A stretch of 57,617 bases of DNA, taken from positions 1 to 57,617 of the forward strand of contig CAYXZA010000005.1 in assembly GCA_964469605.1 (NCBI GenBank). Direction: 5' to 3'. Source of the DNA: an uncultured Candidatus Saccharibacteria bacterium. Its GTDB lineage: Bacteria > Patescibacteriota > Minisyncoccia > Phycocordibacterales > DATDWN01. The position numbers were made by a program, and so were the translations under genes. Positions within the stretch are counted from its first letter, which is position 1; each line of letters opens with the position of its first letter. Below are positions 1-57,617 of this stretch, piece after piece. The notes beneath the pieces are model-generated. The model was given only the letters and a program-made list of their open reading frames with translations, was not told where the DNA came from and did not search any database.

Positions 1-47
1 ACGAAGTTCGAATGTATTTTGAATTGAATCCTGACGACCAATGATGC

Positions 48-261
48 GCGCCTCGTCTGCTCCCTTCGGTCGCTGGAGCAAAAACCAAAAATTTTCCTTC
101 CTTTCTTTTAGATTTTCGGCGGGGGGTGTGGGGGGAGCCGACAAAAAATGGAAAGGAAATTTTTGGTTTTGATTCACCGCTTCAGTCTCCGAAAAGAGCA
201 GTATTTGTATTTTAGCACTTTTGGTTGCTCTTTTCTCTGCCTTTGCGGCGAGACGAGGCGC
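48..261. ncRNA. Candidate structured RNA/DNA element: closing helix enclosing three hairpins (cloverleaf-like topology)
   Basis: gcgcctcgtct (48-58) is the exact reverse complement of agacgaggcgc (251-261). Inside: gctcc/ggagc hairpin (59-79); a ~90-nt imperfect hairpin (81-94 pairs 157-170, 100-105 pairs 151-156, 116-120 pairs 137-141, G-rich apical loop 121-136); and a 10-bp hairpin gaaaagagca/tgctcttttc (191-200/226-235). No ORF; strand undetermined. Confidence 0.4.
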
Positions 262-322
262 TTCCTCTCCGCGTTTAGTGGTGGTTTGATATTCTGTAAC
301 TTCGGTCACGAATAGTGGTATG

Positions 323-355
323 AAAAAAGGAGCCGTACCCGTGGGGTCGTGCTCC
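323..355 (-). terminator. Intrinsic terminator downstream of CDS 385..846
   Basis: GC-rich hairpin ggagc...gctcc (329-355) followed on the minus strand by a U-run (aaaaaa at 323-328 on the plus strand), about 30 nt after the stop codon. Confidence 0.6.
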
Positions 356-384
356 TTGCTCGTGCGCCTTCCGGCGCAGAGACT

Positions 385-846
385 TTACTTGTACGTCTTT
401 GCGAACGCGTCGGCGTCGATCAGGTAGGGTTCGCCTCCCATGTTCGAGCCGTCTTCGTCGCAGGTGTTGGCGATCATGCAGTCGGCGCCACCGGTCTGCG
501 GCGAACCCCACGAGGCCATGATCTCGATCGGCTTCCCGAACGGATTCACGATGGCTCTGCATGAGCCTTTGGCCTTGTAGACGCCGTCCTCGTTGGTTGC
601 CTCGTAGCAAGCGAAGAACTTCTTCTCGGAGATGATGTACTGCTCGCCGGAAGGGTTCGTCATGATCCAGTCGCCCGCCTGTGCGGTGTTAACCGTCTCC
701 TTCGCGCCGCCTTCGAGAGTCGTGGTGATCTCTTCGCCGACAACTGCTGGGCGAGCCTTCACCTGACCCTGCTTCTTGAACACGGTCGCGTTCGCGAGCG
801 CGCTCATGATTTCAGGTGCCTTGCGGTCGATCTTTTCGAGTGTCAT
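385..846 (-). CDS. Hypothetical protein, GC-rich orphan (153 aa)
   Basis: Complete ORF with SD aggagg 8 nt upstream of the ATG (855-860). Visibly GC-rich versus neighbours. The AGDWIMTNPSGEQYII segment faintly recalls small PGDYG-type domains; no confident family. Confidence 0.75.
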   Translation of the reverse strand: MTLEKIDRKAPEIMSALANATVFKKQGQVKARPAVVGEEITTTLEGGAKETVNTAQAGDWIMTNPSGEQYIISEKKFFACYEATNEDGVYKAKGSCRAIVNPFGKPIEIMASWGSPQTGGADCMIANTCDEDGSNMGGEPYLIDADAFAKTYK

Positions 847-919
847 TGTGTTGTCCTCCTGGTTGAGGTTTGGAATGTGCCGATTTTGAGCCGCATTAGC
901 TCTAATCTATTACCATTCT

Positions 920-948
920 AGAATATCTAGTATTATCTGTTCTGTCAA
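920..948 (-). promoter_or_regulatory. Putative sigma70-type promoter for CDS 385..846
   Basis: Minus strand reads TTGACA (948-943), 17-nt spacer, TATTCT (925-920). Confidence 0.4.
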
Positions 949-962
949 GAGCAAAAAGCCGG

Positions 963-1685
963 CTATTTATTAAGGTTTTTCTCCTCTTTTGGGCTATGTG
1001 AGACAATGAATTTTGCTCGCTCATATAACTCATCGTAAGTAAGAATTTCAATATTACGTGAATCTCTACGAAATAACTCAAAAGTCCGGAGTTTAATCTG
1101 TTTTATTTTCTCCGTTCCGCCGAATTGACTATCCGAGCCGATTATCAAAATACTTTTTGGATCAAGCGTTTTTTGCTGTATAAGTTCGCCTTCGTCACTA
1201 AAATTATTATTTGCATTAACTTCGCCTTTAATCTGCCAGCTCGCTTTTTGTTCCAAAATTTGTGACAAGGACTCAATCAACTCATCAGATAATTTCCAAC
1301 TGTTCGCTCGATTTTTACTATTTTCAAATAAAGGAGTACTTGGTTTTTTAATTTCAACTAACACAGTAAATTTATTACACTCCAAGAGTGAATCGCTGAT
1401 AGCCCCATCTCTCCCAGCTATATCTGCGGTTCCGACATGAGCTTCATTTTGTAAAATTCCTAGAAATCGATAATCAAGGCCGTAACCAAAAATCCATTCA
1501 TTGTTTTTGAAAAAGTGTTGCCACACTTTTTCCGGTTTGGTGTCCTTAATATTGTTTTCCGATCGGTATTTTTCGAGATAGTTACTTTCATGTAGTAACT
1601 TGTTAAAATTTCCAACTGCTTTTTCCGATAGCCAACGTTGATTATGTCTCGCGAAGTGATAATTCCGCTGAGGAATATCGCGAAG
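963..1685 (-). pseudogene. Shedu-like (SduA/DUF4263) PD-(D/E)xK nuclease domain gene, N-terminally truncated
   Basis: Matches my recollection of the DUF4263 layout: WQHFFKNNEWIFGYG, D-x-LLE...VLVEIKKP (D..ExK nuclease motif), LIIGS and ILTYDELYERA. The frame stays open upstream to 1685 with no ATG; the only start candidate is GTG at 1526. The variable N-terminal domain is missing. Confidence 0.6.
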
Positions 1686-1696
1686 CTAAAAGCGCT

Positions 1697-1940
1697 TTGG
1701 TCAGTCAAAAACAGCTTCTCAAAAAGAAATTATCGACTTTTGAGCAAAAAGCGAATAATCGGTTCGAACTTACGGAAAAGTTTTTGAAATACAATATGGA
1801 ATTGGCAAACGACCGAACAAATGAGGAAAATACTCATTTGTTCAAAAAAGTCGGTTCGAACTTTCAAATTAAGGATCGAACCGTACTTTTTGAGCCACGC
1901 GGAGCGTGGAAAATCCTTGCGGGGTTTGGGTTCAACGGGG
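1697..1940 (+). pseudogene. Possible C-terminal remnant of a recombinase/integrase reading toward tRNA-Ser
   Basis: Coiled-coil-like sequence ending in KKVGSNFQIKDRTVLFEPRGAW resembles C-termini of large serine recombinases as I recall them. The frame is open from 1607, there is no catalytic domain, and the ORF runs into the tRNA. Weak call. Confidence 0.3.
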
Positions 1941-2005
1941 ATTCAGCCCATTCCTCGGCGCTTCGCGCCGAGCGCATTTCCGGCGGGAATTTGAATTTCG
2001 ATTTA

Positions 2006-2096
2006 TGGCGGAGGATAGGAGATTCGAACTCCTGAGGGGATTTCTCCCCTACCCGCTTTCCAAGCGAGCGCACTAGACCACTATGCGAATCCTCCG
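2006..2096 (-). tRNA. tRNA-Ser (anticodon GGA), long variable arm, CCA encoded
   Basis: Hand-folded cloverleaf: acceptor CGGAGGA/TCCTCCG, anticodon stem CTCGC/GCGGG with loop TTGGAAA, variable arm GGGGAGAAATCCCC, T-arm GGAGTTCGAATCTCC. Confidence 0.85.
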
Positions 2097-2284
2097 TAAA
2101 ACCCCAAATAACTAATCAATGAACATTTAAAAGAAAGCTGGCTTTCCCTGGTCTTTTACAATCGAATTGGCACTAGAACCACAATGTCGATCCTCCGTAA
2201 AACCCCAAATAACTAATCAATAAACATTTAAAAGAAAGCTGGCTTTCCCTGGTCTTTTACAATCGAATTGGCACTAGAACCACC
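2090..2284. repeat. Tandem direct duplication, 2 x ~94 nt, period 101 nt, starting inside the tRNA-Ser 5' end
   Basis: 2090-2183 and 2191-2284 are identical except one g/a difference. Each copy begins with tcctccg, the first 7 nt of the tRNA acceptor stem on this strand. Confidence 0.9.
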
Positions 2285-2356
2285 AATACAACCCAATATA
2301 ACAAAATCATTATATCAAATACAAATCAAATTATAGAATATTTAAAAAAAACAGCA

Positions 2357-2803
2357 CTAGTGTGCTGGAACTCCATACGACAAAATATATTTAGGTCTTT
2401 CTTCTTGAATAAAGACATTTAAAAAATATTTTCCACTGAAAAGAAAATAATTTTTTCTATTTTTTTCCCAAAATAAAATTTTTCTGAAACCTCTTTTTTT
2501 TCCAACCAATGAAAATATTATCTGCAAATCATATATACCATCTGGACTTATATTCCAAGTCTTTAATTTATCAAAAGATTCTCTGAAATAAACACAATTA
2601 TTTGCCCTGAATTCATCTGTTGTGTCTTCTACAATATTTTTGATTTTTCCATTCCAAACATATATTTTATATTTACAGGACTGACTTAATCCAATTTTTC
2701 TAGCAAAATCTGGATAAGTTATTCTCTCAACCATATCCAAAGATTGACCATAAATATTTACAAATGATAAAAACAAAAGAGTAATTATTCTCTTCATATT
2801 CAT
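2357..2803 (-). CDS. Secreted hypothetical protein (148 aa), TonB-C-like flavour
   Basis: N-terminal signal peptide MKRIITLLFLSFVNIYG. ITYPDFARKIGL and WNISPDGIYDLQIIF are shared with the divergent neighbour. Confidence 0.6.
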   Translation of the reverse strand: MNMKRIITLLFLSFVNIYGQSLDMVERITYPDFARKIGLSQSCKYKIYVWNGKIKNIVEDTTDEFRANNCVYFRESFDKLKTWNISPDGIYDLQIIFSLVGKKRGFRKILFWEKNRKNYFLFSGKYFLNVFIQEERPKYILSYGVPAH

Positions 2804-2902
2804 ACCTTCTTTGATTATATATTTATGTCTTATTTAAAGTCAATTTAAAATTGAAAAATTACATTTGTTTTATTATATAAAATATGGTATAATCCGAAAA
2901 GA

Positions 2903-3400
2903 ATGAGATACTTGCAAAAATTGCTATTATCTTTGTTTTCATTTTTTTATTTTGTAAATTATGTAAATGCTGAAATAGTAACAGAAGCAAATAAAATAGA
3001 ATATCCGGAAATTGCAAGGGAGCAATTGAGAGATAATATTGTCAGATTAACAATGAAAGTGGAAAGTGGAAAAATTGTATCAATATATTTTTATGAACCT
3101 TTTTATCTAGGTTTCAAGGAAGAAGTTGAAAAGAAAATAAAAGATTGGAAATATTCAGAAGATGGAGTGTATAACATATGGGTTGATTTTCGTATAATAA
3201 AGACTCGTTGCAGTTATTTTAAAATAAAGAGAAAAAAGTGGATTTTCTTTACTAAAAATTTCGAAATAGAGAGTTGTGGTGTTGGAAGTAAATTAAATGA
3301 TGGTTATGCTATTTATGAAAAAACAGAAAAATTTATAGATAAAGGGATATTTTTTATCAAAATAGATATTGTAGTAGAAGATCCTAGGGCCCAAAAATAG
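2903..3400 (+). CDS. Secreted hypothetical protein (165 aa), divergent paralog of 2357..2803
   Basis: Signal peptide present. IEYPEIAREQ and WKYSEDGVYNIWVDF parallel the neighbour's motifs. Confidence 0.6.
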   Translation: MRYLQKLLLSLFSFFYFVNYVNAEIVTEANKIEYPEIAREQLRDNIVRLTMKVESGKIVSIYFYEPFYLGFKEEVEKKIKDWKYSEDGVYNIWVDFRIIKTRCSYFKIKRKKWIFFTKNFEIESCGVGSKLNDGYAIYEKTEKFIDKGIFFIKIDIVVEDPRAQK

Positions 3401-3600
3401 GCCTTTTTGTTTTATCTAATTTTTTTTATTTTCAAACGAAGTGAGCGAAATAAGAAAGAATACTTTCTTATTTCCGAGCGTAGTGTAGAAAACAAAATAC
3501 TCCACAGCTTGCTACGGATATAAACCGTGAGCAAAGCGAACACCCTTTGGATCGAGAGCTCTGCCTTGAGGTTTAATACCTTTTATTTTTACCTTTTATT

Positions 3601-4476
3601 TTACCATCTACTAGATGATCCTCCTCCACCAGAAGAGCCACCACCAAAACCGCCAAAACCCCCGCCGGAACTAAAACCTCCACCTCCAAAGCCACCAAAT
3701 CCTCCACCAGAACCACCACCTTTTTTAGATGCTAAAAATCCAGCACGTAAACCTAAGATTATAAATAACAAAGTAACAATACTTGAAGTTAAAATAGCTA
3801 AAGAAAAAAAGATTGATAGTCCTACACCTAAAACACCACCAAAAACTCCCCCAAGCCACCACGACTTTGATCTACCTAAAACAGAAATTACTCTCAAAAA
3901 AATCATAAGAGATAAAAATATATATATTTGAGAATCACCTATCATACCATCTACATATTCAGAATCATTATTATTTTTCCTTTCCACTGATACAGTAGAT
4001 TCTTTCCCTGACAAAATATTTATAACTTCATCTACAGCAAAAGAGGTTCCTTCAAAAAACTTACCCTCTTTAAACTCTGGTATCATAATATCTGTCTGTA
4101 TCTTGTAAGTTAAAAGATCAGGCAAAAAACTTTCCAAACCATAACCTGTTTGAATCCTCATCTCTCTATCCGAAACAGCAATAAGGATCAAAAGTCCATT
4201 ATCTTTACCTTTTTTTCCAATTTTCCATTTATCAAATATGCTCTGTGCAACATTTTCAACAGTATCGCCATCTAGAGATTTTATAGTTACAATAGCTATT
4301 TCATTTCCAGTATTTCTTTCAAATTCAGAAATCTTATTTTCCAAAAGACCTTTTTGATCATCTGAAAAAACGGATGCAAAGTCAGATACAAAAGAAGTCG
4401 GCTTGTCTGAAATAGAAAAAGCAAAGATAAATATAGGTAGGAATAAAACAACTATTAGTGCAAAAAATTTTTGCAT
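3601..4476 (-). CDS. TPM-domain protein (YgcG-like) with TM segment and Gly-rich C-terminal tail
   Basis: Signal/TM N-terminus. FVSDFASVFS...NEIAIVTI...NGLLILIAVSDREMRIQTGYGLE is typical of the TPM/DUF477 domain. C-terminal GGGFGGFGGGG tail. Confidence 0.8.
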   Translation of the reverse strand: MQKFFALIVVLFLPIFIFAFSISDKPTSFVSDFASVFSDDQKGLLENKISEFERNTGNEIAIVTIKSLDGDTVENVAQSIFDKWKIGKKGKDNGLLILIAVSDREMRIQTGYGLESFLPDLLTYKIQTDIMIPEFKEGKFFEGTSFAVDEVINILSGKESTVSVERKNNNDSEYVDGMIGDSQIYIFLSLMIFLRVISVLGRSKSWWLGGVFGGVLGVGLSIFFSLAILTSSIVTLLFIILGLRAGFLASKKGGGSGGGFGGFGGGGFSSGGGFGGFGGGSSGGGGSSSRW

Positions 4477-4484
4477 TTTATTGT

Positions 4485-5066
4485 TTAGTTAGAGAAATCA
4501 ACCTTTGGAACTTCTTTTGCACCATCTGAAACTTCAAAATATGTTTTATCTGAAAATCCAAATATTTTAGCTAATATATTTGACGGAAATCTTTTAACTT
4601 TGACATTAAAATCTTTTACTAAATCATTGTATCTCATTCTTTCAACAGCAACTCTATTTTCTGTTCCTTCAAGTTGAACCATAAGATTGTTATATGAATC
4701 AGATGATTTTAAAGTTGGATAATTTTCTGCTATAACCAAAAGACGAGAAAGTGAAGATTCAAACTGTGAAGCATAAAGTGCTTTGTCATTTACAGTTGAG
4801 GCACCAGAATATCTTGTCCTAGCTTCTGCAATATCACCAAACACTTTTTGTTCTTGACCAGATACACCCTTTACTGTTGCAACAAGATTTGGGATAAGAT
4901 CAAATCTCCTTTGAAGTTGGTTTTCTACTTGTGACCATTGTCCTGAAACCTTCTCGTTTGTGGAAACAAAAGAGTTATAAGAAGAGACCAAGTAGACACC
5001 TAAAACACCAACAACAATCAAAACTATTATCAGTGTTTTGTGTTTTTGAAAAAAAGTTTGTTCCAT
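4485..5066 (-). CDS. lemA: LemA family protein
   Basis: N-terminal TM, then WSQVENQLQRRFDLIPNLV...ENYPTLKS...VAVERMRYN, typical of LemA. Confidence 0.85.
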   Translation of the reverse strand: MEQTFFQKHKTLIIVLIVVGVLGVYLVSSYNSFVSTNEKVSGQWSQVENQLQRRFDLIPNLVATVKGVSGQEQKVFGDIAEARTRYSGASTVNDKALYASQFESSLSRLLVIAENYPTLKSSDSYNNLMVQLEGTENRVAVERMRYNDLVKDFNVKVKRFPSNILAKIFGFSDKTYFEVSDGAKEVPKVDFSN

Positions 5067-5110
5067 ATTTTTAATTATTTTTTATTATTTTAATGATGAT
5101 ATTATAACAC

Positions 5111-5148
5111 AAAAACAAAAAACAAGGTATGCCCTGTTTTTTGTTTTT
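5111..5148. terminator. Hairpin terminator downstream of groEL
   Basis: aaaaacaaaaaacaagg / ccctgttttttgttttt inverted repeat (one mismatch) with A/T runs on both sides. Confidence 0.5.
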
Positions 5149-5169
5149 TAAATTCAGAAGTTTTTAAAT

Positions 5170-6801
5170 TTAGTAAGCCATAGGTGGCATATTATTCTCC
5201 TTCTCTTCTTTCGGTTCATCTGTAATCAAAACTTCTGTTGTCAAAAAGACACCAGCTGCAGATGAAGCATTTATCAGTGCAGTTTTTGTTACTTTTACAG
5301 GATCTATAATACCTTTTGAAAACATATCTGTTACATATTCATCATTTAAAGCATCATAACCACCATTTCCTTTCATAGACAAAACTTTATCTAAGACAAT
5401 AGAACCATCACCTTTTCCACAATTTATAGCAATTTGTCTAAGTGGCATAAGACAAGCATTTAAAATAATGTCATAACCAACAGAAAATTCATTATTTTTT
5501 GCTTTAATTTCTTTTTGTTTTTCTAAAACCCTTGCAGATGCCCTAACTAGTGCAGAACCACCACCCATAACTATACCCTCTGATATAGCTGCCTTTGTTG
5601 CATTAACAGCATCCTCTATTTTAAGTTTAAGATATTTCATTTCTGTTTCAGTGGCAGCTCCCACTCTTATAACAGCAACACCACCAGAAAGTTTTGCGAT
5701 TCTTTCATCAAGTTTTTCTATATCGTATTTAGCAGTAGTATTTTGTCTTTGGGCTTTTATAGAAGCTATTCTTTCCTCTATTGCAGATTTTTTACCTTTA
5801 CCACCAACAAAAACAGTATTGTCTTTTGTTGAAACAACTTTTGAAACTTTTCCAAGAGCTGTTAATTCAAGATTTTCAAATCTTATACCAAGCTCATCTG
5901 AAACAACTGTCCCTCCGCAAACAGTTGCAATATCCAAAAGCATCTCTTTTTTTCTATCACCATAACCCGGAGCTTTTACAGCTAAAACATTAAAACCCCC
6001 TCTTAGCTTGTTTATAACAAAAGTGGTCAAAGCCTCACCATCTACATCTTCTGCAATTATAACCAAATCTTTTTTACCAGTTGTAGCCACTTTTTCAAGC
6101 ACAGGTAAAATATCTTTAATAGCTGATATTTTTTTATCTGTAACTAAAACATAAACATCTTTATATTCAGCTTCCATTCTTTCTGGGTTTGTAACCATAT
6201 AGGGAGATATGTAACCTTTGTCTATTTCAAGTCCTTCAACAACCTCTGATTCAACTCCAAAAGACTGCGACTCTTCGACAGTAACAACACCATCTTTTCC
6301 AACTTTATCAATAGTTTCTGCAATAATAGAACCGAGCTCTTCGGATTCTGCTGAAATAATCGCAACTTGTTTTATTTCTTCTTTTGTCTTGATAGGTTTT
6401 GAAATTTCTTTTAAGGCATTTAGAACATCTTTTGTTGCTGTATCAATACCTTTTTTAAGACCTATAACACCTAGTCCCATATTTAGATGCTTCATACCCT
6501 CAGAGATTATAGCCGAAGTTAAAACAACAGATGTTGTAGTTCCATCTCCAGCAATATCATTTGTCTTTGTTGCAACCTCTTTTACAATTTCAGCTCCCAT
6601 ATTTTCAAACTTATCTTTTAGTGTTATATCTTTTGCAATAGAAACACCGTCGTTTGTAACAGTTGGAGATCCATAACCTTTATCGAGAACAACATTTCTA
6701 CCTTTTGGACCAATAGTTATCTTGACAGCATCACAAACAACATCAACACCTGCTTTTAAAGCATTTCTAGCTTTTTCATTGAAAAGTAATTGTTTTGCCA
6801 T
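5170..6801 (-). CDS. groL: Chaperonin GroEL
   Basis: 543 aa. AKQLLFNEKAR, GPKGRNVV, AGDGTTT and a C-terminal MPPM-like tail. Confidence 0.97.
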   Translation of the reverse strand: MAKQLLFNEKARNALKAGVDVVCDAVKITIGPKGRNVVLDKGYGSPTVTNDGVSIAKDITLKDKFENMGAEIVKEVATKTNDIAGDGTTTSVVLTSAIISEGMKHLNMGLGVIGLKKGIDTATKDVLNALKEISKPIKTKEEIKQVAIISAESEELGSIIAETIDKVGKDGVVTVEESQSFGVESEVVEGLEIDKGYISPYMVTNPERMEAEYKDVYVLVTDKKISAIKDILPVLEKVATTGKKDLVIIAEDVDGEALTTFVINKLRGGFNVLAVKAPGYGDRKKEMLLDIATVCGGTVVSDELGIRFENLELTALGKVSKVVSTKDNTVFVGGKGKKSAIEERIASIKAQRQNTTAKYDIEKLDERIAKLSGGVAVIRVGAATETEMKYLKLKIEDAVNATKAAISEGIVMGGGSALVRASARVLEKQKEIKAKNNEFSVGYDIILNACLMPLRQIAINCGKGDGSIVLDKVLSMKGNGGYDALNDEYVTDMFSKGIIDPVKVTKTALINASSAAGVFLTTEVLITDEPKEEKENNMPPMAY

Positions 6802-6806
6802 ATTTT

Positions 6807-7136
6807 TTATTTGATTATTGCCAATAAATTATCTTCTTTTATAAGATAGTATTCTACACTATCTATTTTTATACTTTCATAACCATATTTTGAAAATGCC
6901 ACTTTATCACCAACCTTTACAGAAAGTGGAACTACTTTTCCATCTACCATTTTAGAAGAAGAAACAGCAACCACAACACCCTGCTCACCATTTTCTTTTT
7001 CTTGATCTGGTAAGATAATACCGAAAGAGTTTTTAGTCTCCAACTGTTCCTTTGTAAAAGGTTTTATTAAAACCCTATCTCCAAGAGGAACAATACTTAC
7101 ATCCTTTTTGATTTGAGAATTGCTATTTTTAGCCAT
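6807..7136 (-). CDS. groS: Co-chaperonin GroES
   Basis: 109 aa immediately upstream of groEL. PLGDRVLIKP and GDKVAFSKYG motifs. Confidence 0.9.
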   Translation of the reverse strand: MAKNSNSQIKKDVSIVPLGDRVLIKPFTKEQLETKNSFGIILPDQEKENGEQGVVVAVSSSKMVDGKVVPLSVKVGDKVAFSKYGYESIKIDSVEYYLIKEDNLLAIIK

Positions 7137-7278
7137 TTTTAAGTAAATTAAAACTTATAATTTATGCCAATTTTAGCTGGCAAAGCTATTATAATTTTAA
7201 ATAGTTAACAAGTCAACTAAAAATAAGAAAAATAAAAGACTTGCTTTTTCTAGGCAATTTGATATTATTATTTCCAAT

Positions 7279-7509
7279 ATGAATTGGTCTGAAATTATTC
7301 CGTATATCCAAATAGTATTATCTGTAATACTTGTAGGATCTATACTTTTACAACAATCAGAGGCGAGTTTGGGAAGTGCTTTTGGAGTAGATGGTTTTTC
7401 TCAAAACAAACACATAAGGAGAGGTGTTGAAAAAGTGATTTTTATTTTTACAATTGCAGTAGCATTGCTTTTTATTGCACTTTCTATATTTGCACTAATA
7501 ATAAAATAA
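7279..7509 (+). CDS. secG: Preprotein translocase subunit SecG
   Basis: 76 aa, two TM segments, ILLQQSEASLGSAFG motif. Confidence 0.8.
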   Translation: MNWSEIIPYIQIVLSVILVGSILLQQSEASLGSAFGVDGFSQNKHIRRGVEKVIFIFTIAVALLFIALSIFALIIK

Positions 7510-7598
7510 ATATCCCTTACCTATACTTACCTATATTAGTTTGATTTGGCCTTAACCCTTTTCAGAAAGTTTTATAAATTATTTATTAAAATAATATC

Positions 7599-9329
7599 GT
7601 GAATAAAGAAAAAATTTACAGCTTATTTAATAAAAGCTGGAATATACCAAAGTCAGATAAAATCAAAGAAGTTATTGATTCTTTTAGATTTGGAGAAAAA
7701 ATAATATTTTTCTCTTTGTGTTTTATATTTATATTTTCAGGATTATCACTTTTATATAAAGTAAATAAAAATTTTTCAATGGAAGTTCCAGCAAAAGGTG
7801 GCGAAGTAGTTGAAGGTATAGTTGGAATACCTAGATTTTTAAATCCAGTTTTAGCAATCACAGATGCAGACAGAGACATAAACAGCTTGGTTTACTCTGG
7901 ACTTTTAAAGTTTGATCAAGATGGCAATCTTGTCCCCGACTTAGCAGAATCATATAAAATATCAGATGATGGAACAGTTTATACTTTTTTCTTGAAATCA
8001 AACATATACTTTCATGACAATAAAAAAGTAACATCTGATGATATAGAATTTACAGTTTCAGAAATAAAAAATCCAAATATTAAAAGTCCAAAAAGGAGTG
8101 GTTGGGAAAATGTTACTGTTGAAAAAATAGATGACAAGACTATTAAATTTATACTAAAAAAACCATATTCACCTTTTATCCTAAACACAACTATTGGAAT
8201 ACTACCAAAACATATATGGAAAAATGTATCTGATGATAGTTTTCTTTTTAGCAATTTTAACTTAAAACCAGTCGGATCTGGCCCATACAAAATAGATACT
8301 TTAACAGAAAACGATTCAGGATTACCATTAGAATATTCACTGACTCCATTTAAAAAATATGTTTTTAAAGAAGCTTTTATACAAAAAATTACTCTGAAAT
8401 TTTATCAAAATGAACAAAAACTAATTGAGGCATTTAAAAATGGAGAAGTTAAAAACATAAACAGTATTTCACCTGAAATCGTAAAAAAATTGGATTTAAA
8501 AGATTATAGTTTACACACAAGCACATTACCTAGAATCTTTGGAGTATTTTTCAACCAAAACAATAATGCAATATTTGTCCATAAAGAAGTTAGAGAGGCT
8601 TTGAGTCTTGCAACACCGAGAGACCAAATAGTTTCTGAAATACTTCAAGGATACGGAAGTTCAATATATGGGCCACTTCCAAAAGATACAGAAAATATTA
8701 TTGAATACAACCAAGAAAAAGCCAGATCTCTTTTAGAGAAAAATGGCTGGAAGATGAACGAGTTTGGAATATATGAAAAGAAGAACGAAAAAGGTCTTTT
8801 GGAGAAATTGAACTTTACAATATCAACAAGTGATGCACCTGAACTGAAAAATACTGCTTATATAATCCAAAATAGTTGGCAAAAAATGGGAGCAAATGTA
8901 GAAGTTAAAATATTTGAAATAGGAGATCTAAATCAAAATATAATAAGACCAAGAAAATACGATGCTCTTTTGTTTGGTAAAATAATAGGAAAAGATATGG
9001 ATCTATTCCCTTTCTGGCATTCATCTGAGAGAAACGATCCTGGATTAAATGTCTCTATGTATGCAAATGTTAAAGTGGATAAAATATTAGAAGACATAAG
9101 AAAAACTTACCAAAAGGATGATATGGACAAACTATTAAAACAGTTTGAAGAAGAAATAAACAAAGACACTCCGGCAGTATTTGTGTATTCACCCCAGTTT
9201 ATATACATTCAAGATAAAAATTTAAAAAATGTTAGTTTATCAAATATAACCATACCAGCAGATAGATTTCAAAATGTAGACAAATGGTATAAAGATACAA
9301 ACAATATTTGGAAAATATTTAATAGATAA
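7599..9329 (+). CDS. ABC transporter substrate-binding protein (family 5, peptide/nickel type)
   Basis: 576 aa, N-terminal TM anchor. LNPVLA..D..I..LVYSGLLKFD and GSGPYK are typical of SBP_bac_5. Confidence 0.75.
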   Translation: MNKEKIYSLFNKSWNIPKSDKIKEVIDSFRFGEKIIFFSLCFIFIFSGLSLLYKVNKNFSMEVPAKGGEVVEGIVGIPRFLNPVLAITDADRDINSLVYSGLLKFDQDGNLVPDLAESYKISDDGTVYTFFLKSNIYFHDNKKVTSDDIEFTVSEIKNPNIKSPKRSGWENVTVEKIDDKTIKFILKKPYSPFILNTTIGILPKHIWKNVSDDSFLFSNFNLKPVGSGPYKIDTLTENDSGLPLEYSLTPFKKYVFKEAFIQKITLKFYQNEQKLIEAFKNGEVKNINSISPEIVKKLDLKDYSLHTSTLPRIFGVFFNQNNNAIFVHKEVREALSLATPRDQIVSEILQGYGSSIYGPLPKDTENIIEYNQEKARSLLEKNGWKMNEFGIYEKKNEKGLLEKLNFTISTSDAPELKNTAYIIQNSWQKMGANVEVKIFEIGDLNQNIIRPRKYDALLFGKIIGKDMDLFPFWHSSERNDPGLNVSMYANVKVDKILEDIRKTYQKDDMDKLLKQFEEEINKDTPAVFVYSPQFIYIQDKNLKNVSLSNITIPADRFQNVDKWYKDTNNIWKIFNR

Positions 9330-9341
9330 TTAAAAAATAAA

Positions 9342-11144
9342 ATGAACGAACAAGATAGACCAAAAAGAATATTTGGACAAAAGACAGCTAAACCTAGAAG
9401 ATCGTATTCTAGAAATGAATTTCCTTTAAAACACACAAGAAGAGTTCATTCTGATATACCATCTGCTGGTGATAATATAAGAATCATACCACTTGGAGGA
9501 GTTGAGGAGATTGGTAAAAATATGACTCTGATTGAATACAAAGACGATATTATAGTTATTGATATGGGATTTCAATTTAGAGACGATGAAACTCCCGGTG
9601 TTGATTATATTTTACCTAACACAAAATATCTAGAAGACAGAAAAGATAAAATAAGAGCGGTTTTTATAACACACGGACATCTAGACCATATAGGAGGAAT
9701 ACCTTATATAATGGATCGTATAGGAAATCCCCCTATGTATACAAGAGCATTAACTAGTGTAATGATTAAAAAAAGACAAGAAGAATTCCCTCACCTACCA
9801 AACCTAGATCTGAGAATCGTTGAAAAAGAAGACACTGTTAGAATAGGAGATTTAAAAGTTAAATTCTTTGCAGTAACTCACACAATACCAGACTCAATGG
9901 GTATTATCATTGAAACACCTTATGGAAGTTTAGTAACACCGGGAGATATTAAACTAGATCACAATGATGGAAAACCAACAGAAGCAGAAGAGAAAGAATT
10001 TTCTAGATTTGATAAAGAAAATGTTTTATTTTTAATGATGGATTCTACAAATGTTGATAATCCTGGTTTCTCAACATCAGAAAAATTAGTTCACAAAAAC
10101 CTTGAAGATATAATAAAAAATACTTCTGGCAGATTAGTTATTGGAACTTTTGCATCTCAAATAGAAAGAATCATAAGTATAATAGAAGTTTCTGAAAAAT
10201 ATGGCAAAAAAGTCGTAGTTGAAGGTAGAAGTATGAAAAACAATATAGAAATTGTTGCTCATATGGGTATGCTTAAAGTCAGAAGAGAAACTTTGATAAC
10301 ATCAGAAGAAATGGAAAAATATCCTCCTGATAAAATAATAGTTCTTGCAACAGGAGCACAGGGAGATGAGTTCGCAGCTCTTATGAGAATGTCTAATAAA
10401 ACTCATAAATATTTTAAAATCACACCGAGAGATACAATCCTTTTGTCATCTTCTATTATTCCAGGAAATGAAAAAGCTGTTCAAAAGCTTAAAGACAACC
10501 TAGCAAGACAAGGTGCTAAAATAATACATTATAGAACATCCGATGTTTATATACACTCAACAGGACACGGAAACAGAGGAGAGTTAGAATGGTTGCACAA
10601 GAAAATAAAACCAAAATTCTTTATGCCAGTTCATGGAAGTCACTATATGCTGAGAGTTCATGAAGAATTAGCAAAAAATACTGGTATGTCACCTGAAAAT
10701 ATTATTGTTCCAGACAATGGTGCAATAATTGAAATACAAGATTCTGGAAAAAAGATTGTTAGATTAAAAGAAAGTGCTCCGTCAAATGTTGTGATGGTTG
10801 ATGGTTTTTCAATTGGAGATGCACAAGAGCTTGTTATGAGAGACAGAAAGATGTTAGCACAAGATGGTATGTTTGTTATCATAGCCAGTGTAAATGTAAA
10901 AACAGGTAAACTGAAAAAATCTCCTGATATAATATCTCGTGGTTTCGTATACCTTAGAGAATCTCAGGATTTACTAAATCAAGCCAGACTTATAATCAAA
11001 AAAACAGTAGAAGATTCTACACACGGAATGAATCCTATAAACTTTGATTATGTAAAAGCAAATGTTTCAGATTCTGTTGGAAGATTTCTATTTCAAAAAA
11101 CTGCAAAAAAACCGATAGTCATACCTGTTATACTTGGAGTCTAA
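9342..11144 (+). CDS. rnj: Ribonuclease J (metallo-beta-lactamase/beta-CASP)
   Basis: 600 aa. IIPLGGVEEIGKNMT, ITHGHLDHIGG, beta-CASP region and C-terminal domain. Confidence 0.9.
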   Translation: MNEQDRPKRIFGQKTAKPRRSYSRNEFPLKHTRRVHSDIPSAGDNIRIIPLGGVEEIGKNMTLIEYKDDIIVIDMGFQFRDDETPGVDYILPNTKYLEDRKDKIRAVFITHGHLDHIGGIPYIMDRIGNPPMYTRALTSVMIKKRQEEFPHLPNLDLRIVEKEDTVRIGDLKVKFFAVTHTIPDSMGIIIETPYGSLVTPGDIKLDHNDGKPTEAEEKEFSRFDKENVLFLMMDSTNVDNPGFSTSEKLVHKNLEDIIKNTSGRLVIGTFASQIERIISIIEVSEKYGKKVVVEGRSMKNNIEIVAHMGMLKVRRETLITSEEMEKYPPDKIIVLATGAQGDEFAALMRMSNKTHKYFKITPRDTILLSSSIIPGNEKAVQKLKDNLARQGAKIIHYRTSDVYIHSTGHGNRGELEWLHKKIKPKFFMPVHGSHYMLRVHEELAKNTGMSPENIIVPDNGAIIEIQDSGKKIVRLKESAPSNVVMVDGFSIGDAQELVMRDRKMLAQDGMFVIIASVNVKTGKLKKSPDIISRGFVYLRESQDLLNQARLIIKKTVEDSTHGMNPINFDYVKANVSDSVGRFLFQKTAKKPIVIPVILGV

Positions 11145-11196
11145 ATTTTGGGAATAAAAAATAATTATTTATAAAAAATTATGATAATATAATTGT

Positions 11197-12393
11197 ATGG
11201 ATTTTATATTGTCAAAAATTTCAAACTCAATAGGCCAAAATAAACAATTGGTATCTGTGTATATATCAAACATACTACTTTCGATTCATTATTATCTTTT
11301 GGTTTATATAAACTCATCATTTCTAAATATCTGGTTTACAGATAGCCAGATCAGTAGTTTATATATAATAGGATCGATATTAAATTTACTCCTTATAATA
11401 AATGTATCAAAAATTCTAAACAAGATAGGAAATTACAAATTGATCATATATGCATCCCTCATAGAAATGCTTGCTATTTCTGGACTTTTTGTTGGACAAT
11501 CAAAAGAAACTATTGGTATATATTTTGTCATACATCATATATTTGTTCCTATAATAATTTTCAGTTTGGATGTCTTTTTGGAAAACTTATCCGTAGATGA
11601 GCAAAAGACTGGAAGTATTAGAGGTGCATATTTGACAGCTTCAAACATAACACTGGTTCTAGCTCCCCTTTTAGTTAGTTTTATATTAAATGACAACCAA
11701 AATTACAGACACATATATCTTACTTCTTTGATAATCATTATTCCTCTTTTGATTTTTGTTCAAAAATATTTTAAAAATTTTACACATCTTCCTGTTAGTC
11801 ATTTAAAAATAAAAGAAACTATATCTTATTATATAAAAAACAAAAAAGTTTTAGATGTCTCTATTTGTAACTTTATACTTCAAATATTTTATGCTTTTAT
11901 GATTATATATTCCCCTATATATTTACATAAATACATAGGATTTAATTGGAGTGAGATAGGAATAATGTTTACCATAATGCTATTACCATTTGTCTTATTT
12001 GAACTGCCAATAGGTGAAATATCTGATAAAAAATATGGTGAAAAAGAAATAATGACAATAGGATTTATTATAACAGGAATATCCACTATAATAATTTCAT
12101 TTGTTACAGCAAAATTATTTTTAATCTGGACAATAATACTATTCTTGACTAGAACAGGAGCTAGTTTTATAGAAATCACAACCGAAAGTTACTTCTTTAA
12201 ACAAGTAAAATCAAATCAAACAGATGTAATATCTTTTTTTAGAATAAACAGACCTCTTTCATTTATAATAGCACCAATAATAGCAACAGTTATGCTTGAA
12301 CTTATTCCTTATAATTATATGTTTTTAATAATTGGAATATTTACAATAATAATCGGAACAAAATACAGCTTGGCAATAAAAGATACCCTTTAA
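11197..12393 (+). CDS. MFS-type transporter
   Basis: 398 aa, about 12 hydrophobic segments. Confidence 0.65.
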   Translation: MDFILSKISNSIGQNKQLVSVYISNILLSIHYYLLVYINSSFLNIWFTDSQISSLYIIGSILNLLLIINVSKILNKIGNYKLIIYASLIEMLAISGLFVGQSKETIGIYFVIHHIFVPIIIFSLDVFLENLSVDEQKTGSIRGAYLTASNITLVLAPLLVSFILNDNQNYRHIYLTSLIIIIPLLIFVQKYFKNFTHLPVSHLKIKETISYYIKNKKVLDVSICNFILQIFYAFMIIYSPIYLHKYIGFNWSEIGIMFTIMLLPFVLFELPIGEISDKKYGEKEIMTIGFIITGISTIIISFVTAKLFLIWTIILFLTRTGASFIEITTESYFFKQVKSNQTDVISFFRINRPLSFIIAPIIATVMLELIPYNYMFLIIGIFTIIIGTKYSLAIKDTL

Positions 12394-12462
12394 CAACTAT
12401 TGATAATTTATTTAAAATAAATTATCATTTTAAATAAGAAGTCCTCGAGACTCAATTAAAAC

Positions 12463-12921
12463 TTGAATAAAAAACTGAGTAAAGAAAATAACAAAGAGAT
12501 TCGTTGTTCTAATTGCAATAAAATGCTCGCAAATGAAAAAACTATTTCTAATATCTTTGAGATCAAATGCTCTCGTTGTGGAATAATAAATTCAATATTT
12601 AAAACCACAACAGATCAGGTGATTATAACTGATGTAGATGGAAATATTTTATATGTAAATTCTATGCTAGAACAAACAACAGGTTATTCTTTACAAGAAG
12701 TAATTGGGCAAAAACCATCTCTTTGGGGAAATCAAATGTCTAAACAATTTTATAAAAAAATGTGGCATAAAATAAAAGATGTTAAACAACCAATTGATGT
12801 TGTTATAAAAAATAAAAAGAAAAATGGTGATTTATATGAAGCAAGATTGGTTATATCCCCGGTATTTGATTCAAATGGTAATATCAAGTTTTTTGTTGGC
12901 ACAGAATCTATTATAAATTAA
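12463..12921 (+). CDS. Zinc-ribbon plus PAS domain protein
   Basis: CSNC...CSRC Com-like zinc ribbon, followed by a PAS fold (ITDVDGNILYVN...TGYSLQEVIGQ...G..YEA). Confidence 0.7.
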   Translation: MNKKLSKENNKEIRCSNCNKMLANEKTISNIFEIKCSRCGIINSIFKTTTDQVIITDVDGNILYVNSMLEQTTGYSLQEVIGQKPSLWGNQMSKQFYKKMWHKIKDVKQPIDVVIKNKKKNGDLYEARLVISPVFDSNGNIKFFVGTESIIN

Positions 12922-12931
12922 AAATAAAAAT

Positions 12932-13426
12932 ATGAATGCACCCATTCCTAAAAATGAACAGCTAAGGCAGTGTGCTGTTCTCGATTTAAAAATATTAGAC
13001 ACAGAAACAGAAGAGAGATTTGATAAGATTACAAAAAAAGCCATTGAAATATTTAATGTTCCAATATCTACAATTTCAATAATAGATAATGATCGTGAGT
13101 GGTATAAATCTAAACAAGGAATTACAAAACAAGAAGGACCAAGAGATATATCCTTTTGTGGACATGCCCTACTAAAACAAGATATTTTGATTATAGAGGA
13201 CACTTTTAATGATCCTTTATTTAAAGATAATCCATATGTGAGTAGTCCAAACGGAATAAGATTTTATGCTGGAAAATCACTTTTTAAAACACCGGAAAAT
13301 TTAGCTGTTGGGGTTTTTTGTATAAAAGATTATACACCCAAAAAGATGAATATAAATGATATAGAAAAATTTCTTGAATTAGCAGAAGAAGCTGAAAAAG
13401 AACTGAATAATATTAGAATTTTCTAG
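12932..13426 (+). CDS. GAF domain protein
   Basis: 164 aa. NE..R......L.ILDT..EERFD..T..A...F.VP...ISIID..R.W.KS is typical of stand-alone GAF proteins. Confidence 0.7.
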   Translation: MNAPIPKNEQLRQCAVLDLKILDTETEERFDKITKKAIEIFNVPISTISIIDNDREWYKSKQGITKQEGPRDISFCGHALLKQDILIIEDTFNDPLFKDNPYVSSPNGIRFYAGKSLFKTPENLAVGVFCIKDYTPKKMNINDIEKFLELAEEAEKELNNIRIF

Positions 13427-13922
13427 AATCATAAGCCCAATGAAGTAGTGCTTGTCTCTGCCTCCTTCTGCAAAATAAATCTCCTAAATTACAATTATTT
13501 GTAATTTGAGCAATATGTCTTCTCATTTTTTTCCACCTATCTATTTGTCTTTTATCTTCATCTGGTATTCTCCTTCCCATAAAATACCTACAATACCACT
13601 GGAACCACCCCCTAGGATCATCTCTGTATATCCAACCTTTCTGCCTCCAAACTTTTAAAGGTTGGCTGGCCTTTATCTTAAAAAGATTACAATTTATATC
13701 ATAAAAATTAGGAGAGAGTTTAGCATCTTTAAACCAGTCTTTTGGAAACTCTTTTTTACAGTCATTCATATACTTTCCACCAAAAACACCTAAATCAAGC
13801 ATTTCTTTTGGTGTTAAATCTGGCTTAAAAGATGGGTCAAAATTTTGCCCCATTTTTTCAGTCAAAATGTAACTGTAATTTTTTTGCATCAAATCATTAA
13901 CAAAAACTTTTTTTGTTTTCAT
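13413..13922 (-). CDS. Conserved hypothetical protein (169 aa)
   Basis: Complete ORF with Trp/Arg-rich motifs (GWFQWYCRYFMGRR). Family not recognised. Confidence 0.6.
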   Translation of the reverse strand: MKTKKVFVNDLMQKNYSYILTEKMGQNFDPSFKPDLTPKEMLDLGVFGGKYMNDCKKEFPKDWFKDAKLSPNFYDINCNLFKIKASQPLKVWRQKGWIYRDDPRGWFQWYCRYFMGRRIPDEDKRQIDRWKKMRRHIAQITNNCNLGDLFCRRRQRQALLHWAYDSRKF

Positions 13923-13944
13923 AAATACATTTTAACACAATAAT

Positions 13945-14337
13945 TTATTTCTGATCTTTTAGATAACTTTTTATAGGGTTCCAATAAAAATCTATCCAAC
14001 CTTTTTTTATAGACAAAACCTCTTCATCTGGAATATTTTTTTGAGAAAATACAAGTCTTGTTCCTCCTTTTATTTTCTTTATTTCAAATGTAATAGTTGA
14101 AAAATGATTCTCCTGCCAATTTGATGCTCTCCAACTCTGAACTATTATTTTATTTTCAACCAATTTAATATTTTTCCCAGTAGCATAACCATCGTAAACA
14201 CTAAACTTGCCACCCTCTTTTTGACTAACGGATGCCTTACCTCCTGTTATTTTGGAATGTAATTTTGAGTCCATTATAATTTTATATAAAATATCTGGAC
14301 TGCAATTAAAAGATACTTGTTGTTTTATATTTTTCAT
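13945..14337 (-). CDS. SRPBCC/AHSA1-like domain protein
   Basis: 130 aa. The size and G..F.....Y..G....L..N..IVQSWR pattern fit the Aha1/SRPBCC family. Confidence 0.6.
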   Translation of the reverse strand: MKNIKQQVSFNCSPDILYKIIMDSKLHSKITGGKASVSQKEGGKFSVYDGYATGKNIKLVENKIIVQSWRASNWQENHFSTITFEIKKIKGGTRLVFSQKNIPDEEVLSIKKGWIDFYWNPIKSYLKDQK

Positions 14338-14387
14338 TTAATTTATTTTTCAAAAAATCCCCTCTCGGAGATTTTTTGTTTCTTTAA

Positions 14388-14645
14388 TTATGATAGATGT
14401 TTTGCAACAAGCTTGTTCATCTCAAACATAGAGACAACAGCTTTTCCTCCAAACACTTTCTTCAATTTATCATCCGCATTGATGTTTCTTTTGTTTTTAC
14501 TATCTTGAAGATTGTTTTTCTTAATATATTCCCAAAGTTTTTTAACAACTTCAGATCTAGGTATAGGACCTTTACCTATAACAGCTTGTAGGTCTTCACT
14601 TAGATTAAGAGGTTTCATAAAAGCACTATTTTTCTTTTTTTCCAT
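14388..14645 (-). CDS. SWIB/MDM2 domain protein
   Basis: 85 aa. PLNLSEDLQAVIGKGPIPRSEVVKKLWEYIKKNNLQD...I..D.KLKKVFG is a textbook SWIB domain. Confidence 0.85.
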   Translation of the reverse strand: MEKKKNSAFMKPLNLSEDLQAVIGKGPIPRSEVVKKLWEYIKKNNLQDSKNKRNINADDKLKKVFGGKAVVSMFEMNKLVAKHLS

Positions 14646-14799
14646 AATTTATTTTTTTATCAATTCCTTTTTATTGGAATCGAAAGTTATTGTAATACTA
14701 AACCTAATAAGATACCCCTATATTATATCAATAAATCAAAAATAATGGAAGTCTTTATATAAAACATTAAAAAGACACCTTTATTAAAATAACCTCCTG

Positions 14800-15264
14800 T
14801 TACTTTAAAGAAACTAAAATAACACCTACAACAACAAATAATAAACCTAAAATTGTCTGAAAACTTAACTTTTCTGACAGAATTATAAATGCTAAAACCG
14901 CAGTAAATAAAATAGATAATTTATCTATAACAGTAACTGAAACTGCTGACCCAAAAGAAAGAGCTTTAAAGAAAAATATCCAAGAAAAAGCTCCTCCAAG
15001 TGCAGATAAAAAAATAAATAACCATTCTTTATTTGAAATATTTACAAAATTCATACCACTAAAACCACCAAAGAAGAAAGTAAATGTGCAAACAAAAATA
15101 GCCATTATTATTGCCCTTATTGAAGTTAAAATATTTGAATCAATGTTTTTCAAGCCAATCTTTGCAAATATTGTACTTAAACTTGCAAAAATAGCTCCAA
15201 AAATAGCATAAATTAGATACATAATTATATTATAACAGAAAATATAAATGTTTAAAGAAATCAA
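14800..15264 (-). CDS. EamA-like small membrane transporter
   Basis: About 5 TM segments of single-EamA-domain size. The true start may be an internal Met. Confidence 0.6.
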   Translation of the reverse strand: MISLNIYIFCYNIIMYLIYAIFGAIFASLSTIFAKIGLKNIDSNILTSIRAIIMAIFVCTFTFFFGGFSGMNFVNISNKEWLFIFLSALGGAFSWIFFFKALSFGSAVSVTVIDKLSILFTAVLAFIILSEKLSFQTILGLLFVVVGVILVSLK

Positions 15265-15794
15265 AGTGATTTATCTTTCTTCATTTCCATCTCGGTTATC
15301 ACAGCGCCACTTTTGAACCTACTCGATTCATTTTTTATCCTATTACCAGTATCAACAAAACCAATCTTTTTGTAAAAATTTATTGCATTTTCTGTATAAT
15401 CCGCAACTTGAACCAAAGTATCTTTTGTTTGATCCAAAAATTTATTTGCTTCATTCCATAGCATTACCCCTATGCCATTACCTTGAAATTCTGGTAGGAC
15501 ATAAAGTGTTCTGAGATAATTATTTTTTTCATCTTTAGTTACAACACAAACACCAACGACAAGATCTCCGACCTTGGCAACCAATCTTTTCTTATTCTTA
15601 TGCGATTCTCTTATTAATTTTTTAAAATTATTTATTTTAGCATCTGAAAATTCATCCTTATAACTATCTTCTATATCATCAATAGTTATACCTTTTTCTT
15701 TATTTGGATATGTAGAAAGCCAAGTTTTATACAGAACATTTGTTATACCAATAGCATCATCAGGACCAGCATCAGTAATTTTAACTTCATTCAT
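15261..15794 (-). CDS. GNAT family N-acetyltransferase
   Basis: LYVLPEFQGNGIG motif (acetyl-CoA binding Q/RxxGxG/A). Confidence 0.8.
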   Translation of the reverse strand: MNEVKITDAGPDDAIGITNVLYKTWLSTYPNKEKGITIDDIEDSYKDEFSDAKINNFKKLIRESHKNKKRLVAKVGDLVVGVCVVTKDEKNNYLRTLYVLPEFQGNGIGVMLWNEANKFLDQTKDTLVQVADYTENAINFYKKIGFVDTGNRIKNESSRFKSGAVITEMEMKKDKSL

Positions 15795-15820
15795 AATCTT
15801 AATATTTTACACTATTAATA

Positions 15821-16096
15821 CTAAAACTTTAAATATAAACAGAAATATATAATAGTAAAAATTATTATTTGAATAAAAACTGTTAGATATAATTTAGGTA
15901 TTTCTTTGATTTTTATAACATTATTTAATAAATATTTATATAATCCATTGGATATAAAATAACCAACAAGAGCAAATATCGTCACTATCAAAAGGTTTGA
16001 ACCTTCGGGATCTTTAAAAAAGAAAAACATCAACCTAGAAAAAATAAAAGATGAGATAATGGAAATTATAGTTGTGTATTTTAAGCTAGAGTGCAT
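15821..16096 (-). CDS. Small membrane protein, hypothetical
   Basis: 91 aa, three hydrophobic segments. Confidence 0.45.
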   Translation of the reverse strand: MHSSLKYTTIISIISSFIFSRLMFFFFKDPEGSNLLIVTIFALVGYFISNGLYKYLLNNVIKIKEIPKLYLTVFIQIIIFTIIYFCLYLKF

Positions 16097-16264
16097 CTGT
16101 TTTTAATTTTTTGTATTCCATCCAACGATCCACTGGTAAAGCAGTTGTATAAGTAATTTTTTTATATGATAAATTATATCATAACTCAAAGTTAAGGAAT
16201 CAATAACCACACAATAAACCATATATAAAAATTTATATAAACTCTAATTACAAATCAAAATTTA

Positions 16265-16297
16265 CAAAAAGCTAAGGCTCACCTCTAAAGGTGAGCC
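16265..16297 (-). terminator. Intrinsic terminator after small CDS 16308..16523
   Basis: ggctcacc/ggtgagcc 8-bp hairpin (16276-16297), followed on the minus strand by ttagcttttt. Confidence 0.6.
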
Positions 16298-16307
16298 AAA
16301 AAACAAG

Positions 16308-16523
16308 CTACGATCGACGACAAGCCTTCCTTTTTCCATACTTTATTTTCCATTGACACTGCCTTTCAAGCAGGTAGGAAATAAAGTATTTGGTGTTTGG
16401 GTGCTGAGAAACCACCACCGATGGCCCGTTTATCTCAGCAACAGTGGCAATACCGCCACAATTTTTTCCACCATCACCAAATGATCCTGGAACGTAGATA
16501 CTGCCACCAATACTGATCTGCAT
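16308..16523 (-). CDS. Small Gly-rich orphan protein (71 aa), relatively GC-rich
   Basis: SD aaaggag 6 nt upstream of the ATG. It has its own promoter and terminator. Gly-rich N-terminal half and basic C-terminus (KRKACRRS). Confidence 0.55.
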   Translation of the reverse strand: MQISIGGSIYVPGSFGDGGKNCGGIATVAEINGPSVVVSQHPNTKYFISYLLERQCQWKIKYGKRKACRRS

Positions 16524-16543
16524 GAAAACTCCTTTCTTCCTAA

Positions 16544-16572
16544 GCTATACCAAATATATAAAATATTGTCAA
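16544..16572 (-). promoter_or_regulatory. Sigma70-type promoter for small CDS (module copy 1)
   Basis: Minus strand: TTGACA (16572-16567), N17, TATAGC (16549-16544). Positions 16551-16574 are identical to 17215-17238. Confidence 0.6.
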
Positions 16573-16619
16573 TATATAAGCATGAATATTCTAAAATATA
16601 AATAAAAAATTTTATATAA

Positions 16620-17201
16620 AGACAAAGCGGACAGGGAACCTCGAAAGGTTTTACCTGTCCGCCACAGATTGCGGCAGTGTGGCCCTAAAGAGAAAACAAG
16701 AGCACACCTCAACCGCAAGAAGAACAAAAACACTACACTACACCAACAATGTCAGGCGCGAATGATCTCTAAAGATTCCATCCGCCGACCTGCGAGAGGT
16801 AAGCCATTAGAGACAAGCCCTTAGAAAGCAAAACCCTCTCGTCTCTTTACGGACGAGAAATCCTTTGAGAAGACTCCCCGTCCGTCAAACAAACACAGGG
16901 GTTGTTCCCTACCGTGGGAAGACCCCCCAATACCCCTACCCCACACATGTTCTCGAGAACACTGAGGTCTTTCAGAACAAGAAGCTTGCGCTTGGTTTTT
17001 TGGGCGGATACATTGGTGATCAACACCTCCCTAAACCACTTCCCATTCTATAGAACCGGTGATACCACGCCGGCATGAAACTCACTAAACCTTACTCTTG
17101 CAGGCTAGTGTTCCTCAAAATGAAACCCGTCAAATAACTGACGCGGCTGAAAGGCTATTTAACCCGATACCCTGAAGACTTAGGCATCGAACAACCTTAC
17201 A
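16620..17201 (-). ncRNA. Candidate large (~580 nt) structured non-coding RNA, class unknown
   Basis: Consensus promoter immediately upstream, and an intrinsic terminator at the 3' end (gcggacagg/cctgtccgc, 16627-16662, then a U-rich tail). No ORF of 60 aa or more on this strand. GC-rich against AT-rich flanks. Multiple helices, e.g. 16849-16855 pairs 16879-16885; a 14-nt palindrome at 16948-16961; G-tracts from 16921-16946. Confidence 0.5.
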
Positions 17202-17207
17202 TATACA

Positions 17208-17236
17208 ATTATATCAAATATATAAAATATTGTCAA
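17208..17236 (-). promoter_or_regulatory. Consensus sigma70 promoter (module copy 2)
   Basis: Minus strand: TTGACA (17236-17231), exactly 17 nt, TATAAT (17213-17208). Confidence 0.7.
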
Positions 17237-17629
17237 TACCCAATATTCTTCCATAAAAGATGAGGTTCATCTACTGATATTGTACTTACAATATATTTCG
17301 AAGAGATGGGGTAGATAAAAATTAACTAAAGAAGCCTTCTTGTACCACATAAAAGTGACCAATCAATAAGTTGTAGAAATATACTACAGGCTATTTTTTA
17401 TTTTTATTCACCTCCCCGTACTCTTTATGTAATTTAAGTTTTTTTGGAGTTCTTGGATATGTATGAAAATTAGTGAAATCTTTTTTAATATATAAATTGT
17501 TAAAATACTTTTTAAATAAATTTATTGAAAATTCGCATATCTTTAGCTTCCTAAAGAGTACAGTATGTATTTGGAATTAAACAATGCTAGTTGTCTTGGG
17601 TAGTATTCGAACTAGTATAGTTATATACC

Positions 17630-17662
17630 AAGTAAAGCTAAACCGCTTCTTTCGAAGCGGTT
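17630..17662 (-). terminator. Terminator hairpin after SPFH gene
   Basis: aaccgcttc tttc gaagcggtt (17641-17662), 24 nt after the stop codon. Confidence 0.5.
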
Positions 17663-17685
17663 AAGATCAAGTCTGATTCTAGTGC

Positions 17686-18495
17686 CTAGACAGAAGCAGC
17701 TTCTTTAGTTTCGATTCCTCCTCCAGCCCCTCTCCCTAATTCCTCGAGCACTCTTTCAACTATTGATTCATCTGGTTTCCTAGGATGAGGTCGATTATTT
17801 GCTTGTTTAACATTAACAGTGGTAGTCGCTACAAGAGGCGTACCCACAAGAACAGAAGCAAGTCCTGAATCAATATCAAGAGTAGAGGTTAATTTTGCTG
17901 CCTCCACTAAAGCTTCCAACTTAAACCTTACACCGATTTTAGAAAAAATAAGTTGAGCAGATTCAGTACTTGGAGCACAACTAGTGAGTTTGAACTGAAT
18001 AAATTCAATACCCCATTCTTCAGCTTTTGTTCTAATGACCTGGAGAAGATTCTGCGAGATCTTTTCGGTTTCTTCCAGTTCAGTGTAGTCTCTTTTGGAG
18101 ACTTCATCCCGAAGGATACCCATACCAAGATCTTCGATTGAATATCCTAGATTTTCTATCTCGAAAAGAGCTTTGTAGACATCTCTGATTCTGAAAATAA
18201 CAATAGCGTTGACATTGAAAATCAAGCCTTCTCGAATCATGATTCGCTGGTGATCAAACTTAATTGTTTCTTGCCTAACATGATGTCTTTTCAAAGTATC
18301 AACAAAAGGAACAAGAAATGCAAACCCAGGATTGATAACCTTTGGTTCTCCATTCTTATCCCTCACAGCTTTACCAAAACGGAGTTTAATACCCTGTTCA
18401 CCCTCATGGACAAAACGAAAAGCTTTAAAGAAACCTACTACTACCGAAATTAGAATTGTCCAGATTTCCACCGGAACAATATTGAACATGTTCAT
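17686..18495 (-). CDS. SPFH/Band 7 (stomatin/HflC-like) domain protein
   Basis: N-terminal TM, then V.EGEQGIKLRFGK, INPGF.FLVPFVD.....V..Q, and a coiled-coil tail. Confidence 0.8.
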   Translation of the reverse strand: MNMFNIVPVEIWTILISVVVGFFKAFRFVHEGEQGIKLRFGKAVRDKNGEPKVINPGFAFLVPFVDTLKRHHVRQETIKFDHQRIMIREGLIFNVNAIVIFRIRDVYKALFEIENLGYSIEDLGMGILRDEVSKRDYTELEETEKISQNLLQVIRTKAEEWGIEFIQFKLTSCAPSTESAQLIFSKIGVRFKLEALVEAAKLTSTLDIDSGLASVLVGTPLVATTTVNVKQANNRPHPRKPDESIVERVLEELGRGAGGGIETKEAASV

Positions 18496-18622
18496 CTAAT
18501 ACCTCCAACATAACTTTATAACACTATATATGTCAAGTTTTTGTATAGTTTTAATTGGAATGTCACTTTCTATTATACTGCTTTAAATATAGGTTTGCTA
18601 TTTGGTTCAATTCCTAGAAAGT

Positions 18623-19432
18623 TTAACCTATTACTCCCTTATCAAAATGTGATTCCATGTGGTTTGCAAGACCTCTCATAAACAAATTAATTTTATATTC
18701 AAACACCTTAGCGAAATGATAACCCCGAGACGAATATTTATTCATTATTTTATCGATATAATAACCAGAAATATCGACTGAAGTTGTCCACTGAGTTTTT
18801 GTTTTGTCTATCCCCTGATCTGTTTCTTTATACAGTGGACCATAATCAATCCTGATTCCTGATTTGATAGTTTTCTCTATATCTTGATATATTGGACTAG
18901 AAACTAGATTAAACGCAATATGATCTTTAGAAAACAAAGTATCAAATGATTTTACAAAAAATCCTTCTTTTCCTTCAGGAACTTTTAGTTTATATATAGA
19001 TGATCCTGGATATTTCTTTTTACTAACTAAATTTGGATGAACAATAGTGTCATTTACTGATTCAATAATCATTATCAGCTCATCAAACGCAACTAAACTT
19101 TCCGTTGAATTTTCTGTTGCATTATAAAGAATTTGATTTAATGTTCTATACAAAGCTTCCTTAATTCCACCAACTAAATCAAAGAATACATTTTCACTCC
19201 TATTTTCTGTATTAATTTCGCTTATTAAAGAATTTATGGTATGTAACAAATTTTCAATTTTTTCTGAACAGTTTTTGTATGTGTTCATAATTTCTATCCT
19301 TTCTGATTCAGCAATTTTATTCAATTCCAAGATTGTATCATCAGGCATATGACCAATACCTGTTTCTTGAACAATACGTAAAATATTCTCTGCTAAATTT
19401 TGTATACCTTTAAATTGATTTAATGATTCCAT
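18623..19432 (-). CDS. Hypothetical protein (269 aa)
   Basis: Complete ORF; no recognisable motif. Confidence 0.55.
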   Translation of the reverse strand: MESLNQFKGIQNLAENILRIVQETGIGHMPDDTILELNKIAESERIEIMNTYKNCSEKIENLLHTINSLISEINTENRSENVFFDLVGGIKEALYRTLNQILYNATENSTESLVAFDELIMIIESVNDTIVHPNLVSKKKYPGSSIYKLKVPEGKEGFFVKSFDTLFSKDHIAFNLVSSPIYQDIEKTIKSGIRIDYGPLYKETDQGIDKTKTQWTTSVDISGYYIDKIMNKYSSRGYHFAKVFEYKINLFMRGLANHMESHFDKGVIG

Positions 19433-19685
19433 AAAATTTACGAAAGTCTTAGACCCGAACCAAACAAATGAATTAAGTCACAAAAGATATTTTTTGCATT
19501 TTAACCCGTCTATAGTACAAAGTTCTAAAATGGAAAATATGCTTTTGTTAAGCCGTCATGTCTAGGTCGCTAGGTACCACAAAAACTAGACTGCTGGCCG
19601 AGTCGAACTAGAACCGTGGACGGTCAAACCTAGATTGACAGATTTAGCTATTTTTAGAATAGCATAAGGAAAGGTCTCGAGCAAA

Positions 19686-19982
19686 TTGCTTTTTTCAAAA
19701 AATGACAAAAGTGATACAAATTTGATTATTAAAGTTACAATCAGCCGTCACTATTTAATCATATACTGGAATTACATATTCAACTCTTGTTCTTGCTCCA
19801 TCAAGAACAGTGTCATCAAAAGAACTAGACTTGCTTTAACTGCTAATTTGATCAAAACAGATAAAATTTTATTTCCTCAAACTGGATATGAGGATATGAT
19901 TAATCAAATAATTAACTTTAGAATTGAAAAGCGTGATGATCTGGCTGATACTTTTTCAACTCTTATTCTAAGTATTATCTAA
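19686..19982 (+). pseudogene. Possible remnant of a phage terminase large-subunit C-terminus
   Basis: The C-terminal KILFPQTGYEDMINQIINFRIEKRDDLADTFSTLI resembles the TerL nuclease-domain end (..fP.....l..el..F.....hDD.vDa). The N-terminal part looks like junk. Confidence 0.3.
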
Positions 19983-20085
19983 GATCCTCAATTTTTATAC
20001 AAAAGAAAATTGGGACTACCACATGATGTAGATAGTCCCAAAAATTTGGCGCAAATGCAAGAATCAAAAGATTCAAACATTCAAG

Positions 20086-21012
20086 CTACAAGGAACATTG
20101 TTGCGGAACGAAACCGGATGCCGTCCCGCAGCTCGCATCGACAATGCCAACGAAGAACGTGTCGAACCTGACCCCACCACTACTGAAGGACACGTCGAAC
20201 CTGACCCCACCACTGCCGAAGCGGAAGAATGGAGCGAGGCCGAAGTGAACATCAGAATCCGGATCGTCGAACTCGTCACCCGAGCAGTCGATCGACAGGT
20301 CGTTGTAGTCCTGTAAACGTTCTAGGTGAGTAAGAAGCATGATCCCGATCTCGAATGCACCAAGACCGAACTCCATTCCGTTGTCGATCATGATTTCACG
20401 TGCTCGGCGGACCGAGCGACCACGATGACGCAAACCGAACTGAGCAGCGACGACGAGGATGTCCTGATCCTTCTGCTCGTTTCCGAGCCTCTGGAACACC
20501 TCCATCTTCACCCTTGACTCATGAAGTTGCTGATCGTTGATCTGCCCCTCTTTCCAGTTGTAGAATTTGCCCTGACGCTGTAACTTCATCGCGTCGAGCA
20601 CCTTCTGAACTGCTTGAGTGTAAGTCGGCGCGATCGTCTGCCACTTAGGGATGGCGAACCATCCCTCAGCACCCACAGGAACTTCACGCTCGGCGAGTTT
20701 TTCGTTGGCGAACCCGATTTCGGGGAAGATCTTGCGCAGAATGTTGCACTGCTCCTTGATCGACTTTGGTTTCTTGTAGCCCGACAAGTAGCCGTGAGTA
20801 GACACTACTTCCTCATCTTTGAACTTGTTAGTGACCCGATTATTGGAGATGAAATCGGCGATGAGATCGGCGAGACCTGGACTGTCGTTGACCCACTGAG
20901 CTTCTTTTTCGGAAAGCCTTGCCTTGTTGTACGAGGCTTCGACGATCGACATAAACTCGAGACCTTTGGGGTCCCGTGAGGTGACTGCTGACGGGACCAA
21001 TGTTTTAAGCAT
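20086..21012 (-). CDS. GC-rich orphan protein (~308 aa) with C-terminal 11-aa tandem repeat
   Basis: Long ORF. SD aaggag abuts the first ATG (21021) but lies 9 nt from the second ATG (21012), so 21012 is preferred. The 21-nt core gtcgaacctgaccccaccact repeats at 20161-20181 and 20194-20214, giving SGGVRFD x2. Confidence 0.7.
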   Translation of the reverse strand: MLKTLVPSAVTSRDPKGLEFMSIVEASYNKARLSEKEAQWVNDSPGLADLIADFISNNRVTNKFKDEEVVSTHGYLSGYKKPKSIKEQCNILRKIFPEIGFANEKLAEREVPVGAEGWFAIPKWQTIAPTYTQAVQKVLDAMKLQRQGKFYNWKEGQINDQQLHESRVKMEVFQRLGNEQKDQDILVVAAQFGLRHRGRSVRRAREIMIDNGMEFGLGAFEIGIMLLTHLERLQDYNDLSIDCSGDEFDDPDSDVHFGLAPFFRFGSGGVRFDVSFSSGGVRFDTFFVGIVDASCGTASGFVPQQCSL

Positions 21013-21071
21013 CGGAACCATCTCCTTTCATGTGTTAGATTCGCCCTAACCGTTGCGACTCTTCTCTTTGT

Positions 21072-21130
21072 GAGACGAGCTTTTTAGGTCTTACTTAATG
21101 TATAAAATTAAGACTCAAAAAGCTCGTCTC
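21072..21130 (-). promoter_or_regulatory. Long 5'-UTR hairpin of CDS 20086..21012
   Basis: gagacgagcttttt (21072-21085) is the exact reverse complement of aaaaagctcgtctc (21117-21130). Inner gtctta/taagac pairing extends the stem. Confidence 0.55.
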
Positions 21131-21164
21131 AACAGTGATCTATAAAGAATTTAACGTGTATAGT

Positions 21165-21192
21165 ATAATACCATACATAGGCACTTTGTCAA
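21165..21192 (-). promoter_or_regulatory. Sigma70-type promoter for CDS 20086..21012
   Basis: Minus strand: TTGACA (21192-21187), N16, TATTAT (21170-21165). Confidence 0.55.
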
Positions 21193-21214
21193 TAGATGAA
21201 AATAATGTTGTATT

Positions 21215-21439
21215 TTAATGGTTTTTGACAAGATATTCCCTGAGAGTATAGGCTCTTGTGAAAGTTTCCTTTTGTTTATTTTTAGACGAAAGAGTTGTTA
21301 TTGGTCTACTTTGGACAATATAAAATTTTCCATCCTCGTCAACCTATTCCATATCACAAAGAAAGCTATAAGGAACAGATATACCTGCTTGATACATTTT
21401 CCTAAGAGAAGCTTCTTTACCTCCAAGCAACCAAAGCAT
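21215..21439 (-). pseudogene. Remnant of a PEP/pyruvate-utilising (PPDK_N-type) enzyme gene with internal deletion
   Basis: Minus strand reads MLWLLGGKEASLRKMYQAGISVPYSF then a stop. A second frame reads VDEDGKFYIVQSRPITT. These match the start and end of the PPDK N-terminal ATP-grasp domain. Confidence 0.4.
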
Positions 21440-21707
21440 TATTTTTATTTAATTCAGAAAAATTAGAGACTAATTTCATAATTAATTACATTCTAACAAA
21501 AAATCACCAATTTTAAAATCAGTGATTTTTTATCTTGAATACTGCTCTCAGCAAGTATGCCATTTTTCATAATAGATTCTCATACAGTTTCCACATCTCA
21601 GACAGGTCACTTTTTACTTTTTAAAAATATTGTTATTTTGATACATCTCAAGTGTCGCTCGACTTTGCTGGCCACATGGGAGAATATTCGAACTGACTTA
21701 TGATTCC

Positions 21708-22211
21708 CTATTCAAGAATTTTATTAAAAAACTCATACTTTTTTCTCATATACACCTTGAAATCTATTTTTCCATACGGAAGTTTTATCTGTTCATATTC
21801 TTTCTGCAAATTTTTGTCTTTTGATAAAATTTCAAAAACTTTTAACTGATCCTGAATATTTAGAGAATTTTTATCTGTTAAATACAGTTCTACATCAAAA
21901 CCATCCTGTATGAATTCCCATTTAATTGATGTCCCTTTTCTTTTTGGTTCACCAAATAATTCCTCAATTAATGGAGAATATTTTTGATAGTCTTCTGGAA
22001 TCGAAAGAATGTTGATATCAATATCGTTTTGACCAGCTATTCCGAGAGCAGATGCTCCACCCCAATGAATTGGAAGAGTAGGTATTTTTTCTTTTAACTT
22101 AGTAATTATTTCTTTTGCAACTTCTTGAACATGCGGATCAAAAGGTTTGACTTCGATTATTTTTCCTTCAGGTAATGTTGAAAGATACTTTTCTTGAGAT
22201 TCTTTAATCAT
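21708..22211 (-). CDS. GrpB family protein
   Basis: 167 aa. HWGGASALGIAGQNDIDI and a Y...K..F C-terminus fit GrpB/UPF0157. Confidence 0.65.
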   Translation of the reverse strand: MIKESQEKYLSTLPEGKIIEVKPFDPHVQEVAKEIITKLKEKIPTLPIHWGGASALGIAGQNDIDINILSIPEDYQKYSPLIEELFGEPKRKGTSIKWEFIQDGFDVELYLTDKNSLNIQDQLKVFEILSKDKNLQKEYEQIKLPYGKIDFKVYMRKKYEFFNKILE

Positions 22212-22383
22212 GAATTTAATTATATCAAATTTTGAGAGAATCAGACAGGTGAATAATTTTATCTTGATAAATAAAGATAAAATAAAGTACTGGCCGTCTA
22301 GGATTTTATCCGAATAAGTTTAATGTGTTGCTCGTAATTCTGCATACTGTCCTCCTTTATTAAAATCACACTAAAACCCTTTG

Positions 22384-22454
22384 CTGCCAGACTTGGGATC
22401 GAACCAAGATTATCGCTTTCAGAGAGCGACGTCCTACCATTAGACGATCTGGCA
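22384..22454 (-). tRNA. tRNA-Gln (anticodon CTG)
   Basis: Hand-folded: acceptor TGCCAGA/TCTGGCA, anticodon stem TCGCT/AGCGA with loop CTCTGAA, T-arm CTTGGTTCGATCCCAAG. Confidence 0.8.
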
Positions 22455-22560
22455 AAATATAATAAAAATCAACACCATTAACAATAACAAATTTTAAACT
22501 TTTTTAAAGAGTAAAATCTAAATTTAAAAAAATGTTGCAAAATTACATTAGTTTTAAAGA

Positions 22561-24246
22561 TTATTTCTTAATCTTTAAAATCGCCTCAACAAATCCTGTA
22601 AAAAGAGGGTGTGGCGAAAGAGGTCTTGCTTTTAATTCAGGATGAAATTGGGAACCTAAAAAGAAAGGGTGTTTTTCTTTTGGAAGTTCTGCTATTTCCA
22701 TCAATTTTCCATCTTCAGAAGTTGCAGAAAATACCAATCCCGCATCTTGTATTTTTTCTATATAGTCCAGAGCAACTTCATATCTATGTCTATGTCTTTC
22801 ATCTATTTTTCCAACACCTTGATTTTTTTTATAATCTTTACTCCATTTTAAATAGCAATAATCTGCAATTGTTTTATTTTTTACAAAAGCTGTATAAGAT
22901 CCAAGTCTCATACTAGCCCCCATCTGTCCTTCTTCTATTTTCTTTAATTGATCTGGCATTATATCTATAACCAAATTTTTTGATTTAGGATTAACTTCCC
23001 TACTATGAGCATCTTTTAATCCCAAAACATTTCTAGCATATTCTACAACAGCAAGTTGCATACCATAGCAGAGACCTAAATAAGGTATCTTGTTTTCTCT
23101 AGCAAATGAAATAGCCATTATTATTCCTTCTATACCACTTTCACCAAAACCACCAGGAACAATTATTCCATCAAAATCTTTAAGTTCTGAAATTTTCTTA
23201 GGATTTTGTTCATAATCTTTACTATTTATCCAAACAAGCTCTGGTTTTGCACCAAGATAAAAAGATGAGAATTTTATAGCTTCAATAACTGAAATATAAG
23301 CATCGGAAAGAACAAAATCTCCAGTATCAAAATATTTTCCAACCACAGCTATTTTGATATTTGTTTTTGGATTTTTGATTTTTGAAACCATTTTCCTCCA
23401 ATCCACAAGATCTTTTTGTCTTTCTTTCAATCCAAAAAAACTAAGAACTCTATCAGAAAGACCGTCTTTTTCAAAATTTACAGGAACATCGTAAATACTT
23501 TCTATATCTGGTGCTGATATTACATTTTCAGCCAAAACACCAGTTGACATAGCTATCTTTTCTTTTCTTTTATGATCCAAATGAACAGAACTACGAGCTA
23601 TTATCATATCTGCATTTATACCATAAGAATTTAATTGTCTAACCGCATTTTGAGTTGGTTTTGTTTTCATTTCACCTATCTTTCCAGGAATCGGTAAATA
23701 GGAAACCATCACAAACATAACATCTTTTGGATGTTTTAATTTTAAAATTCTGGCAGCTTCTAGGAAAATAGCATTTTGATATTCACCAACAGTTCCTCCT
23801 ATTTCAAAAACAGTAATTTCAGCATTTGTCTTTTCTATGGATTTTTTGATTCTTCTTAAAATTTCTTCGGTGATATGATATACAGGCTCAACACATTTAC
23901 CTTTGTAACCCAAAGCCCTCTCTTTATCTATAACATATTTAAAAACCATTCCATTTGTCATATAGTTTTCATTTGGAAGTGACTGGTCTAAAAACCTTTC
24001 ATAATTTCCCATATCTTGATCTGTTTCAAGTCCAGAATCAAGAACAAAAACCTCGCCGTGTTCTGTTGGATTCATTGTTCCAGCATCAACATTTAGATAA
24101 GGATCTGCTTTTATTAAAGAAACATTAAATCCTTTTGATTTTAAAATCCTGCCAATAGAAGATGTAGTTATACCCTTTCCAACACCAGACATAACACCAC
24201 CAACAACAAAAATATACTTATGACTTTGGTCTTTTTTTCTTGCCAT
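22561..24246 (-). CDS. pyrG: CTP synthase
   Basis: 561 aa. KYIFVVGGVMSGVGKG, and a GATase domain with LGLCYGMQ and HRHRYE. Confidence 0.95.
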   Translation of the reverse strand: MARKKDQSHKYIFVVGGVMSGVGKGITTSSIGRILKSKGFNVSLIKADPYLNVDAGTMNPTEHGEVFVLDSGLETDQDMGNYERFLDQSLPNENYMTNGMVFKYVIDKERALGYKGKCVEPVYHITEEILRRIKKSIEKTNAEITVFEIGGTVGEYQNAIFLEAARILKLKHPKDVMFVMVSYLPIPGKIGEMKTKPTQNAVRQLNSYGINADMIIARSSVHLDHKRKEKIAMSTGVLAENVISAPDIESIYDVPVNFEKDGLSDRVLSFFGLKERQKDLVDWRKMVSKIKNPKTNIKIAVVGKYFDTGDFVLSDAYISVIEAIKFSSFYLGAKPELVWINSKDYEQNPKKISELKDFDGIIVPGGFGESGIEGIIMAISFARENKIPYLGLCYGMQLAVVEYARNVLGLKDAHSREVNPKSKNLVIDIMPDQLKKIEEGQMGASMRLGSYTAFVKNKTIADYCYLKWSKDYKKNQGVGKIDERHRHRYEVALDYIEKIQDAGLVFSATSEDGKLMEIAELPKEKHPFFLGSQFHPELKARPLSPHPLFTGFVEAILKIKK

Positions 24247-24278
24247 AAAAAATTATTAAAAACTGAATAATACCTACA

Positions 24279-25205
24279 CTATACCTTTAAATGCCTACGA
24301 ACCGCAAGGAAACTAGAAAATGATCCGACTATTACACCAGATAATAAGACAATGATAAATATTTCACCAAAATTTGATATATAATATTTAAAAACATTTA
24401 GCCCAACAAAGAAATTTTCTGTTGCACTTCCTAAATAATATGTAGCTGGAAAAAACAGAAACAGTGTTATTATGGCAGAAGTTAAACCATATAAAGCCCC
24501 AGATACAATAAAAGGCCCTTTAACATAAGTATTACTTGCTCCAACAAGTCTCATAACAGCTATCTCATCTTTCGACATAAATATAGCAAGTCTAACAGTA
24601 TTAAGTGTAATCAAAATAGATATAAAGACCAAAAACAATGTCAGTGCAAAACCTATCTTGTTTGCAGAATCTATAAGACGAGTCAAAGTGTCTATTGCAT
24701 TTTTATTTTGATAATAGTTTACCTTATCTATAATACTTTCAGAATCTGTTGATATAGAGTTTTTAGTTTTTAGAAAATTTGCAATACCTTCATATTGAGA
24801 AGGCTCTTTTGCTCTTATATTGAGAGATGCTCCAAAAGGATTCTCACCAAGTTCATCTAGTGCCTGTAAAGTAAAATCATCGTTCTCGTGTTTTTTCTTA
24901 AATTCATCCAAAGCATCCTCTTTTGAAGTATAGGAAATCGAGGACACCTCAGGTAAACTTTCTATTGATTTTTTCATAGCCAATATATCATTTTCATTTG
25001 CACTCTTTACAAAATAAACATTTATATCAACTTTATTTTTTATTTCATTTAAACTAGTGTTTAGTATTGCACCTAAAAACATTGTAGATGTGATAACCGA
25101 CAATGTTATAACCATTACTAACACAGAAGAGAATGAAACAAAACCGTTTCTCCAAAAGCTAAAAAAACCTGATCTTGCAACTCTTTTAAATGAAGTCCAT
25201 AACAT
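24279..25205 (-). CDS. ftsX: Cell division permease-like protein FtsX
   Basis: 308 aa, 4 TM with a large first periplasmic loop, directly downstream of ftsE. Confidence 0.8.
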   Translation of the reverse strand: MLWTSFKRVARSGFFSFWRNGFVSFSSVLVMVITLSVITSTMFLGAILNTSLNEIKNKVDINVYFVKSANENDILAMKKSIESLPEVSSISYTSKEDALDEFKKKHENDDFTLQALDELGENPFGASLNIRAKEPSQYEGIANFLKTKNSISTDSESIIDKVNYYQNKNAIDTLTRLIDSANKIGFALTLFLVFISILITLNTVRLAIFMSKDEIAVMRLVGASNTYVKGPFIVSGALYGLTSAIITLFLFFPATYYLGSATENFFVGLNVFKYYISNFGEIFIIVLLSGVIVGSFSSFLAVRRHLKV

Positions 25206-25225
25206 AAAATTGATTAAAAATTAAA

Positions 25226-25906
25226 TTATAAAATATATTTACCCTTTTCGTCATCTCTAACTATTTTTCCATCTTCCATAGTTATAACTCTACGACCCAA
25301 AGCATCTATAATGCCCTTATTGTGAGTTGTTAATATAACAGTTGTTCCTAGATCATTTATTTTCTTTAAAATCTGAACAATATCATAAGTATTTGCAGGA
25401 TCTAGATTTCCAGTTGGTTCATCTGCTATAACAACATCTGGCCTATTTACTATTGCCCTTGCAATAGCAACTCTTTGTTTTTCACCACCAGAAAGTTCGT
25501 GTGGAAAATTCCATATTTTTTTACCCAAATCAACTAGATTTAAGACATGAGGAACATCAACCTCTATCTCTGCATCTTCTCTACCAGAAACTTCCATTGC
25601 AAAAGCTATATTTTCATAAACAGTTTTATCTGGAAGCAATCTAAAATCTTGAAAAATAGAACCTATTTTTCTCCTAAATAAATTTATCTGACTTTTATTT
25701 AGTCTGTGAATATCTGTTGATTCAAAAAAAACTTTACCTTTACTTGGTTTTTCTTCGGCAAGTATCATTTTAAGAAGAGTTGTCTTTCCAGCACCAGAAT
25801 GTCCAACAATAGATACAAACTCTTTTGGTGATATAGAAAAAGATATATTTTCTAAAGCAACAGAATCATCTGGATAAACTTTAAAAACTTTGTCAAAATG
25901 AATCAT
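25226..25906 (-). CDS. ftsE: Cell division ATP-binding protein FtsE
   Basis: Walker [10 protein letters not shown], signature LSGGEKQR, Walker B VVIADEP. Start moved to MIHFDKV (ATG at 25906). Confidence 0.85.
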
Positions 25907-25950
25907 ATAAAAATAATTATAACTTAAAAATGTAAAGTTATGCAATCTGT

Positions 25951-26847
25951 CTATATATTTTTTTCAGCCTGTATAAAATCCAATATATCACCATCTAAAA
26001 CATCATCTACTTTTGCAGTTTCAAATCCTGTTCTATGATCTTTTACCATTTTATAAGGATGTAAAACATAAGATCTTATTTGATTGCCCCATGTTACCTG
26101 AGTGGTTTTAGATATATACATACCTTTTTCTTCTGAAATCCTCTCTTCTTCAAGTGCTTTATAGATTTTACCTTTTAGGATAGCCAGAGCTTTTTCTTTA
26201 TTTTGAGCTTGGGATCTCTGATTTTCACTAGAAGCAAAAAGTCCAGTTGGGATATGAACAATTCTAACTGCCGTTTCCCTTTTGTTAACATTTTGACCTC
26301 CCGGACCAGATGACCTAGAAAACTCAACTCTCAAATCTTTTTCATCTATATTTATATCACTTTCATTTTGTTCATTTTTAAAATCAGGAATAACTTCAAC
26401 CATAGAAAAACTCGTGTGTCTTTTAGCATTCGCATTAAAAGGAGAAACTCTAACAAGTCTATGAACACCAGATTCATTTTTAAATATTCCATAAGCACCT
26501 AGACCGTCTTTCTTTCCAGATATTTCAACTGTCACATTTCTAAAACCACCATTATCATTTTCATTTTGATGAAGAACTGAAATATTAAAATTATTTTTTT
26601 GGCAAAATTTAAAATACATATTCAAAAGCATTGCTGAAAAATCTTCAGAATCATCACCACCTGCACCGGAAAAAATCGTCATTATAGCATCACCTCTATC
26701 ATATTTACCAAAACCACTGATCTCATTTTTAAGATCTTGAATTTTCTTAATAACAAATTGAGCTCTATCTTTGTCAGACCAAAAAGAAGGAGAATTCATT
26801 TCTAGCTCTAAATTTTCTAACTCTTTTTGTATTTTATCTTTATCCAT
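25951..26847 (-). CDS. prfB: Peptide chain release factor 2 (short form, no frameshift site seen)
   Basis: SPF tripeptide (VRVSPFNA) and GGQ (SGPGGQNVNK). Only 298 aa, and no upstream CTTTGAC frameshift window. Confidence 0.85.
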   Translation of the reverse strand: MDKDKIQKELENLELEMNSPSFWSDKDRAQFVIKKIQDLKNEISGFGKYDRGDAIMTIFSGAGGDDSEDFSAMLLNMYFKFCQKNNFNISVLHQNENDNGGFRNVTVEISGKKDGLGAYGIFKNESGVHRLVRVSPFNANAKRHTSFSMVEVIPDFKNEQNESDINIDEKDLRVEFSRSSGPGGQNVNKRETAVRIVHIPTGLFASSENQRSQAQNKEKALAILKGKIYKALEEERISEEKGMYISKTTQVTWGNQIRSYVLHPYKMVKDHRTGFETAKVDDVLDGDILDFIQAEKNI

Positions 26848-26932
26848 ATTTAAAACAGTATTTTGATTTATAAATATAAATTTATTATAAAATAAGAATA
26901 AAAATATACTGAAACAAAATTATCAGACGATT

Positions 26933-27232
26933 TTATATACCAAAATATAAACCTTTTTCTGTTAAATCTTTAAGTATTTTATCATAATCAGCTTTAATCC
27001 TTTGAAAATTAGGATTATCACCATTTAATTCCGCTGCCAATTGATGCAGACTATTATCAGCATTATTTAAAGCTTGCTCCATTGCACCTTTTTCGTCATC
27101 AGTAGCATTACCAAGAGCAATTTTTCCCTTTAATTCATTAAACCGACCTGATACTCTTTGATACAAAGTATTAACATCAGACTTTATTGTATTACGATCA
27201 ATTTGATTGTAATCATCATTAAATCCCTCCAT
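26933..27232 (-). CDS. Hypothetical protein (99 aa)
   Basis: Complete ORF, helical/coiled-coil composition. Confidence 0.5.
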   Translation of the reverse strand: MEGFNDDYNQIDRNTIKSDVNTLYQRVSGRFNELKGKIALGNATDDEKGAMEQALNNADNSLHQLAAELNGDNPNFQRIKADYDKILKDLTEKGLYFGI

Positions 27233-27285
27233 TTTTTATATTATTTACTTTTAATATATTGATTATATACCAACAACAACATTTG

Positions 27286-27358
27286 AGCCAATGGGCGGGA
27301 TTGAACCGCCGACCTCGCCCTTACCATGGGCGTGCTCTACCAACTGAGCTACATTGGC
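27286..27358 (-). tRNA. tRNA-Thr (anticodon GGT)
   Basis: Acceptor GCCAATG/CATTGGC, anticodon stem CGCCC/GGGCG with loop ATGGTAA, T-arm GGCGGTTCAATCCCGCC. Confidence 0.85.
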
Positions 27359-27416
27359 TTTAAGTAAACTATAAGATAAAATATAATAGTAAATATAAAA
27401 AAATACAAATAAAATT

Positions 27417-29075
27417 ATGAATTCAGAAGAAATAAAAAAAGAAATTGAGAAAATAATTGAAGGTGATGTTTTAGTTTCAGAAGATGTATTGGAAAAATAT
27501 TCTCACGATGCTAGTTTATTTGAAGTTAAACCAAAAGTCGTTGTATTACCAAAAACAAGAGAAGATATAAAAAAAATAGTAAATTGGGTTTCTGAAAATA
27601 AAGAAAAATATGGCGAACTATCTATAACAGCCAGATCAGGTGGAACAGATATGTCGGGCGGTGTTTTAAACAACTCTATTATTTTAGATTTTACAAAATA
27701 TTTAAATAAAATAATAAAAATAGAAAAAAATTTAGGTGTTGTTGAACCTGGTTGTTTTTATAGAGATTTTGAAAAAGAGACTCTAAAACTTGGAGTGATT
27801 ATGCCTAGCTATCCAGCATCAAGGGAGATATGTGCAGTTGGAGGAATGGTTGCAAACAATGCTGGTGGAGAAAATACTATAAAATACGGCAAAGTTGAAA
27901 ACAACTTATCCTATTTAAAAGTAATATTAAAAGATGGAAATGAATACGAAATAAAACCACTGACAAAACAGGAACTTGAAAATAAAATATTGCTTGATAG
28001 TTTTGAAGGAAAATTTTATAAAGAAATAAAAGATTTAATATTTACAAATTTAGAGAAAATTAAAAAAGCAAAACCAGATGTAACAAAAAACTCTGCTGGA
28101 TATTTTCTTTGGAATGTGTGGGATGAAGAAAAAGAGACTTTTGATCTTTGCAAACTTTTTGTTGGATCACAAGGTACACTAGGAATCATAACTGAAATAG
28201 GATTTAAACTAACAGAAAAACCAAAAGCATCGGGTCTTTTGGCTATCTTTATGAAAGATTTGGAAAAACTTCCACAAGTTGTAAATGAAGTTATGAAATA
28301 TAAACCAGATAGTTTTGAATCATACGATGATTACAGTATGACTCTTGCTGTAAAATTCTTTTTTGATTTCTTTAAACAAATGGGTTTTATTGGTGCTATA
28401 AAACTCGGTCTTCAATTTTTACCAGAAGCAATCCTTATGATAAGAGGCGGGGTTCCTAAACTTACACTACTTGTCCAATTTACCGGAGAAAATGAAAAAG
28501 AGGTAAAAAATGAACTTTTGGATTTAAAGAAAAAGATAGATCAACTTGGACTAAAAAGCCATCTAACAAAATCAGAAATAGAAGCTGAAAAATATTGGGA
28601 GATTAGAAGACAAAGTTTTAATATGTTAAGAAAACACATTCACGGCAGAAGAACAGCTCCTTTTATAGATGATTTTATAGTCAAACCAGAGTATCTACCA
28701 GAAATACTTCCTAAGGTTAAAAAAATACTTGATGAATATAAACTCATTTACACAATCGCAGGTCATGCAGGAGATGGAAATTTCCACATAATCCCTCTTA
28801 TGGATCTAAATTCACCTTACTCATCTGAAAGCATACTTGAAATATCAAACAAGATATATCCTTTGATATTAAAATACAAAGGTTCAATAACAGCAGAACA
28901 TAATGATGGAATAATCAGGACCCCATATCTAAAAGAGATGTATGGAGATGAAATATTAGAATTGTTTAAAAAAACAAAGGAGATATTTGATGATCTATAT
29001 ATATTTAATCCAAAGAAAAAAATAGGTGGAACTTTTGATGATATAAAAAATAAATTGATTAGAAAGAACAATTAG
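27417..29075 (+). CDS. FAD-binding oxidoreductase (GlcD/D-lactate dehydrogenase-like)
   Basis: 552 aa. FAD_binding_4-type N-terminus (SGGTDMSGG, GSQGTLGIITE) and C-terminal oxidase domain (AEHNDG). Confidence 0.8.
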   Translation: MNSEEIKKEIEKIIEGDVLVSEDVLEKYSHDASLFEVKPKVVVLPKTREDIKKIVNWVSENKEKYGELSITARSGGTDMSGGVLNNSIILDFTKYLNKIIKIEKNLGVVEPGCFYRDFEKETLKLGVIMPSYPASREICAVGGMVANNAGGENTIKYGKVENNLSYLKVILKDGNEYEIKPLTKQELENKILLDSFEGKFYKEIKDLIFTNLEKIKKAKPDVTKNSAGYFLWNVWDEEKETFDLCKLFVGSQGTLGIITEIGFKLTEKPKASGLLAIFMKDLEKLPQVVNEVMKYKPDSFESYDDYSMTLAVKFFFDFFKQMGFIGAIKLGLQFLPEAILMIRGGVPKLTLLVQFTGENEKEVKNELLDLKKKIDQLGLKSHLTKSEIEAEKYWEIRRQSFNMLRKHIHGRRTAPFIDDFIVKPEYLPEILPKVKKILDEYKLIYTIAGHAGDGNFHIIPLMDLNSPYSSESILEISNKIYPLILKYKGSITAEHNDGIIRTPYLKEMYGDEILELFKKTKEIFDDLYIFNPKKKIGGTFDDIKNKLIRKNN

Positions 29076-29078
29076 AAA

Positions 29079-29330
29079 TTAACTGTAATATTTTACAACT
29101 ATATAAGTTCCAATAAATGAACCTATTGCAAGTGGTATAACATATAGATAGTTTTTAACATAATTTATAACACCAAAAGCTATTATAAAATGCATAAGTG
29201 AACCAACAAAGGCGGATTTGATAGGTTTTTTACCAACAACAGCGAGTGTATAGTAGGCATAAAGACCATCTATAAATATATAAGATAAAAAAACTAAAAC
29301 AGCTATTGATATATCTATATTGGAAAGCAT
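29079..29330 (-). CDS. Small membrane protein
   Basis: 83 aa, three TM segments. Confidence 0.5.
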   Translation of the reverse strand: MLSNIDISIAVLVFLSYIFIDGLYAYYTLAVVGKKPIKSAFVGSLMHFIIAFGVINYVKNYLYVIPLAIGSFIGTYIVVKYYS

Positions 29331-29382
29331 TTTTTAAATTATATACAAAAAAGATAAACAATAAAAGATAAAAAAACCGCTA

Positions 29383-29886
29383 TTAGCGGATAACCATATT
29401 TATACTTGATCTTAAATTAGGTAAAATTTCTAGCCAAGGGTAAATATTTGTATAAATAGAAGAAAACTGAACTCTTAACCGATCATCAGGATATAGCTCT
29501 GATAATTTCTTATAAAAACCACTTACTCTACATGCAGAATTATAACCAAAAATAAATTTTGGATATCTACCCATAAAAGCTCTGGTAAACAAAGCTGCAT
29601 CAGCAATCTCCCTTAGTGCAATAGGCTCCAATACTGTAAAATCATCGAACAGAACCATGCAGTCACCACCAAGATCTGCAGCTCTTATAAATCTATAAGC
29701 TAAAGAATCTGGATCAAAATCTTTACAAAACATAAATGTTGCCAATACTTCAGCTATGTATGGTATGTTTTCTTGCATTCCAAACATATTCCAATTAGGA
29801 TTTTTTTTACCAATATCATAAAGTTTAGAAGCAAAAAATGACAGCATAAAATCTGCCGAAAACAAGGTAACAATTCCTTTATTCAT
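29383..29886 (-). CDS. Hypothetical protein (167 aa)
   Basis: Complete ORF, no motif recognised. Confidence 0.5.
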   Translation of the reverse strand: MNKGIVTLFSADFMLSFFASKLYDIGKKNPNWNMFGMQENIPYIAEVLATFMFCKDFDPDSLAYRFIRAADLGGDCMVLFDDFTVLEPIALREIADAALFTRAFMGRYPKFIFGYNSACRVSGFYKKLSELYPDDRLRVQFSSIYTNIYPWLEILPNLRSSINMVIR

Positions 29887-29994
29887 ATCTAAAAAAATTG
29901 TATCAATACTATGAACTTATTTAAACTTGACAATACAAATAAAAGATGTTTAAAAAATCACAATCTCTAATTAAAACATCTATATAAAAAATTA

Positions 29995-30134
29995 TTAAAA
30001 ATCAAGTAAAAGTGGTAAATGGTCAGAAACTTCATCTGACAACACTTTAAAATCTTTAACTTCAATATCAGGTGAAACTAAAACATAATCAGCAAATCTC
30101 TCTTCTTTTTGGTAGTAACTGCTCCTAGTAGAAG
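29995..30134 (-). pseudogene. C-terminal fragment of an endonuclease/exonuclease/phosphatase (EEP) family gene
   Basis: Ends in DYVLVSPDI....SDHLPLLLDF, the characteristic EEP C-terminus. The upstream catalytic part is absent. Confidence 0.45.
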
Positions 30135-30875
30135 TTATATTAAATTTTTTAACCAGAGATATGTTTGCTTCAAAAGTTCTTCTTCGTCTTTCCAACTATT
30201 AAAGTTATGATCTGCATTTTTTATATTGATTATTTTTTTAGGATTATTTGCATTTTTAAAATACTTCATTCCTGGATTTAAATTTCCATTTTTTCCAGCT
30301 GTTATAAATAAAACGGGTTTTTGTATTTTCTTTATCAAATCTCCGCAATCTGGAAAATTATTAAGTTCTTCAACAAATTTTTTTCCTACCAATATTTCAA
30401 TACCGAAATCTGTAATATATTTATCTATATTTTCATTAAAAACCATATCTCCTAATGGAGATTTTTTAATAATAAAAGAAGCATCCCAGAAAACATAACC
30501 ATCAATTTTAGATTGATCAGTAAACATAAGCGAAGTTCCTCCGTAACTATGACCGACTAAAAATATTTTCTTATATTTTTTCTTAAAAAATTTAATAATA
30601 GTATTTATATCTTCTCCATGTTTAGTTATTGAAGTTTCATTAAAATGTCTTGTATTTTTACTATTACCCGCATAAAGACTAAACCTGAAAGTATCAAAAC
30701 CTTTGGTGGTTATAAATTTACTGCCATTAAAAAATATATGCTCATTTGGTTGACCTGTAAAACCGTGAACAAAAATTACTAATTTAATATTATCATCTTT
30801 TGCAATACCTAAAATACCCTCAATTATTTTTTTATCAGACGTTTTAATTTTAATTATTTTTTCCTTGGGTTCCAT
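30135..30875 (-). CDS. Alpha/beta hydrolase
   Basis: Nucleophile elbow GHSYGG; HGFTG oxyanion region. Confidence 0.75.
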   Translation of the reverse strand: MEPKEKIIKIKTSDKKIIEGILGIAKDDNIKLVIFVHGFTGQPNEHIFFNGSKFITTKGFDTFRFSLYAGNSKNTRHFNETSITKHGEDINTIIKFFKKKYKKIFLVGHSYGGTSLMFTDQSKIDGYVFWDASFIIKKSPLGDMVFNENIDKYITDFGIEILVGKKFVEELNNFPDCGDLIKKIQKPVLFITAGKNGNLNPGMKYFKNANNPKKIINIKNADHNFNSWKDEEELLKQTYLWLKNLI

Positions 30876-30958
30876 GTTTTTTTATATTCAAGGAAAATTA
30901 TACCATAAAAGATGCTTAGTTTTTAAATTTCTTCAATTTCAAGACCATTAGAAAAATC

Positions 30959-31408
30959 TTAAATTTTTATTTCATCTCTTATCTCCATCCACATCTTGCC
31001 AATATGGTTTAAACCATTACCATCCTCTCCATCATCCCAAAATCCGTCTCCTGGCGGATAAGTGACAATATGCTTTACAATCTTCATATCTCCTGAATCA
31101 ATCAAAGCCTGCTTTACTTCCTGATGTTGTTCTGTTTTCAATCTCATTAAATCCTTCATTACTTTTAATTTATAATCTTCATTTTTAAATTCTGGTATTT
31201 GAAGGTGTTTATATTTAGAAGATATTTCCCAGGCTTTTACAGGACTATGAGCATTTCTTATCTCTTTAATAATTTTTGAGTCAGTATATCTTTTACATTG
31301 ATATGCATGTTCAAGTGTCGGAAAAACGAGACCATCAATTTCAATTGAATGAGCAGTATGAGGAGAAAAATATATATAAAATTTTTCCAAAGGATAAGTC
31401 TTATTCAT
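30959..31408 (-). CDS. NADAR (YbiA/DUF1768) family protein
   Basis: FSPHTAHSIEIDGLVFPTLEHAYQCKRY and GDGFWDDG motifs. Confidence 0.75.
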   Translation of the reverse strand: MNKTYPLEKFYIYFSPHTAHSIEIDGLVFPTLEHAYQCKRYTDSKIIKEIRNAHSPVKAWEISSKYKHLQIPEFKNEDYKLKVMKDLMRLKTEQHQEVKQALIDSGDMKIVKHIVTYPPGDGFWDDGEDGNGLNHIGKMWMEIRDEIKI

Positions 31409-31955
31409 TTTTATTTTTCATATATATTAAAGTATCATACCCATTTAAAACTCTATCTTTTGGATCAACCTCAAGACTTATTAAAAATTCAAATAATTTA
31501 TTTTGTATTTCTTCTCCGTCAGTATCTTCAACTATTTTTTCAACTTCAATAAAAAAACCGAGTCCTTCAACATTATCTAAACAAATTTCACAATCATCAT
31601 ATTTTGTTTTAATCCTTGTTTTATATATTTCTACAATTTTTTTATATCCCATTAAAATCAAGGCCTCCTTAAACTCTTCTGGGTCAGAAATTTCAGTTTC
31701 TCTTTCTATTACATCCATTTCATTTTTCTGTGGCTGTTTTAAGGTAAAGATATATTTATTATTATTATTTTTTCTTATACGGAGTATATTTTTACCAGAC
31801 TGAAATTGGTCATATGGTCCATAATCAGAATCAACAAAAGTTACATCATCTTGAATTATTGGTTCAGATAAAACACAACCCATTTTTATAAGTTTTTCTT
31901 TAATCTTTTCAATATCAGATATTTTAGCCTTTACTTCTATTTCTTTTCGCATCAC
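31401..31955 (-). CDS. CYTH domain protein (CyaB-like)
   Basis: N-terminal EIEVKAK motif; size and beta-barrel pattern fit. Confidence 0.7.
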   Translation of the reverse strand: MMRKEIEVKAKISDIEKIKEKLIKMGCVLSEPIIQDDVTFVDSDYGPYDQFQSGKNILRIRKNNNNKYIFTLKQPQKNEMDVIERETEISDPEEFKEALILMGYKKIVEIYKTRIKTKYDDCEICLDNVEGLGFFIEVEKIVEDTDGEEIQNKLFEFLISLEVDPKDRVLNGYDTLIYMKNKNE

Positions 31956-31981
31956 AAATTATATTATAATAAACAAAAATC

Positions 31982-32200
31982 TTAATCAAATTTTTTAGTT
32001 ACCCTTTGAAAGAATTGATCTTTTATTTTTCTATACTCATCCACTGATAATTATTAAAGTTAATTTTGAATAGATGTACCGCCTATATGCTCAACTAAAA
32101 CAAAAGGTAACTTGCTTAGTATTCTTTGCTTTTGCTCTTCAAAAACCTTATCCGCCAAAATTTTGAATTTTTCTGAAGGTTGAAAAAATAATATTTTCAT
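31982..32200 (-). pseudogene. Internally deleted GrpB paralog remnant
   Basis: Minus strand reads MKILFFQPSEKF...VLVEHIGGTSIQN then a stop (GrpB N-terminal HIGSTS-type motif). A short out-of-frame C-terminal-like piece (EYRKIKDQFF) follows. Confidence 0.4.
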
Positions 32201-32229
32201 AAAAAGTATTATATTATGAACCTAGAATC

Positions 32230-32266
32230 AAAAAACCACTTTGAAAATTTTCCAAAGTGGTTTTTT
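32230..32266. terminator. Near-perfect palindrome / bidirectional terminator at the left edge of the GC-rich island
   Basis: aaaaaaccactttg (32230-32243) pairs with caaagtggtttttt (32253-32266). Confidence 0.55.
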
Positions 32267-32268
32267 AA

Positions 32269-32398
32269 TCAGCATTGAGCTACAAGCCAATAAAATGAAA
32301 GTGTTAATAAAAAAATAATGCTAGAGGAGAGAGATTTTAATCTAGCTCACATTATTTTTAATTTATTTTCACATTTATGACTAATAGCTCAATACTGA
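32269..32398. repeat. 14-nt inverted repeat pair flanking ~100 nt directly downstream of hammerhead 1
   Basis: tcagcattgagcta (32269-32282) versus tagctcaatactga (32385-32398), 13 of 14 complementary. Confidence 0.5.
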
Positions 32399-32412
32399 CT
32401 TTTTTTATTATA

Positions 32413-32465
32413 CCCTGTTTCGTTCTTTCGAACTCATCAGTCGAGATACACATCTCGAGACAGAG
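32413..32465 (-). ncRNA. Hammerhead ribozyme, type III (HHR-1)
   Basis: Minus strand: CUCUGUC UCGAGAU-GUGU-AUCUCGA CUGAUGA GUUC-GAAA-GAAC GAAA CAGGG. All core nucleotides are present. GUC cleavage triplet, predicted cut between 32459 and 32458. Stem III 6 bp, stem I 7 bp, stem II 4 bp with GNRA loop. Confidence 0.85.
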
Positions 32466-32557
32466 GAGGTATCAAACCAAGACACCTCCAGTTAAACCAA
32501 GGGAACAGTAGTTGGACTGTTTCCAGAACCTGCACCTGCCAACTCAGGATTAAAGAA

Positions 32558-33667
32558 CTACTTCTTGTTGCGTGCACCCCACTTAGAAGCGAGAGCCTCG
32601 AGCGAAACGGACAACTTAACTGACTGTTTTGGTATCGATTGAGCTACCTGCGGATTATGTAACCGTCTAGCAAGGGTAACTTCAACCTCTGCAACAACAG
32701 CATTGGCGTTAGTTATCCATTCCACGCACTCTTCTTTCGTTTCTGGAATGGAAGCAAAGTAAAAACTATACAACTTATCCAGCAGACTAGATTCAATCCC
32801 GCATGAGGCGTACGTGTCGTAGAGACTCCTGACATGATTTTGGACTTTTTCAGCCTCGGAAAGAATATTTTCGATTTCACGCCGATCTCTCGCTTTAACT
32901 TTGGCTTTTTCCAGCTCAACCTGTGCATTGTTGAAAGCTGTCTCGGCTTGCATACGGACCCGAAACCACTCTGTCTTCCATATGATCGAATCCGAAGACC
33001 AAGACCTGGAAGCAGTCAAGGTTCCAAAAGCAAAAAGGTCTTCGCCTGTCATCACGCACCTGCCGTAAACGACAGTGATGATGTCAGAGAGGACTGTTTT
33101 GTCGGTGATCTCCGTTGGAACAGCAATGACTGGCCTATCAATCCAGCGACTCCACTGCCCTTCATTCAGCCGACTCTTCATCGATTGCTTCAGAGCAACA
33201 ATGTCGCTTCCTTCTGCAAGTGCCGACCACGAGGTCGACGACTTGAGAACGATGTGAACTGCGCGTCCGCCAGGGAGCTTCACTCCCTCATTTGGCAATT
33301 CATTCCAGCAGTTGCTAGAAATGAACTCATCACCGAGCGTTACTTGCGGAAGTCTCGGCGTGTCGCAGTACGGTTCACGATACTCCACTGGCACCACCTT
33401 GCCGAGAACAATGATCGAATCGGGATTCATTTCCCGAGTCAGATTCACCAACCCGACATCAAGCGCCGGAAGCCGGAGTAAATCGAGATTGGAAATTGTC
33501 GCGCAAGAGATCGCACCTTTGAGACGCGATCCGAGCCACAGTTTCCATTCCTCGTTCGTCATGACGGGGAAAACGATTTCCCCCGCGCGATTGTTCCACT
33601 TCCGAGCCTCCATCTGGATGGCCCGGTTGGCGGCGATAACCGCCTGGATAGTTTCAAAATTCGTCAT
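32558..33667 (-). CDS. GC-rich orphan protein (369 aa) with C-terminal coiled coil
   Basis: SD gaggag 5 nt upstream of the ATG, preceded by conserved leader copy A. No family recognised. Confidence 0.75.
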   Translation of the reverse strand: MTNFETIQAVIAANRAIQMEARKWNNRAGEIVFPVMTNEEWKLWLGSRLKGAISCATISNLDLLRLPALDVGLVNLTREMNPDSIIVLGKVVPVEYREPYCDTPRLPQVTLGDEFISSNCWNELPNEGVKLPGGRAVHIVLKSSTSWSALAEGSDIVALKQSMKSRLNEGQWSRWIDRPVIAVPTEITDKTVLSDIITVVYGRCVMTGEDLFAFGTLTASRSWSSDSIIWKTEWFRVRMQAETAFNNAQVELEKAKVKARDRREIENILSEAEKVQNHVRSLYDTYASCGIESSLLDKLYSFYFASIPETKEECVEWITNANAVVAEVEVTLARRLHNPQVAQSIPKQSVKLSVSLEALASKWGARNKK

Positions 33668-33671
33668 TTTA

Positions 33672-33764
33672 TCTCCTCAAGCAAGGGAACATCATGTCCC
33701 ACCCCTGCTCGGCCCAATTAAGGACTTTCCATCTTGCGACGGACTTTGTAGAGCTGGGTGCTCG
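33672..33764 (-). promoter_or_regulatory. Conserved structured leader, copy A (upstream of ORF369)
   Basis: ~93 nt, near-identical to 36247-36340. Three hairpins: gagca..(u)gcuc; ccgucGCAAga(u/c)gg; and agcagggg/cccuugcu, which ends 1 nt before the SD. Confidence 0.6.
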
Positions 33765-33918
33765 AGAAAATAATTGGAAATTTTTAAGTTTCCACACGAA
33801 CTCCTATCAGCTTTCGAATTGATTCGTTAGCTGAATAAGAGAGGCAACAACATGGTCGCCTCGTAAACCTAAACCATGCACCCCTGTATATAAAATATGA
33901 AGAGGGTGCGAAAGAACA

Positions 33919-34281
33919 TCAAAGGAACAGTTGAAGGGTGTCCTCTAGCCCCCGAAGTCTGAACTTAAATATGTAACCATCACTGATCTGTATGAGTTCA
34001 GACTCCTCAATGGTATCGCGGGGAAACTGCCGAAGAAGGAATCTTTCCACCTCCAGCAACATTTCCTCTCTCGTCAGGCGAGTAAGCAGTCTCTCTCTCA
34101 TCTCTTTCCACTCTTCAACAAAGAAGAGTGACCTGAGATGATCAGAATACTCCTCGGCGATTTTTTCACTACTAGGAACTTCTCCCGTTTTTTTAGTCCA
34201 AAACCACAATTCGCCAAAACAAAAGCGAAAGTATTCCCAGACCAGAAACGGTAGAAGGAAGACGTACTTTACAAGCCACAT
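33919..34281 (-). CDS. Small orphan protein (120 aa) with hydrophobic N-terminus
   Basis: SD aggag upstream; starts 9 nt after the helicase stop. N-terminal hydrophobic/aromatic segment. Confidence 0.6.
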   Translation of the reverse strand: MWLVKYVFLLPFLVWEYFRFCFGELWFWTKKTGEVPSSEKIAEEYSDHLRSLFFVEEWKEMRERLLTRLTREEMLLEVERFLLRQFPRDTIEESELIQISDGYIFKFRLRGLEDTLQLFL

Positions 34282-34289
34282 CTTTTCTC

Positions 34290-36242
34290 CTAATAGATAC
34301 TCATTTGTCCCGCGAGCCAGGAACAGAAAACGTCTGCCGCTTTGGGATGAGTCGGCGTAGGCACGATCTCTTCTTTGATTTTGGAACCATTGAAGAAAAC
34401 ATGCTGATTTGAAACAACCGAATCTTGAATTGGATCAAACCAAAGATCAACATCTTCAAACCTAACCAGTTGAGGAGCGATCTCCATCAACCACATCGGA
34501 TCAACCTTTGTAGCCATGCGAACGAGCCGCAGAGTCATGGTACCACCGCGACGAGTCTTGATTTCAAGATCGAATGGCAGTCCAACGATCCAATCGCCAG
34601 ACCTCACCACCGACTCCCGAGCAAGCTGCCGATCGGTATCATCCCCATTTCGCCACCGACCGTAGTCGTTGCAGTAGAGGTGATCCACCATTCCGGCGCA
34701 AACAGCCTTCAGGATATTATCCCTCTTACCGCTCGACCGAAAATTACGAACTTTGTCACGCAACGCTTCCGCGAGGTGGCGACGCTTCTCCTTTGCTTGG
34801 AAGAAGGCTCTGACGAAGATGCCGTTGTCGACCATCACGTCCTTCTGCATGTTCTCAGCCGCTTTCCATACTGCAAGCTGAGCCATGAGGTCTGACGAAT
34901 CCTCGGTGCCAATGAGACTCCTCCACTTGGGAGTCTCCCATTCGCTCTTCGGACGAGCAGTGATTTCTCCCTGCTCGAGAATGGCAGCGATCGTTACAAC
35001 GTCGTCCACCACTCCCAGCCGATCGGCTTCTACCACCATCCGTGCAAACTGCACGGAGAGTGGCAAACGCGCGACTTGCTTACCGATTTGAGTAACGGCA
35101 CCAGTTTCCGAAAGACAACCGAGCGCCTTGAGTGCACGCTTGGCTTCGTGGATCTCGCTTTTCTTGGGCTGATGGAAGAAGTCAAGCTTCTCCATATCAA
35201 ACCCCGCTTCAGCGAGACGCAGAACTGTCTGATCAAGCCGAGAACGGAGAATTTCCGCTACCGGGAAATCAGGGCGATCGTATGCCGGACACATGTCCAC
35301 ATAGATGCCTGGCTTCGTGCGACCAGCGCGACCTTTGCGCTGCTTGGAGTCGGCTAACGAAATCGGTTTCAGATAAAGTCCTTCGACTCCATCCACCACC
35401 TCCACTCGCCGTTCCATTCCGCCATCCACCACCGCATCGATGTCGTCGATCGTGACACTTGTTTGCGCTACGTTCGTCGATACGACGCACTTGGCTCGCG
35501 GGTAGCGACGAAAAGCTTTCGCCTGTTCGTGGCTATCTAACTCGCCGTGAAGCGGGAGGACTTCAGCCGACACACCCGAACCCTGAATGATTTGGATGGT
35601 TTCGCCGATTTCCTTTTTACCTGCTTCAAACACAAGGACGTTGCGTCCTTGCTGAAGCAGAGCAATCGCTTCAGTTGCTGTCTTTGTCGTGGTCGGTCGC
35701 TGTTCCGTCACCGGAAACAAACAACCTGGCACAGATATGATCGGTGCGCCATCGAAGAACATCGAAAGCTTTTCGGCTTCCAAAGTGGCACTCATGAGCA
35801 CCACCTTAAAATCGACACCCCGAGACAGCATGAGCTTAGCCCATGCAACCAGAGTCTCGATATTGATGTTCCACTCGTGTACCTCGTCGAGGACGAGGAT
35901 CTGGTGCTTGCCCGCACCCATCAGTTCCCGCACAAGTGCGAGACCATCAGTGCAAAACAAGCAACGAGTCCACTCGCTGTCTTTCCGCTCCATTGCGGTG
36001 CGGAAGCCAACAATCAAGCCAAGATCCTCACCCCATTCTTCAGCTACCCGTTCAGAAACCGTACGAGCAGCGAGACGACGCGGCTGGGTGACAACCAAGT
36101 CATACCCCGCCTCGAGCAGGTATTGTGGCACTTGTGTGCTTTTTCCCGCTCCGGTTTCGGCTGTGATGACCACGACCGCGTTTTCCTTGATCAACTTTAG
36201 GATCTGATCCTTGAAGTTAGCGATGGGTAACGTTGTATTCAT
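34290..36242 (-). CDS. DEAH/RHA-family helicase (HrpA/HrpB-like, compact 650 aa)
   Basis: Motif I AETGAGKST, Ia TQPRRLAA, II LDEVHE, III SAT, V TNVAQTSVTI, VI QRKGRAGR, followed by HA2-like and OB-like C-terminal regions. Confidence 0.9.
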   Translation of the reverse strand: MNTTLPIANFKDQILKLIKENAVVVITAETGAGKSTQVPQYLLEAGYDLVVTQPRRLAARTVSERVAEEWGEDLGLIVGFRTAMERKDSEWTRCLFCTDGLALVRELMGAGKHQILVLDEVHEWNINIETLVAWAKLMLSRGVDFKVVLMSATLEAEKLSMFFDGAPIISVPGCLFPVTEQRPTTTKTATEAIALLQQGRNVLVFEAGKKEIGETIQIIQGSGVSAEVLPLHGELDSHEQAKAFRRYPRAKCVVSTNVAQTSVTIDDIDAVVDGGMERRVEVVDGVEGLYLKPISLADSKQRKGRAGRTKPGIYVDMCPAYDRPDFPVAEILRSRLDQTVLRLAEAGFDMEKLDFFHQPKKSEIHEAKRALKALGCLSETGAVTQIGKQVARLPLSVQFARMVVEADRLGVVDDVVTIAAILEQGEITARPKSEWETPKWRSLIGTEDSSDLMAQLAVWKAAENMQKDVMVDNGIFVRAFFQAKEKRRHLAEALRDKVRNFRSSGKRDNILKAVCAGMVDHLYCNDYGRWRNGDDTDRQLARESVVRSGDWIVGLPFDLEIKTRRGGTMTLRLVRMATKVDPMWLMEIAPQLVRFEDVDLWFDPIQDSVVSNQHVFFNGSKIKEEIVPTPTHPKAADVFCSWLAGQMSIY

Positions 36243-36246
36243 TTAG

Positions 36247-36340
36247 TCTCCTCAAGCAAGGGGAATTTCTTTCCCACCCCTGCTCGGCCCAATTAAGGAC
36301 TTTCCGTCTTGCGACGGACTTTGTAGAGCAGGGATGCTCG
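36247..36340 (-). promoter_or_regulatory. Conserved structured leader, copy B (upstream of helicase)
   Basis: Same three-hairpin arrangement as copy A. The third hairpin's loop differs completely, while its 8-bp stem is retained. Confidence 0.6.
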
Positions 36341-36364
36341 GAAAACAAACTGAAGCACAATTTT

Positions 36365-36413
36365 CTGTTTCGTTCTTTCGAACTCATCAGGGTAAGTACG
36401 CACTTACCGACAG
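36365..36413 (-). ncRNA. Hammerhead ribozyme, type III (HHR-2)
   Basis: Minus strand: CUGUC GGUAAGU-GCGU-ACUUACC CUGAUGA GUUC-GAAA-GAAC GAAA CAG. Core and stem II are identical to HHR-1. Stem I is entirely different in sequence but still 7 bp. Predicted cut between 36409 and 36408. Confidence 0.8.
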
Positions 36414-36508
36414 TGAGGAGTTTTGCAATTTACCTTTTGCAGGTACTCCTCAAACCTTTTGAACCATAGTAATTATTTATGAGTCGCTACCACAAACGAC
36501 TACACCGA

Positions 36509-37054
36509 CTACTGATGGATGGTGTGTGAGCAGAATAAACCATCGGGAGCTTTTTTCAGTTCCTTAAGGTCTCTCGCCACCCCCCAACCAGCTTCGCTGG
36601 TACGACCCAGTAGATAGGACATCTGCTGGGCACTGAGAGGGTAAAATTGAACTCCCACATCAACACTTTTTTTCTCCCGACCTCCTTCAAAAGTGGGAGC
36701 TTGATACTCTTTGTATTCATGAGAGTACCACGCCGGACCATTGTTTCCATCCCACTGATGTACACCATCACTCAAACGGACAGTGTCCACCTTGAGACGA
36801 AAGTTCAGATAGACCCTTCCGCGTTTGACCGTGATTGAGTCGCAGTACGAGAGTTCCCAATTAGTGGGCGTGGCCTCAAACTCTTCTTTTTTGCCAGGGC
36901 GGCTTAACAGCCACTCTGACAGAGTTTTCCCTTTCACGGCGGTGAACCGCTGGGAAGCGGGCAGTGGCATACTTTTTTCCATCACCTTGACAAACTTTGC
37001 CACCACGGCGCGGGCGCGGTGAGAAAAAGGAAACTCACAAATTGATTCATACAT
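36509..37054 (-). CDS. GC-rich orphan protein (181 aa)
   Basis: Complete ORF with SD gtgagg upstream; no family recognised. Confidence 0.7.
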   Translation of the reverse strand: MYESICEFPFSHRARAVVAKFVKVMEKSMPLPASQRFTAVKGKTLSEWLLSRPGKKEEFEATPTNWELSYCDSITVKRGRVYLNFRLKVDTVRLSDGVHQWDGNNGPAWYSHEYKEYQAPTFEGGREKKSVDVGVQFYPLSAQQMSYLLGRTSEAGWGVARDLKELKKAPDGLFCSHTIHQ

Positions 37055-37102
37055 ACAAACCTCACTTCGCCGTTTATCGCCCGGCCGGCGGAATTTCCCT
37101 CA

Positions 37103-37157
37103 GTACAGAGGGCAAATTGTTAATCAATATTATTGATTAACAATTTGCCCTCTGTAC
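37103..37157. repeat. Perfect 55-bp palindrome (27-bp arms, 1-nt centre)
   Basis: gtacagagggcaaattgttaatcaata t tattgattaacaatttgccctctgtac, located 49 nt upstream of the ORF181 start codon. Confidence 0.95.
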
Positions 37158-37234
37158 ACTATCTATCTATAGCTAAACTTTTTATTCAGTCTTCCAAATC
37201 AACGATTCTTTTAAAAATCACAAACTTAGAAGAT

Positions 37235-37263
37235 GAGCCGAGTGCAAACCATGAACTCGGCTC
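37235..37263 (-). terminator. Hairpin terminator after the 23-codon ORF
   Basis: gagccgag/ctcggctc stem, followed on the minus strand by a U-containing tail. Confidence 0.5.
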
Positions 37264-37337
37264 GTGAACCTAAACCATGAGACAAAGAGTCAGCTCTGTC
37301 TCGAAAGAACATTACCCACTGACTTGGGATTAAAAAT

Positions 37338-37409
37338 CTACTTGGACTTTGCAGCCAAAGCGTCCTGGCGGGATAGACAAACTACCCCGTTAACGACGTA
37401 AAGAGTCAT
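37338..37409 (-). CDS. Possible 23-codon micro-ORF (MTLYVVNGVVCLSRQDALAAKSK)
   Basis: SD aaggag 9 nt upstream of the ATG. Very short, so coding status is unproven. Confidence 0.3.
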   Translation of the reverse strand: MTLYVVNGVVCLSRQDALAAKSK

Positions 37410-37532
37410 TTTGTTGATCTCCTTTAAACCTATTCTCAAATATATTTCATGCTTTGTGGAACAGAAATATATAAACAATCCAGGCCCACTGTCTTGCAAC
37501 ATGCGCCCGTGCCAATTGTGCCAATCGAGAGA

Positions 37533-37712
37533 TTACTTTTTCTTCAAATTGGCCACCACCGTGACGGCGAACCGCGGATCGTGACGGAGAGCATTGAGCC
37601 CCGCCACGACTGCGAGAGGGGCACGCCCCTCGCGAGCCATCATCCTGATGGATTGATTGTTCAGAACCGCCGGGCGACCCGGCGTCGGGTAGACTTGATT
37701 ATTGGTATTCAT
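37533..37712 (-). CDS. Small GC-rich orphan protein (59 aa)
   Basis: Start at MNTNNQ with SD aaggag 10 nt upstream. The longer 108-aa ORF-track version has no SD and runs through hairpin-rich sequence. Confidence 0.55.
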   Translation of the reverse strand: MNTNNQVYPTPGRPAVLNNQSIRMMAREGRAPLAVVAGLNALRHDPRFAVTVVANLKKK

Positions 37713-38327
37713 GATAGATAATCTCCTTTTTCTCCTCGATTTTACCCTCGAGGCGGGTTTGTACTTTAGGGATTTTGCAACCCCTCTTTCCGACACTAAA
37801 CTTATCAATATATACTGTCGGAGAAGAGGAATAACATTGCAGTCTGTGTTTACACACAAATTATTCTACGTTTTCCTTGCCCGTCATAGCTTTACGCGAC
37901 GTCGGACTTAACTTCTCTATTCAATTATCAAAGATCTTCTTATCCTCCTTCCTCTTTTTGATTAGCGAAGACATTCTTGGAAGCAATGACTGGTTTAGTT
38001 CCATTCCTTCCAAACGATGTCCTAACTTGTGGTTAGTATCGGTTGATTTATAGAAATGAACCCACATAAGATGTGCATTAAATTGTTTATTTCTTCCTCT
38101 CTCCTCTTACCACGCTTTCGGCCGTCGGTCACCGTCTGTAATATCTTTCGATAATCCAGAACAGAGATGGAGAACAATTTAATATCTATCTCCTTGTAAA
38201 AAAACCAGGTGGAACGTCTCTTACGAGCTTCCTATAACTCTCTCCTCATTGAGAGAAGTGGAGAGGCGACTTTGTGTAATAATTTAATTCACATCCACAC
38301 TTCTTTTAACAAGATGTTTACAATTGA

Positions 38328-38381
38328 TTTTGAAAACAAAACAGACCATTAGCTCCTTGAGAAGAGCCAATGGTCTGTTTA
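38328..38381 (-). terminator. Intrinsic terminator inside the long untranslated tract
   Basis: acagaccatt/aatggtctgt plus gctc/gagc inner stem (38341-38378), followed on the minus strand by uuuguuuuc. Confidence 0.6.
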
Positions 38382-38520
38382 CAACGTTGGTTGTTTGATG
38401 ACCGAATACTTATACTACATTTATATACAATAGTATATTTCAGAACATCAAGACTCTCTCCTCTAAAAATTGTCTTAATTATGTTGTTATTTAAATGAAC
38501 CTAAACCTTTTTAATCTTAC
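38382..38520 (-). ncRNA. Candidate small RNA (with its terminator ~190 nt in total) from the consensus promoter at 38527-38555
   Basis: Lies between the predicted TSS (about 38520) and the terminator hairpin at 38341-38378. Only a 2-codon ORF. Confidence 0.35.
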
Positions 38521-38526
38521 TCTTTA

Positions 38527-38555
38527 ATTATATCATATTGATATAATAATGTCAA
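38527..38555 (-). promoter_or_regulatory. Consensus sigma70 promoter
   Basis: Minus strand: TTGACA (38555-38550), exactly 17 nt, TATAAT (38532-38527). Confidence 0.7.
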
Positions 38556-38575
38556 GCACTTTTTAACATACTTTT

Positions 38576-38612
38576 AAAGACCTTAAAATTACTTTATAAT
38601 TTTAAGGTCTTT
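38576..38612. terminator. 16-bp perfect hairpin downstream of the HTH gene
   Basis: aaagaccttaaaatta (38576-38591) pairs with taattttaaggtcttt (38597-38612). No clean U-tail. Confidence 0.45.
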
Positions 38613-38717
38613 AAAAACCACCTTTCAAGGATTTTATTTAGGCTACCTAGTGGACAAAGCTAAAACTGAAACAATAAAAACGAAAGCCCAACCAAGGTCG
38701 TGCCTCGCATCGGGTGT

Positions 38718-39155
38718 TTAGTTTTTTATAGATAGAGCCTTTTTAGCTGTTTCAAACAGTAGAACCTCAAACTGTTTCCCATTAAGACAGCGAAGTTGAC
38801 GCAAAAACCCATCGAAAACCAACAACACAAGATAATCATTGAGATTCCTGCAGTCTCCTTTTTGACGAAAACCTTCAATATGTCCATGTAACGGAGTTAT
38901 TTGTTCCAGAGGAAGTACCAACAGATCATCAACCAACTTCTGAACCACTTTCATTCCCGAATGATGTCCAATAAGTAAGTAGAGATTACGAAATACTATT
39001 GGTTCAGGGAATTTCTCATCATTAATCCATTCCTGAATCAATTCCTCTCTTACACCTAAAGCAGTTGCTATTTGACACATGGAAAACACCATTGCCTTAC
39101 AAAATTCATAGACGATTAATTCAATTTCTCGGGAAAAATAACTTCTCATGTCCAC
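38718..39155 (-). CDS. Putative helix-turn-helix DNA-binding protein (145 aa)
   Basis: SMCQIATALGVREELIQEWI looks like an HTH (excisionase/AlpA/MerR-like). The rest is unrecognised. Confidence 0.5.
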   Translation of the reverse strand: MDMRSYFSREIELIVYEFCKAMVFSMCQIATALGVREELIQEWINDEKFPEPIVFRNLYLLIGHHSGMKVVQKLVDDLLVLPLEQITPLHGHIEGFRQKGDCRNLNDYLVLLVFDGFLRQLRCLNGKQFEVLLFETAKKALSIKN

Positions 39156-39442
39156 ACCTTTCTATTTACATTTCTACCATACTCAATTAGTGAATTTAAA
39201 GCATAATAGTTTCTTGCAACAAAAAACTTCCTGTTCAATCTTTTTTGGATGAAATTTTATTTTACACAACCTAGAAAACACTATGGTTAAATTTGTAAAC
39301 TCACTTTATTTACCATGGTTTACTCACCTAACTAGCCTCTAGCAAAACAATATAAGCTCGATTTGTTCCAAATCTAACACAGACAACATAATTTACCTAC
39401 CACTGGTCACACAAAAACTATCTTTTAGTAAAATTTTATCTG

Positions 39443-39516
39443 CGCGGCTGACCGGACTTGAACCGGCGACCTCTCCCGTGACAGGGGAGCATTCTAACCA
39501 GCTGAACTACAGCCGC
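39443..39516 (-). tRNA. tRNA-Asp (anticodon GTC)
   Basis: Acceptor GCGGCTG/CAGCCGC, anticodon stem CTCCC/GGGAG with loop CTGTCAC, T-arm GCCGGTTCAAGTCCGGT. Confidence 0.85.
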
Positions 39517-39615
39517 ATTTTTCATATATTTTTCAAAAGATTATACCTAAAATATTGAAATACAATCTTTGTAACTATTATACACAAAATTGCAGAATTT
39601 CAAAGCAAGAATCCC

Positions 39616-39647
39616 CTCTCCTATACTTTGTGTCGGAGGTGGGGATC
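39616..39647. repeat. 32-bp direct repeat, left copy (partial tRNA-Met 3' end, att-like)
   Basis: ctctcctatactttgtgtcggaggtggggatc is identical to 40805-40836. Confidence 0.9.
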
Positions 39648-39785
39648 TCCCTTGGAAATTTATGGTATAATTTAAATGTTTCCAAATTAGAAAAAAATAG
39701 AGACTAACCTAATCTTTATTTCATTTCCCCTCTAAAAAGAGATAAATTAAATTATAATTCAAAAGTTAATTTTTAATAACTACAC

Positions 39786-40667
39786 ATGTCAAAATATTTA
39801 GTAACAGGAGGAGCTGGTTTTATAGGATCACATTTATGTAAACAACTTTTAAATTTAGGTCATATTGTTATTTCTCTGGATAACTATTTTACTGGTTCTC
39901 GTAAAAATCATATCGATGGAGTTGATTACAGAGAAGGTCACACAAAAAACATATCCAATATAATCAAGGAGGACGTTGATGTAATTTTTCATTTAGGTGA
40001 GTATTCTCGTATAGAAGTGAGTTTCAGCGAAATGGATATAGTTTGGGATTTAAATATAATCGGAACATTCGAAGTTTTAGAATTTTGGCGCAAACAAAAA
40101 TGTAAACTTGTTTATGCAGGATCTTCTACAAAATTTGCAGATAGTGGTCTTGGTAGAGATCAAAGTCCGTATGCATGGACCAAGGCATCAAATACAGATT
40201 TAGTGAAAAATTATGGAGACTGGTTTGGTCTTCAGTTTGCAATTACATACTTTTATAATGTATATGGACCAGGTGAAAGATCGAATAAATACGGGACTGT
40301 TATAGAAATTTTTAAACAGCAATATCTATCAAAGAAACCATTAACTGTTGTTTCCCCAGGAACTCAAAAAAGAATTTTTACTCATATTGATGATATTGTA
40401 AATGGATTAATTATTGTTGGAGAAAAAGGTATTGGAGATGGTTTTGGTTTGGGGGCAGAAAAATCATATTCAATATTGGAGATTGCTAACATGTTTAATA
40501 CAGAATTAAAAATGTTACCAGAGAGAAAAGGTAATAGAAATAATTCCAATTTAGATGTTCAAAAATCTAATTCTCTTGGATGGAAAGCGAAGAATGATAT
40601 TAAAGATTACATTGAAGAAATAGTAACTTATTCCAACACCATTAATCATGCTTCAAAAAAACAATAA
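39786..40667 (+). CDS. NAD-dependent epimerase/dehydratase (UDP-sugar decarboxylase/epimerase-like SDR)
   Basis: GGAGFIGSH Rossmann motif; catalytic YxxxK (SPYAWTKAS). Confidence 0.85.
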   Translation: MSKYLVTGGAGFIGSHLCKQLLNLGHIVISLDNYFTGSRKNHIDGVDYREGHTKNISNIIKEDVDVIFHLGEYSRIEVSFSEMDIVWDLNIIGTFEVLEFWRKQKCKLVYAGSSTKFADSGLGRDQSPYAWTKASNTDLVKNYGDWFGLQFAITYFYNVYGPGERSNKYGTVIEIFKQQYLSKKPLTVVSPGTQKRIFTHIDDIVNGLIIVGEKGIGDGFGLGAEKSYSILEIANMFNTELKMLPERKGNRNNSNLDVQKSNSLGWKAKNDIKDYIEEIVTYSNTINHASKKQ

Positions 40668-40804
40668 AAATACGGAAATTTTAGTTTCGTCAAACATAAA
40701 ATTTCCTGGGCACCAAATTTCCGACAAAGTCTACTGACTTCGTCGTAAAGATTTTCAATAGACCGGAAATCTGTTCGATCCCCACTCGCAAAGCTAATGC
40801 TTTG

Positions 40805-40836
40805 CTCTCCTATACTTTGTGTCGGAGGTGGGGATC
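40805..40836. repeat. 32-bp direct repeat, right copy (overlaps the genuine tRNA-Met 3' end)
   Basis: Identical to 39616-39647. Covers 15 nt of flank plus the last 17 nt of the tRNA. Confidence 0.9.
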
Positions 40837-40892
40837 GAACCCACGACCCCAGGCTTATGAGTCCTGTGCTCTACCAACTGAGCTACCCCGAC
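40820..40892 (-). tRNA. tRNA with CAT anticodon (elongator Met or Ile2)
   Basis: Acceptor GTCGGGG/CTCCGAC, D-arm GCTCAGTTGGTAGAGC, anticodon loop CTCATAA, T-arm GTGGGTTCGATCCCCAC. Confidence 0.8.
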
Positions 40893-40950
40893 AGTAAATT
40901 AAAGATAACATTTTTATTGTCTTTTTTCAAACAAAAAAAGTAGTCAAACT

Positions 40951-41023
40951 TGTTGCGGGGTAAGGATTTGCACCTTAATCTACGGGTTATGAGCCCGTCA
41001 TGCTACTGTTACACAACCCCGCT
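40951..41023 (-). tRNA. tRNA with CAT anticodon, initiator-like, atypical D and T loops
   Basis: Anticodon stem ACGGG/CCCGT has three G-C pairs next to loop CTCATAA. A1xA72 mismatch if the acceptor is AGCGGGG/CCCCGCA. T-loop is TGCAAAT (G where the second T/psi is expected), and the D-loop lacks GG. Confidence 0.6.
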
Positions 41024-41065
41024 ATTTATTTACAATATTAGCACATTATAAAATACAAAACAAAT

Positions 41066-42004
41066 TTATATAAAAGAAAATTCTTTGAAAACTTCTTCAT
41101 ACAAACTTATAACTCTTCTTGCCTCTTTTTGTGTTAAATTAAAATCAGAACCATCATGAGCAATTCGATTTCTAACTTTGTGAGCTTCCCAAGCCAAATC
41201 AATAGTAACGAAATCACTCTTTTCAACAGATTTCAATTTGTCACCAATACTTTCTCCAAATAAATTCATCTTATCTAAAAGCTCTGAGAGCAATATATCT
41301 GCTTCTATAATAGAAAGTCTCCAATCGGCTTGATTGTTTGACTCCAAATGAACCAAGACTTTCTCCCACTTAGGATTTTGATTTATTTTAGCTTTTTCTT
41401 CAATAACAGATGGAAATAAATTTTCTTTAACATTTTCTCTTATCTTAGATAAATTTCTAAATAAATATATAATCCACAAAAGTAAGATTGCAGCCAATAC
41501 AGCAATAGAATACCAAAAGATGTTTAATATTCTATAAAAAGTTAAGATAATTTTAGTGATAATACCGCTGTCTGATTCTATATAAGCAAGATCATCTTCT
41601 TTTACAAAACCATCATAACCTTTTTTAAAATCAACGAAAAACATTTTGTTACCCAAAAAAGATACTGGTCCTTTAATAACTTTCCCAACTGAACCAAAAC
41701 CTTGTTTACCATATCTCGTAACCAAATCATCTCCATAGATAAAAGCTTCTTTTGAAGATACTTTTATATTGGAACCAACAGAGTTCAAAACCGAAGAAAG
41801 TGGTCTTGTATTTTTTAACACAAGATTTTTTTCAGTAAACCCTGAAAGTCCAGATGAAAATGTTCCTGAAAATATTTTATCTATATTTAAAACCTCTAAA
41901 ACAGCATTAAAAACAGATGCTATTAAAAATATAGTGAATAGTAAAGTTACCATTTCAACTAATAGATCTTGTTGTTCCGCTGGTTTTGCTTTATCATCTG
42001 CCAT
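41066..42004 (-). CDS. Membrane-anchored protein with C-terminal DUF4145/HEPN-like domain
   Basis: Two TM segments. C-terminal WRLSIIEADILLSELL...AHKVRNRIAHD contains an Rx4H motif. Confidence 0.6.
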   Translation of the reverse strand: MADDKAKPAEQQDLLVEMVTLLFTIFLIASVFNAVLEVLNIDKIFSGTFSSGLSGFTEKNLVLKNTRPLSSVLNSVGSNIKVSSKEAFIYGDDLVTRYGKQGFGSVGKVIKGPVSFLGNKMFFVDFKKGYDGFVKEDDLAYIESDSGIITKIILTFYRILNIFWYSIAVLAAILLLWIIYLFRNLSKIRENVKENLFPSVIEEKAKINQNPKWEKVLVHLESNNQADWRLSIIEADILLSELLDKMNLFGESIGDKLKSVEKSDFVTIDLAWEAHKVRNRIAHDGSDFNLTQKEARRVISLYEEVFKEFSFI

Positions 42005-42017
42005 CTTAATAGATATA

Positions 42018-43415
42018 TTATAATTCTCCTAAAAATTTTTTACCAATATCAAAAAGTCTATCTTCCGTCCACTTTGGAGACATAAACTGAATCCCAAAAG
42101 GTAAACCATTTTCATTTTTACCAGAAGGTATAGATATTGCAGGGATTTCAGCAATATTTGCAGTGACAGTAAAAATATCAGCCAGATAATCAGACAAAGG
42201 GTCAAGATGTTCGCCGATCTTCCAAGGTAAAGTTGGAGATGTTGGTGTTAATATAACATCAACATTTTCAAAAGCATTTTTCAAATCATTTTTTATCATC
42301 TCTCTTGCTCCAATAGCTTTGCCATAATACGAATCGTAATAACCAGAAGAAAGAACATAAGTTCCCAAAAGAATTCTTCTTTTAACTTCTTTACCGAAAC
42401 CAGCACCTCTTGTTTTAAAATAATCCTCAGACAAGTCATTGCCCTCCATATGGAGTCCATATTTTACACCATCATATCTTGCCATATTAGAAGAAACCTC
42501 TGCTGGCATTATTATATAATAAACAGCCAAAGACTTAGATGCATTTGGTAAATTTATATCAACAATATCAAAACCTAAATCTTTTAACTTTTCAACAGAT
42601 TTATTGAAATCTGATAGAACATCATCAGAAACACCTTCAAGAAGTGAATATGGAATTCCTATTTTTTTTACTTTTTTTAGATCACTTTTACCATCAAATG
42701 AAGTAAGGTCGAGTGGATCTTTACCTTTTATTGCATTGAAAATAATTTCGGTATCAGAAACAGTTTTAGCAATAGGACCAATAACATCAAGAGATGATCC
42801 CATAGCCATAAGACCATTTCTTGAAATAGAGCCGTATGTAGGTTTAAAACCGACCACACCACAAAAAGAAGCTGGTTGACGAACAGACCCTCCTGTATCT
42901 GAACCCAAAGAAGCTAATGCCATATCCGATGCAACAGATACAGCAGAACCACCAGAAGATCCTCCTGAAACACGACTCGTATCATAAGGGTTTTTAGTAA
43001 CACCAAAAGCAGAATTTTCAGTTGAACCACCCATAGCAAACTCATCCATATTTACCCTACCTAAAAAAATAGAGTTTTGATTTTTCAATTTGCTTATAAC
43101 AGTTGCATCATAAGGAGATTTAAAATCTTTTAAAATCATAGATGATGCAGATGCTATATGACCATCTATAAGTATATTGTCTTTTATTGAAAATGGAATT
43201 CCCATCAAAGGAGTCTTTTGACCATCTGATATTTTTTTATCAACCTCTTTTGCTAAATAAAGAGAATCATCAAAAACTTCCAGATAAGCATTTAGATCTT
43301 TATTTTTTTCCTCTATTTTGGAGAGATATGTTGATACCAACTCATAACAAGAAAAATCCTTTTTATAAAAATGATCAATAGTTTTTTTAATTGTTAATTT
43401 AGTTAAATCTATCAT
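42018..43415 (-). CDS. gatA: Glutamyl/aspartyl-tRNA amidotransferase subunit A
   Basis: Amidase signature GGSSGGSAVSVA and SDTGGSVRQPASFCG. Confidence 0.93.
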   Translation of the reverse strand: MIDLTKLTIKKTIDHFYKKDFSCYELVSTYLSKIEEKNKDLNAYLEVFDDSLYLAKEVDKKISDGQKTPLMGIPFSIKDNILIDGHIASASSMILKDFKSPYDATVISKLKNQNSIFLGRVNMDEFAMGGSTENSAFGVTKNPYDTSRVSGGSSGGSAVSVASDMALASLGSDTGGSVRQPASFCGVVGFKPTYGSISRNGLMAMGSSLDVIGPIAKTVSDTEIIFNAIKGKDPLDLTSFDGKSDLKKVKKIGIPYSLLEGVSDDVLSDFNKSVEKLKDLGFDIVDINLPNASKSLAVYYIIMPAEVSSNMARYDGVKYGLHMEGNDLSEDYFKTRGAGFGKEVKRRILLGTYVLSSGYYDSYYGKAIGAREMIKNDLKNAFENVDVILTPTSPTLPWKIGEHLDPLSDYLADIFTVTANIAEIPAISIPSGKNENGLPFGIQFMSPKWTEDRLFDIGKKFLGEL

Positions 43416-43418
43416 AAT

Positions 43419-43700
43419 TTATAATATCTTTTTAACTTTAAAATATCCATTTTCTTTACTTGGAGCAATATCTAAAAGTCTTTGAGTATAATAACCACTT
43501 TCATTTGTTACCACATCTTCTCTGCAAGAGTTAAAATTTTCAAAATTTTTATCACTTGTATTGATTTCTACATCAGACACTTGACCAACATAAGAAAGAA
43601 TTGAGTCTATTTGAGTAAAGGTTTTTTCTAACTCAGATTCAGAAACTTCTATTCTTGACAGTTTAGCGAGTTTTTCTATATCTTTGATTGTTACTTTCAT
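43419..43700 (-). CDS. gatC: Glutamyl/aspartyl-tRNA amidotransferase subunit C
   Basis: 93 aa directly upstream of gatA. IEKLAKLSRIEVSE start is typical of GatC. Confidence 0.85.
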   Translation of the reverse strand: MKVTIKDIEKLAKLSRIEVSESELEKTFTQIDSILSYVGQVSDVEINTSDKNFENFNSCREDVVTNESGYYTQRLLDIAPSKENGYFKVKKIL

Positions 43701-43757
43701 ATTTAAAATACTAGCACAATATTAAGATTTTAAAAATTTGACTATAACGAAAATATG

Positions 43758-46279
<2,522 letters not shown>

Positions 46280-46280
46280 C

Positions 46281-46835
46281 TTATTGCCAATTTCTTATTA
46301 TTTCAGATAAGGTAAAATTTTTTGCCGACCCATCAGGAGCTGTCCAAGTCATAGTTACAGTAACATTTGCCTCTGTTGAAGATATGGATGTTACAGTAAC
46401 AGATCTCTTGTATTTTGTTAAAGTCCAACCAGAATCGTAACCGTATATTTTAGTATAATGCTGTCTTAAAAAAGGACAAGAATTATGATCCGAAGAACAA
46501 GCTGTTATTGTATTACTAATAGTATCTATAACACAACTTCTATTATAACAAGGATCAGAAATAGATGCTGAAATATCTCTAAGCCAGTTTATAGGATTAC
46601 CTGTTGAAATACCTAAAATATTTCTGATAGCATTTTCATCTCTGACATTTTTAACATATTCAATAGCTTCTGATGCTAAAAAAGAAGCAACTATTTTATC
46701 TTCTGAATATTTAGCATTTTTAAGATTGGCGGATATTGCTGTAAATGTAGCAAGTATAGATAAAGAAAGTATTGAAATAGCAACTAACATTTCGACCAAA
46801 GTAAAACCTTTTTGTTTTTTATATTTACTTAACAT
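46281..46835 (-). CDS. Type IV minor pilin (prepilin-type N-terminal cleavage domain)
   Basis: KGFTLVEMLVAISIL class III signal. Confidence 0.75.
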   Translation of the reverse strand: MLSKYKKQKGFTLVEMLVAISILSLSILATFTAISANLKNAKYSEDKIVASFLASEAIEYVKNVRDENAIRNILGISTGNPINWLRDISASISDPCYNRSCVIDTISNTITACSSDHNSCPFLRQHYTKIYGYDSGWTLTKYKRSVTVTSISSTEANVTVTMTWTAPDGSAKNFTLSEIIRNWQ

Positions 46836-46839
46836 AAAT

Positions 46840-47394
46840 TTATATATCTAATTTTCTTTGAGAAACGGAAAATTGTAAACTAAAATCACTTCTAGTTGAA
46901 ATATCGCTTCCAACATAACCATTTACTAATATTATAACCATTGGTTGTAAATAATCAGAACCATAAGGAAGTGACCCTACAACTCTAAAATACAGATCAG
47001 TTATTGTAACTTCATTATTTGATGTTAAGTCCTGATAACCACCCCCATTTACAGATCTTACAATTTTATTATTTGAAATAGTATAAACAATATTTTCGTT
47101 ATTTACTGATTTGAAAGCAAATCCATAAAAACCACTTGGGCAATCAAGAGGTTGATTTAAGTCACCGCTATTACTACACCTATAAGTTGTTCCAAATCTA
47201 ATTTCCCTTGACATAGAATCAATAACATAACTTAGATTATCTAATGCTATTTTTTTATTTTTATTTCTAGTATTAGCATCCAAAACACTTGCCACAGATC
47301 CAGCAACAATCATCATTATGATTACAAATATAGACATTGAGACCATAAGCTCTATCAAAAGAAAACCTTTTTTATTAATTGTATTTTTTTTCAT
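46840..47394 (-). CDS. Type IV minor pilin
   Basis: KGFLLIELMVSMSIF class III signal. Confidence 0.75.
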   Translation of the reverse strand: MKKNTINKKGFLLIELMVSMSIFVIIMMIVAGSVASVLDANTRNKNKKIALDNLSYVIDSMSREIRFGTTYRCSNSGDLNQPLDCPSGFYGFAFKSVNNENIVYTISNNKIVRSVNGGGYQDLTSNNEVTITDLYFRVVGSLPYGSDYLQPMVIILVNGYVGSDISTRSDFSLQFSVSQRKLDI

Positions 47395-47395
47395 A

Positions 47396-47971
47396 TTACT
47401 GCACAGTTATTTTTCCTAGAGAATTTATATTAACCAATTTAGTATCTCCAATAGAATTAGATAAAGTTATTCTTATTTCAAAAGGACCAGAATAAAGTTC
47501 CGTATCAGAAGAATTTGTAACCTTTAAAACAGGTTCAGGATCTGGTCTTAAAAAATTTATATGTGCTTTTGAAATAGATGTGCAGTTTAAAGTAGAACCA
47601 TTGAGTGCACAAATTGATGTGACTTTTACATTGTTTCTAAGAGGTATTTTCTCGACACATTCATTTTGACAACCAACACCACCATTGTATAACCTATTTG
47701 AATTCCTATCCACATAAAGATAAATCGAATCTGATTCATTTGTATTAAAGGCAACCCCGTATGCATAATTAAAATCAGAACCATCACCTTTTACAGACAC
47801 ACCGTAACTCTGAGCCTTCCTAACAATAAGCGAAACCTCTTGGGCAACACTATTTATTGCAACTTTTTCATTTAATGTTTTAGAGTTATAAACTATTACT
47901 GCCATAATCATTGATATGATGGCAACAGACACCATAAGTTCTATCAAAGTTATACCTTTTTGATTAAACAT
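47396..47971 (-). CDS. Type IV minor pilin
   Basis: KGITLIELMVSVAII class III signal. Confidence 0.75.
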   Translation of the reverse strand: MFNQKGITLIELMVSVAIISMIMAVIVYNSKTLNEKVAINSVAQEVSLIVRKAQSYGVSVKGDGSDFNYAYGVAFNTNESDSIYLYVDRNSNRLYNGGVGCQNECVEKIPLRNNVKVTSICALNGSTLNCTSISKAHINFLRPDPEPVLKVTNSSDTELYSGPFEIRITLSNSIGDTKLVNINSLGKITVQ

Positions 47972-47972
47972 A

Positions 47973-48827
47973 TTATTTTATAAAATAAGATAAACTAAGG
48001 ACATCAACTTTTAAAAACAAACTAACAAACAAGCCTAAAATAAGAAAAGGAGCAAAAGGTATTTCCATACCTCTCCTTATCTCAGGTATCTTTTGAGGGA
48101 AGATTTTACTTAAAATAAAATGGAGTATGATATAAGCTGATCCTATCCAAAAACCCAAAATAACAGCAGATATTCCTGATATAAAACCAAGCAGTGCACC
48201 AATTCCAAAGACCAATTTAACATCACCAAAACCAAGCCAATTACCTCTTGACAGGAACCATATCAAACCAAAAAAACCAAATAAAATAAAAGGTGATAAA
48301 AAATTATAAAAATCAATACCAGAAAAAGAACCGAACTTTAAAATAAAATACAAAAGTTTAAATGAAGATAAAATTATAAATATATAAACCAGTGTATTTG
48401 GTATGATTTTATGTCTTATATCATAAAAAAGTATCACTATTAAAATACTGGAAATGACCAAATAAAACACAGATAAAACCGAAAGATAAATCAAACCGTT
48501 TGGTAAAGTTAAATAAAGATCAAGTAAAAGATATTGTCTGTAAAAAATCAAAGCGAAAACTACACCTGTCAATATTTCTACAAGTGGATACTGAATAGAT
48601 ATTTTACTCTGACAATTTTTACATTTACCTCCTTGTAACAAAAAACTTAAAACAGGGATCATTTCAAAAAATGACAATTCCCTACCACAAGAAAAACATT
48701 TTGATCTTCCTGACACAAGAGGTAAAGAACTATTATATCTATATATAACAACATTTAAAAAACTCCCAATAAATGTCCCTAGAACAAAAAAAATTGCAAA
48801 ATAAATAATCATAAATATATTATACAC
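47973..48827 (-). CDS. pilD: Prepilin peptidase (A24 family)
   Basis: Polytopic membrane protein with CxxC..CxxC N-terminal region and GFGDVKL aspartyl motif. Confidence 0.85.
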   Translation of the reverse strand: MYNIFMIIYFAIFFVLGTFIGSFLNVVIYRYNSSLPLVSGRSKCFSCGRELSFFEMIPVLSFLLQGGKCKNCQSKISIQYPLVEILTGVVFALIFYRQYLLLDLYLTLPNGLIYLSVLSVFYLVISSILIVILFYDIRHKIIPNTLVYIFIILSSFKLLYFILKFGSFSGIDFYNFLSPFILFGFFGLIWFLSRGNWLGFGDVKLVFGIGALLGFISGISAVILGFWIGSAYIILHFILSKIFPQKIPEIRRGMEIPFAPFLILGLFVSLFLKVDVLSLSYFIK

Positions 48828-48890
48828 TTTTCAAATAAACAAAAAAGCTGTTTTACAGCTTTTTTGTTTATAAAAACTGAAACTAAAATA

Positions 48891-49280
48891 CTAAGGACAA
48901 GCTGTTGCTGTTCCTAAAGCAGATGCATGAGTTTTTGAATTTCCTGTTGAATCAACACACCAGTAGCTACCAGTTTTAAGAGGAGCAGATGCTGCCCAAG
49001 CTCCTGAAGCATTGTTACATACTCCTGTTCCACCTCCTGCTGTTCCAGCAGCTGTAACACCTCTTGAAACTAATGTATCTGAACAAACAGCTGTATAGTT
49101 ACCATTTGTATCATAGTAAATTTCAGCTTGTGCTCTAATGTTATTTAGGTTTGCCTTTACAGCAGCATCGGCTCCTTTGCTTCTTGCTGTGTTAAGTGAA
49201 GCCAAAACAACAGAAGACAAAATACCAATGATTGCTATAACAACCAAAAGTTCAATAAGTGTAAAACCTTTATTTTTCAT
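48891..49280 (-). CDS. Type IV major pilin
   Basis: MKNKGFTLIELLVVIAIIGIL, C-terminal Cys pair; comparatively GC-richer codon usage. Confidence 0.85.
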   Translation of the reverse strand: MKNKGFTLIELLVVIAIIGILSSVVLASLNTARSKGADAAVKANLNNIRAQAEIYYDTNGNYTAVCSDTLVSRGVTAAGTAGGGTGVCNNASGAWAASAPLKTGSYWCVDSTGNSKTHASALGTATACP

Positions 49281-49414
49281 ATATGATTTTTATTAAAAAA
49301 TATTACTTCGACCACTTCTTTATTAAAAGAAGGATCGTTTTATAAATAAACGAACATATATATTATATAAAACTACGAAAAAATTATAAATAAGGCTGTG
49401 GATAATTTAAGACA

Positions 49415-49524
49415 TATCTCATAAAAACATAATTTTTAGAGCTTAGATATTTTTCTACTGAAAAATTACTCGTGCTCGGTAGAGTCACTTGCAAGTTTCT
49501 AAATAATTATGTTTTTATGGGATA
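49415..49524. repeat. ~20-bp inverted repeat enclosing 70 nt between pilC and the pilin gene
   Basis: cataaaaacataatt (49420-49434) is the exact reverse complement of aattatgtttttatg (49505-49519). Pairing extends about 5 bp further outward. Confidence 0.7.
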
Positions 49525-49535
49525 AGTATGCATAC

Positions 49536-50747
49536 CTATCCAACAGAGGCAATATTATAAATCGGCATCAAAACAGCTGCGAGTAAAAGTCCAACTCCAA
49601 GCCCAAGGGAAACTATCATAACAGGTTCAATAAGACCAACAAGTGTATCAACTGCATTTACAACTTCTCTTTGATAAAATTTTGAAAGAGTTTTAAGTAT
49701 CCCACCAAGTTCTCCTGATTCTTCACCCACCTTAACCATTTGAACTAAAATACCCGGTATATACTGACCATTTTTCGCAAATGAATTTGACAAAGACACA
49801 CCTTCTTTAACATCTCTAAGTGATTCAACTAAAACTGTTTTATATATTCTGTTATCTACAACAGAAGATGTTATCTCTAATGCACGAAGTATTGGAATAC
49901 CAGAAAGTATCATCGTATTTAAGTTATCTGAAATTCTTGAAAGATAGAGTTTTCTGTAAAGATTACCCACATAAGGAACATTTAATTTTAACTCATCAAA
50001 ATATCTTGAGCCTTCTTCTGTTTTAATATATCTAACTACAAGTAAAATGACAGCAAACAATACTATTCCGAATATTATTATGTTGTTTCTCAAAAAATCA
50101 GATGCAAATATAACTGCTTTTGTATAAATAGGAACTTCTTGACCAGAATCTTTTATCATAAGAGCAATCTTTGGAATAATAACAGTTAACATCAAAACCA
50201 TAACTCCAATAAAAGTAACTATAACAAATATAGGGTATACCAAAGCATTTTTAGCTTTAGAAACAACTTCATAAGTTCTATCCAAATAATCAGCTAAATA
50301 ATCAAATGTTTCATTTAACTTTCCAGATTCTTCTCCTGACAAAACCATATTTACATAAAAATCAGAAAAAACATCTGGATATTTTGAAAGAGCATTTGCA
50401 ATAGTTGATCCACCTTGAATATCATCCGCAACTTTAAACAATATCTCTGCTAATGCTTTATTTTCAGATTGCTCTCCCATAATCCTAAATATTCTAAGTG
50501 CAGAAACCTGAGCATCAAAAAGTGTTGCAAGTTGTCTTGAAAGTATGACAATGTCTTTTGAAGATACTTTTTTAAATAAGGAAATTTCAAAATTTAAAAT
50601 ATTTTTTTTATCTTCTTTTTCTTTTATTTCAGAAATTATATACCCACGACTTTGCAAAAAAGCTATTGCTGAATCACGACTTACAGAATCAAGTTCACCT
50701 TCTTGAGATTGTCCGCTATTTAATAATACTTTATATTTAAATAACAT
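49536..50747 (-). CDS. pilC: Type IV pilus platform protein PilC (GspF family)
   Basis: 403 aa, duplicated T2SSF domain pattern, 3 TM segments. Confidence 0.88.
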   Translation of the reverse strand: MLFKYKVLLNSGQSQEGELDSVSRDSAIAFLQSRGYIISEIKEKEDKKNILNFEISLFKKVSSKDIVILSRQLATLFDAQVSALRIFRIMGEQSENKALAEILFKVADDIQGGSTIANALSKYPDVFSDFYVNMVLSGEESGKLNETFDYLADYLDRTYEVVSKAKNALVYPIFVIVTFIGVMVLMLTVIIPKIALMIKDSGQEVPIYTKAVIFASDFLRNNIIIFGIVLFAVILLVVRYIKTEEGSRYFDELKLNVPYVGNLYRKLYLSRISDNLNTMILSGIPILRALEITSSVVDNRIYKTVLVESLRDVKEGVSLSNSFAKNGQYIPGILVQMVKVGEESGELGGILKTLSKFYQREVVNAVDTLVGLIEPVMIVSLGLGVGLLLAAVLMPIYNIASVG

Positions 50748-50754
50748 ATATTTT

Positions 50755-51816
50755 TTATATTAGTCTATCCAAATTTCTAGAATTAAAGGAATTTAGATAT
50801 GCATCCTCAACAGTTATTTCTCCGGATTTTACCAAGTTTGCCAAAGTCCTATTGAAATCTATCATACCCTGATCCATTCCTGTCTCTATTACATTATTGA
50901 TTTCGTGTATTCTGTTCTCTCTTATTAGATTTGAAACAGCATTATTATTTATCAAAAGTTCATAAGCAGGAATCAGTCCACCAGATATTCTAGGAATCAG
51001 TCTTTGAGAAAAAATACCAATCAAAGATCCTGCAAGCTGAACCCTTATTTGATTTTGTTGTTCTGCAACAAAAGAATCTATGATTCTGCTTATGGTTTGA
51101 GATGCTGTATTTGTATGAAGTGTTGAAAAAACCAAATGTCCAGTCTCGGCAGCTGTAACTGCTGTTGACATAGTTTCCGGTTCCCTCATCTCACCAATCA
51201 TCAAAATATCTATATCTTGTCTAAAAACACCTCTAAGTGCTGTGTGAAAATCTGGTGTGTCTTCTCTAACTTCTCTTTGATCTATTATGGCTTTTTTTGA
51301 TTGAAATATATACTCAACAGGATCTTCTATTGTTACAATATGTTCCAATCTGTGATTATTTATATTTTCAATAAGTGATGCAAGTGTGGTGCTTTTTCCT
51401 TGACCTGTTGGCCCAACAACCAAAAAGAATCCTTGTTTCTTGTTTGCAAAAGTTTCGAGCACTGGTGGTAGATTAAGTGTTGATAATTCAGGAATAGTCT
51501 TAGGTATAAAACGAAGTGCTATGCTTATTTTCCCCAATCTAATAAAGGCATTTCCCCTAAACCTTGATCTTTCATCGTAATCATAAGAAAAGTCAACTTC
51601 TTTTTCTAGTTCAAATTTTTCTTTTTGTCTTTTGTTTAAAATCATATCCAATATACCTTTTATATCTGAACCATTTATTTCAGCTTCATTTACAGCTGGC
51701 AACAAAAAACCAGCTGATCTGAAAATCGGTTGTCTATTTTCAGATAAATGAAGATCCGAAGCCCCTTGAGCTATCATCTTCTCTATTAAATTATCTAAAA
51801 TTTTTTTATGATCCAT
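50755..51816 (-). CDS. pilT: Twitching motility ATPase PilT
   Basis: Walker A GPTGQGKST, Asp box, AHLVFSTLHTN-type His box. Confidence 0.88.
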   Translation of the reverse strand: MDHKKILDNLIEKMIAQGASDLHLSENRQPIFRSAGFLLPAVNEAEINGSDIKGILDMILNKRQKEKFELEKEVDFSYDYDERSRFRGNAFIRLGKISIALRFIPKTIPELSTLNLPPVLETFANKKQGFFLVVGPTGQGKSTTLASLIENINNHRLEHIVTIEDPVEYIFQSKKAIIDQREVREDTPDFHTALRGVFRQDIDILMIGEMREPETMSTAVTAAETGHLVFSTLHTNTASQTISRIIDSFVAEQQNQIRVQLAGSLIGIFSQRLIPRISGGLIPAYELLINNNAVSNLIRENRIHEINNVIETGMDQGMIDFNRTLANLVKSGEITVEDAYLNSFNSRNLDRLI

Positions 51817-52204
51817 TTTTTTTATTAGAATTAAAAATATTTATAACCTTATCTACAACTTCAGAAGGAATAGAAAATGCTTTAACCAAAAAACCATCTA
51901 CTCCTAACTTTCTAGCCTCATCTTCACTATCAGCTTGATTTGTAAGCATAACAATAACAGAATTTTTTGCTAATTTTTCATTTCGTATAATCTTTAGAAG
52001 CTCCAAACCATCCATATTTGGCATAATAATATCTAAAAGTATTATATCTGGGCTAAATCCTTCTCTTAATCTATCGAGTGCACTACTTCCATTTGAAACA
52101 GAAACAACATCAAAACCTTTTCCAGAAAATTTTGTCTGATACATATTTAACAGAAGATGATCATCATCAACTATCATAATTATAATTTTTTTATCATCAA
52201 TCAT
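51806..52204 (-). CDS. Stand-alone response regulator receiver domain (CheY-like)
   Basis: DD pair (IVDDD), phospho-acceptor D in ILLDIIMP, T and K (LVKA) positions. Confidence 0.8.
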   Translation of the reverse strand: MIDDKKIIIMIVDDDHLLLNMYQTKFSGKGFDVVSVSNGSSALDRLREGFSPDIILLDIIMPNMDGLELLKIIRNEKLAKNSVIVMLTNQADSEDEARKLGVDGFLVKAFSIPSEVVDKVINIFNSNKKNGS

Positions 52205-52219
52205 ATATAAATTATTATA

Positions 52220-53956
52220 CTACAATGTATTAACCTCTTCAAAAGGAATTTCACCGTTCATACTTTTTAGAAGTGCATCTTCTTTCATAGTAATCATACC
52301 TTTTGATCTTGCCATTTTTTTAATAGATATTTCCGTAGGATCTTTAAGGATCATCTCTTCCAATTCCCTATCCATCTCCAAAACCTCCATAACAGCAGCT
52401 CTTCCCTTTTTACCACTAGGAGAAGTGTCTGTTGGTTTAGCTTCATAAACAGTATCTTTTATACCGAGATTTTGTTTAAATTGATCTGGTAAATCTTTAA
52501 ACTGCTCATCAACCATAACTTTTAAACCACCATCTAAAACAACTGGACTTCCAGAACCCTTAGGATAAATAGATGATACCAACCTCTGAGCAATAGCTAG
52601 TATAAGTGTTGGTGCAATGAGGTATGGATCAACACCCATATCTATCAAACGAGGAATAACACCAACAGCTGAGTTTGTGTGTATAGTTGACAATACCAAG
52701 TGTCCTGTAAGTGCCGCTTGAATAGCAAGCTGTGCAGTTTCTTTATCTCTAATCTCACCAACCATAATAACATCTGGATCTTGACGAAGTGTTGTTCTAA
52801 GTCCAGTTGCAAATGTATAATCAATCTCTGGTCTAACCTGAGACTGTGATATCCCTTCTATATTATATTCAACAGGATCTTCAAGTGACAAAACATTTTG
52901 ATGTTCCCTGTCCACCTCTCCTAACATAGAATAAAGAGTTGATGTTTTACCAGAACCAGTTGGACCTGATATAAGTATAAGTCCATAAGGTTTATTAAGT
53001 GCCCTTCTGATAGCCTCTAAATTTCTTGGACTTAAACCAAGGTCATCCATTTTTCTAACACCTTTTTCTTGATCCAAAAGCCTCATCACAACTTTCTCTC
53101 CAAAAAAAGTAGGAAAAGTAGATACACGAAAATCAATTTTTCTATTGTCAATCTTTGTTGTAAAACGACCATCTTGTGGCTTTCTTTTTTCATCAAGTCT
53201 CATCATAGAAAGTATCTTTATACGAGAAACAACTGCAGCATGAACTTTTATTGGCAAAATTAAACTTGTATTTAAAACACCGTCAACACGAAATCTAACT
53301 TTTACACTTTCTCTATTTGGTTCAATGTGTATATCTGAAGCATTTCCATCTGTTGCATATCTAAGAATAGTTGCAACGATCTTTGTAACAGGTGCATCTT
53401 CTGCTAAATTACCCTCATCTGTGTCTTCTTGTTGATACAAAGATTTTTCTTTTTCATTTTCTTTTTTATGCTTTTCTAACTCTTCAGATATTTCAACTTC
53501 AAGTTCATCAAGTGCCTTATCGACTTGTCCAGCCAAACCTTTATAGTTTGATGATGCTGTATTAAAATCATCTTGTGAAATAAGAAATATTTTATAAGGC
53601 ATATTTATTTTTGCCACTATAAAATTTAAAGCATTCATAGCTTCTATATCATCTGGATCAACAATTCCAATATTCAAAACACCATTTTCAATATTTATTG
53701 GTATAAATTTGTAATATAAAGCTGATTCTTCAGGAACAAGTTCAAGTGTTTTGTAAGAGATATCTGATTTTTCAACTTTTCTAGTTGGTATATCAAAATA
53801 TTGACCTTTTGCTTCCAATATCTGAGCAGGAGAAACACCTTTCTTGATCAAAAGTTGTTCAACGGGAACACCTGTATTTTCAGACTCCTTTAAGATTGAA
53901 GACTTATCATCTTCTGTTATGATATTTTTACTTTTTAATAACTCAAGAAAATCCAT
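52220..53956 (-). CDS. pilB: Type IV pilus assembly ATPase PilB (GspE family)
   Basis: N-terminal T2SSE_N domain, Walker A GPTGSGKTS, GEIRD, LVLSTIHTN. Confidence 0.9.
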   Translation of the reverse strand: MDFLELLKSKNIITEDDKSSILKESENTGVPVEQLLIKKGVSPAQILEAKGQYFDIPTRKVEKSDISYKTLELVPEESALYYKFIPINIENGVLNIGIVDPDDIEAMNALNFIVAKINMPYKIFLISQDDFNTASSNYKGLAGQVDKALDELEVEISEELEKHKKENEKEKSLYQQEDTDEGNLAEDAPVTKIVATILRYATDGNASDIHIEPNRESVKVRFRVDGVLNTSLILPIKVHAAVVSRIKILSMMRLDEKRKPQDGRFTTKIDNRKIDFRVSTFPTFFGEKVVMRLLDQEKGVRKMDDLGLSPRNLEAIRRALNKPYGLILISGPTGSGKTSTLYSMLGEVDREHQNVLSLEDPVEYNIEGISQSQVRPEIDYTFATGLRTTLRQDPDVIMVGEIRDKETAQLAIQAALTGHLVLSTIHTNSAVGVIPRLIDMGVDPYLIAPTLILAIAQRLVSSIYPKGSGSPVVLDGGLKVMVDEQFKDLPDQFKQNLGIKDTVYEAKPTDTSPSGKKGRAAVMEVLEMDRELEEMILKDPTEISIKKMARSKGMITMKEDALLKSMNGEIPFEEVNTL

Positions 53957-53958
53957 AA

Positions 53959-54294
53959 TTATCTACTTTTTTTAGTTGGAACTACTGGGGAAATTTGTGG
54001 TAAAGCAGGAGTATCAAATAGATTATCTTTACCTGGAGAAACTTCTGGAAGAGGTTTTGAAAAATCAATTAAATTCGACCAAGCTGTTGATTTAAATAAA
54101 CTATCATCAACTTCTATAGCCTTTACTTTTGCTAGATAATCTAAAAATTCATTTCCAATCAACATAACACTAGAATCAACAACAACATCAACCTGTTCCG
54201 CAGAACTAGAAGGTTTTGCAAATTTCTCATATACGAAAAATGCAAAAACTAATACAAACAAGACCATCAATTTACTATTTTTTAATTTTTCCAT
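53959..54294 (-). CDS. Hypothetical membrane-anchored protein in the pilus operon
   Basis: 111 aa with N-terminal TM, positioned between pilO-like and pilB. Confidence 0.5.
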   Translation of the reverse strand: MEKLKNSKLMVLFVLVFAFFVYEKFAKPSSSAEQVDVVVDSSVMLIGNEFLDYLAKVKAIEVDDSLFKSTAWSNLIDFSKPLPEVSPGKDNLFDTPALPQISPVVPTKKSR

Positions 54295-54295
54295 T

Positions 54296-54841
54296 TTATC
54301 TTATAGAATAAGTATTAAATTTAACTTCAAAATCTAAAATATTTTGATCAAGCGACCTCTGATCTTTTTTTATTGAAATTTTCTTCAAATCCATAATAAG
54401 CATACTTTTTTCCATATTTTGCAAACTTAAAATGAAATTTTTATAATCACCTTTCAAAACAAAAGAAATCTCTTTTGTTTTATATATATCAACTTTATTT
54501 GGATCACTAGCAATCCTATCATTGTCTTTTAAAATAGACACTTCTGATAATCTCATAGAATGACTAGATGCTATACTGTTTATAATAGCAACTAAACTTT
54601 CACCATCAAAAAATTCTGGAACAACTTTTTTTAGATTTTCCAAATCTGTCTGGTTTAATGATTTGTATTGACTTATAAGATTATTTTGAAGTTCTTTTAA
54701 CTCTTTTGCATCATTTAAAGCATCTGAAAATGTTTTCTTTTCTAAACTTACACTTTCTATTTTTTTATAAGAAGGATATGTATAGAAAAATCCAATTCCT
54801 AAGGACAATATTATAATCAGTGTTGCTGTTGAATTTTTCAT
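54296..54841 (-). CDS. PilO-like pilus assembly protein
   Basis: N-terminal TM plus coiled coil; follows a PilN-like gene. Confidence 0.55.
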   Translation of the reverse strand: MKNSTATLIIILSLGIGFFYTYPSYKKIESVSLEKKTFSDALNDAKELKELQNNLISQYKSLNQTDLENLKKVVPEFFDGESLVAIINSIASSHSMRLSEVSILKDNDRIASDPNKVDIYKTKEISFVLKGDYKNFILSLQNMEKSMLIMDLKKISIKKDQRSLDQNILDFEVKFNTYSIR

Positions 54842-54842
54842 T

Positions 54843-55460
54843 TTAATTTGAAAGTGATAATTTTTTTAATATTTCCTTGTATGATGTGTCATTGACCAAT
54901 ACAGACATAGAACCATCAAAAACAAGGTTACCATCTTTATCTATTTCCATATTGTAAAATAAAACATTTTTCAAAAATCCTGTTGATTTAAACAACTCTG
55001 CCTGTTTTGCAATATGCTCATAAGAACTTGAACGACCTTTAAAATCAACTTCAACAACACCTTCATTTTTCGTATCAAAAGCGATTTCTGTAAAATTTAT
55101 ATTTTGTATTGTTGCTGATTGCATTACTGCAAAAATATTTGAAAGGATTAGGTGTTGATCAAGTAAAGACTTAACAACTTTTATCTGATCAGAAACCAAA
55201 ATCAAATCCTTTGTCTCACTCTCATTAAAAGCTGATTTTTCCAAAGCAAGTGCTTCTTTTAATTCTACAATAGCTTTGCTTTGCATTTGATTATAGAGAA
55301 AAAGTCCAACAGAAGATATAGCAACAGCAATAAGCATAACAATAGAAACTATAGAAATAAGACTAACCGAAGAATTGTAAGAATGTTCTTTGTTAGAATT
55401 TAAACCAGTAGAAAGAACTGGACTTTTGGGAATAAAAGATGTTTGAAATTTTGGTTCCAT
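54843..55460 (-). CDS. PilN-like pilus assembly protein
   Basis: Single TM after a short cytoplasmic N-terminus; follows pilM. Confidence 0.55.
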   Translation of the reverse strand: MEPKFQTSFIPKSPVLSTGLNSNKEHSYNSSVSLISIVSIVMLIAVAISSVGLFLYNQMQSKAIVELKEALALEKSAFNESETKDLILVSDQIKVVKSLLDQHLILSNIFAVMQSATIQNINFTEIAFDTKNEGVVEVDFKGRSSSYEHIAKQAELFKSTGFLKNVLFYNMEIDKDGNLVFDGSMSVLVNDTSYKEILKKLSLSN

Positions 55461-55535
55461 TTAATAATATTATAGAGAAAAAATAAAATAATGCCAAAGA
55501 AAAAAGTGGATATATTGGATAGTTGATGTATTTAA

Positions 55536-56669
55536 CTACTTTAACTCTTCTAACCTACGAAGTGCCACACCAACAGATACAGCAAACTCCGGACCAGTTT
55601 CTTTCAAAACTTTTTCCAAAAAAGCAGGAACAACAACTTTTGAAAACGGATTACCGAGCTCAACTTTTGTCTGAAAATGTTTTTCAGCAACTTTTTCAAT
55701 ATCTTTTAAAGAGGCTCCCCCGCCAACTAAAACAATCTTGCTTATACTTTTATTGTATTTCTTTTCATAACTTACAATAGTTCTTTGTGCTTCATTAAAT
55801 ATATATTCAAGTGTAAGTAAAACAACAGATGATATATCAAGTGGGTTATTTAGATCTTTTGATAACCCAAATTTTCTTTTTGTAACTTCTGCTTGTTCCA
55901 AAGATATACCGAAAGATTTAGAAATAGCCATTGTGATATTTTGAGAACCCATATTTACAGTATGAGAAGATAGTAAAAGTCCCCTTTCTATAATGAAAAA
56001 TTTTGTAGTGGCCGAACCAAAATCACATACAAATATAGAATCTAGTGAGTTATCTAAAACAGATCTCATTATGGAAAAAACTTCTATCTCTGAAAAAGAA
56101 GGAGTTAGATTATTCCTGGAAACAATATTTGAATAATGTTTTAAAGTATCGTTGTGAATTGCAGCTATAAGAACATCCATCATTTGTTCTTTTGGTTTTT
56201 CTTCTTTTTCGTCTTCCATTTGAACATTATCAACTATCTGATTTTTTGGTATTACAGACCAATCTAGATTAACCTCTGAAACTGGAACTGGAATGTATTT
56301 TCTTATTTCAATCGGCATAATACTTGCCAAATCTTTTTCAGAAGAAGATGGGAGTTCTATAACAGTCATTAAACTTGCAGAAAAAGGAATAGAAATACCA
56401 CAAAGATTTGTTGTTATGGCAACATCTTTCTCTTTTAAAATATCACCCAAAGCTTCAACTAATTTATCTTCTTTAAGTGCTGTTGCTTGACCAGGAGCAA
56501 AGCCCGCATAAGGCCCTAGCGACAACTCTCCATAAGTCTCTAAAACTGCCCTACTTCCATTTCTTTTGAGCTGAACAACTTTTATAGAAGAAGAACCTAT
56601 ATCTATACCTAGGACAGATGGTCTGGAAGTATTAAACTTTGCTATTAGATTTTCTAAAAAATTGGCCAT
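55536..56669 (-). CDS. pilM: Type IV pilus assembly protein PilM (actin-like ATPase fold)
   Basis: 377 aa. LGIDIGSSSIKVVQL start and DFGSATT phosphate-2 motif. Confidence 0.85.
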   Translation of the reverse strand: MANFLENLIAKFNTSRPSVLGIDIGSSSIKVVQLKRNGSRAVLETYGELSLGPYAGFAPGQATALKEDKLVEALGDILKEKDVAITTNLCGISIPFSASLMTVIELPSSSEKDLASIMPIEIRKYIPVPVSEVNLDWSVIPKNQIVDNVQMEDEKEEKPKEQMMDVLIAAIHNDTLKHYSNIVSRNNLTPSFSEIEVFSIMRSVLDNSLDSIFVCDFGSATTKFFIIERGLLLSSHTVNMGSQNITMAISKSFGISLEQAEVTKRKFGLSKDLNNPLDISSVVLLTLEYIFNEAQRTIVSYEKKYNKSISKIVLVGGGASLKDIEKVAEKHFQTKVELGNPFSKVVVPAFLEKVLKETGPEFAVSVGVALRRLEELK

Positions 56670-56737
56670 AAAAATATTAAACTCTATGTTTATATAATAT
56701 AATACAATATATATAAAAAATATTCTATAACCACAAT

Positions 56738-57394
56738 ATGAAAAATATAATTATATATTTTTTTGAACTATTAGAAAAACTACTATTCAAACAAAGAAAA
56801 GATGAGATTGTAGTCGAAAAAATAGATAACACCACAACACTTCAAAAATCTGAAAAACAAGATTTTCTAGGAATATCAACTCTGATTTCATACAAAGATC
56901 CAAAAGTTAAATCGTTGATTTGGGAAATAAAATATCACAGAAACACAAAAGCATTGAGGATAGCATCCGAAATACTTTTTGATGCAATCAAAGATGATTT
57001 GTATGACAAAGCTATTTTTGAAAATCAAGAATATGTTTTAGTAAATATTCCAATTACAAAAGAAAAGTTAATTAAAAAAGGTTTCTGTCATACTGAACTT
57101 TTATGTAGAGAAGTATTAAAACTTTGTCAAAAAGATAATTTTTTAAATCAAAAAATTTCTTACAACCCCAATATTTTAAAAAAAATAAAAGAAACAAAAC
57201 CACAAAGTCACACTGAAAATAAAGAGGAAAGACTTTCAAACCTTAGAGGGTGTTTTAAAGTAGAAAACAAGACGGATAAAAATATAATACTGATAGATGA
57301 TGTGACCACAACAGGATCGACAATAAAAGAAGCTATTTTAACTTTAAATAAAAGTGGTTTAAGAAAAATCATCTGCTACACACTAGCTCACTGA
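56738..57394 (+). CDS. comF: ComF family protein (phosphoribosyltransferase domain)
   Basis: PRTase motif IILIDDVTTTGST near the C-terminus. Confidence 0.75.
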   Translation: MKNIIIYFFELLEKLLFKQRKDEIVVEKIDNTTTLQKSEKQDFLGISTLISYKDPKVKSLIWEIKYHRNTKALRIASEILFDAIKDDLYDKAIFENQEYVLVNIPITKEKLIKKGFCHTELLCREVLKLCQKDNFLNQKISYNPNILKKIKETKPQSHTENKEERLSNLRGCFKVENKTDKNIILIDDVTTTGSTIKEAILTLNKSGLRKIICYTLAH

Positions 57395-57439
57395 TGAAAA
57401 TTGGCAAACCTTTGAAAAAACTGGTATTGTAAGATATAT

Positions 57440-57532
57440 GGAGACGTGGCTGAGCTGGTCGAAAGCACCTCACTGCTAACGAGGCAGGCCCGTCAAACGG
57501 CCTCGAGGGTTCGAATCCCTCCGTCTCCGCCA
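57440..57532 (+). tRNA. tRNA-Ser (anticodon GCT), long variable arm, CCA encoded
   Basis: Acceptor GGAGACG/CGTCTCC, anticodon loop CTGCTAA, variable arm GGCCCGTCAAACGGCC, T-arm GAGGGTTCGAATCCCTC. Confidence 0.85.
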
Positions 57533-57617
57533 ATTTTCACTTTTTGTGAAATCGTAAGAATTAGCCTCGGCGCAAAGCGCCTCGGCATGGTATTTTTCCG
57601 CAATTTTGAAGGCATTT

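What the first reader, a model, noticed from the sequence alone, without database searches (positions are those of the whole stretch)
16620..17236. Promoter-to-terminator ~580-nt GC-rich transcription unit with no ORF: candidate large structured ncRNA
A perfect consensus promoter (TTGACA, 17 nt, TATAAT at 17236-17208, minus strand) is followed by about 580 nt, ending at a strong intrinsic terminator (gcggacagg...cctgtccgc at 16627-16662, then a U-rich tail). The provided six-frame track has no minus-strand ORF of 60 aa or more here and only one 62-aa plus-strand ORF. The segment is far more GC-rich than its AT-rich flanks and is full of short helices, including 16849-16855 pairing with 16879-16885, mutually exclusive cucguc/gacgag pairing, a 14-nt palindrome at 16948-16961, and gccaca/uguggc near the 3' end. 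It also carries runs of G on the RNA strand (from 16921-16946) that could form a G-quadruplex. I could not find RNase P, tmRNA, SRP, 6S, group I or group II signatures by eye. Its size is in the range of large bacterial ncRNAs of unknown function (OLE, ROOL and GOLLD type), which are often found in mobile or prophage contexts like this one.
Basis: partly seen in the sequence, partly recalled or inferred. Interest (0 to 1): 0.72.

Follow-up and report, generated by a model that had tools for sequence, protein, structure and literature searches.

The report
Orphan promoter-to-terminator candidate noncoding RNA
A roughly 590-base stretch in a small, AT-rich bacterial genome has a perfect promoter, a strong terminator and no protein-coding signal, so it is probably a noncoding RNA gene, but no relative was found anywhere and its function and folded shape cannot yet be tested.

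Summary
A 12/12 TG-extended sigma-70 promoter sits at 17236-17208 on the minus strand. About 590 nt follow at 48% GC, and the unit ends in a -23 kcal/mol hairpin plus U tract (16664-16612). It lies in the longest ORF-free gap of the contig. No coding signal appears in any frame.

It matches no Rfam 15 family, even at E<=10. No homolog appeared in protein space or in seeded scans of viral, GTDB-genome and JGI-metagenome contigs. Five relatives lack it beside their SPFH gene. It is therefore an orphan, and covariation cannot be tested.

The predicted fold is strong (z = -5.2) but not diagnostic, because GC-rich protein-coding islands of the same contig score -5.9 and -7.1.

The context is a Patescibacteria-like chromosome, not a prophage. 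However, the same 29-nt promoter is duplicated immediately downstream. There it drives a real 71-aa protein whose family occurs in phages and in archaeal-looking contigs.

Best reading (about 0.5): a lineage-specific, strongly transcribed, stand-alone noncoding RNA within a recently acquired two-gene cassette. Main rival (about 0.27): a transcribed relic of foreign GC-rich DNA. Interest is moderate to low until homologs or transcript data exist.

The parts
17208..17236 (-). Sigma-70 promoter TTGACA-17 nt-TATAAT with a TG extension. The inferred transcription start is near 17201.
   Evidence: 12/12 match. One search shows it is one of only two 12/12 sites in the contig. The start site is inferred from the -10 position.
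16612..17201 (-). Candidate noncoding transcript of about 590 nt. Composition is G 28%, U 33%, A 21%, C 19%.
   Evidence: No coding signal was found. No Rfam match.
16612..16664 (-). Intrinsic terminator: a 10-bp GC-rich stem with a nested UUCG mini-hairpin (-23.1 kcal/mol), followed by a U-rich tail.
   Evidence: inverted repeat I15; pair probability 0.98.
16840..16895 (-). Most stable internal element: a 15-bp hairpin (16884-16850, -20.7 kcal/mol; extended form -28.5). Its 3' strand can instead pair in a weaker terminator-like hairpin (16860-16835, -11.1 kcal/mol, followed by GUUUUGCUUU).
16921..16946 (-). G-run cluster GGGG-UA-GGGG-UAUU-GGGGGG. In the minimum-energy fold it pairs with 16796-16813 (probability about 0.83). 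G-quadruplex formation is possible but was not tested.
16947..16962 (-). Palindromic hairpin GUGUUC-UCGA-GAACAU.
   Evidence: pair probability 0.89.
16546..16574 (-). Second copy of the same promoter: 28 of 29 nt are identical, including 24 consecutive nt. The -10 hexamer reads TATAGC.
   Evidence: (direct repeat D1). Similarity stops at the promoter.
16308..16523 (-). 71-aa protein gene with an AAAGGAG ribosome-binding site. It is a real family member with the conserved motif IYVP...GGIATV...LLE.Q.WK..Y..KA. The predicted fold is a small beta-barrel plus a C-terminal basic helix.
   Evidence: The structure model is weak (pLDDT 72.5). Tudor/SH3-like fold matches are not significant.
16276..16297 (-). 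Intrinsic terminator of the 71-aa gene: 9-bp stem, -15.5 kcal/mol, followed by UUAGCUUUUU.

Best explanation
This is most likely a stand-alone, strongly and probably constitutively transcribed noncoding RNA gene of about 590 nt. It is specific to this Patescibacteria-like lineage. It sits in a small accessory cassette together with a 71-aa phage-family protein gene that carries a copy of the same promoter.

Shown:
- The unit has its own consensus promoter and its own intrinsic terminator.
- It has no coding signature in any frame.
- It occupies the longest ORF-free gap of a compact genome.
- Its G+U-rich sense strand is predicted to fold into a multi-domain structure with several long, high-probability helices.

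Inferred:
- The product acts as a folded RNA in trans, not as an mRNA or a leader. It would serve as a stable scaffold or as the partner of a protein.
- The adjacent small basic beta-barrel protein is the obvious candidate partner, because the two units share a promoter and lie side by side.
- The twin promoters would then set the relative amounts of the RNA and the protein.
- The biochemical activity remains unknown.
For: - Promoter and terminator.
- Non-coding character:
  - There is no ORF of 60 aa or more on the sense strand.
  - Stop counts of 7, 9 and 12 per roughly 200 codons compare with about 10 expected from composition.
  - There is no 3-base periodicity (p = 0.23).
  - Codon log-likelihood is negative in all six frames, at -0.30 to -0.46 bits per codon. 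Real GC-island genes score +0.01 to +0.25.
  - No Pfam domain appears in any frame.
  - The six-frame translation has no hit among 5.8 billion proteins.
- Fold: the minimum energy is -219.6 kcal/mol with z = -5.19. Helices of 13, 15 and 17 bp have pair probabilities of 0.83-0.98. The sense strand is 59 kcal/mol more stable than the antisense strand.
- Genomic setting: it lies in the longest ORF-free gap of the contig.
- Assembly: four independent assemblies give the identical sequence here.
- Link to the neighbour: the 29-nt promoter is duplicated in front of a real protein gene.
- General precedent: long GC-rich intergenic regions in AT-rich genomes are the basis of the GC-IGR method of ncRNA discovery (PMC6429828, PMC8632094, PMC11109978).
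Against: - No homolog exists in any collection searched, so there is no covariation and no evidence of purifying selection.
- Five relatives whose SPFH protein is 60-80% identical lack the element next to their SPFH gene.
- Fold stability is not diagnostic here. GC-rich coding islands of the same contig reach z = -5.9 and -7.1. They still reach -3.6 to -4.5 against codon-shuffled controls.
- High GC in this contig also marks foreign protein-coding DNA.
- The 5' half shows borderline periodicity (p = 0.058).
- Homologs of the 71-aa protein in phage-like and archaeal-looking contigs have no adjacent RNA of this kind.
- In GC-IGR surveys most such intergenic regions end up as 'unnamed' or low-ranking candidates (PMC11109978).
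- No expression data are available.
Confidence: 0.5

Rival explanations
1. The segment is a relic of horizontally acquired GC-rich DNA. On this reading it is a decayed foreign gene or an untranslated remnant that happens to lie between a copied host promoter and a terminator. It may be transcribed but has no function as an RNA. Its folding potential is a general property of the foreign GC-rich DNA in this genome.
For: - Other GC-rich islands in the contig are protein-coding and sit behind similar strong TG-extended promoters.
- Those islands fold as well as or better than this region.
- The element and its neighbour gene are absent from relatives, so the acquisition looks recent.
- The 5' half shows a weak GC-by-phase pattern (0.54/0.35/0.56, p = 0.058), in the frame of the 59-aa and 62-aa ORFs.
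Against: - No protein similarity appears in any frame.
- Stop codons occur at the random expectation in every frame, and codon scores are at off-frame level. Any gene would therefore have to be fully eroded.
- At 48% GC the region is lower than the coding islands (peak 120-nt-window GC 0.61-0.68 in the clearest ones, against 0.55 here).
- The perfect promoter and the clean terminator are intact.
- Small genomes with reduced gene content usually delete dead DNA (established knowledge).
Confidence: 0.27
2. The RNA is a long cis-regulatory leader or attenuator for the downstream 71-aa gene. The internal pair of mutually exclusive hairpins (the 15-bp hairpin against the terminator-like hairpin), together with read-through of the final terminator, would control how much transcription from the strong upstream promoter reaches the small gene.
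For: - Mutually exclusive pairing exists at 16884-16835, and the weaker hairpin is followed by GUUUUGCUUU.
- The downstream gene is on the same strand, about 90 nt after the terminator. Its own -10 hexamer is weaker, TATAGC.
Against: - The 15-bp hairpin is much more stable (-20.7 or -28.5 against -11.1 kcal/mol) and is transcribed first, so the internal terminator should rarely form.
- A strong terminator of -23 kcal/mol and a separate full promoter lie between the RNA and the gene.
- A leader of 590 nt for a 71-aa gene would be unusual.
- No riboswitch or leader family matches.
Confidence: 0.1
3. The transcript is an mRNA for one or more very small proteins. Candidates are the 13-aa MYPPKKPSASFLF peptide downstream of GGGAGGUG and the 59-aa GTG-initiated ORF 17026-16847.
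For: - A strong Shine-Dalgarno-like GGGAGGUG lies at 17031-17024, with an AUG 11 nt downstream at 17013.
- A 59-aa ORF exists in the frame that shows weak periodicity.
Against: - The spacing between the Shine-Dalgarno-like motif and the start codons is poor: 11 nt to the AUG, and essentially none to the GTG.
- The codon score of the 59-aa ORF is negative (-0.17).
- No homolog of any frame is known.
- Most of the 590 nt would be left unexplained.
Confidence: 0.05

Closest known systems
Large ornate bacterial ncRNAs of unknown function: OLE, ROOL, GOLLD and raiA (Rfam families; cryo-EM work in PMC12286853 and PMC12968392)
   Same: It is in the size range of ROOL (about 580 nt) and OLE (about 610 nt). 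It is a stand-alone transcription unit with no ORF and a predicted multi-helix architecture. It lies next to a phage-family gene, and ROOL and GOLLD are often found in prophages.
   Different: It matches none of these covariance models, even at E<=10. It has no known homologs at all, whereas those classes are defined by hundreds of covarying representatives. It lies on a Patescibacteria-like chromosome, not in Firmicutes or a prophage.
'Unnamed' or low-ranking candidates from GC-IGR surveys of AT-rich bacterial genomes (PMC6429828, PMC8632094, PMC11109978)
   Same: It is a long intergenic region with GC content far above the genome background, which is exactly the selection criterion of that pipeline. 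It has too few representatives to build a consensus model.
   Different: This one has unusually clear boundaries, with a perfect promoter and a strong terminator. It is also much longer than most such candidates.
Type III toxin-antitoxin loci (ToxIN-like): promoter, antitoxin RNA, terminator, then protein gene
   Same: The gene order matches: a noncoding RNA ends in an intrinsic terminator and is followed directly by a small protein gene on the same strand.
   Different: The RNA has no tandem repeats. The protein is a 71-aa beta-barrel-like domain with no endoribonuclease signature. The protein gene has its own promoter.

Membership tests
OLE / ROOL / GOLLD / raiA / HEARO (Rfam 15 covariance models) | A match to the family covariance model, covering conserved sequence blocks plus secondary structure. 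| tested here: not met
   cmscan of the whole window at gathering thresholds found only 7 tRNAs. cmscan of 16400-17400 at E<=10 with relaxed filters gave only four noise hits (mir-3327, IhtA, CRISPR-DR57, Chlorobi-1; 12-19 bits against gathering scores of 39-85).
Universal housekeeping RNAs (RNase P RNA, tmRNA, SRP RNA, 6S RNA) | A covariance-model match, or for tmRNA a tRNA-like domain plus a tag reading frame. Presence across related genomes is also expected. | tested here: not met
   There is no Rfam hit at E<=10. ARAGORN finds no tmRNA. Seeded scans of 185,579 GTDB species genomes found no relative.
Self-splicing introns and ribozymes (group I, group II, and small ribozymes in Rfam) | A covariance-model match to the catalytic core. 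| tested here: not met
Type III toxin-antitoxin system | An antitoxin RNA made of tandem direct repeats, processed by the toxin. | tested here: not met
   Tandem Repeats Finder and the repeat search found no repeats inside 16612-17201.
Type III toxin-antitoxin system | A downstream ToxN/AbiQ-like endoribonuclease toxin. | tested here: not met
   The 71-aa protein has no Pfam or PHROG hit. It has no PDB sequence hit. Its model resembles a Tudor/SH3-like barrel only weakly.
Riboswitch or transcription attenuator (cis-regulatory leader) | The element lies in the 5' untranslated region of the regulated gene, within the same transcript. | tested here: not met
   The unit ends in its own -23 kcal/mol terminator, and a separate promoter precedes the next gene. 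Read-through was not testable.
Structured ncRNA in general | Compensatory base changes (covariation) across homologs. | not testable with these tools
   Only identical copies were retrieved. All homolog searches were negative.
Structured ncRNA in general | A discrete, stable transcript in vivo. | not testable with these tools
   No transcriptome data are accessible here.

The most novel reading that the evidence does not exclude
The unit encodes the founding member of a new class of large structured RNA in Patescibacteria. It would work as a ribonucleoprotein with the adjacent phage-derived small beta-barrel protein, with both expressed from twin copies of one promoter. Such an acquired RNA-protein module might act in phage or host interaction.
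Probability: 0.1. Interest if true: 0.65.

Novelty: new member of a known kind. Interest (0 to 1): 0.35.

Why it matters
Patescibacteria have tiny genomes, and little appears to be published on their noncoding RNAs (two full-text literature searches found nothing relevant). A real RNA of about 590 nt would add a large RNA of unknown function from a lineage where very few have been described. It would also point to RNA-based functions that move with phage-type genes.

As things stand it is one sequence from one organism. Its value is as a well-delimited target for transcript mapping and for deeper nucleotide-level homology searches. It does not yet support a biological claim.

The control result has practical value. 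In this contig, GC richness and fold z-scores do not separate RNA genes from foreign coding DNA.

Tried and rejected
**Known RNA families.** Rfam was run at gathering thresholds and at E<=10. Nothing matched.

**Pseudogene or BLASTx-type tests.**
- The six-frame translation, sent as a single query against 5.8 billion proteins, gave no hit at E<=10.
- Pfam on all six frames gave nothing.
- tblastx against the rest of the contig matched only the promoter copy.

**Synteny with the SPFH gene.** In relatives at 60-80% identity the neighbouring genes differ. nhmmer found no RNA homolog.

**Seeded scans with pseudo-proteins from all three sense frames.**
- Viral contigs were scanned with three frames.
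- GTDB genomes were scanned with two frames.
- JGI metagenomes were scanned with two frames.
- No scan returned a relative.
- These scans use six 8-residue seeds each plus a tblastn filter. Relatives below roughly 85% identity could therefore be missed.

**BLASTn in distant mode.** Phage and plasmid records gave no match.

**The 71-aa gene as a synteny anchor.**
- It has real but distant homologs.
- Their loci are phage-like or archaeal-looking and contain no comparable RNA.
- A scan of viral contigs with the family alignment found nothing.

**Other ideas tested and dropped.**
- Unit 1 is not a paralogue or a decayed copy of unit 2. Similarity ends with the 29-nt promoter, and the downstream alignment score (25) equals the shuffled mean (24.5).
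- The region is not a TIGR, CRISPR or type III antitoxin array, because it contains no repeats.
- GGA motifs are not enriched: a count by eye from the sequence gives about 10, against about 9 expected from the composition. A CsrA-sponge reading was not pursued.
- The literature searches found no paper on the source accessions and no described large ncRNA in Patescibacteria.

Full report
**Observation**

- The minus strand carries TTGACA-17 nt-TATAAT at 17236-17208 with a TG extension, a 12/12 match.
- My scan of the whole contig finds only two 12/12 sites; the other is at 38555-38527.
- Transcription should start near 17201.
- It should end at a 10-bp GC-rich stem with a nested UUCG mini-hairpin (16664-16626, -23.1 kcal/mol), followed by UUGUCUUUAUAU. 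That gives an RNA of about 590 nt.
- GC content is 0.46-0.50, against 0.17-0.33 in the flanks.
- The small helices, the 14-nt palindrome and the G runs are all at the stated positions.
- The ORF-free gap 16524-17685 (1162 nt) is the longest in the 57.6-kb contig.
- The sequence is not an assembly artefact. Three Logan contigs (100% identical) and an NCBI contig (no differences between 9.5 and 24 kb) cover it.

**Context**

The window is not a prophage. It is a chromosomal contig with 33% GC overall.
- It encodes GroEL, RNase J, CTP synthase, transporters and seven tRNAs.
- Named homologs of the upstream SPFH protein come from Candidatus Paceibacterota, Magasanikbacteria and Gracilibacteria. 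The organism is therefore most likely a Patescibacteria (CPR) bacterium.

**Not coding**
- The sense strand has no ORF of 60 aa or more.
- Stop codons number 7, 9 and 12 in the three sense frames. About 10 per frame are expected from composition.
- There is no 3-base periodicity overall (p = 0.23). Real genes of either GC class give p = 0, except the two shortest GC-island ORFs (181 and 108 aa), which are borderline (p = 0.034 and 0.052).
- A codon-usage log-likelihood trained on the GC-rich genes of the contig is negative in all six frames (-0.30 to -0.46 bits per codon). Those genes score +0.01 to +0.25 in frame under leave-one-out.
- No Pfam domain appears in any frame.
- A concatenated six-frame translation finds nothing among 5.8 billion proteins.
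- The only hint of coding ancestry is borderline periodicity in the 5' half (p = 0.058).
- No small ORF has a convincing ribosome-binding site.

**Not a known RNA**

Rfam 15 reports only tRNAs in the window at gathering thresholds. At E<=10 on the 1-kb region it returns four noise hits far below their thresholds. ARAGORN finds no tmRNA. There are no tandem or dispersed repeats in the RNA. That rules out CRISPR, TIGR and type III antitoxin arrays.

**An orphan**

I found only identical copies.
- Relatives whose SPFH protein is 60-80% identical have different genes downstream of it and no similar sequence.
- Multi-seed scans used pseudo-proteins from the three sense frames, with six degenerate 24-nt seeds each. 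They found no relative in IMG/VR, in one genome for each of 185,579 GTDB species, or in JGI metagenome contigs.
- Phage and plasmid records gave nothing.
- These scans could miss relatives below about 85% identity, so 'orphan' means 'no close relative in these collections'.
- The consequence is that covariation, the decisive test for a structured RNA, cannot be done here.

**Fold evidence and its control**
- The transcript folds at -219.6 kcal/mol, z = -5.19 against dinucleotide shuffles.
- It has several long helices of high pair probability. These include a 13-bp helix (17050-17038 with 16985-16973), a 15-bp hairpin (16884-16850), a bulged 17-bp helix that engages the G runs, and a long-range closing helix (17116-17109 with 16726-16719).
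- The sense strand is G+U-rich and 59 kcal/mol more stable than the antisense strand.
- When I ran the same test on other GC-rich parts of the contig, protein-coding segments scored as well or better. A segment inside the DEAH helicase gene gave z = -7.1, and one at the start of the 369-aa gene gave -5.9.
- Those segments stay at -3.6 to -4.5 even against codon-shuffled controls.
- AT-rich host genes score between +1.4 and -2.5.
- In this contig, therefore, neither GC richness nor a strongly negative z-score separates an RNA gene from foreign coding DNA.

**The neighbour**

Immediately after the terminator the same promoter recurs at 16574-16546. It is identical at 28 of 29 nt, 24 of them consecutive, and its -10 hexamer reads TATAGC. 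Similarity stops there. This second promoter drives a 71-aa ORF with an AAAGGAG ribosome-binding site and its own terminator.
- The word-indexed protein search found only the ORF itself.
- A full HMMER scan of 1.84 billion representatives found true homologs of 111-251 aa. They share the motif IYVP...GGIATV...LLE.Q.WK..Y..KA.
- These homologs lie in phage-like contigs made of many small ORFs, in Maribacter phage Panino and an uncultured 462-kb phage, and in contigs that look archaeal, next to TrmB and a RecA/Rad51-family gene.
- None of those loci contains an RNA like this one.
- A weak AlphaFold model (pLDDT 72.5) shows four strands plus a basic C-terminal helix. It resembles Tudor/SH3-like barrels without significance.
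- The 71-aa gene is therefore real and of phage type. Together with the RNA unit it looks like a lineage-specific insertion.

**Most likely mechanism**

The best-supported reading (confidence about 0.5) is a stand-alone noncoding RNA gene. It would be strongly transcribed, terminated efficiently, and would act as a folded RNA. Any link to the small protein (co-regulation through the twin promoters, possibly direct binding) is inference from adjacency and promoter identity only.

**Rivals**
1. A transcribed relic of foreign GC-rich DNA (about 0.27). The control results and the orphan status favour it. The complete lack of coding residue and the intact signals count against it.
2. A long leader or attenuator for the 71-aa gene (about 0.1). 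The mutually exclusive hairpins at 16884-16835 suggest it. The dominant 15-bp hairpin, the strong terminator and the separate promoter count against it.
3. An mRNA for a small peptide (about 0.05).

**Comparison with known systems and novelty**

By size and layout it resembles ROOL and OLE-class large RNAs. It also resembles the 'unnamed' long GC-rich intergenic regions reported by GC-IGR surveys (PMC11109978). It is not a member of any Rfam family. If real, it is a new, so far single-member, example of a known kind of element. Interest is moderate to low until homologs or transcript data exist.

Noticed in passing
window 32407-37133, also 37219-37799, 20010-21102 and 1-932: GC-rich islands (up to 0.61-0.68 GC in a 33% GC contig) that are protein-coding and look foreign. 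They encode a 650-aa DEAH/HA2 helicase, unknown proteins of 369, 120, 181 and 311 aa, and a PGDYG protein. Their coding RNA is predicted to be unusually structured: z = -7.1 and -5.9, and still -3.6 to -4.5 against codon shuffles. AT-rich host genes are not. I have no explanation for this.
   Followed up: partly
window 38555-37860 (minus strand): The only other 12/12 TG-extended promoter (38555-38527) heads the second-longest ORF-free gap (37860-38717, 858 nt). About 140-190 nt downstream lies a perfect 19-bp hairpin plus U tract (about 38380-38332). This suggests a separate sRNA or leader of about 190 nt. The 661-nt stretch folds with z = -5.1. No Rfam family matches.
   Followed up: partly
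window 21192-21022 (minus strand): An 11/12 TG-extended promoter (21192-21165) precedes the GC-rich 311-aa ORF. The leader of about 140 nt contains a long hairpin, gagacgagc...gctcgtctc (21130-21072).
   Followed up: no
window about 37103-37157: A near-perfect palindrome of about 55 nt (gtacagagggcaaattgttaatcaataatattgattaacaatttgccctctgtac) lies just upstream of the 181-aa gene. It could be an operator or a bidirectional terminator.
   Followed up: no
window 16308-16523 (minus strand); loci L011-L020: The 71-aa ORF belongs to an uncharacterised small-domain family. Members occur in the early-gene region of Maribacter phage Panino, in a 462-kb uncultured phage, in phage-like metagenome contigs, and in archaeal-looking contigs next to TrmB. 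No Pfam or PHROG model covers it.
   Followed up: partly
window 32984-33163 (minus strand, inside the 369-aa ORF): By tblastn, the phage-type homolog P0087 of the 71-aa family also matches this stretch weakly (E = 0.005). A second, diverged copy of the domain may therefore sit in the GC-rich island.
   Followed up: no
window 24000-24929 compared with L001: The NCBI contig JACCDG010961116.1 shows no differences from the window between 9.5 and 24 kb. However, 84 of its 91 differences cluster in the last roughly 900 bases at its contig end. This could be strain variation or an assembly-end effect.
   Followed up: no

What the first reader, a model, noticed from the sequence alone, without database searches (positions are those of the whole stretch)
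32269..39442. GC-rich ~7 kb island at the tRNA-Asp 3' flank: DEAH helicase plus orphan genes and dense RNA structure, with no integrase
Between an AT-rich palindromic terminator (32230-32266) and tRNA-Asp (39443-39516), composition switches visibly to GC-rich coding sequence. All genes are on the minus strand. In transcription order they are: an HTH protein, a consensus promoter with small RNA, a ~600-nt untranslated tract, a 59-aa ORF, a 23-codon micro-ORF, the 55-bp palindrome, ORF181, HHR-2, leader, the DEAH/RHA helicase (650 aa, motif II DEVH), ORF120 (hydrophobic N-terminus), leader, ORF369 and HHR-1. Apart from the helicase and a weak HTH call, none of the proteins carries a motif I recognise. 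No integrase, transposase, capsid or terminase gene is present. HrpA/HrpB-like DEAH helicases are not a component of the anti-phage systems I know of. Pairing one with self-cleaving ribozymes and repeated structured leaders suggests an RNA-centred accessory module. That could be a mobile element, a satellite, or a defence or counter-defence system of a new kind.
Basis: partly seen in the sequence, partly recalled or inferred. Interest (0 to 1): 0.8.

Follow-up and report, generated by a model that had tools for sequence, protein, structure and literature searches.

The report
Ribozyme-punctuated split HrpA helicase operon
A foreign, GC-rich block of about 6 kb in an AT-rich (probably Patescibacteria) genome carries an HrpA-type RNA helicase split into two genes, cut out of its transcript by hammerhead ribozymes and fronted twice by one uncatalogued structured RNA leader; it is a variant of known things, not a new defence system.

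Summary
The block 32405-38560 is 45-57% GC in a ~31% GC genome. Third-codon GC is 0.50-0.68 in its genes and 0.14-0.19 in host genes. All genes are on the minus strand. Two type III hammerheads, a duplicated ~110-nt leader, a 55-bp palindrome and a consensus promoter are all present. An independent contig is 99.99% identical, so it is not a chimera.

ORF369 is not an orphan. It is the separately encoded C-terminal region of an HrpA-like helicase. It always lies just downstream of the helicase, it is fused to it in many relatives, and its fold matches only full-length E. coli HrpA, a helicase that splits collided ribosomes. This pair is widespread in Patescibacteria. Nothing supports a defence system or a satellite.

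Hammerheads that flank single genes were already described in prophages (Perreault 2011). The same ribozyme subtype occurs in phage contigs.

Three things appear to be new:
- the split-HrpA cargo;
- a five-helix leader, absent from Rfam, that pairs the ribosome-binding site and precedes both halves;
- a hairpin-plus-hammerhead module that marks the ends of the DNA shared with a relative.

ORF181, ORF120, the 59-aa ORF and ORF145 remain unexplained.

The parts
32405..32475 (-). HHR-1: a type III hammerhead with its conserved 5' flank. The predicted cleavage is after GUC, near 32459. It marks the 3' edge of the foreign block.
   Evidence: Rfam RF00008 gives 43.3 bits, E 5e-7. The custom model R2 gives 85.9 bits. 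The core CUGAUGA...GAAA and the GUC site are intact. Covariation is shown. Homology with L005 ends less than 10 nt beyond it.
32476..32557 (-). 3' UTR of ORF369. It contains the stable hairpin GGAGGUGUC...GAUACCUCC, which ends a few nt before the HHR-1 cleavage site.
   Evidence: The hairpin was folded. An equivalent hairpin precedes all 22 hammerheads of this subtype that I examined.
32558..33667 (-). ORF369: the separately encoded C-terminal region of an HrpA-like helicase. It has an alpha+beta part followed by long helices, and the conserved tail L-x-A-L-x-x-K-W-G-A-R.
   Evidence: Homologues lie immediately 3' of the helicase in every locus examined, or are fused to it. It is 31% identical over residues 7-369 to P0023 residues 654-1010. 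The AF2 model has pLDDT 88. Foldseek gives one hit below E 0.1, chain 9gft_B, at E 9e-6.
33662..33775 (-). Leader copy 2, directly 5' of the ORF369 start codon. It is a five-helix RNA in which the Shine-Dalgarno GAGGAG is paired in the outer helix.
   Evidence: R1 gives 115.8 bits. The MFE is -44.9 kcal/mol, z -4.6. It is 89% identical to copy 1.
33790..33880 (-). Relic of a hairpin-plus-hammerhead module. The hairpin GAGGCGACC...UUGCCUC is kept. The core is mutated (CUGAUAGGAG) and stem II is broken. It is probably inactive.
   Evidence: Read by eye from the sequence and its alignment to HHR-leader units of L005 and L001. The hairpin was picked up by the terminator scan at 33862-33841. Model R2 does not detect a hammerhead here.
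33919..34281 (-). ORF120: an orphan with a hydrophobic N-terminus, lying between the helicase stop codon and the hammerhead relic. It is absent from related loci.
   Evidence: One search gives the ORF. tblastn finds no match in relatives. No family or PDB match was found. Its GC3 of 0.50 matches the block. It is called as a gene in L102.
34290..36242 (-). DEAH/RHA helicase core (RecA1, RecA2, winged helix, ratchet, OB), HrpA-like.
   Evidence: NCBIfam TIGR01967 HrpA gives E 7e-94 over profile positions 64-715. Pfam finds DEAD, Helicase_C, HA2_N and HA2_C. PDB sequence matches are HrpA 76-723 at E 2e-70 and Prp22/DHX8 at E 1e-73 to 8e-78.
36237..36350 (-). Leader copy 1, directly 5' of the helicase start codon.
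   Evidence: R1 gives 117 bits. The MFE is -47.9 kcal/mol, z -5.1. Relatives of the motif sit at the same place in L101, L021, L024, L012 and L006. No Rfam family matches it.
36355..36425 (-). HHR-2: a type III hammerhead. The predicted cleavage is near 36409, so the ribozyme stays on the 5' end of the helicase mRNA.
   Evidence: Rfam gives 42.6 bits, E 8.5e-7. R2 gives 82.7 bits. It is preceded by the hairpin GAGGAGU...AACUCCUC.
36509..37054 (-). ORF181: an orphan. Its only homologue is also flanked by hammerheads.
   Evidence: It has one homologue, P0294, at 42% identity. On contig L100 the order is HHR, 333-aa gene, HHR, ORF181-like gene, HHR.
37103..37157 (.). Perfect 55-bp palindrome in an AT-rich stretch. 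It lies where a hammerhead would be expected, after a hairpin relic at about 37230-37280.
   Evidence: See (I1, D10). It is unique in the window. Its function is unknown.
37322..37407 (-). 23-codon micro-ORF plus the sequence after it. Its last codons and 3' flank resemble the end of ORF369 and its 3' UTR, so it may be a relic of another cassette end.
   Evidence: Repeat families D4 and D10 and the sequence. tblastn gives no significant protein-level match, so this is a weak inference.
37533..37712 (-). 59-aa ORF, GC3 0.68, with a Shine-Dalgarno sequence. Function unknown.
   Evidence: No family hit was found for the longer 108-aa reading of this ORF.
38339..38555 (-). Consensus sigma-70 promoter (TTGACA, 17 nt, TG-TATAAT), a ~180-nt structured RNA and a strong intrinsic terminator. 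This is the probable operon promoter with an attenuator-like 5' element.
   Evidence: One search gives the promoter and terminator. The fold has z -4.9. The whole element is conserved upstream of the leader and helicase in L101, with compensatory changes in the terminator stem.
38718..39155 (-). ORF145: possible HTH protein next to tRNA-Asp. Its composition is intermediate, so membership of the block is doubtful.
   Evidence: GC3 is 0.315. No family reaches E 0.05; the only PHROG matches have E about 0.07. The HTH call rests on reading the sequence only.

Best explanation
The block is a horizontally acquired operon whose composition has not yet drifted towards that of the host. Its conserved core is a two-gene, split HrpA-type DEAH/RHA RNA helicase.

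Shown:
- The 650-aa protein is the complete helicase core.
- ORF369 corresponds to the C-terminal region that, in E. coli HrpA, binds the stalled and the collided ribosome and is required for splitting them.

Inferred:
- The two proteins assemble and act on ribosome-mRNA complexes as HrpA does.
- Transcription starts at the consensus promoter at 38555. It passes an attenuator-like RNA with a terminator and runs through the block.
- Each hammerhead is preceded by a stable hairpin. Self-cleavage therefore leaves the upstream RNA ending in a hairpin plus a 2',3'-cyclic phosphate. The downstream RNA begins with a 5'-OH and the folded ribozyme.
- This insulates the cistrons from their transcriptional context and probably stabilises them.
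- In this window HHR-2 and HHR-1 would release a ~3.95-kb RNA carrying the helicase, ORF120 and ORF369. The middle ribozyme, present in relatives, has decayed here.
- Both halves of the enzyme carry the same ~110-nt leader, whose outer helix pairs the Shine-Dalgarno sequence. Their translation is therefore gated by one RNA structure, which would keep the two halves in step.
- What opens the leader is unknown. Candidates are the helicase itself, a ligand, a protein or temperature.
For: Split HrpA:
- The helicase and partner are adjacent or fused in all 17 clade loci I examined.
- The partner profile matches residues from about 620-900 onwards (mostly 650-830) of many 895-1545-aa proteins.
- ORF369 aligns with P0023 residues 654-1010.
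- The ORF369 model matches only 9gft_B, and not the core-only HrpA chains 6zww or 8po6.
- The fused model aligns over 1149 columns with 9gft_B, against about 620-870 columns for every other hit.
- The role of the HrpA C-terminal region is taken from PMC11419001.

Foreign origin:
- GC3 is 0.50-0.68 in the block and 0.14-0.19 in the host.
- The cassette has a higher GC than its flanks in all 17 relatives examined (by as little as 0.001 in L024), and by more than 0.05 in most.

Hammerheads:
- Their position is conserved around the same genes in L001, L005, L011, L020 and L021, and around the ORF181 homologue in L100.
- Covariation is shown.
- All 22 are preceded by a hairpin.

Leader:
- It is duplicated in the window, in L001 and in L005, and found 5' of the helicase in five more loci.
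- The folds have z scores of -2.8 to -5.1 with the Shine-Dalgarno sequence paired.
- L020 has a different leader, but it is again duplicated and again pairs the Shine-Dalgarno sequence.

Promoter element: it is conserved in L101.

Not a chimera: L102 is 99.99% identical over 20.9 kb.
Against: - No cleavage, transcript or protein data exist.
- Both hammerheads score below Rfam's gathering score.
- ORF369 has no detectable sequence similarity to the E. coli HrpA C-terminal region. The link rests on fold, on position and on fusions. Global TM-scores are low (0.27-0.36), which is plausible for a flexible multi-domain protein but is not proof.
- Leader covariation is modest. Only 3 of 21 modelled pairs show double changes, and the helix-4 changes were read by eye.
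- The block also holds four unexplained ORFs and a palindrome that this account does not need.
- The cassette is GC-richer than its flanks in almost every host. That could reflect a constraint rather than repeated transfer.
- No empty site or transfer mechanism was found.
Confidence: 0.62

Rival explanations
1. The block is a remnant or cargo of a phage (moron cassettes). It would have been delivered by a Patescibacteria phage and left behind after loss of the phage backbone. The hammerheads would be the phage's way of cutting long transcripts into single-gene mRNAs.
For: Perreault et al. 2011 found that clustered hammerheads flanking single genes are typical of prophages. The same ribozyme subtype, including the preceding hairpin, flanks a GATase-GGACT gene beside Sak and exonuclease genes in IMG/VR contigs L104 and L105. 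Helicases 45-56% identical occur on IMG/VR contigs of 90-430 kb. The block lies next to a tRNA gene.
Against: The block has no phage structural, replication or integration gene. The partner protein is absent from IMG/VR and from GenBank phages. The only GenBank phage matches to the helicase are ordinary hrpA or hrpB genes at 27-33% identity. The IMG/VR helicase loci have neither hammerheads nor the leader, and they may be misclassified cellular contigs. In Kaiserbacteria the pair sits among housekeeping genes next to the 16S rRNA gene.
Confidence: 0.2
2. The hammerhead-bounded unit is itself a mobile gene cassette. It would move either by recombination between hairpin-plus-hammerhead modules, or through the excised RNA, whose 5'-OH and 2',3'-cyclic phosphate ends are substrates for RtcB-type ligation into a circle.
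For: DNA homology between the window and L005 begins about 50 nt 5' of the HHR-2 cleavage site and ends less than 10 nt 3' of HHR-1. The genes outside that span differ. The foreign composition stops exactly at HHR-1. The two L001 hammerheads differ at 1 of 71 positions. Genomic contexts differ among loci. Stem III of the two window ribozymes shares the core pairs CUGU/ACAG, so a ligated circle could rebuild a ribozyme.
Against: No reverse transcriptase, integrase or RtcB gene is in the block. The window's foreign block extends 2 kb beyond HHR-2. L011 and L020 share an upstream ~175-aa gene with the hammerhead-free locus L006, so synteny there crosses the ribozyme. Perreault et al. looked for circular or spliced products from clustered hammerheads and found none. 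The shared boundaries could simply reflect conserved non-coding modules.
Confidence: 0.1
3. The block is an anti-phage defence or counter-defence system built around a helicase.
For: Helicases are common in defence systems. The block is accessory and compositionally foreign. The same window holds a Shedu SduA_C-like gene 31 kb away.
Against: PADLOC gives only short generic matches to the Cas3 or Hachiman helicase motifs, with E values of 3e-6 to 0.05, and no effector. There is no nuclease, toxin or sensor domain. The partner protein is an HrpA C-terminal region. In other lineages the pair lies among housekeeping genes.
Confidence: 0.04
4. The block is an assembly chimera or contamination.
For: The composition switches sharply.
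Against: An NCBI metagenome contig (JACCDT011027591.1) is 99.99% identical over 20.9 kb spanning both junctions. Two further similar places were reported. The left junction lies inside a continuous transcription unit that ends at a host-type terminator.
Confidence: 0.02

Closest known systems
E. coli HrpA, a DEAH/RHA helicase that splits collided ribosomes (PMC11419001; PDB 9gft, 6zww)
   Same: The helicase core is complete and matches HrpA residues 76-723. The fold of the C-terminal region and the order of domains agree.
   Different: The enzyme is encoded as two genes, 650 aa and 369 aa. The total is about 1020 aa against 1300. It has no N-terminal 3-helix bundle, since it starts at profile position 64. 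The C-terminal part shows no sequence similarity to HrpA. The middle domain is variable or deleted. It scores below the NCBIfam equivalog cut-offs. No function has been tested.
Clustered hammerhead ribozymes flanking single genes in prophages (Perreault et al. 2011, PMC3088659)
   Same: Several same-strand hammerheads bracket individual genes of one transcription unit. The cargo varies between loci. The same ribozyme subtype is found in phage contigs.
   Different: No phage genes are present here. The cargo is a split housekeeping-type RNA helicase. Each ribozyme is coupled to a 5' hairpin. In two positions it is followed by a conserved translation leader. The host lineage is Patescibacteria.
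Synthetic ribozyme insulators such as RiboJ (named from my own knowledge, not tested here)
   Same: A self-cleaving hammerhead placed 5' of a cistron removes the upstream context and leaves a defined, structured 5' end.
   Different: This is a natural element, not an engineered one. It is paired with a 3'-end hairpin for the upstream RNA. This is an analogy of mechanism only.
Autoregulatory ribosomal-protein leaders and riboswitch-type 5' leaders that sequester the Shine-Dalgarno sequence
   Same: It is a conserved multi-helix 5' UTR in which the ribosome-binding site is paired.
   Different: No Rfam family matches it. The ligand or binding protein is unknown. It is present twice in one operon, before both halves of one enzyme.
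Retrozymes (eukaryotic hammerhead-bounded elements that make circular RNA; PMC4918200)
   Same: A unit is bounded by two same-strand type III hammerheads, and its excised RNA would have ends that can be ligated.
   Different: This unit is protein-coding and about 4 kb long. It has no LTRs and no target-site duplications, and no reverse transcriptase is known for it. No circular RNA evidence exists.

Membership tests
Hammerhead ribozyme, type III (Rfam RF00008) | Conserved catalytic core (C3-U4-G5-A6-N7-G8-A9, G12-A13-A14, the A15.1-U16.1 pair and an H17 cleavage nucleotide) | tested here: met
   Both copies read CUGAUGA...GAAA with a GUC cleavage site and paired positions next to the core.
Hammerhead ribozyme, type III (Rfam RF00008) | A three-way junction with stems I and II closed and stem III open, supported by covariation | tested here: met
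   Of 16 pairs, 11 show compensatory change and 95.5% of cells are paired. None of 500 shuffles reaches this value, and the slid controls give 30-52%.
Hammerhead ribozyme, type III (Rfam RF00008) | A score at or above Rfam's gathering threshold (48.5 bits) | tested here: not met
   The scores are 43.3 and 42.6 bits, E 5e-7 and 8.5e-7. The shortfall comes from the 6-nt loop 1 and the short GAAA loop 2, not from the core.
Hammerhead ribozyme, type III (Rfam RF00008) | Self-cleavage activity | not testable with these tools
   This needs in vitro transcription or RNA end mapping.
HrpA (bacterial DEAH/RHA helicase with a ribosome-binding C-terminal region) | A DEAH/RHA core made of RecA1, RecA2, winged helix, ratchet and OB domains | tested here: met
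   The model of the fused relative matches HrpA and Prp43 cores with TM-scores up to 0.67 when normalised by target length.
HrpA (bacterial DEAH/RHA helicase with a ribosome-binding C-terminal region) | An HrpA-type C-terminal region (alpha+beta domains plus a helical Hook) | tested here: inconclusive
   The fold evidence is positive: Foldseek E 9e-6 to 9gft_B only, and 1149 aligned columns for the fused relative. No Pfam, HMM or hhalign similarity was found, and the global TM-score is low.
HrpA (bacterial DEAH/RHA helicase with a ribosome-binding C-terminal region) | The NCBIfam equivalog cut-off (TIGR01967, 722.75 bits) and a single ~1300-aa polypeptide | tested here: not met
   The score is 315 bits. 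The enzyme is encoded as 650 aa plus 369 aa. I therefore call it HrpA-like and split, not an HrpA equivalog.
HrpA (bacterial DEAH/RHA helicase with a ribosome-binding C-terminal region) | Binding and splitting of collided ribosomes | not testable with these tools
   This needs a biochemical assay.
Prophage-type clustered hammerheads (Perreault 2011) | Two or more same-strand hammerheads bracketing single genes or short gene blocks | tested here: met
   This holds in the window and in L001, L005, L011, L020 and L100.
Prophage-type clustered hammerheads (Perreault 2011) | A prophage or integrase neighbourhood | tested here: not met
   No phage or integrase gene is in the block. Only the ribozyme subtype is shared with phage contigs.
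tRNA-linked integrative genomic island | An integrase, and a direct repeat of the tRNA 3' end at the far boundary | tested here: not met
   No integrase was found. The last 22 nt of tRNA-Asp has no second copy even with up to 3 mismatches.
tRNA-linked integrative genomic island | Foreign composition, and absence from close relatives | tested here: inconclusive
   The composition is clearly foreign. No relative with an empty site could be found, because the look-ups returned only the same genome.
Known anti-phage defence systems (PADLOC-DB) | A match to a system's signature proteins | tested here: not met
   Only partial helicase-motif matches were found (best Cas3, E 2.9e-6 over about 50 residues), plus a chance-level JetD match.
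Any curated RNA family, for the leader (Rfam 15) | A covariance-model match | tested here: not met
   Nothing matches at E <= 10 in the 8.5-kb scan. On the leader alone only chance hits appear, at E 1.6-1.8.

The most novel reading that the evidence does not exclude
The hairpin-plus-hammerhead module is more than an mRNA-processing signal. In this reading it is the boundary of a portable gene cassette, and Patescibacteria and their phages exchange such cassettes. Here the cassette carries a split ribosome-rescue helicase together with its own uncatalogued regulatory leader. The excised 3.95-kb RNA, with a 5'-OH and a 2',3'-cyclic phosphate, could circularise. That would make this a prokaryotic, protein-coding counterpart of retrozyme-like elements. 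My evidence does not exclude this. The homology breakpoints with L005 and the composition switch coincide with the ribozyme modules. No step of such a cycle has been shown.
Probability: 0.1. Interest if true: 0.85.

Novelty: new variant of a known kind. Interest (0 to 1): 0.55.

Why it matters
The biological role of bacterial hammerheads has been unresolved since they were found in large numbers in 2011. This family gives a compact, recurrent and comparatively simple case to test. The cargo has a predictable activity. The ribozymes sit at fixed positions. Each ribozyme has a coupled 3'-end hairpin. Close relatives exist with two ribozymes, with three, and with none.

The work also shows that an HrpA-type helicase, recently shown in E. 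coli to split collided ribosomes, is widespread in Patescibacteria as a split or fused protein with a highly diverged C-terminal region. That bears on how these reduced-genome bacteria rescue stalled ribosomes.

The ~110-nt leader is conserved across several Patescibacteria lineages, pairs the ribosome-binding site, has no match in Rfam 15 and turned up in none of my literature searches. It is duplicated before both halves of the enzyme. It is therefore a candidate new cis-regulatory RNA whose trigger can be sought experimentally.

Tried and rejected
- Sequence-level link of ORF369 to E. coli HrpA. hhalign of A1 against HrpA was confounded by one fused member and gave E 0.069 on the helicase part. 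A cleaned HMM against HrpA found nothing. Pfam on all 24 family members gave no DUF3418 hit. A profile search of the PDB gave only coiled-coil noise.
- Leader pattern in IMG/VR. The three hits (L017-L019) are chance matches inside GC-rich coding sequence.
- Relics of a second helicase or partner copy upstream of ORF181. tblastn with 292 family proteins found nothing significant.
- ORF181 against the ~175-aa gene found upstream of the helicase in L006, L011 and L020. They are unrelated.
- Orphans ORF181, ORF120, the 59-aa/108-aa ORF, ORF145 and the 54-aa ORF. Pfam, PHROGs, NCBIfam and PADLOC gave no hit with E below 0.05. PDB sequence searches of ORF145, ORF181 and ORF120 found nothing.
- Empty site. 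Exact-protein look-ups of flanking host genes returned only the same genome, or nothing.
- Host taxonomy from cluster names. No names were returned.
- Literature. No paper links hammerheads with the candidate phyla radiation, or HrpA with Patescibacteria.
- The metagenome scan with the helicase alignment used generic DEAH motifs. Most of the 80 loci were ordinary HrpA or HrpB genes at about 30% identity. Only L020-L032 were useful.

Full report
**1. The observation**

The window is about 31% GC. From about 32400 to 37800 the GC content is 0.45-0.575, and from 37800 to 38400 it is 0.375-0.385.

The difference is not an effect of amino-acid content. Third-codon-position GC is 0.575 in the helicase, 0.549 in ORF369, 0.504 in ORF120, 0.522 in ORF181 and 0.683 in the 59-aa ORF. 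Nine host genes across the window have 0.14-0.19. ORF145, next to tRNA-Asp, is intermediate at 0.315.

tRNA-Asp lies at 39442-39516.

An independent NCBI metagenome contig is 99.99% identical over 20.9 kb that span both junctions. An assembly chimera is therefore very unlikely.

Pfam, PHROGs, NCBIfam and PADLOC find no integrase, transposase, capsid or terminase. The 3' end of the tRNA is not repeated anywhere in the window.

**2. The hammerheads are real**

Rfam's type III model matches 32412-32466 and 36362-36416 at 43.3 and 42.6 bits, E about 5e-7 to 9e-7. This is a little below the gathering score of 48.5. Both cores are intact.

Loci that encode close relatives of the helicase carry the same ribozyme in the same places:
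- L001: one before the helicase and one after the partner.
- L005 and L020: one before, one between and one after.
- L011 (Komeilibacteria): one before and one after.
- L021: one before.

On seven copies, 11 of 16 base pairs show compensatory changes and 95.5% of cells are paired. No shuffle and no slid control comes near these values.

A third module, between ORF120 and ORF369, survives in the window only as a relic. Its hairpin is kept, its core is mutated and its stem II is broken. My model does not detect it.

**3. The helicase and ORF369 are one split HrpA-like enzyme**

The 650-aa protein is a complete DEAH/RHA core. It matches NCBIfam HrpA at E 7e-94 over profile positions 64-715. It also matches the PDB chains of HrpA and of Prp22, DHX8 and Prp43 at E about 1e-70 to 1e-78.

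ORF369 has no family hit. Its homologues nevertheless sit immediately downstream of the helicase in every locus examined. A profile search finds 416 clusters, and many of these are the C-terminal part of 895-1545-aa proteins.

ORF369 aligns end to end with residues 654-1010 of one such fusion.

Its AlphaFold model (pLDDT 88) has a single hit below E 0.1 in the PDB. That hit is full-length E. coli HrpA bound to a collided disome, chain 9gft_B (E 9e-6). The core-only HrpA crystal chains are not hit, so the match lies in the C-terminal region.

The model of the fused relative aligns with 9gft_B over 1149 columns. Every other hit aligns over only about 620-870 columns.

In E. coli, the C-terminal region binds the stalled and the collided ribosome and is required for splitting them (PMC11419001).

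I found no sequence-level similarity between ORF369 and the E. coli C-terminal region. Homology of this part therefore rests on fold, on position and on the fusions.

**4. A conserved leader absent from Rfam**

A ~110-nt sequence directly 5' of the helicase start codon recurs, 89% identical, directly 5' of the ORF369 start codon. It is duplicated in the same way in L001 and L005.

A covariance model built from these six copies finds diverged versions at exactly the same place in L101, L021, L024, L012 and the Kaiserbacteria locus L006. Each ends at the helicase start codon. Three of these five loci (L101, L012, L006) have no detected hammerhead.

The fold has five parts:
- an outer helix that pairs the Shine-Dalgarno GAGGAG with an upstream UCUYGRGC;
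- the helix CCCUGCYC / GRGCAGGG;
- a variable hairpin, often with a GNRA loop;
- a short hairpin GUCRC / GYGGC;
- a hairpin GGGA / UCCC.

Single-sequence folds give z scores of -2.8 to -5.1. Covariation is modest. Three of the 21 modelled pairs show double changes, and further changes in helix 4 were read by eye.

No Rfam family matches the leader.

L020 has a different leader. It is again present before both genes and again pairs the ribosome-binding site. What is conserved is therefore the logic: one gate for both halves.

**5. The hairpin-plus-ribozyme module**

In all 22 hammerheads of this subtype that I examined, a stable hairpin of unrelated sequence ends 4-6 nt before the cleavage site.

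Cleavage would leave the upstream RNA ending in a hairpin plus a cyclic phosphate. The downstream RNA would begin with a 5'-OH and the folded ribozyme. I infer that this insulates and stabilises each cistron. That is an inference, not a result.

**6. The rest of the block**

ORF181 has one homologue. On its contig the order is hammerhead, 333-aa gene, hammerhead, ORF181-like gene, hammerhead. ORF181 therefore belongs to the same kind of ribozyme-punctuated array.

Upstream of ORF181 lie the perfect 55-bp palindrome, a hairpin relic, a 23-codon ORF whose end resembles the end of ORF369, and the 59-aa ORF. None of these is explained.

The consensus promoter (12 of 12 positions, with an extended -10) at 38555-38527 is followed by a ~180-nt structured RNA and a strong terminator. 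This whole element is conserved in L101 directly upstream of the leader and helicase, with compensatory changes in the terminator stem. I therefore take it to be the operon's own promoter and attenuator. This places the right edge of the block near 38560.

**7. Mobility and origin**

The cassette has a higher GC than its flanks in all 17 relatives examined, by more than 0.05 in most. Genomic contexts differ between loci.

DNA homology between the window and L005 starts about 50 nt 5' of the HHR-2 cleavage site and stops less than 10 nt 3' of HHR-1. The genes outside that span are unrelated. This fits exchange of ribozyme-bounded units. It is equally compatible with conserved non-coding modules.

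Two facts argue against a simple cassette. In L011 and L020, synteny with the hammerhead-free locus L006 crosses the upstream ribozyme. In the window, the foreign block extends 2 kb beyond HHR-2.

The same ribozyme subtype flanks a GATase-GGACT gene in true phage contexts. This matches the description by Perreault et al. of clustered hammerheads around single prophage genes.

The partner protein is absent from IMG/VR and from GenBank phages. Helicases 45-56% identical occur on large IMG/VR contigs, but without ribozymes or the leader.

**8. Verdict**

The sequence features are confirmed. The reading 'new kind of defence system or satellite' is not supported. The core is a horizontally acquired, split HrpA-like helicase operon processed by hammerheads.

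It is a new variant of two known things: clustered gene-flanking hammerheads and HrpA. It adds an uncatalogued leader RNA and a suggestive, unproven cassette-like boundary. Four small ORFs and the palindrome remain unexplained.

Noticed in passing
window 20086-21021 (-) and 21065-21138: A second foreign-looking insert. It is an orphan 311-aa gene with GC3 0.66, against about 0.15 in the host. It has its own TTGACA / TATTAT promoter and a ~74-nt palindrome just upstream. It has no Pfam hit and no hammerhead.
   Followed up: partly
window 385-846 (-) and 963-1526 (-): A PGDYG-domain gene with GC3 0.81 lies next to a gene resembling the C-terminal domain of Shedu SduA (Pfam E 4e-29). This may be a defence locus at the edge of the window, unrelated to the finding.
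   Followed up: no
L006 10001-16758 (Kaiserbacteria contig): The helicase (793 aa) and a 735-aa partner lie directly upstream of the 16S rRNA gene. The leader is present and no hammerhead is. This hints at a link to ribosome function or biogenesis in that lineage.
   Followed up: partly
L020 566-658 and 2848-2900: This relative uses a leader of different sequence. It is again duplicated before the helicase and the partner, and it again pairs the Shine-Dalgarno sequence. One of its three hammerheads has A6 changed to G in the core (CUGGUGA).
   Followed up: partly
L100 893-2168: The ribozyme-punctuated array that holds the ORF181 homologue also encodes a P-loop protein and a 62-aa ORF with a weak Csx3 match, upstream of the first hammerhead.
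   Followed up: no
L104 9996-12452 and L105 7775-9944 (IMG/VR): In phage contigs the same hammerhead subtype brackets a fused GATase / gamma-glutamyl cyclotransferase gene. This gene lies next to genes for a Sak annealing protein and an exonuclease.
   Followed up: partly
window 38572-38616: A perfect 20-nt inverted repeat lies immediately upstream of the -35 box of the consensus promoter and downstream of ORF145. It could be an operator, a terminator for ORF145, or the edge of the acquired block.
   Followed up: no
L109-L115 (IMG/VR contigs of 90-430 kb): Helicases 45-56% identical to the window's occur on very large contigs classed as viral. The L110 neighbourhood is mostly ORFans plus an RNase H gene. 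It is unclear whether these are huge phages or misclassified small cellular genomes.
   Followed up: partly
window 32476-32500 and 36426-36455 (-): The hairpins before both hammerheads end in CCUCC or CUCCUC, which resembles the anti-Shine-Dalgarno end of 16S rRNA. This may be chance in GC-rich stems.
   Followed up: no

What the first reader, a model, noticed from the sequence alone, without database searches (positions are those of the whole stretch)
32413..36413. Two canonical type III hammerhead ribozymes bracket a 3.95 kb helicase-encoding segment
On the minus strand, 32465-32413 and 36413-36365 each read as a complete hammerhead: a GUC cleavage triplet, a closed 7-bp stem I, CUGAUGA, stem II GUUC-GAAA-GAAC, and GAAA followed by the stem III return strand. 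The 26-nt core plus stem II (CUGAUGAGUUCGAAAGAACGAAACAG) is identical in both copies. Stem I is completely different in sequence (UCGAGAU/AUCUCGA versus GGUAAGU/ACUUACC) yet stays perfectly paired. That is the covariation expected of functional ribozymes rather than a chance motif match. Both lie in the same orientation as the genes. Self-cleavage at both sites would excise an RNA running from 36408 to 32459 (3950 nt). This RNA carries leader B, the DEAH helicase, ORF120, leader A and ORF369, with 5'-OH and 2',3'-cyclic phosphate ends. These are the end chemistries that RtcB-type ligases join, and the geometry resembles HHR-flanked retrozyme or viroid-like circular RNAs. A ligated junction (HHR-1 5' strand CUCUGUC joined to the HHR-2 body) would regenerate a hammerhead with a 5-bp stem III, one pair better than genomic HHR-2. 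At minimum the ribozymes would uncouple this cassette from the upstream ORF181 and define its 3' end. Ribozyme-delimited, possibly circularising mRNA for a helicase module has not been described in bacteria to my knowledge.
Basis: partly seen in the sequence, partly recalled or inferred. Interest (0 to 1): 0.88.

Follow-up and report, generated by a model that had tools for sequence, protein, structure and literature searches.

The report
Hammerhead ribozymes flanking split HrpA-like helicase
Two genuine self-cleaving hammerhead RNAs sit at either end of a two-gene RNA-helicase cassette in a GC-rich island of a small AT-rich bacterial genome; this is a new example of a ribozyme-punctuated operon, a layout already reported in bacteria, and there is no evidence that it makes a circular RNA.

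Summary
On the minus strand, 32466-32412 and 36416-36362 are complete type III hammerheads, with cleavage at 32459|32458 and 36409|36408. Rfam RF00008 scores them 43.3 and 42.6 bits. That is below the curated cutoff of 48.5, but the window-wide E-values are 3.5e-6 and 5.8e-6.

The same hammerhead design recurs in relatives of this locus and in more than 240 metagenome and viral contigs. Covariation in all three stems is very strong (96% paired against 62% in shuffles).

- Ribozymes flanking genes were described in bacteria in 2011, with cleavage shown and circular products sought but not found.
- In relatives of this locus the number and position of the ribozymes vary from zero to three. An obligatory excise-and-circularise mechanism does not fit that.

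New points:
- The "helicase" and ORF369 are the two halves of one HrpA-like RNA helicase, which is a single fused protein in relatives.
- Each ribozyme is part of a repeated intercistronic module: pseudoknot, hairpin, hammerhead, structured leader.
- The whole cassette lies in a 44-56% GC island in a roughly 30% GC genome that is probably Patescibacteria.

The most likely role is transcript end-definition and insulation.

The parts
36362..36416 (-). HHR-2, a type III hammerhead. Cleavage falls between C36409 and G36408. Stem I is 7 bp with loop GCGU, stem II is GUUC/GAAC with loop GAAA, and stem III is only 4 bp.
   Evidence: Sequence. RF00008 42.6 bits, E 5.8e-6 for the window. Own model R1 77.7 bits. 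The minimum-energy fold keeps stems I and II but not stem III.
32412..32466 (-). HHR-1, a type III hammerhead. Cleavage falls between C32459 and U32458. Stem I is 7 bp with loop GUGU, stem II is GUUC/GAAC with loop GAAA, and stem III is 6 bp.
   Evidence: Sequence. RF00008 43.3 bits, E 3.5e-6. R1 84.7 bits. The minimum-energy fold is the canonical hammerhead.
34290..36242 (-). Gene for the N-terminal half of a split HrpA-like DEAH/RHA RNA helicase (650 aa). It holds RecA1, RecA2, the winged helix, the ratchet domain and the region that aligns through the OB domain of solved DEAH helicases.
   Evidence: Pfam DEAD, Helicase_C, HA2_N, HA2_C. NCBIfam HrpA 315 bits, below the equivalog cutoff. PDB sequence hits Prp22/DHX8 at 265 bits and E. 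coli HrpA at 241 bits over residues 4-616. More than 120 homologues at 62% identity or more.
32558..33667 (-). ORF369, the gene for the C-terminal half of the same HrpA-like protein. It is probably the ribosome-binding region.
   Evidence: BLASTP aligns residues 7-369 to residues 654-1010 of the fused 1010-aa homologue P0023 (E 5e-44) and to 654-949 of the 1137-aa P0050. The AlphaFold model has pLDDT 89.5. Its only significant PDB fold match is E. coli HrpA in the disome structure 9gft_B (E 9.8e-6, prob 1.0, TM-score only 0.27). It always lies directly downstream of the helicase in relatives.
33919..34281 (-). ORF120, an ORF with no relatives found that sits at the split point between the two halves of the helicase gene.
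   Evidence: No hit in Pfam, NCBIfam, PHROGs or PADLOC. No homologue in the related loci.
36240..36356 (-). Leader B, the structured 5' UTR of the helicase gene. It ends in the ribosome-binding site GAGGAG and the AUG.
   Evidence: 95-nt direct repeat, 89% identical to leader A. A profile hits only the helicase islands: window, L001, L004, L263, L016. The closing helix CCCUGCUC/GAGCAGGG has one compensatory pair, and the inner hairpin changes sequence between loci while staying paired.
33665..33780 (-). Leader A, a second copy of the same structured 5' UTR, in front of ORF369.
32501..32544 (-). Putative H-type pseudoknot that begins 13 nt after the ORF369 stop codon. Stem 1 is AGUUGG/CCAACU and stem 2 is GGAAACAG/CUGUUCC.
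   Evidence: Alignment A6 of five module copies: 90% of cells paired against 36-54% when slid, and 9 pairs with changes on both sides. The sample is small and I drew the structure by eye.
32465..32489 (-). Hairpin GGAGGUGUC-UUGGUUU-GAUACCUCC that ends 6 nt before the HHR-1 cleavage site. It would be the 3'-terminal hairpin of the released mRNA.
   Evidence: Predicted in the context fold. An equivalent hairpin (GAGGAG/CUCCUC or GGAGG/CCUCC) precedes every hammerhead in the window and in L004.
36414..36452 (-). Hairpin GAGGAGUA...CUCCUC immediately upstream of HHR-2. It would be the 3'-terminal hairpin of the ORF181 transcript.
   Evidence: the homologous hairpin is in L004 264-300.
33772..33925 (-). 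Decayed copy of the hairpin-plus-hammerhead module between ORF120 and leader A. The core is unrecognisable (…AGCUGAUAGGAGUUCGUGUGGAAAC).
   Evidence: Seen by alignment and by eye only. The model does not detect it. The equivalent position in L004 holds a hammerhead with the core change CCGAUGA.
37170..37340 (-). Another module copy after the 54-codon ORF (ORF54, 37338-37502). The pseudoknot and hairpin are intact, and a dead hammerhead remnant follows.
   Evidence: The 3'UTR profile hits 37340-37236 at E 5e-19. Alignment A6. Its pseudoknot stem 1 is AGUCAG/CUGACU, which is compensatory relative to AGUUGG/CCAACU.
36509..37054 (-). ORF181, the island gene upstream of HHR-2. No family match.
37103..37157 (.). 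Perfect 27-nt inverted repeat upstream of ORF181, overlapping a weak promoter-like site. It is a candidate operator or promoter for the ORF181-helicase transcript.
32225..32411 (-). Low-GC tail after HHR-1: a long imperfect hairpin carrying the conserved motif AUCUCUCUCCUCUAGC, then an intrinsic-terminator-like hairpin and U-run (32270-32225).
   Evidence: The tail profile hits only the window, L004, L005 and L006. Alignment A4. Inverted repeats I2, I3 and I6.
32270..38330 (-). The island as a whole. The part from 32400 to about 38300 is 44-56% GC in a genome of about 30% GC; the conserved low-GC tail after HHR-1 is also included.
   Evidence: Composition profiles. The same contrast is seen in relatives. 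Homology with L004, L001 and L005 starts and stops inside this range.

Best explanation
The window is a chromosomal piece of a small, AT-rich bacterium, probably Patescibacteria (CPR). It carries a roughly 6-kb GC-rich island of minus-strand genes. The genes are separated by copies of one composite RNA module: a pseudoknot just after the stop codon, a GGAGG/CCUCC hairpin, a type III hammerhead, and a structured roughly 110-nt leader ending in the ribosome-binding site and AUG.

Two of the four module copies still have an intact hammerhead. These two flank the genes for an HrpA-like DEAH RNA helicase that is split into a helicase half and a C-terminal half (ORF369).

I infer that the island is transcribed as one or a few long RNAs and that both ribozymes cut themselves co-transcriptionally. 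This would cut the helicase message free of ORF181 and of downstream RNA. The released 3950-nt mRNA would start with a 5'-OH flush against the 7-bp stem I hairpin. It would end in a pseudoknot, a hairpin, six nucleotides and a 2',3'-cyclic phosphate. Such ends should shield it from end-dependent RNases and make its expression independent of where the island sits, like the engineered RiboJ insulator.

Shown: the ribozyme structures, their conservation and covariation, the repeated modules, the gene fission and the island composition. Inferred: cleavage in vivo, co-transcription, and the stabilising or insulating purpose.
For: Genuine ribozymes:
- Full-length RF00008 matches with E about 1e-6.
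- All core positions are intact.
- The two copies differ at all 7 stem I pairs yet stay paired.
- Family-wide covariation over 124 sequences: 96.3% paired against 62.2% shuffled, and 751 cells with changes on both sides against 213.

Recurrent association with this cassette:
- Hammerheads lie inside the GC-rich helicase island in 9 of about 19 distinct loci. They flank helicase plus C-terminal gene in the window, L001, L004 and L015.
- The other 51 kb of the window has none.

Selection on the outer copies:
- Two other module copies in the same island have lost the ribozyme.
- The copy between the two half-genes is core-mutated in L004 (U4 to C) and absent in L001 and L015. Unneeded copies therefore decay while the flanking ones stay perfect.

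Module anatomy that fits end-protection:
- A hairpin ends 6 nt before each cleavage site.
- Pseudoknot covariation.
- The leader is conserved in front of both half-genes.

Precedent: bacterial multi-hammerhead arrays cleave in vitro and in E. coli and were proposed to process long transcripts into gene-length mRNAs (PMC3088659).

The host encodes RNase J, a 5'-end-dependent nuclease. That 5'-terminal hairpins block it is established knowledge from Bacillus subtilis and was not tested here.
Against: - No expression or cleavage data exist for this locus.
- Both Rfam scores are below the curated cutoff.
- HHR-2 has only a 4-bp stem III, and thermodynamic folding prefers a competing CUG/CAG pairing. 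Its efficiency is therefore uncertain.
- About half of the related helicase islands have no hammerhead, so the ribozymes are dispensable for the helicase itself.
- In B. subtilis the 5'-OH product of the glmS ribozyme is degraded by RNase J1 (my knowledge). Cleavage could therefore destabilise rather than stabilise the downstream RNA.
- No convincing promoter for a long island transcript was found.
Confidence: 0.6

Rival explanations
1. Excision and circularisation. After both cuts, the 3950-nt RNA is joined end to end by an RtcB-type ligase or by the hammerhead's own reverse reaction. This would give a circular mRNA or a mobile RNA intermediate, analogous to retrozymes or viroid-like RNAs.
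For: - The end chemistry is right for RtcB (established ribozyme chemistry).
- The two stem III halves are compatible: the chimeric stem III would be 5 bp against 4 bp in HHR-2.
- A flanking pair at 3.9-4.3 kb recurs in four loci.
- Within a locus the two copies and their flanks are near-identical direct repeats: 195 nt at 87-98% in L001 and 275 nt at 90-96% in L015. This resembles LTR-like duplication.
- The middle ribozyme, which would cut a circle, is dead or missing.
Against: - Circular or spliced products were sought and not found in bacterial multi-hammerhead loci (PMC3088659).
- The number and position of the ribozymes vary among relatives: one only in L005 and L007, both upstream in L021, after other genes in L263, none in about ten loci.
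- There is no reverse transcriptase, integrase or RtcB in the island or the window.
- The ribozyme has one polarity and the element is chromosomal DNA.
- The island extends about 1.9 kb beyond HHR-2 and about 190 nt beyond HHR-1, so the ribozymes do not mark the ends of the mobile unit.
- A short stem III favours product release over religation.
Confidence: 0.1
2. Regulatory ribozymes. Cleavage is not constitutive. It is modulated, for example by the encoded RNA helicase unwinding or remodelling the hammerhead or leader, or by the conserved leader acting as a sensor. Cleavage would then tune helicase expression, possibly by exposing the 5'-OH RNA to RNase J as with glmS.
For: - An RNA helicase gene sits directly behind a ribozyme and a conserved multi-helix leader in at least five loci.
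- The same leader precedes both half-genes.
- The host has RNase J.
- HHR-2's marginal stem III and its competing fold would make it sensitive to remodelling.
- The tail after HHR-1 and the pre-ribozyme hairpins carry UCUCCUC, which is complementary to the leaders' GAGGAGA ribosome-binding site.
Against: - Purely inferential. No ligand, protein-binding or switching structure has been identified.
- The leader matches no Rfam family.
- The same hammerhead design occurs in hundreds of contigs with no helicase nearby, so it needs no helicase.
Confidence: 0.15
3. Inherited baggage. The hammerheads came with a phage-derived or otherwise mobile DNA segment and have no present role in this host. The two intact copies simply have not decayed yet.
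For:
- Two of the four module copies in the island are already dead.
- Half of the related islands lack hammerheads.
Against: - The two intact copies have diverged at 14 stem I positions while keeping every pair and every core nucleotide. That requires selection on the fold after duplication.
- The position just upstream of the helicase leader is kept in five loci whose helicases are only 46-86% identical.
Confidence: 0.12
4. Chance resemblance: the sites are not ribozymes.
For: Rfam scores are below the gathering threshold.
Against: E about 1e-6 for each of two sites in one window. Homologues show overwhelming covariation. The loose motif is also enriched: 7 found against 1.95 expected, and the most in any of 100 shuffles was 6.
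Confidence: 0.01

Closest known systems
Clustered hammerhead ribozymes flanking genes in bacterial prophage or mobile DNA (Perreault et al. 2011, PLoS Comput Biol, PMC3088659; examples in Clostridium scindens, Azorhizobium caulinodans and Agrobacterium tumefaciens around ardA)
   Same: - Several same-strand hammerheads lie in intergenic spacers and bracket single genes or short gene blocks.
- The DNA is foreign-looking.
- The proposed role is cutting long transcripts into gene-length mRNAs.
- The idea of circular products has already been raised for these arrays.
- My unbiased pattern hits show the same clustered layout in many contigs, for example L039 (4 copies), L071 (3), L051 (3) and L094.
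   Different: - Here the bracketed genes are a conserved, split HrpA-like helicase, not variable phage genes.
- No integrase or phage gene is in the island.
- The host is probably Patescibacteria.
- The ribozyme is embedded in a larger conserved module (pseudoknot, hairpin, leader, tail) found only in these helicase islands.
Type III hammerheads of plant virus satellite RNAs (virusoids) and Avsunviroidae; Rfam RF00008
   Same: - Same topology (open stem III) and same core.
- Same small design: a 6-7-bp stem I closed by a UGYRU-type loop and a 4-bp stem II closed by GAAA or AAAA.
- Two IMG/VR records of 366 and 377 nt (L190, L218) match my search pattern exactly. By their sizes I take them to be sobemovirus virusoids; this rests on memory and was not checked.
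   Different: - Those are small circular RNA replicons copied by rolling circle, and they are non-coding.
- This element is a DNA-encoded, single-polarity feature of a 4-kb protein-coding transcript.
- Rfam scores here fall 5-6 bits short of the family cutoff.
Retrozymes and Penelope-like elements (eukaryotic retroelements with hammerheads in terminal repeats; review PMC6765202)
   Same: Direct repeats containing a hammerhead bracket a unit of a few kb, and two cuts would release a unit-length RNA with ligatable ends.
   Different: - Retrozymes are non-coding and have a primer-binding site, a polypurine tract and target-site duplications. They depend on a reverse transcriptase and are eukaryotic.
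- No reverse transcriptase was found here, and the unit encodes proteins.
- The island extends beyond both ribozymes.
RiboJ-type ribozyme insulators (engineered; a hammerhead derived from a plant-virus satellite RNA placed upstream of a gene's ribosome-binding site)
   Same: A hammerhead upstream of a defined leader cuts away whatever upstream RNA the transcript started with. It leaves a 5' hairpin and a context-independent 5' UTR.
   Different: RiboJ is synthetic. Here it serves as a functional analogy only (my knowledge), and no such natural role has been demonstrated for this locus.
E. coli HrpA, the DEAH-box helicase that splits collided ribosomes (PMC11419001; PDB 9gft)
   Same: - The helicase core aligns over residues 4-616 (241 bits).
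- The ORF369 model's only significant fold match is full-length HrpA.
- ORF369 has mixed alpha/beta domains followed by long helices. HrpA's C-terminal region has two alpha+beta domains followed by a helical Hook domain.
   Different: - The protein is split into two polypeptides here; the two genes total 1019 aa against 1300.
- It lacks HrpA's first ~75 residues, which precede the aligned helicase core.
- The NCBIfam HrpA score is far below the equivalog cutoff (315 against 723 bits).
- There is no detectable sequence similarity between ORF369 and the HrpA C-terminal region, and the TM-score is low (0.27).
- Function is untested.

Membership tests
Hammerhead ribozyme, type III | Conserved catalytic core: C3 U4 G5 A6 N7 G8 A9, G12 A13 A14, the A15.1-U16.1 pair, and a cleavage-site nucleotide H17 that is not G | tested here: met
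   Both copies read CUGAUGA ... GAAA, with U16.1 and C17 in GUC and A15.1 opposite. The Rfam alignment covers model positions 1-54 of 54.
Hammerhead ribozyme, type III | Three helices around the core, with stems I and II closed by loops and stem III open | tested here: met
   Stem I is 7 bp, stem II 4 bp, and stem III 6 bp (HHR-1) or 4 bp (HHR-2). Covariation in all three stems across 124 relatives.
Hammerhead ribozyme, type III | Score at or above the curated Rfam gathering threshold for RF00008 (48.5 bits) | tested here: not met
   43.3 and 42.6 bits. E-values remain about 1e-6. Relatives in L004, L005 and L007 score 36.5-42.7 bits. The whole subgroup sits just under the cutoff because of its loop lengths.
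Hammerhead ribozyme, type III | Mg-dependent site-specific self-cleavage giving a 2',3'-cyclic phosphate and a 5'-OH | not testable with these tools
   Needs in-vitro transcription or end-mapping.
Hammerhead ribozyme, type III | Loop 1 - loop 2 tertiary contact that allows fast cleavage at cellular Mg | tested here: inconclusive
   All 9 helicase-island copies found without any loop constraint share loop 1 UGYRU and loop 2 RAAA. This suggests a contact. The large pattern set cannot be used here because the pattern itself imposed these loops.
Bacterial gene-flanking hammerhead arrays (Perreault 2011) | Two or more hammerheads on the coding strand, in intergenic spacers, bracketing one or a few genes | tested here: met
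   The same layout is in L001, L004 and L015.
Bacterial gene-flanking hammerhead arrays (Perreault 2011) | Location in prophage or integrase-associated DNA | tested here: inconclusive
   The island has foreign composition and sits at a different chromosomal place than in the relative L005. But no integrase or phage protein was found: PHROGs gave no hits and Pfam gave none except for the helicase.
Retrozyme / viroid-like circular RNA | Non-coding unit bounded by hammerhead-bearing repeats, with a primer-binding site, polypurine tract and target-site duplication (retrozyme), or a small circular RNA replicon with ribozymes used in rolling-circle replication (viroid-like) | tested here: not met
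   The unit encodes three ORFs. The repeat in the window is only the 49-nt ribozyme at 78% identity. The element is chromosomal DNA with one polarity. Island homology and GC extend beyond both ribozymes. I did not search specifically for a primer-binding site or polypurine tract.
Retrozyme / viroid-like circular RNA | Existence of the covalently closed circular RNA | not testable with these tools
   No transcriptome was available. An attempt to find contigs ending at cleavage sites gave nothing.
HrpA-type DEAH/RHA helicase | RecA1-RecA2-winged helix-ratchet-OB core with the DEAH motif | tested here: met
   Pfam and NCBIfam hits. The alignment to solved DEAH helicases covers residues 4-616.
HrpA-type DEAH/RHA helicase | DUF3418-like C-terminal ribosome-binding region on the same polypeptide | tested here: inconclusive
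   The region is a separate gene (ORF369) here and is fused in P0023 and P0050. The only fold match is HrpA 9gft_B at E 9.8e-6 but TM-score 0.27. A profile search of PDB sequences finds nothing.

The most novel reading that the evidence does not exclude
The composite module (stop codon, pseudoknot, hairpin, hammerhead, structured leader with its own ribosome-binding site and AUG) may be a self-contained, duplicating cassette boundary. On this reading it spreads within these GC-rich islands, has inserted at a domain boundary of a once-fused hrpA-like gene and split it into two translatable cistrons, and lets variable orphan genes be shuffled between module copies. The flanking pair might additionally release a ligatable, possibly circular, 4-kb helicase mRNA. 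That would be a ribozyme-based way of building and rearranging operons in ultra-small bacteria.
Probability: 0.1. Interest if true: 0.8.

Novelty: new member of a known kind. Interest (0 to 1): 0.45.

Why it matters
What the hundreds of bacterial and phage hammerheads do is still unknown fifteen years after their discovery. This locus offers a tractable case for three reasons:
- The ribozymes are tied to one conserved cargo, an RNA helicase related to the ribosome-rescue factor HrpA.
- They sit in a defined module with a 3' pseudoknot and hairpin and a conserved 5' leader.
- Natural controls exist, because relatives have the ribozyme intact, core-mutated, decayed or absent.

Measuring mRNA ends, half-lives and protein output across these variants would test directly whether natural hammerheads act as transcript insulators and end-protectors.

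The gene fission (a fused helicase in some lineages, two cistrons joined by a leader or ribozyme module in others) and the stubbornly high GC of the island in AT-rich hosts are separate small puzzles. If the circular-mRNA reading were true it would be a first for bacteria, but nothing found here favours it.

Tried and rejected
1. The default Rfam scan (gathering thresholds) lists only tRNAs. The hammerheads appear only in E-value mode.
2. Phage origin. Blastn of the island against 50,697 phage records found no match. The helicase protein hits only three mis-filed bacterial hrpA/hrpB genes. PHROGs gave no hit for six island proteins. IMG/VR holds the helicase only at 50% identity on 95-250-kb contigs without hammerheads.
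3. Defence system. PADLOC gave only weak generic helicase hits (Cas3, HamB at E above 1e-6) and nothing credible for the partner proteins. Rejected.
4. Other ribozyme classes at the equivalent position in hammerhead-less relatives. Rfam E-value mode on L008 and L010 found nothing. My own model with filters off also found nothing.
5. Empty-site or boundary test. Look-ups of the window's own CYTH protein and helicase found no records. No flanking direct repeats suggest an attachment site.
6. Evidence for in-vivo cleavage from contig ends. Two 4.2-kb Logan contigs carrying relatives (L265, L266) have no hammerhead and do not end at cleavage sites.
7. RtcB or another RNA ligase. Pfam on 30 window ORFs found none. 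That covers only 57 kb of the genome, so it is not informative about the whole organism.
8. A third live hammerhead in the island. None found. The two remnants rest on alignment only.
9. A guess that L016 5560-5700 was homologous to the conserved block at 37878-37774 was wrong. Ignore that row.

Full report
**1. The observation**

I read both sites on the minus strand.

- HHR-1 (32465-32413): CUCUGUC|UCGAGAU GUGU AUCUCGA CUGAUGA GUUC GAAA GAAC GAAA CAGGG.
- HHR-2 (36413-36365): CUGUC|GGUAAGU GCGU ACUUACC CUGAUGA GUUC GAAA GAAC GAAA CAG.

Every core position of a hammerhead is present. Stems I and II are closed and stem III is open, so these are type III. The 26-nt core plus stem II is identical in the two copies. 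Stem I differs at all seven pairs and stays paired.

The default Rfam scan does not list them, because RF00008 gives 43.3 and 42.6 bits against a curated cutoff of 48.5. In E-value mode both are full-length matches with E = 3.5e-6 and 5.8e-6 for the whole window, and nothing else ribozyme-like is present.

Folding in isolation gives the canonical hammerhead as the minimum-energy structure for HHR-1. For HHR-2 it keeps stems I and II but replaces the weak 4-bp stem III with a CUG/CAG pairing. HHR-2 is therefore the less certain of the two.

**2. More than chance**

A structure-aware scan of relatives of the locus found the same design in L001-L003, L004, L005/L006 and L007. A covariance model built from these added a third copy in L004 and pairs in L015 and L021.

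I then searched public collections with a pattern that fixes only core and loop letters (TGYRT N7 CTGANGAG N3 RAAA N3 CGAAA). The pattern says nothing about pairing, yet nearly every hit has a perfect 7-bp stem I, a perfect 4-bp stem II and at least 3 bp of stem III.

On 124 aligned sequences:
- 96.3% of cells form pairs, against 62.2% in shuffles and 30-47% when the partner is slid.
- 14 of 17 pairs show changes on both sides.
- The covariation score is 0.91 against 0.23 in shuffles.

This is a real and widespread hammerhead subgroup. Many of those contigs carry several same-strand copies 300-1200 nt apart. Two tiny IMG/VR records (366 and 377 nt) also match. By size I take them to be plant virusoids, which is from memory, so the design is that of the classical type III hammerhead.

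**3. Surroundings**

The window is about 30% GC and carries ordinary chromosomal genes: LigA, GatA, GroEL, CTP synthase, RF, FtsX, type IV pilus genes, RNase J and 7 tRNAs.

The stretch from about 32400 to about 38300 is 44-56% GC. HHR-1 sits exactly where GC drops, and HHR-2 is internal to the island.

On the minus strand the island holds, in order:
- two small ORFs;
- a perfect 27-nt palindrome (37103-37157);
- ORF181;
- HHR-2;
- leader B;
- a 650-aa DEAH helicase;
- ORF120;
- leader A;
- ORF369;
- HHR-1.

The nearest named relatives of the helicase come from Patescibacteria genomes: Komeilibacteria, Nomurabacteria, Kaiserbacteria and Pacebacteria. In nearly all related loci the helicase region is 10-25 GC points above its flanks.

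One relative, L005, shares the MFS-RNase J-SBP gene cluster with the window at 65-71% protein identity, about the same as the helicase (69%). Its island, however, sits next to that cluster, whereas in the window it is 20 kb away. The island is therefore not obviously a very recent arrival, but it has moved or the genome has rearranged. Why it stays GC-rich is unexplained.

**4. The cargo is one protein in two pieces**

The helicase has the complete DEAH/RHA core. Solved-structure sequence hits are Prp22/DHX8 at 265 bits and E. coli HrpA at 241 bits over residues 4-616.

ORF369 has no family match by sequence. Four lines of evidence link it to the helicase:
- A homologue always follows the helicase in relatives.
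- It aligns to residues 654-1010 of longer homologues in which the two parts are fused (P0023, 1010 aa, E 5e-44; P0050, 1137 aa).
- Its AlphaFold model (pLDDT 89.5) has a single significant structural match, full-length E. coli HrpA on the collided disome (9gft_B, E 9.8e-6, prob 1.0, but TM-score only 0.27).
- HrpA's C-terminal region binds the ribosome and is required for splitting collided ribosomes (PMC11419001).

So the "helicase module" is a split HrpA-like protein. A ribosome-linked role is an inference.

The split point is filled differently in each lineage:
- ORF120, a dead ribozyme remnant and leader A in the window;
- a core-mutated hammerhead (CCGAUGA) and a leader in L004;
- a leader alone in L001;
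- 13-29 nt in L008 and L015.

**5. The ribozymes belong to a larger repeated module**

Upstream of each cleavage site is a hairpin of the type GGAGG...CCUCC that ends about 6 nt before the cut.

Further upstream, starting about 13 nt after the stop codon, is a putative H-type pseudoknot. In five copies, 90% of cells are paired against 36-54% when slid, and 9 pairs have changes on both sides. The sample is small and I drew the structure by eye.

Downstream of each hammerhead is a leader of about 110 nt with several helices, ending in GAGGAG and the AUG. It is present before both half-genes in the window, L001 and L004, and shows compensatory changes.

After the last hammerhead comes a conserved low-GC tail with the motif AUCUCUCUCCUCUAGC and then a terminator-like hairpin.

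Profiles of the leader, the pseudoknot unit and the tail hit only helicase islands. They hit none of the roughly 240 other hammerhead-bearing contigs.

The window holds four module copies. The ones after ORF54 (about 37340-37170) and after ORF120 (about 33925-33772) have lost the ribozyme. This is visible by alignment but not to the model. Within a locus the copies resemble each other more than copies from other loci: 195 nt at 87-98% in L001 and 275 nt at 90-96% in L015.

**6. How it most likely works**

The shown facts are:
- two intact, selected ribozymes on the coding strand in intergenic spacers;
- decay or loss of the copy between the two half-genes in at least three lineages;
- retention of the flanking copies;
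- a hairpin just before each cut and a hairpin (stem I) flush with the new 5' end.

These fit self-cleavage of a longer transcript that frees a helicase mRNA with protected ends and a fixed leader, whatever the upstream context. That is what long-transcript processing by hammerhead arrays was proposed to do in 2011, and what engineered RiboJ insulators do (my knowledge).

Keeping both half-genes on one RNA would keep their stoichiometry.

I give this reading 0.6. The caveat is that in RNase J organisms a 5'-OH can mark an RNA for decay, as with glmS (my knowledge), so cleavage might instead down-regulate the downstream genes. That possibility merges into the regulatory rival, at 0.15.

**7. 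The circular-RNA idea**

The geometry is compatible, and the recurring flanking pair at 3.9-4.3 kb is suggestive. Several things count against it:
- Relatives have zero, one, two or three hammerheads at varying places.
- The island continues beyond both ribozymes.
- No reverse transcriptase, integrase or ligase is present.
- The one published search for circular products of bacterial hammerhead arrays was negative.

It cannot be tested with these tools. I give it 0.1.

**8. Comparison and novelty**

This works like, and qualifies as, a bacterial gene-flanking hammerhead array built from type III hammerheads. The two caveats are the sub-threshold Rfam score and the untested catalysis. It fails the defining features of retrozymes and viroid-like RNAs.

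New here are:
- the specific and recurrent link to a split HrpA-like helicase in probable Patescibacteria;
- the accessory RNA elements;
- the gene fission at a module site.

I found no paper linking hammerheads with HrpA or with Patescibacteria. Interest: 0.45.

Noticed in passing
window 36240-36356 and 33665-33780 (minus strand); L001 7883-8003 and 9944-10064; L004 349-465 and 2584-2698; weaker in L263 82-236 and L016 6940-6998: A conserved, multi-helix 5' leader of about 110 nt lies in front of both halves of the split helicase gene. It has a closing helix CCCUGCUC/GAGCAGGG, an inner hairpin that changes sequence but stays paired, and a second hairpin just before the ribosome-binding site. 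It matches no Rfam family and could be an unrecognised cis-regulatory RNA.
   Followed up: partly
window 32501-32544 and 37266-37310 (minus strand); L004 about 2437-2482 and about 4428-4472: A putative H-type pseudoknot begins about 13 nt after stop codons, with compensatory changes in both stems among the copies. This placement resembles read-through or exonuclease-blocking pseudoknots. Its role is unknown.
   Followed up: partly
window 32270-32411 (minus strand); L004 4561-4709; L005 12122-12258: A conserved low-GC tail follows the last hammerhead. It is a long imperfect hairpin enclosing AUCUCUCUCCUCUAGC. UCUCCUC is complementary to the GAGGAGA ribosome-binding site of the leaders, and the same CUCCUC appears in the hairpins before each hammerhead. 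After cleavage this would be a separate RNA of about 230 nt ending at a terminator, and so a possible small regulatory RNA.
   Followed up: partly
window 32400-38300; also L001, L005, L010, L013-L016: The helicase island stays at 45-60% GC in hosts of 27-45% GC. This holds even where the helicase is no more conserved than housekeeping genes between the two genomes (69% against 65-71% for RNase J in L005). I have no explanation for the persistent composition.
   Followed up: partly
window 37103-37157: A perfect 27-nt inverted repeat (GTACAGAGGGCAAATTGTTAATCAATA / complement, 1 nt apart) lies about 50 nt upstream of ORF181 and overlaps a weak promoter-like site. It looks like an operator for a dimeric DNA-binding protein.
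   Followed up: no
window 37774-37878 (minus strand); L010 6815-6917; L011 41-143: A 107-nt non-coding block in the upstream part of the island is 78.5% identical to a block upstream of the helicase in L010 and L011. It folds as a long hairpin (CCUCUUCUCCGACA...UGUCGGAAAGAGGGG) with one compensatory pair.
   Followed up: partly
window 38527-38555 and 38339-38380 (minus strand): A perfect sigma-70 consensus promoter (TTGACA-17-TATAAT with an upstream TG) is followed about 150 nt later by a 19-bp hairpin and a U-rich run, just outside the island's upstream GC boundary. This could be a short RNA or an attenuator. It may mark the host transcript into which the island is inserted.
   Followed up: no
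window 1-2000, 16000-18000 and 20000-22000; hairpin at 21067-21138: Three further GC-rich patches (45%, 37% and 41%) stand out in the 30% GC window. The third holds an orphan 311-codon ORF (20086-21021, minus strand) and a long perfect-stem hairpin that scores weakly as a microRNA precursor on both strands. They may be other foreign or structured segments.
   Followed up: no
L190 (366 nt) and L218 (377 nt), IMG/VR records: Two very small "viral" records match the hammerhead pattern exactly and are about 90% identical to each other. Their sizes suggest sobemovirus virusoids. This shows that the bacterial copies share the classical virusoid hammerhead design.
   Followed up: partly
L039 7701-8610; L071 2394-5766; L051 167-964; L094 8152-9232; L134 235-1481: Many unrelated metagenome contigs carry 2-4 hammerheads of this design on one strand, 300-1200 nt apart. 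Ribozyme-punctuated gene arrays are therefore common for this subgroup.
   Followed up: no
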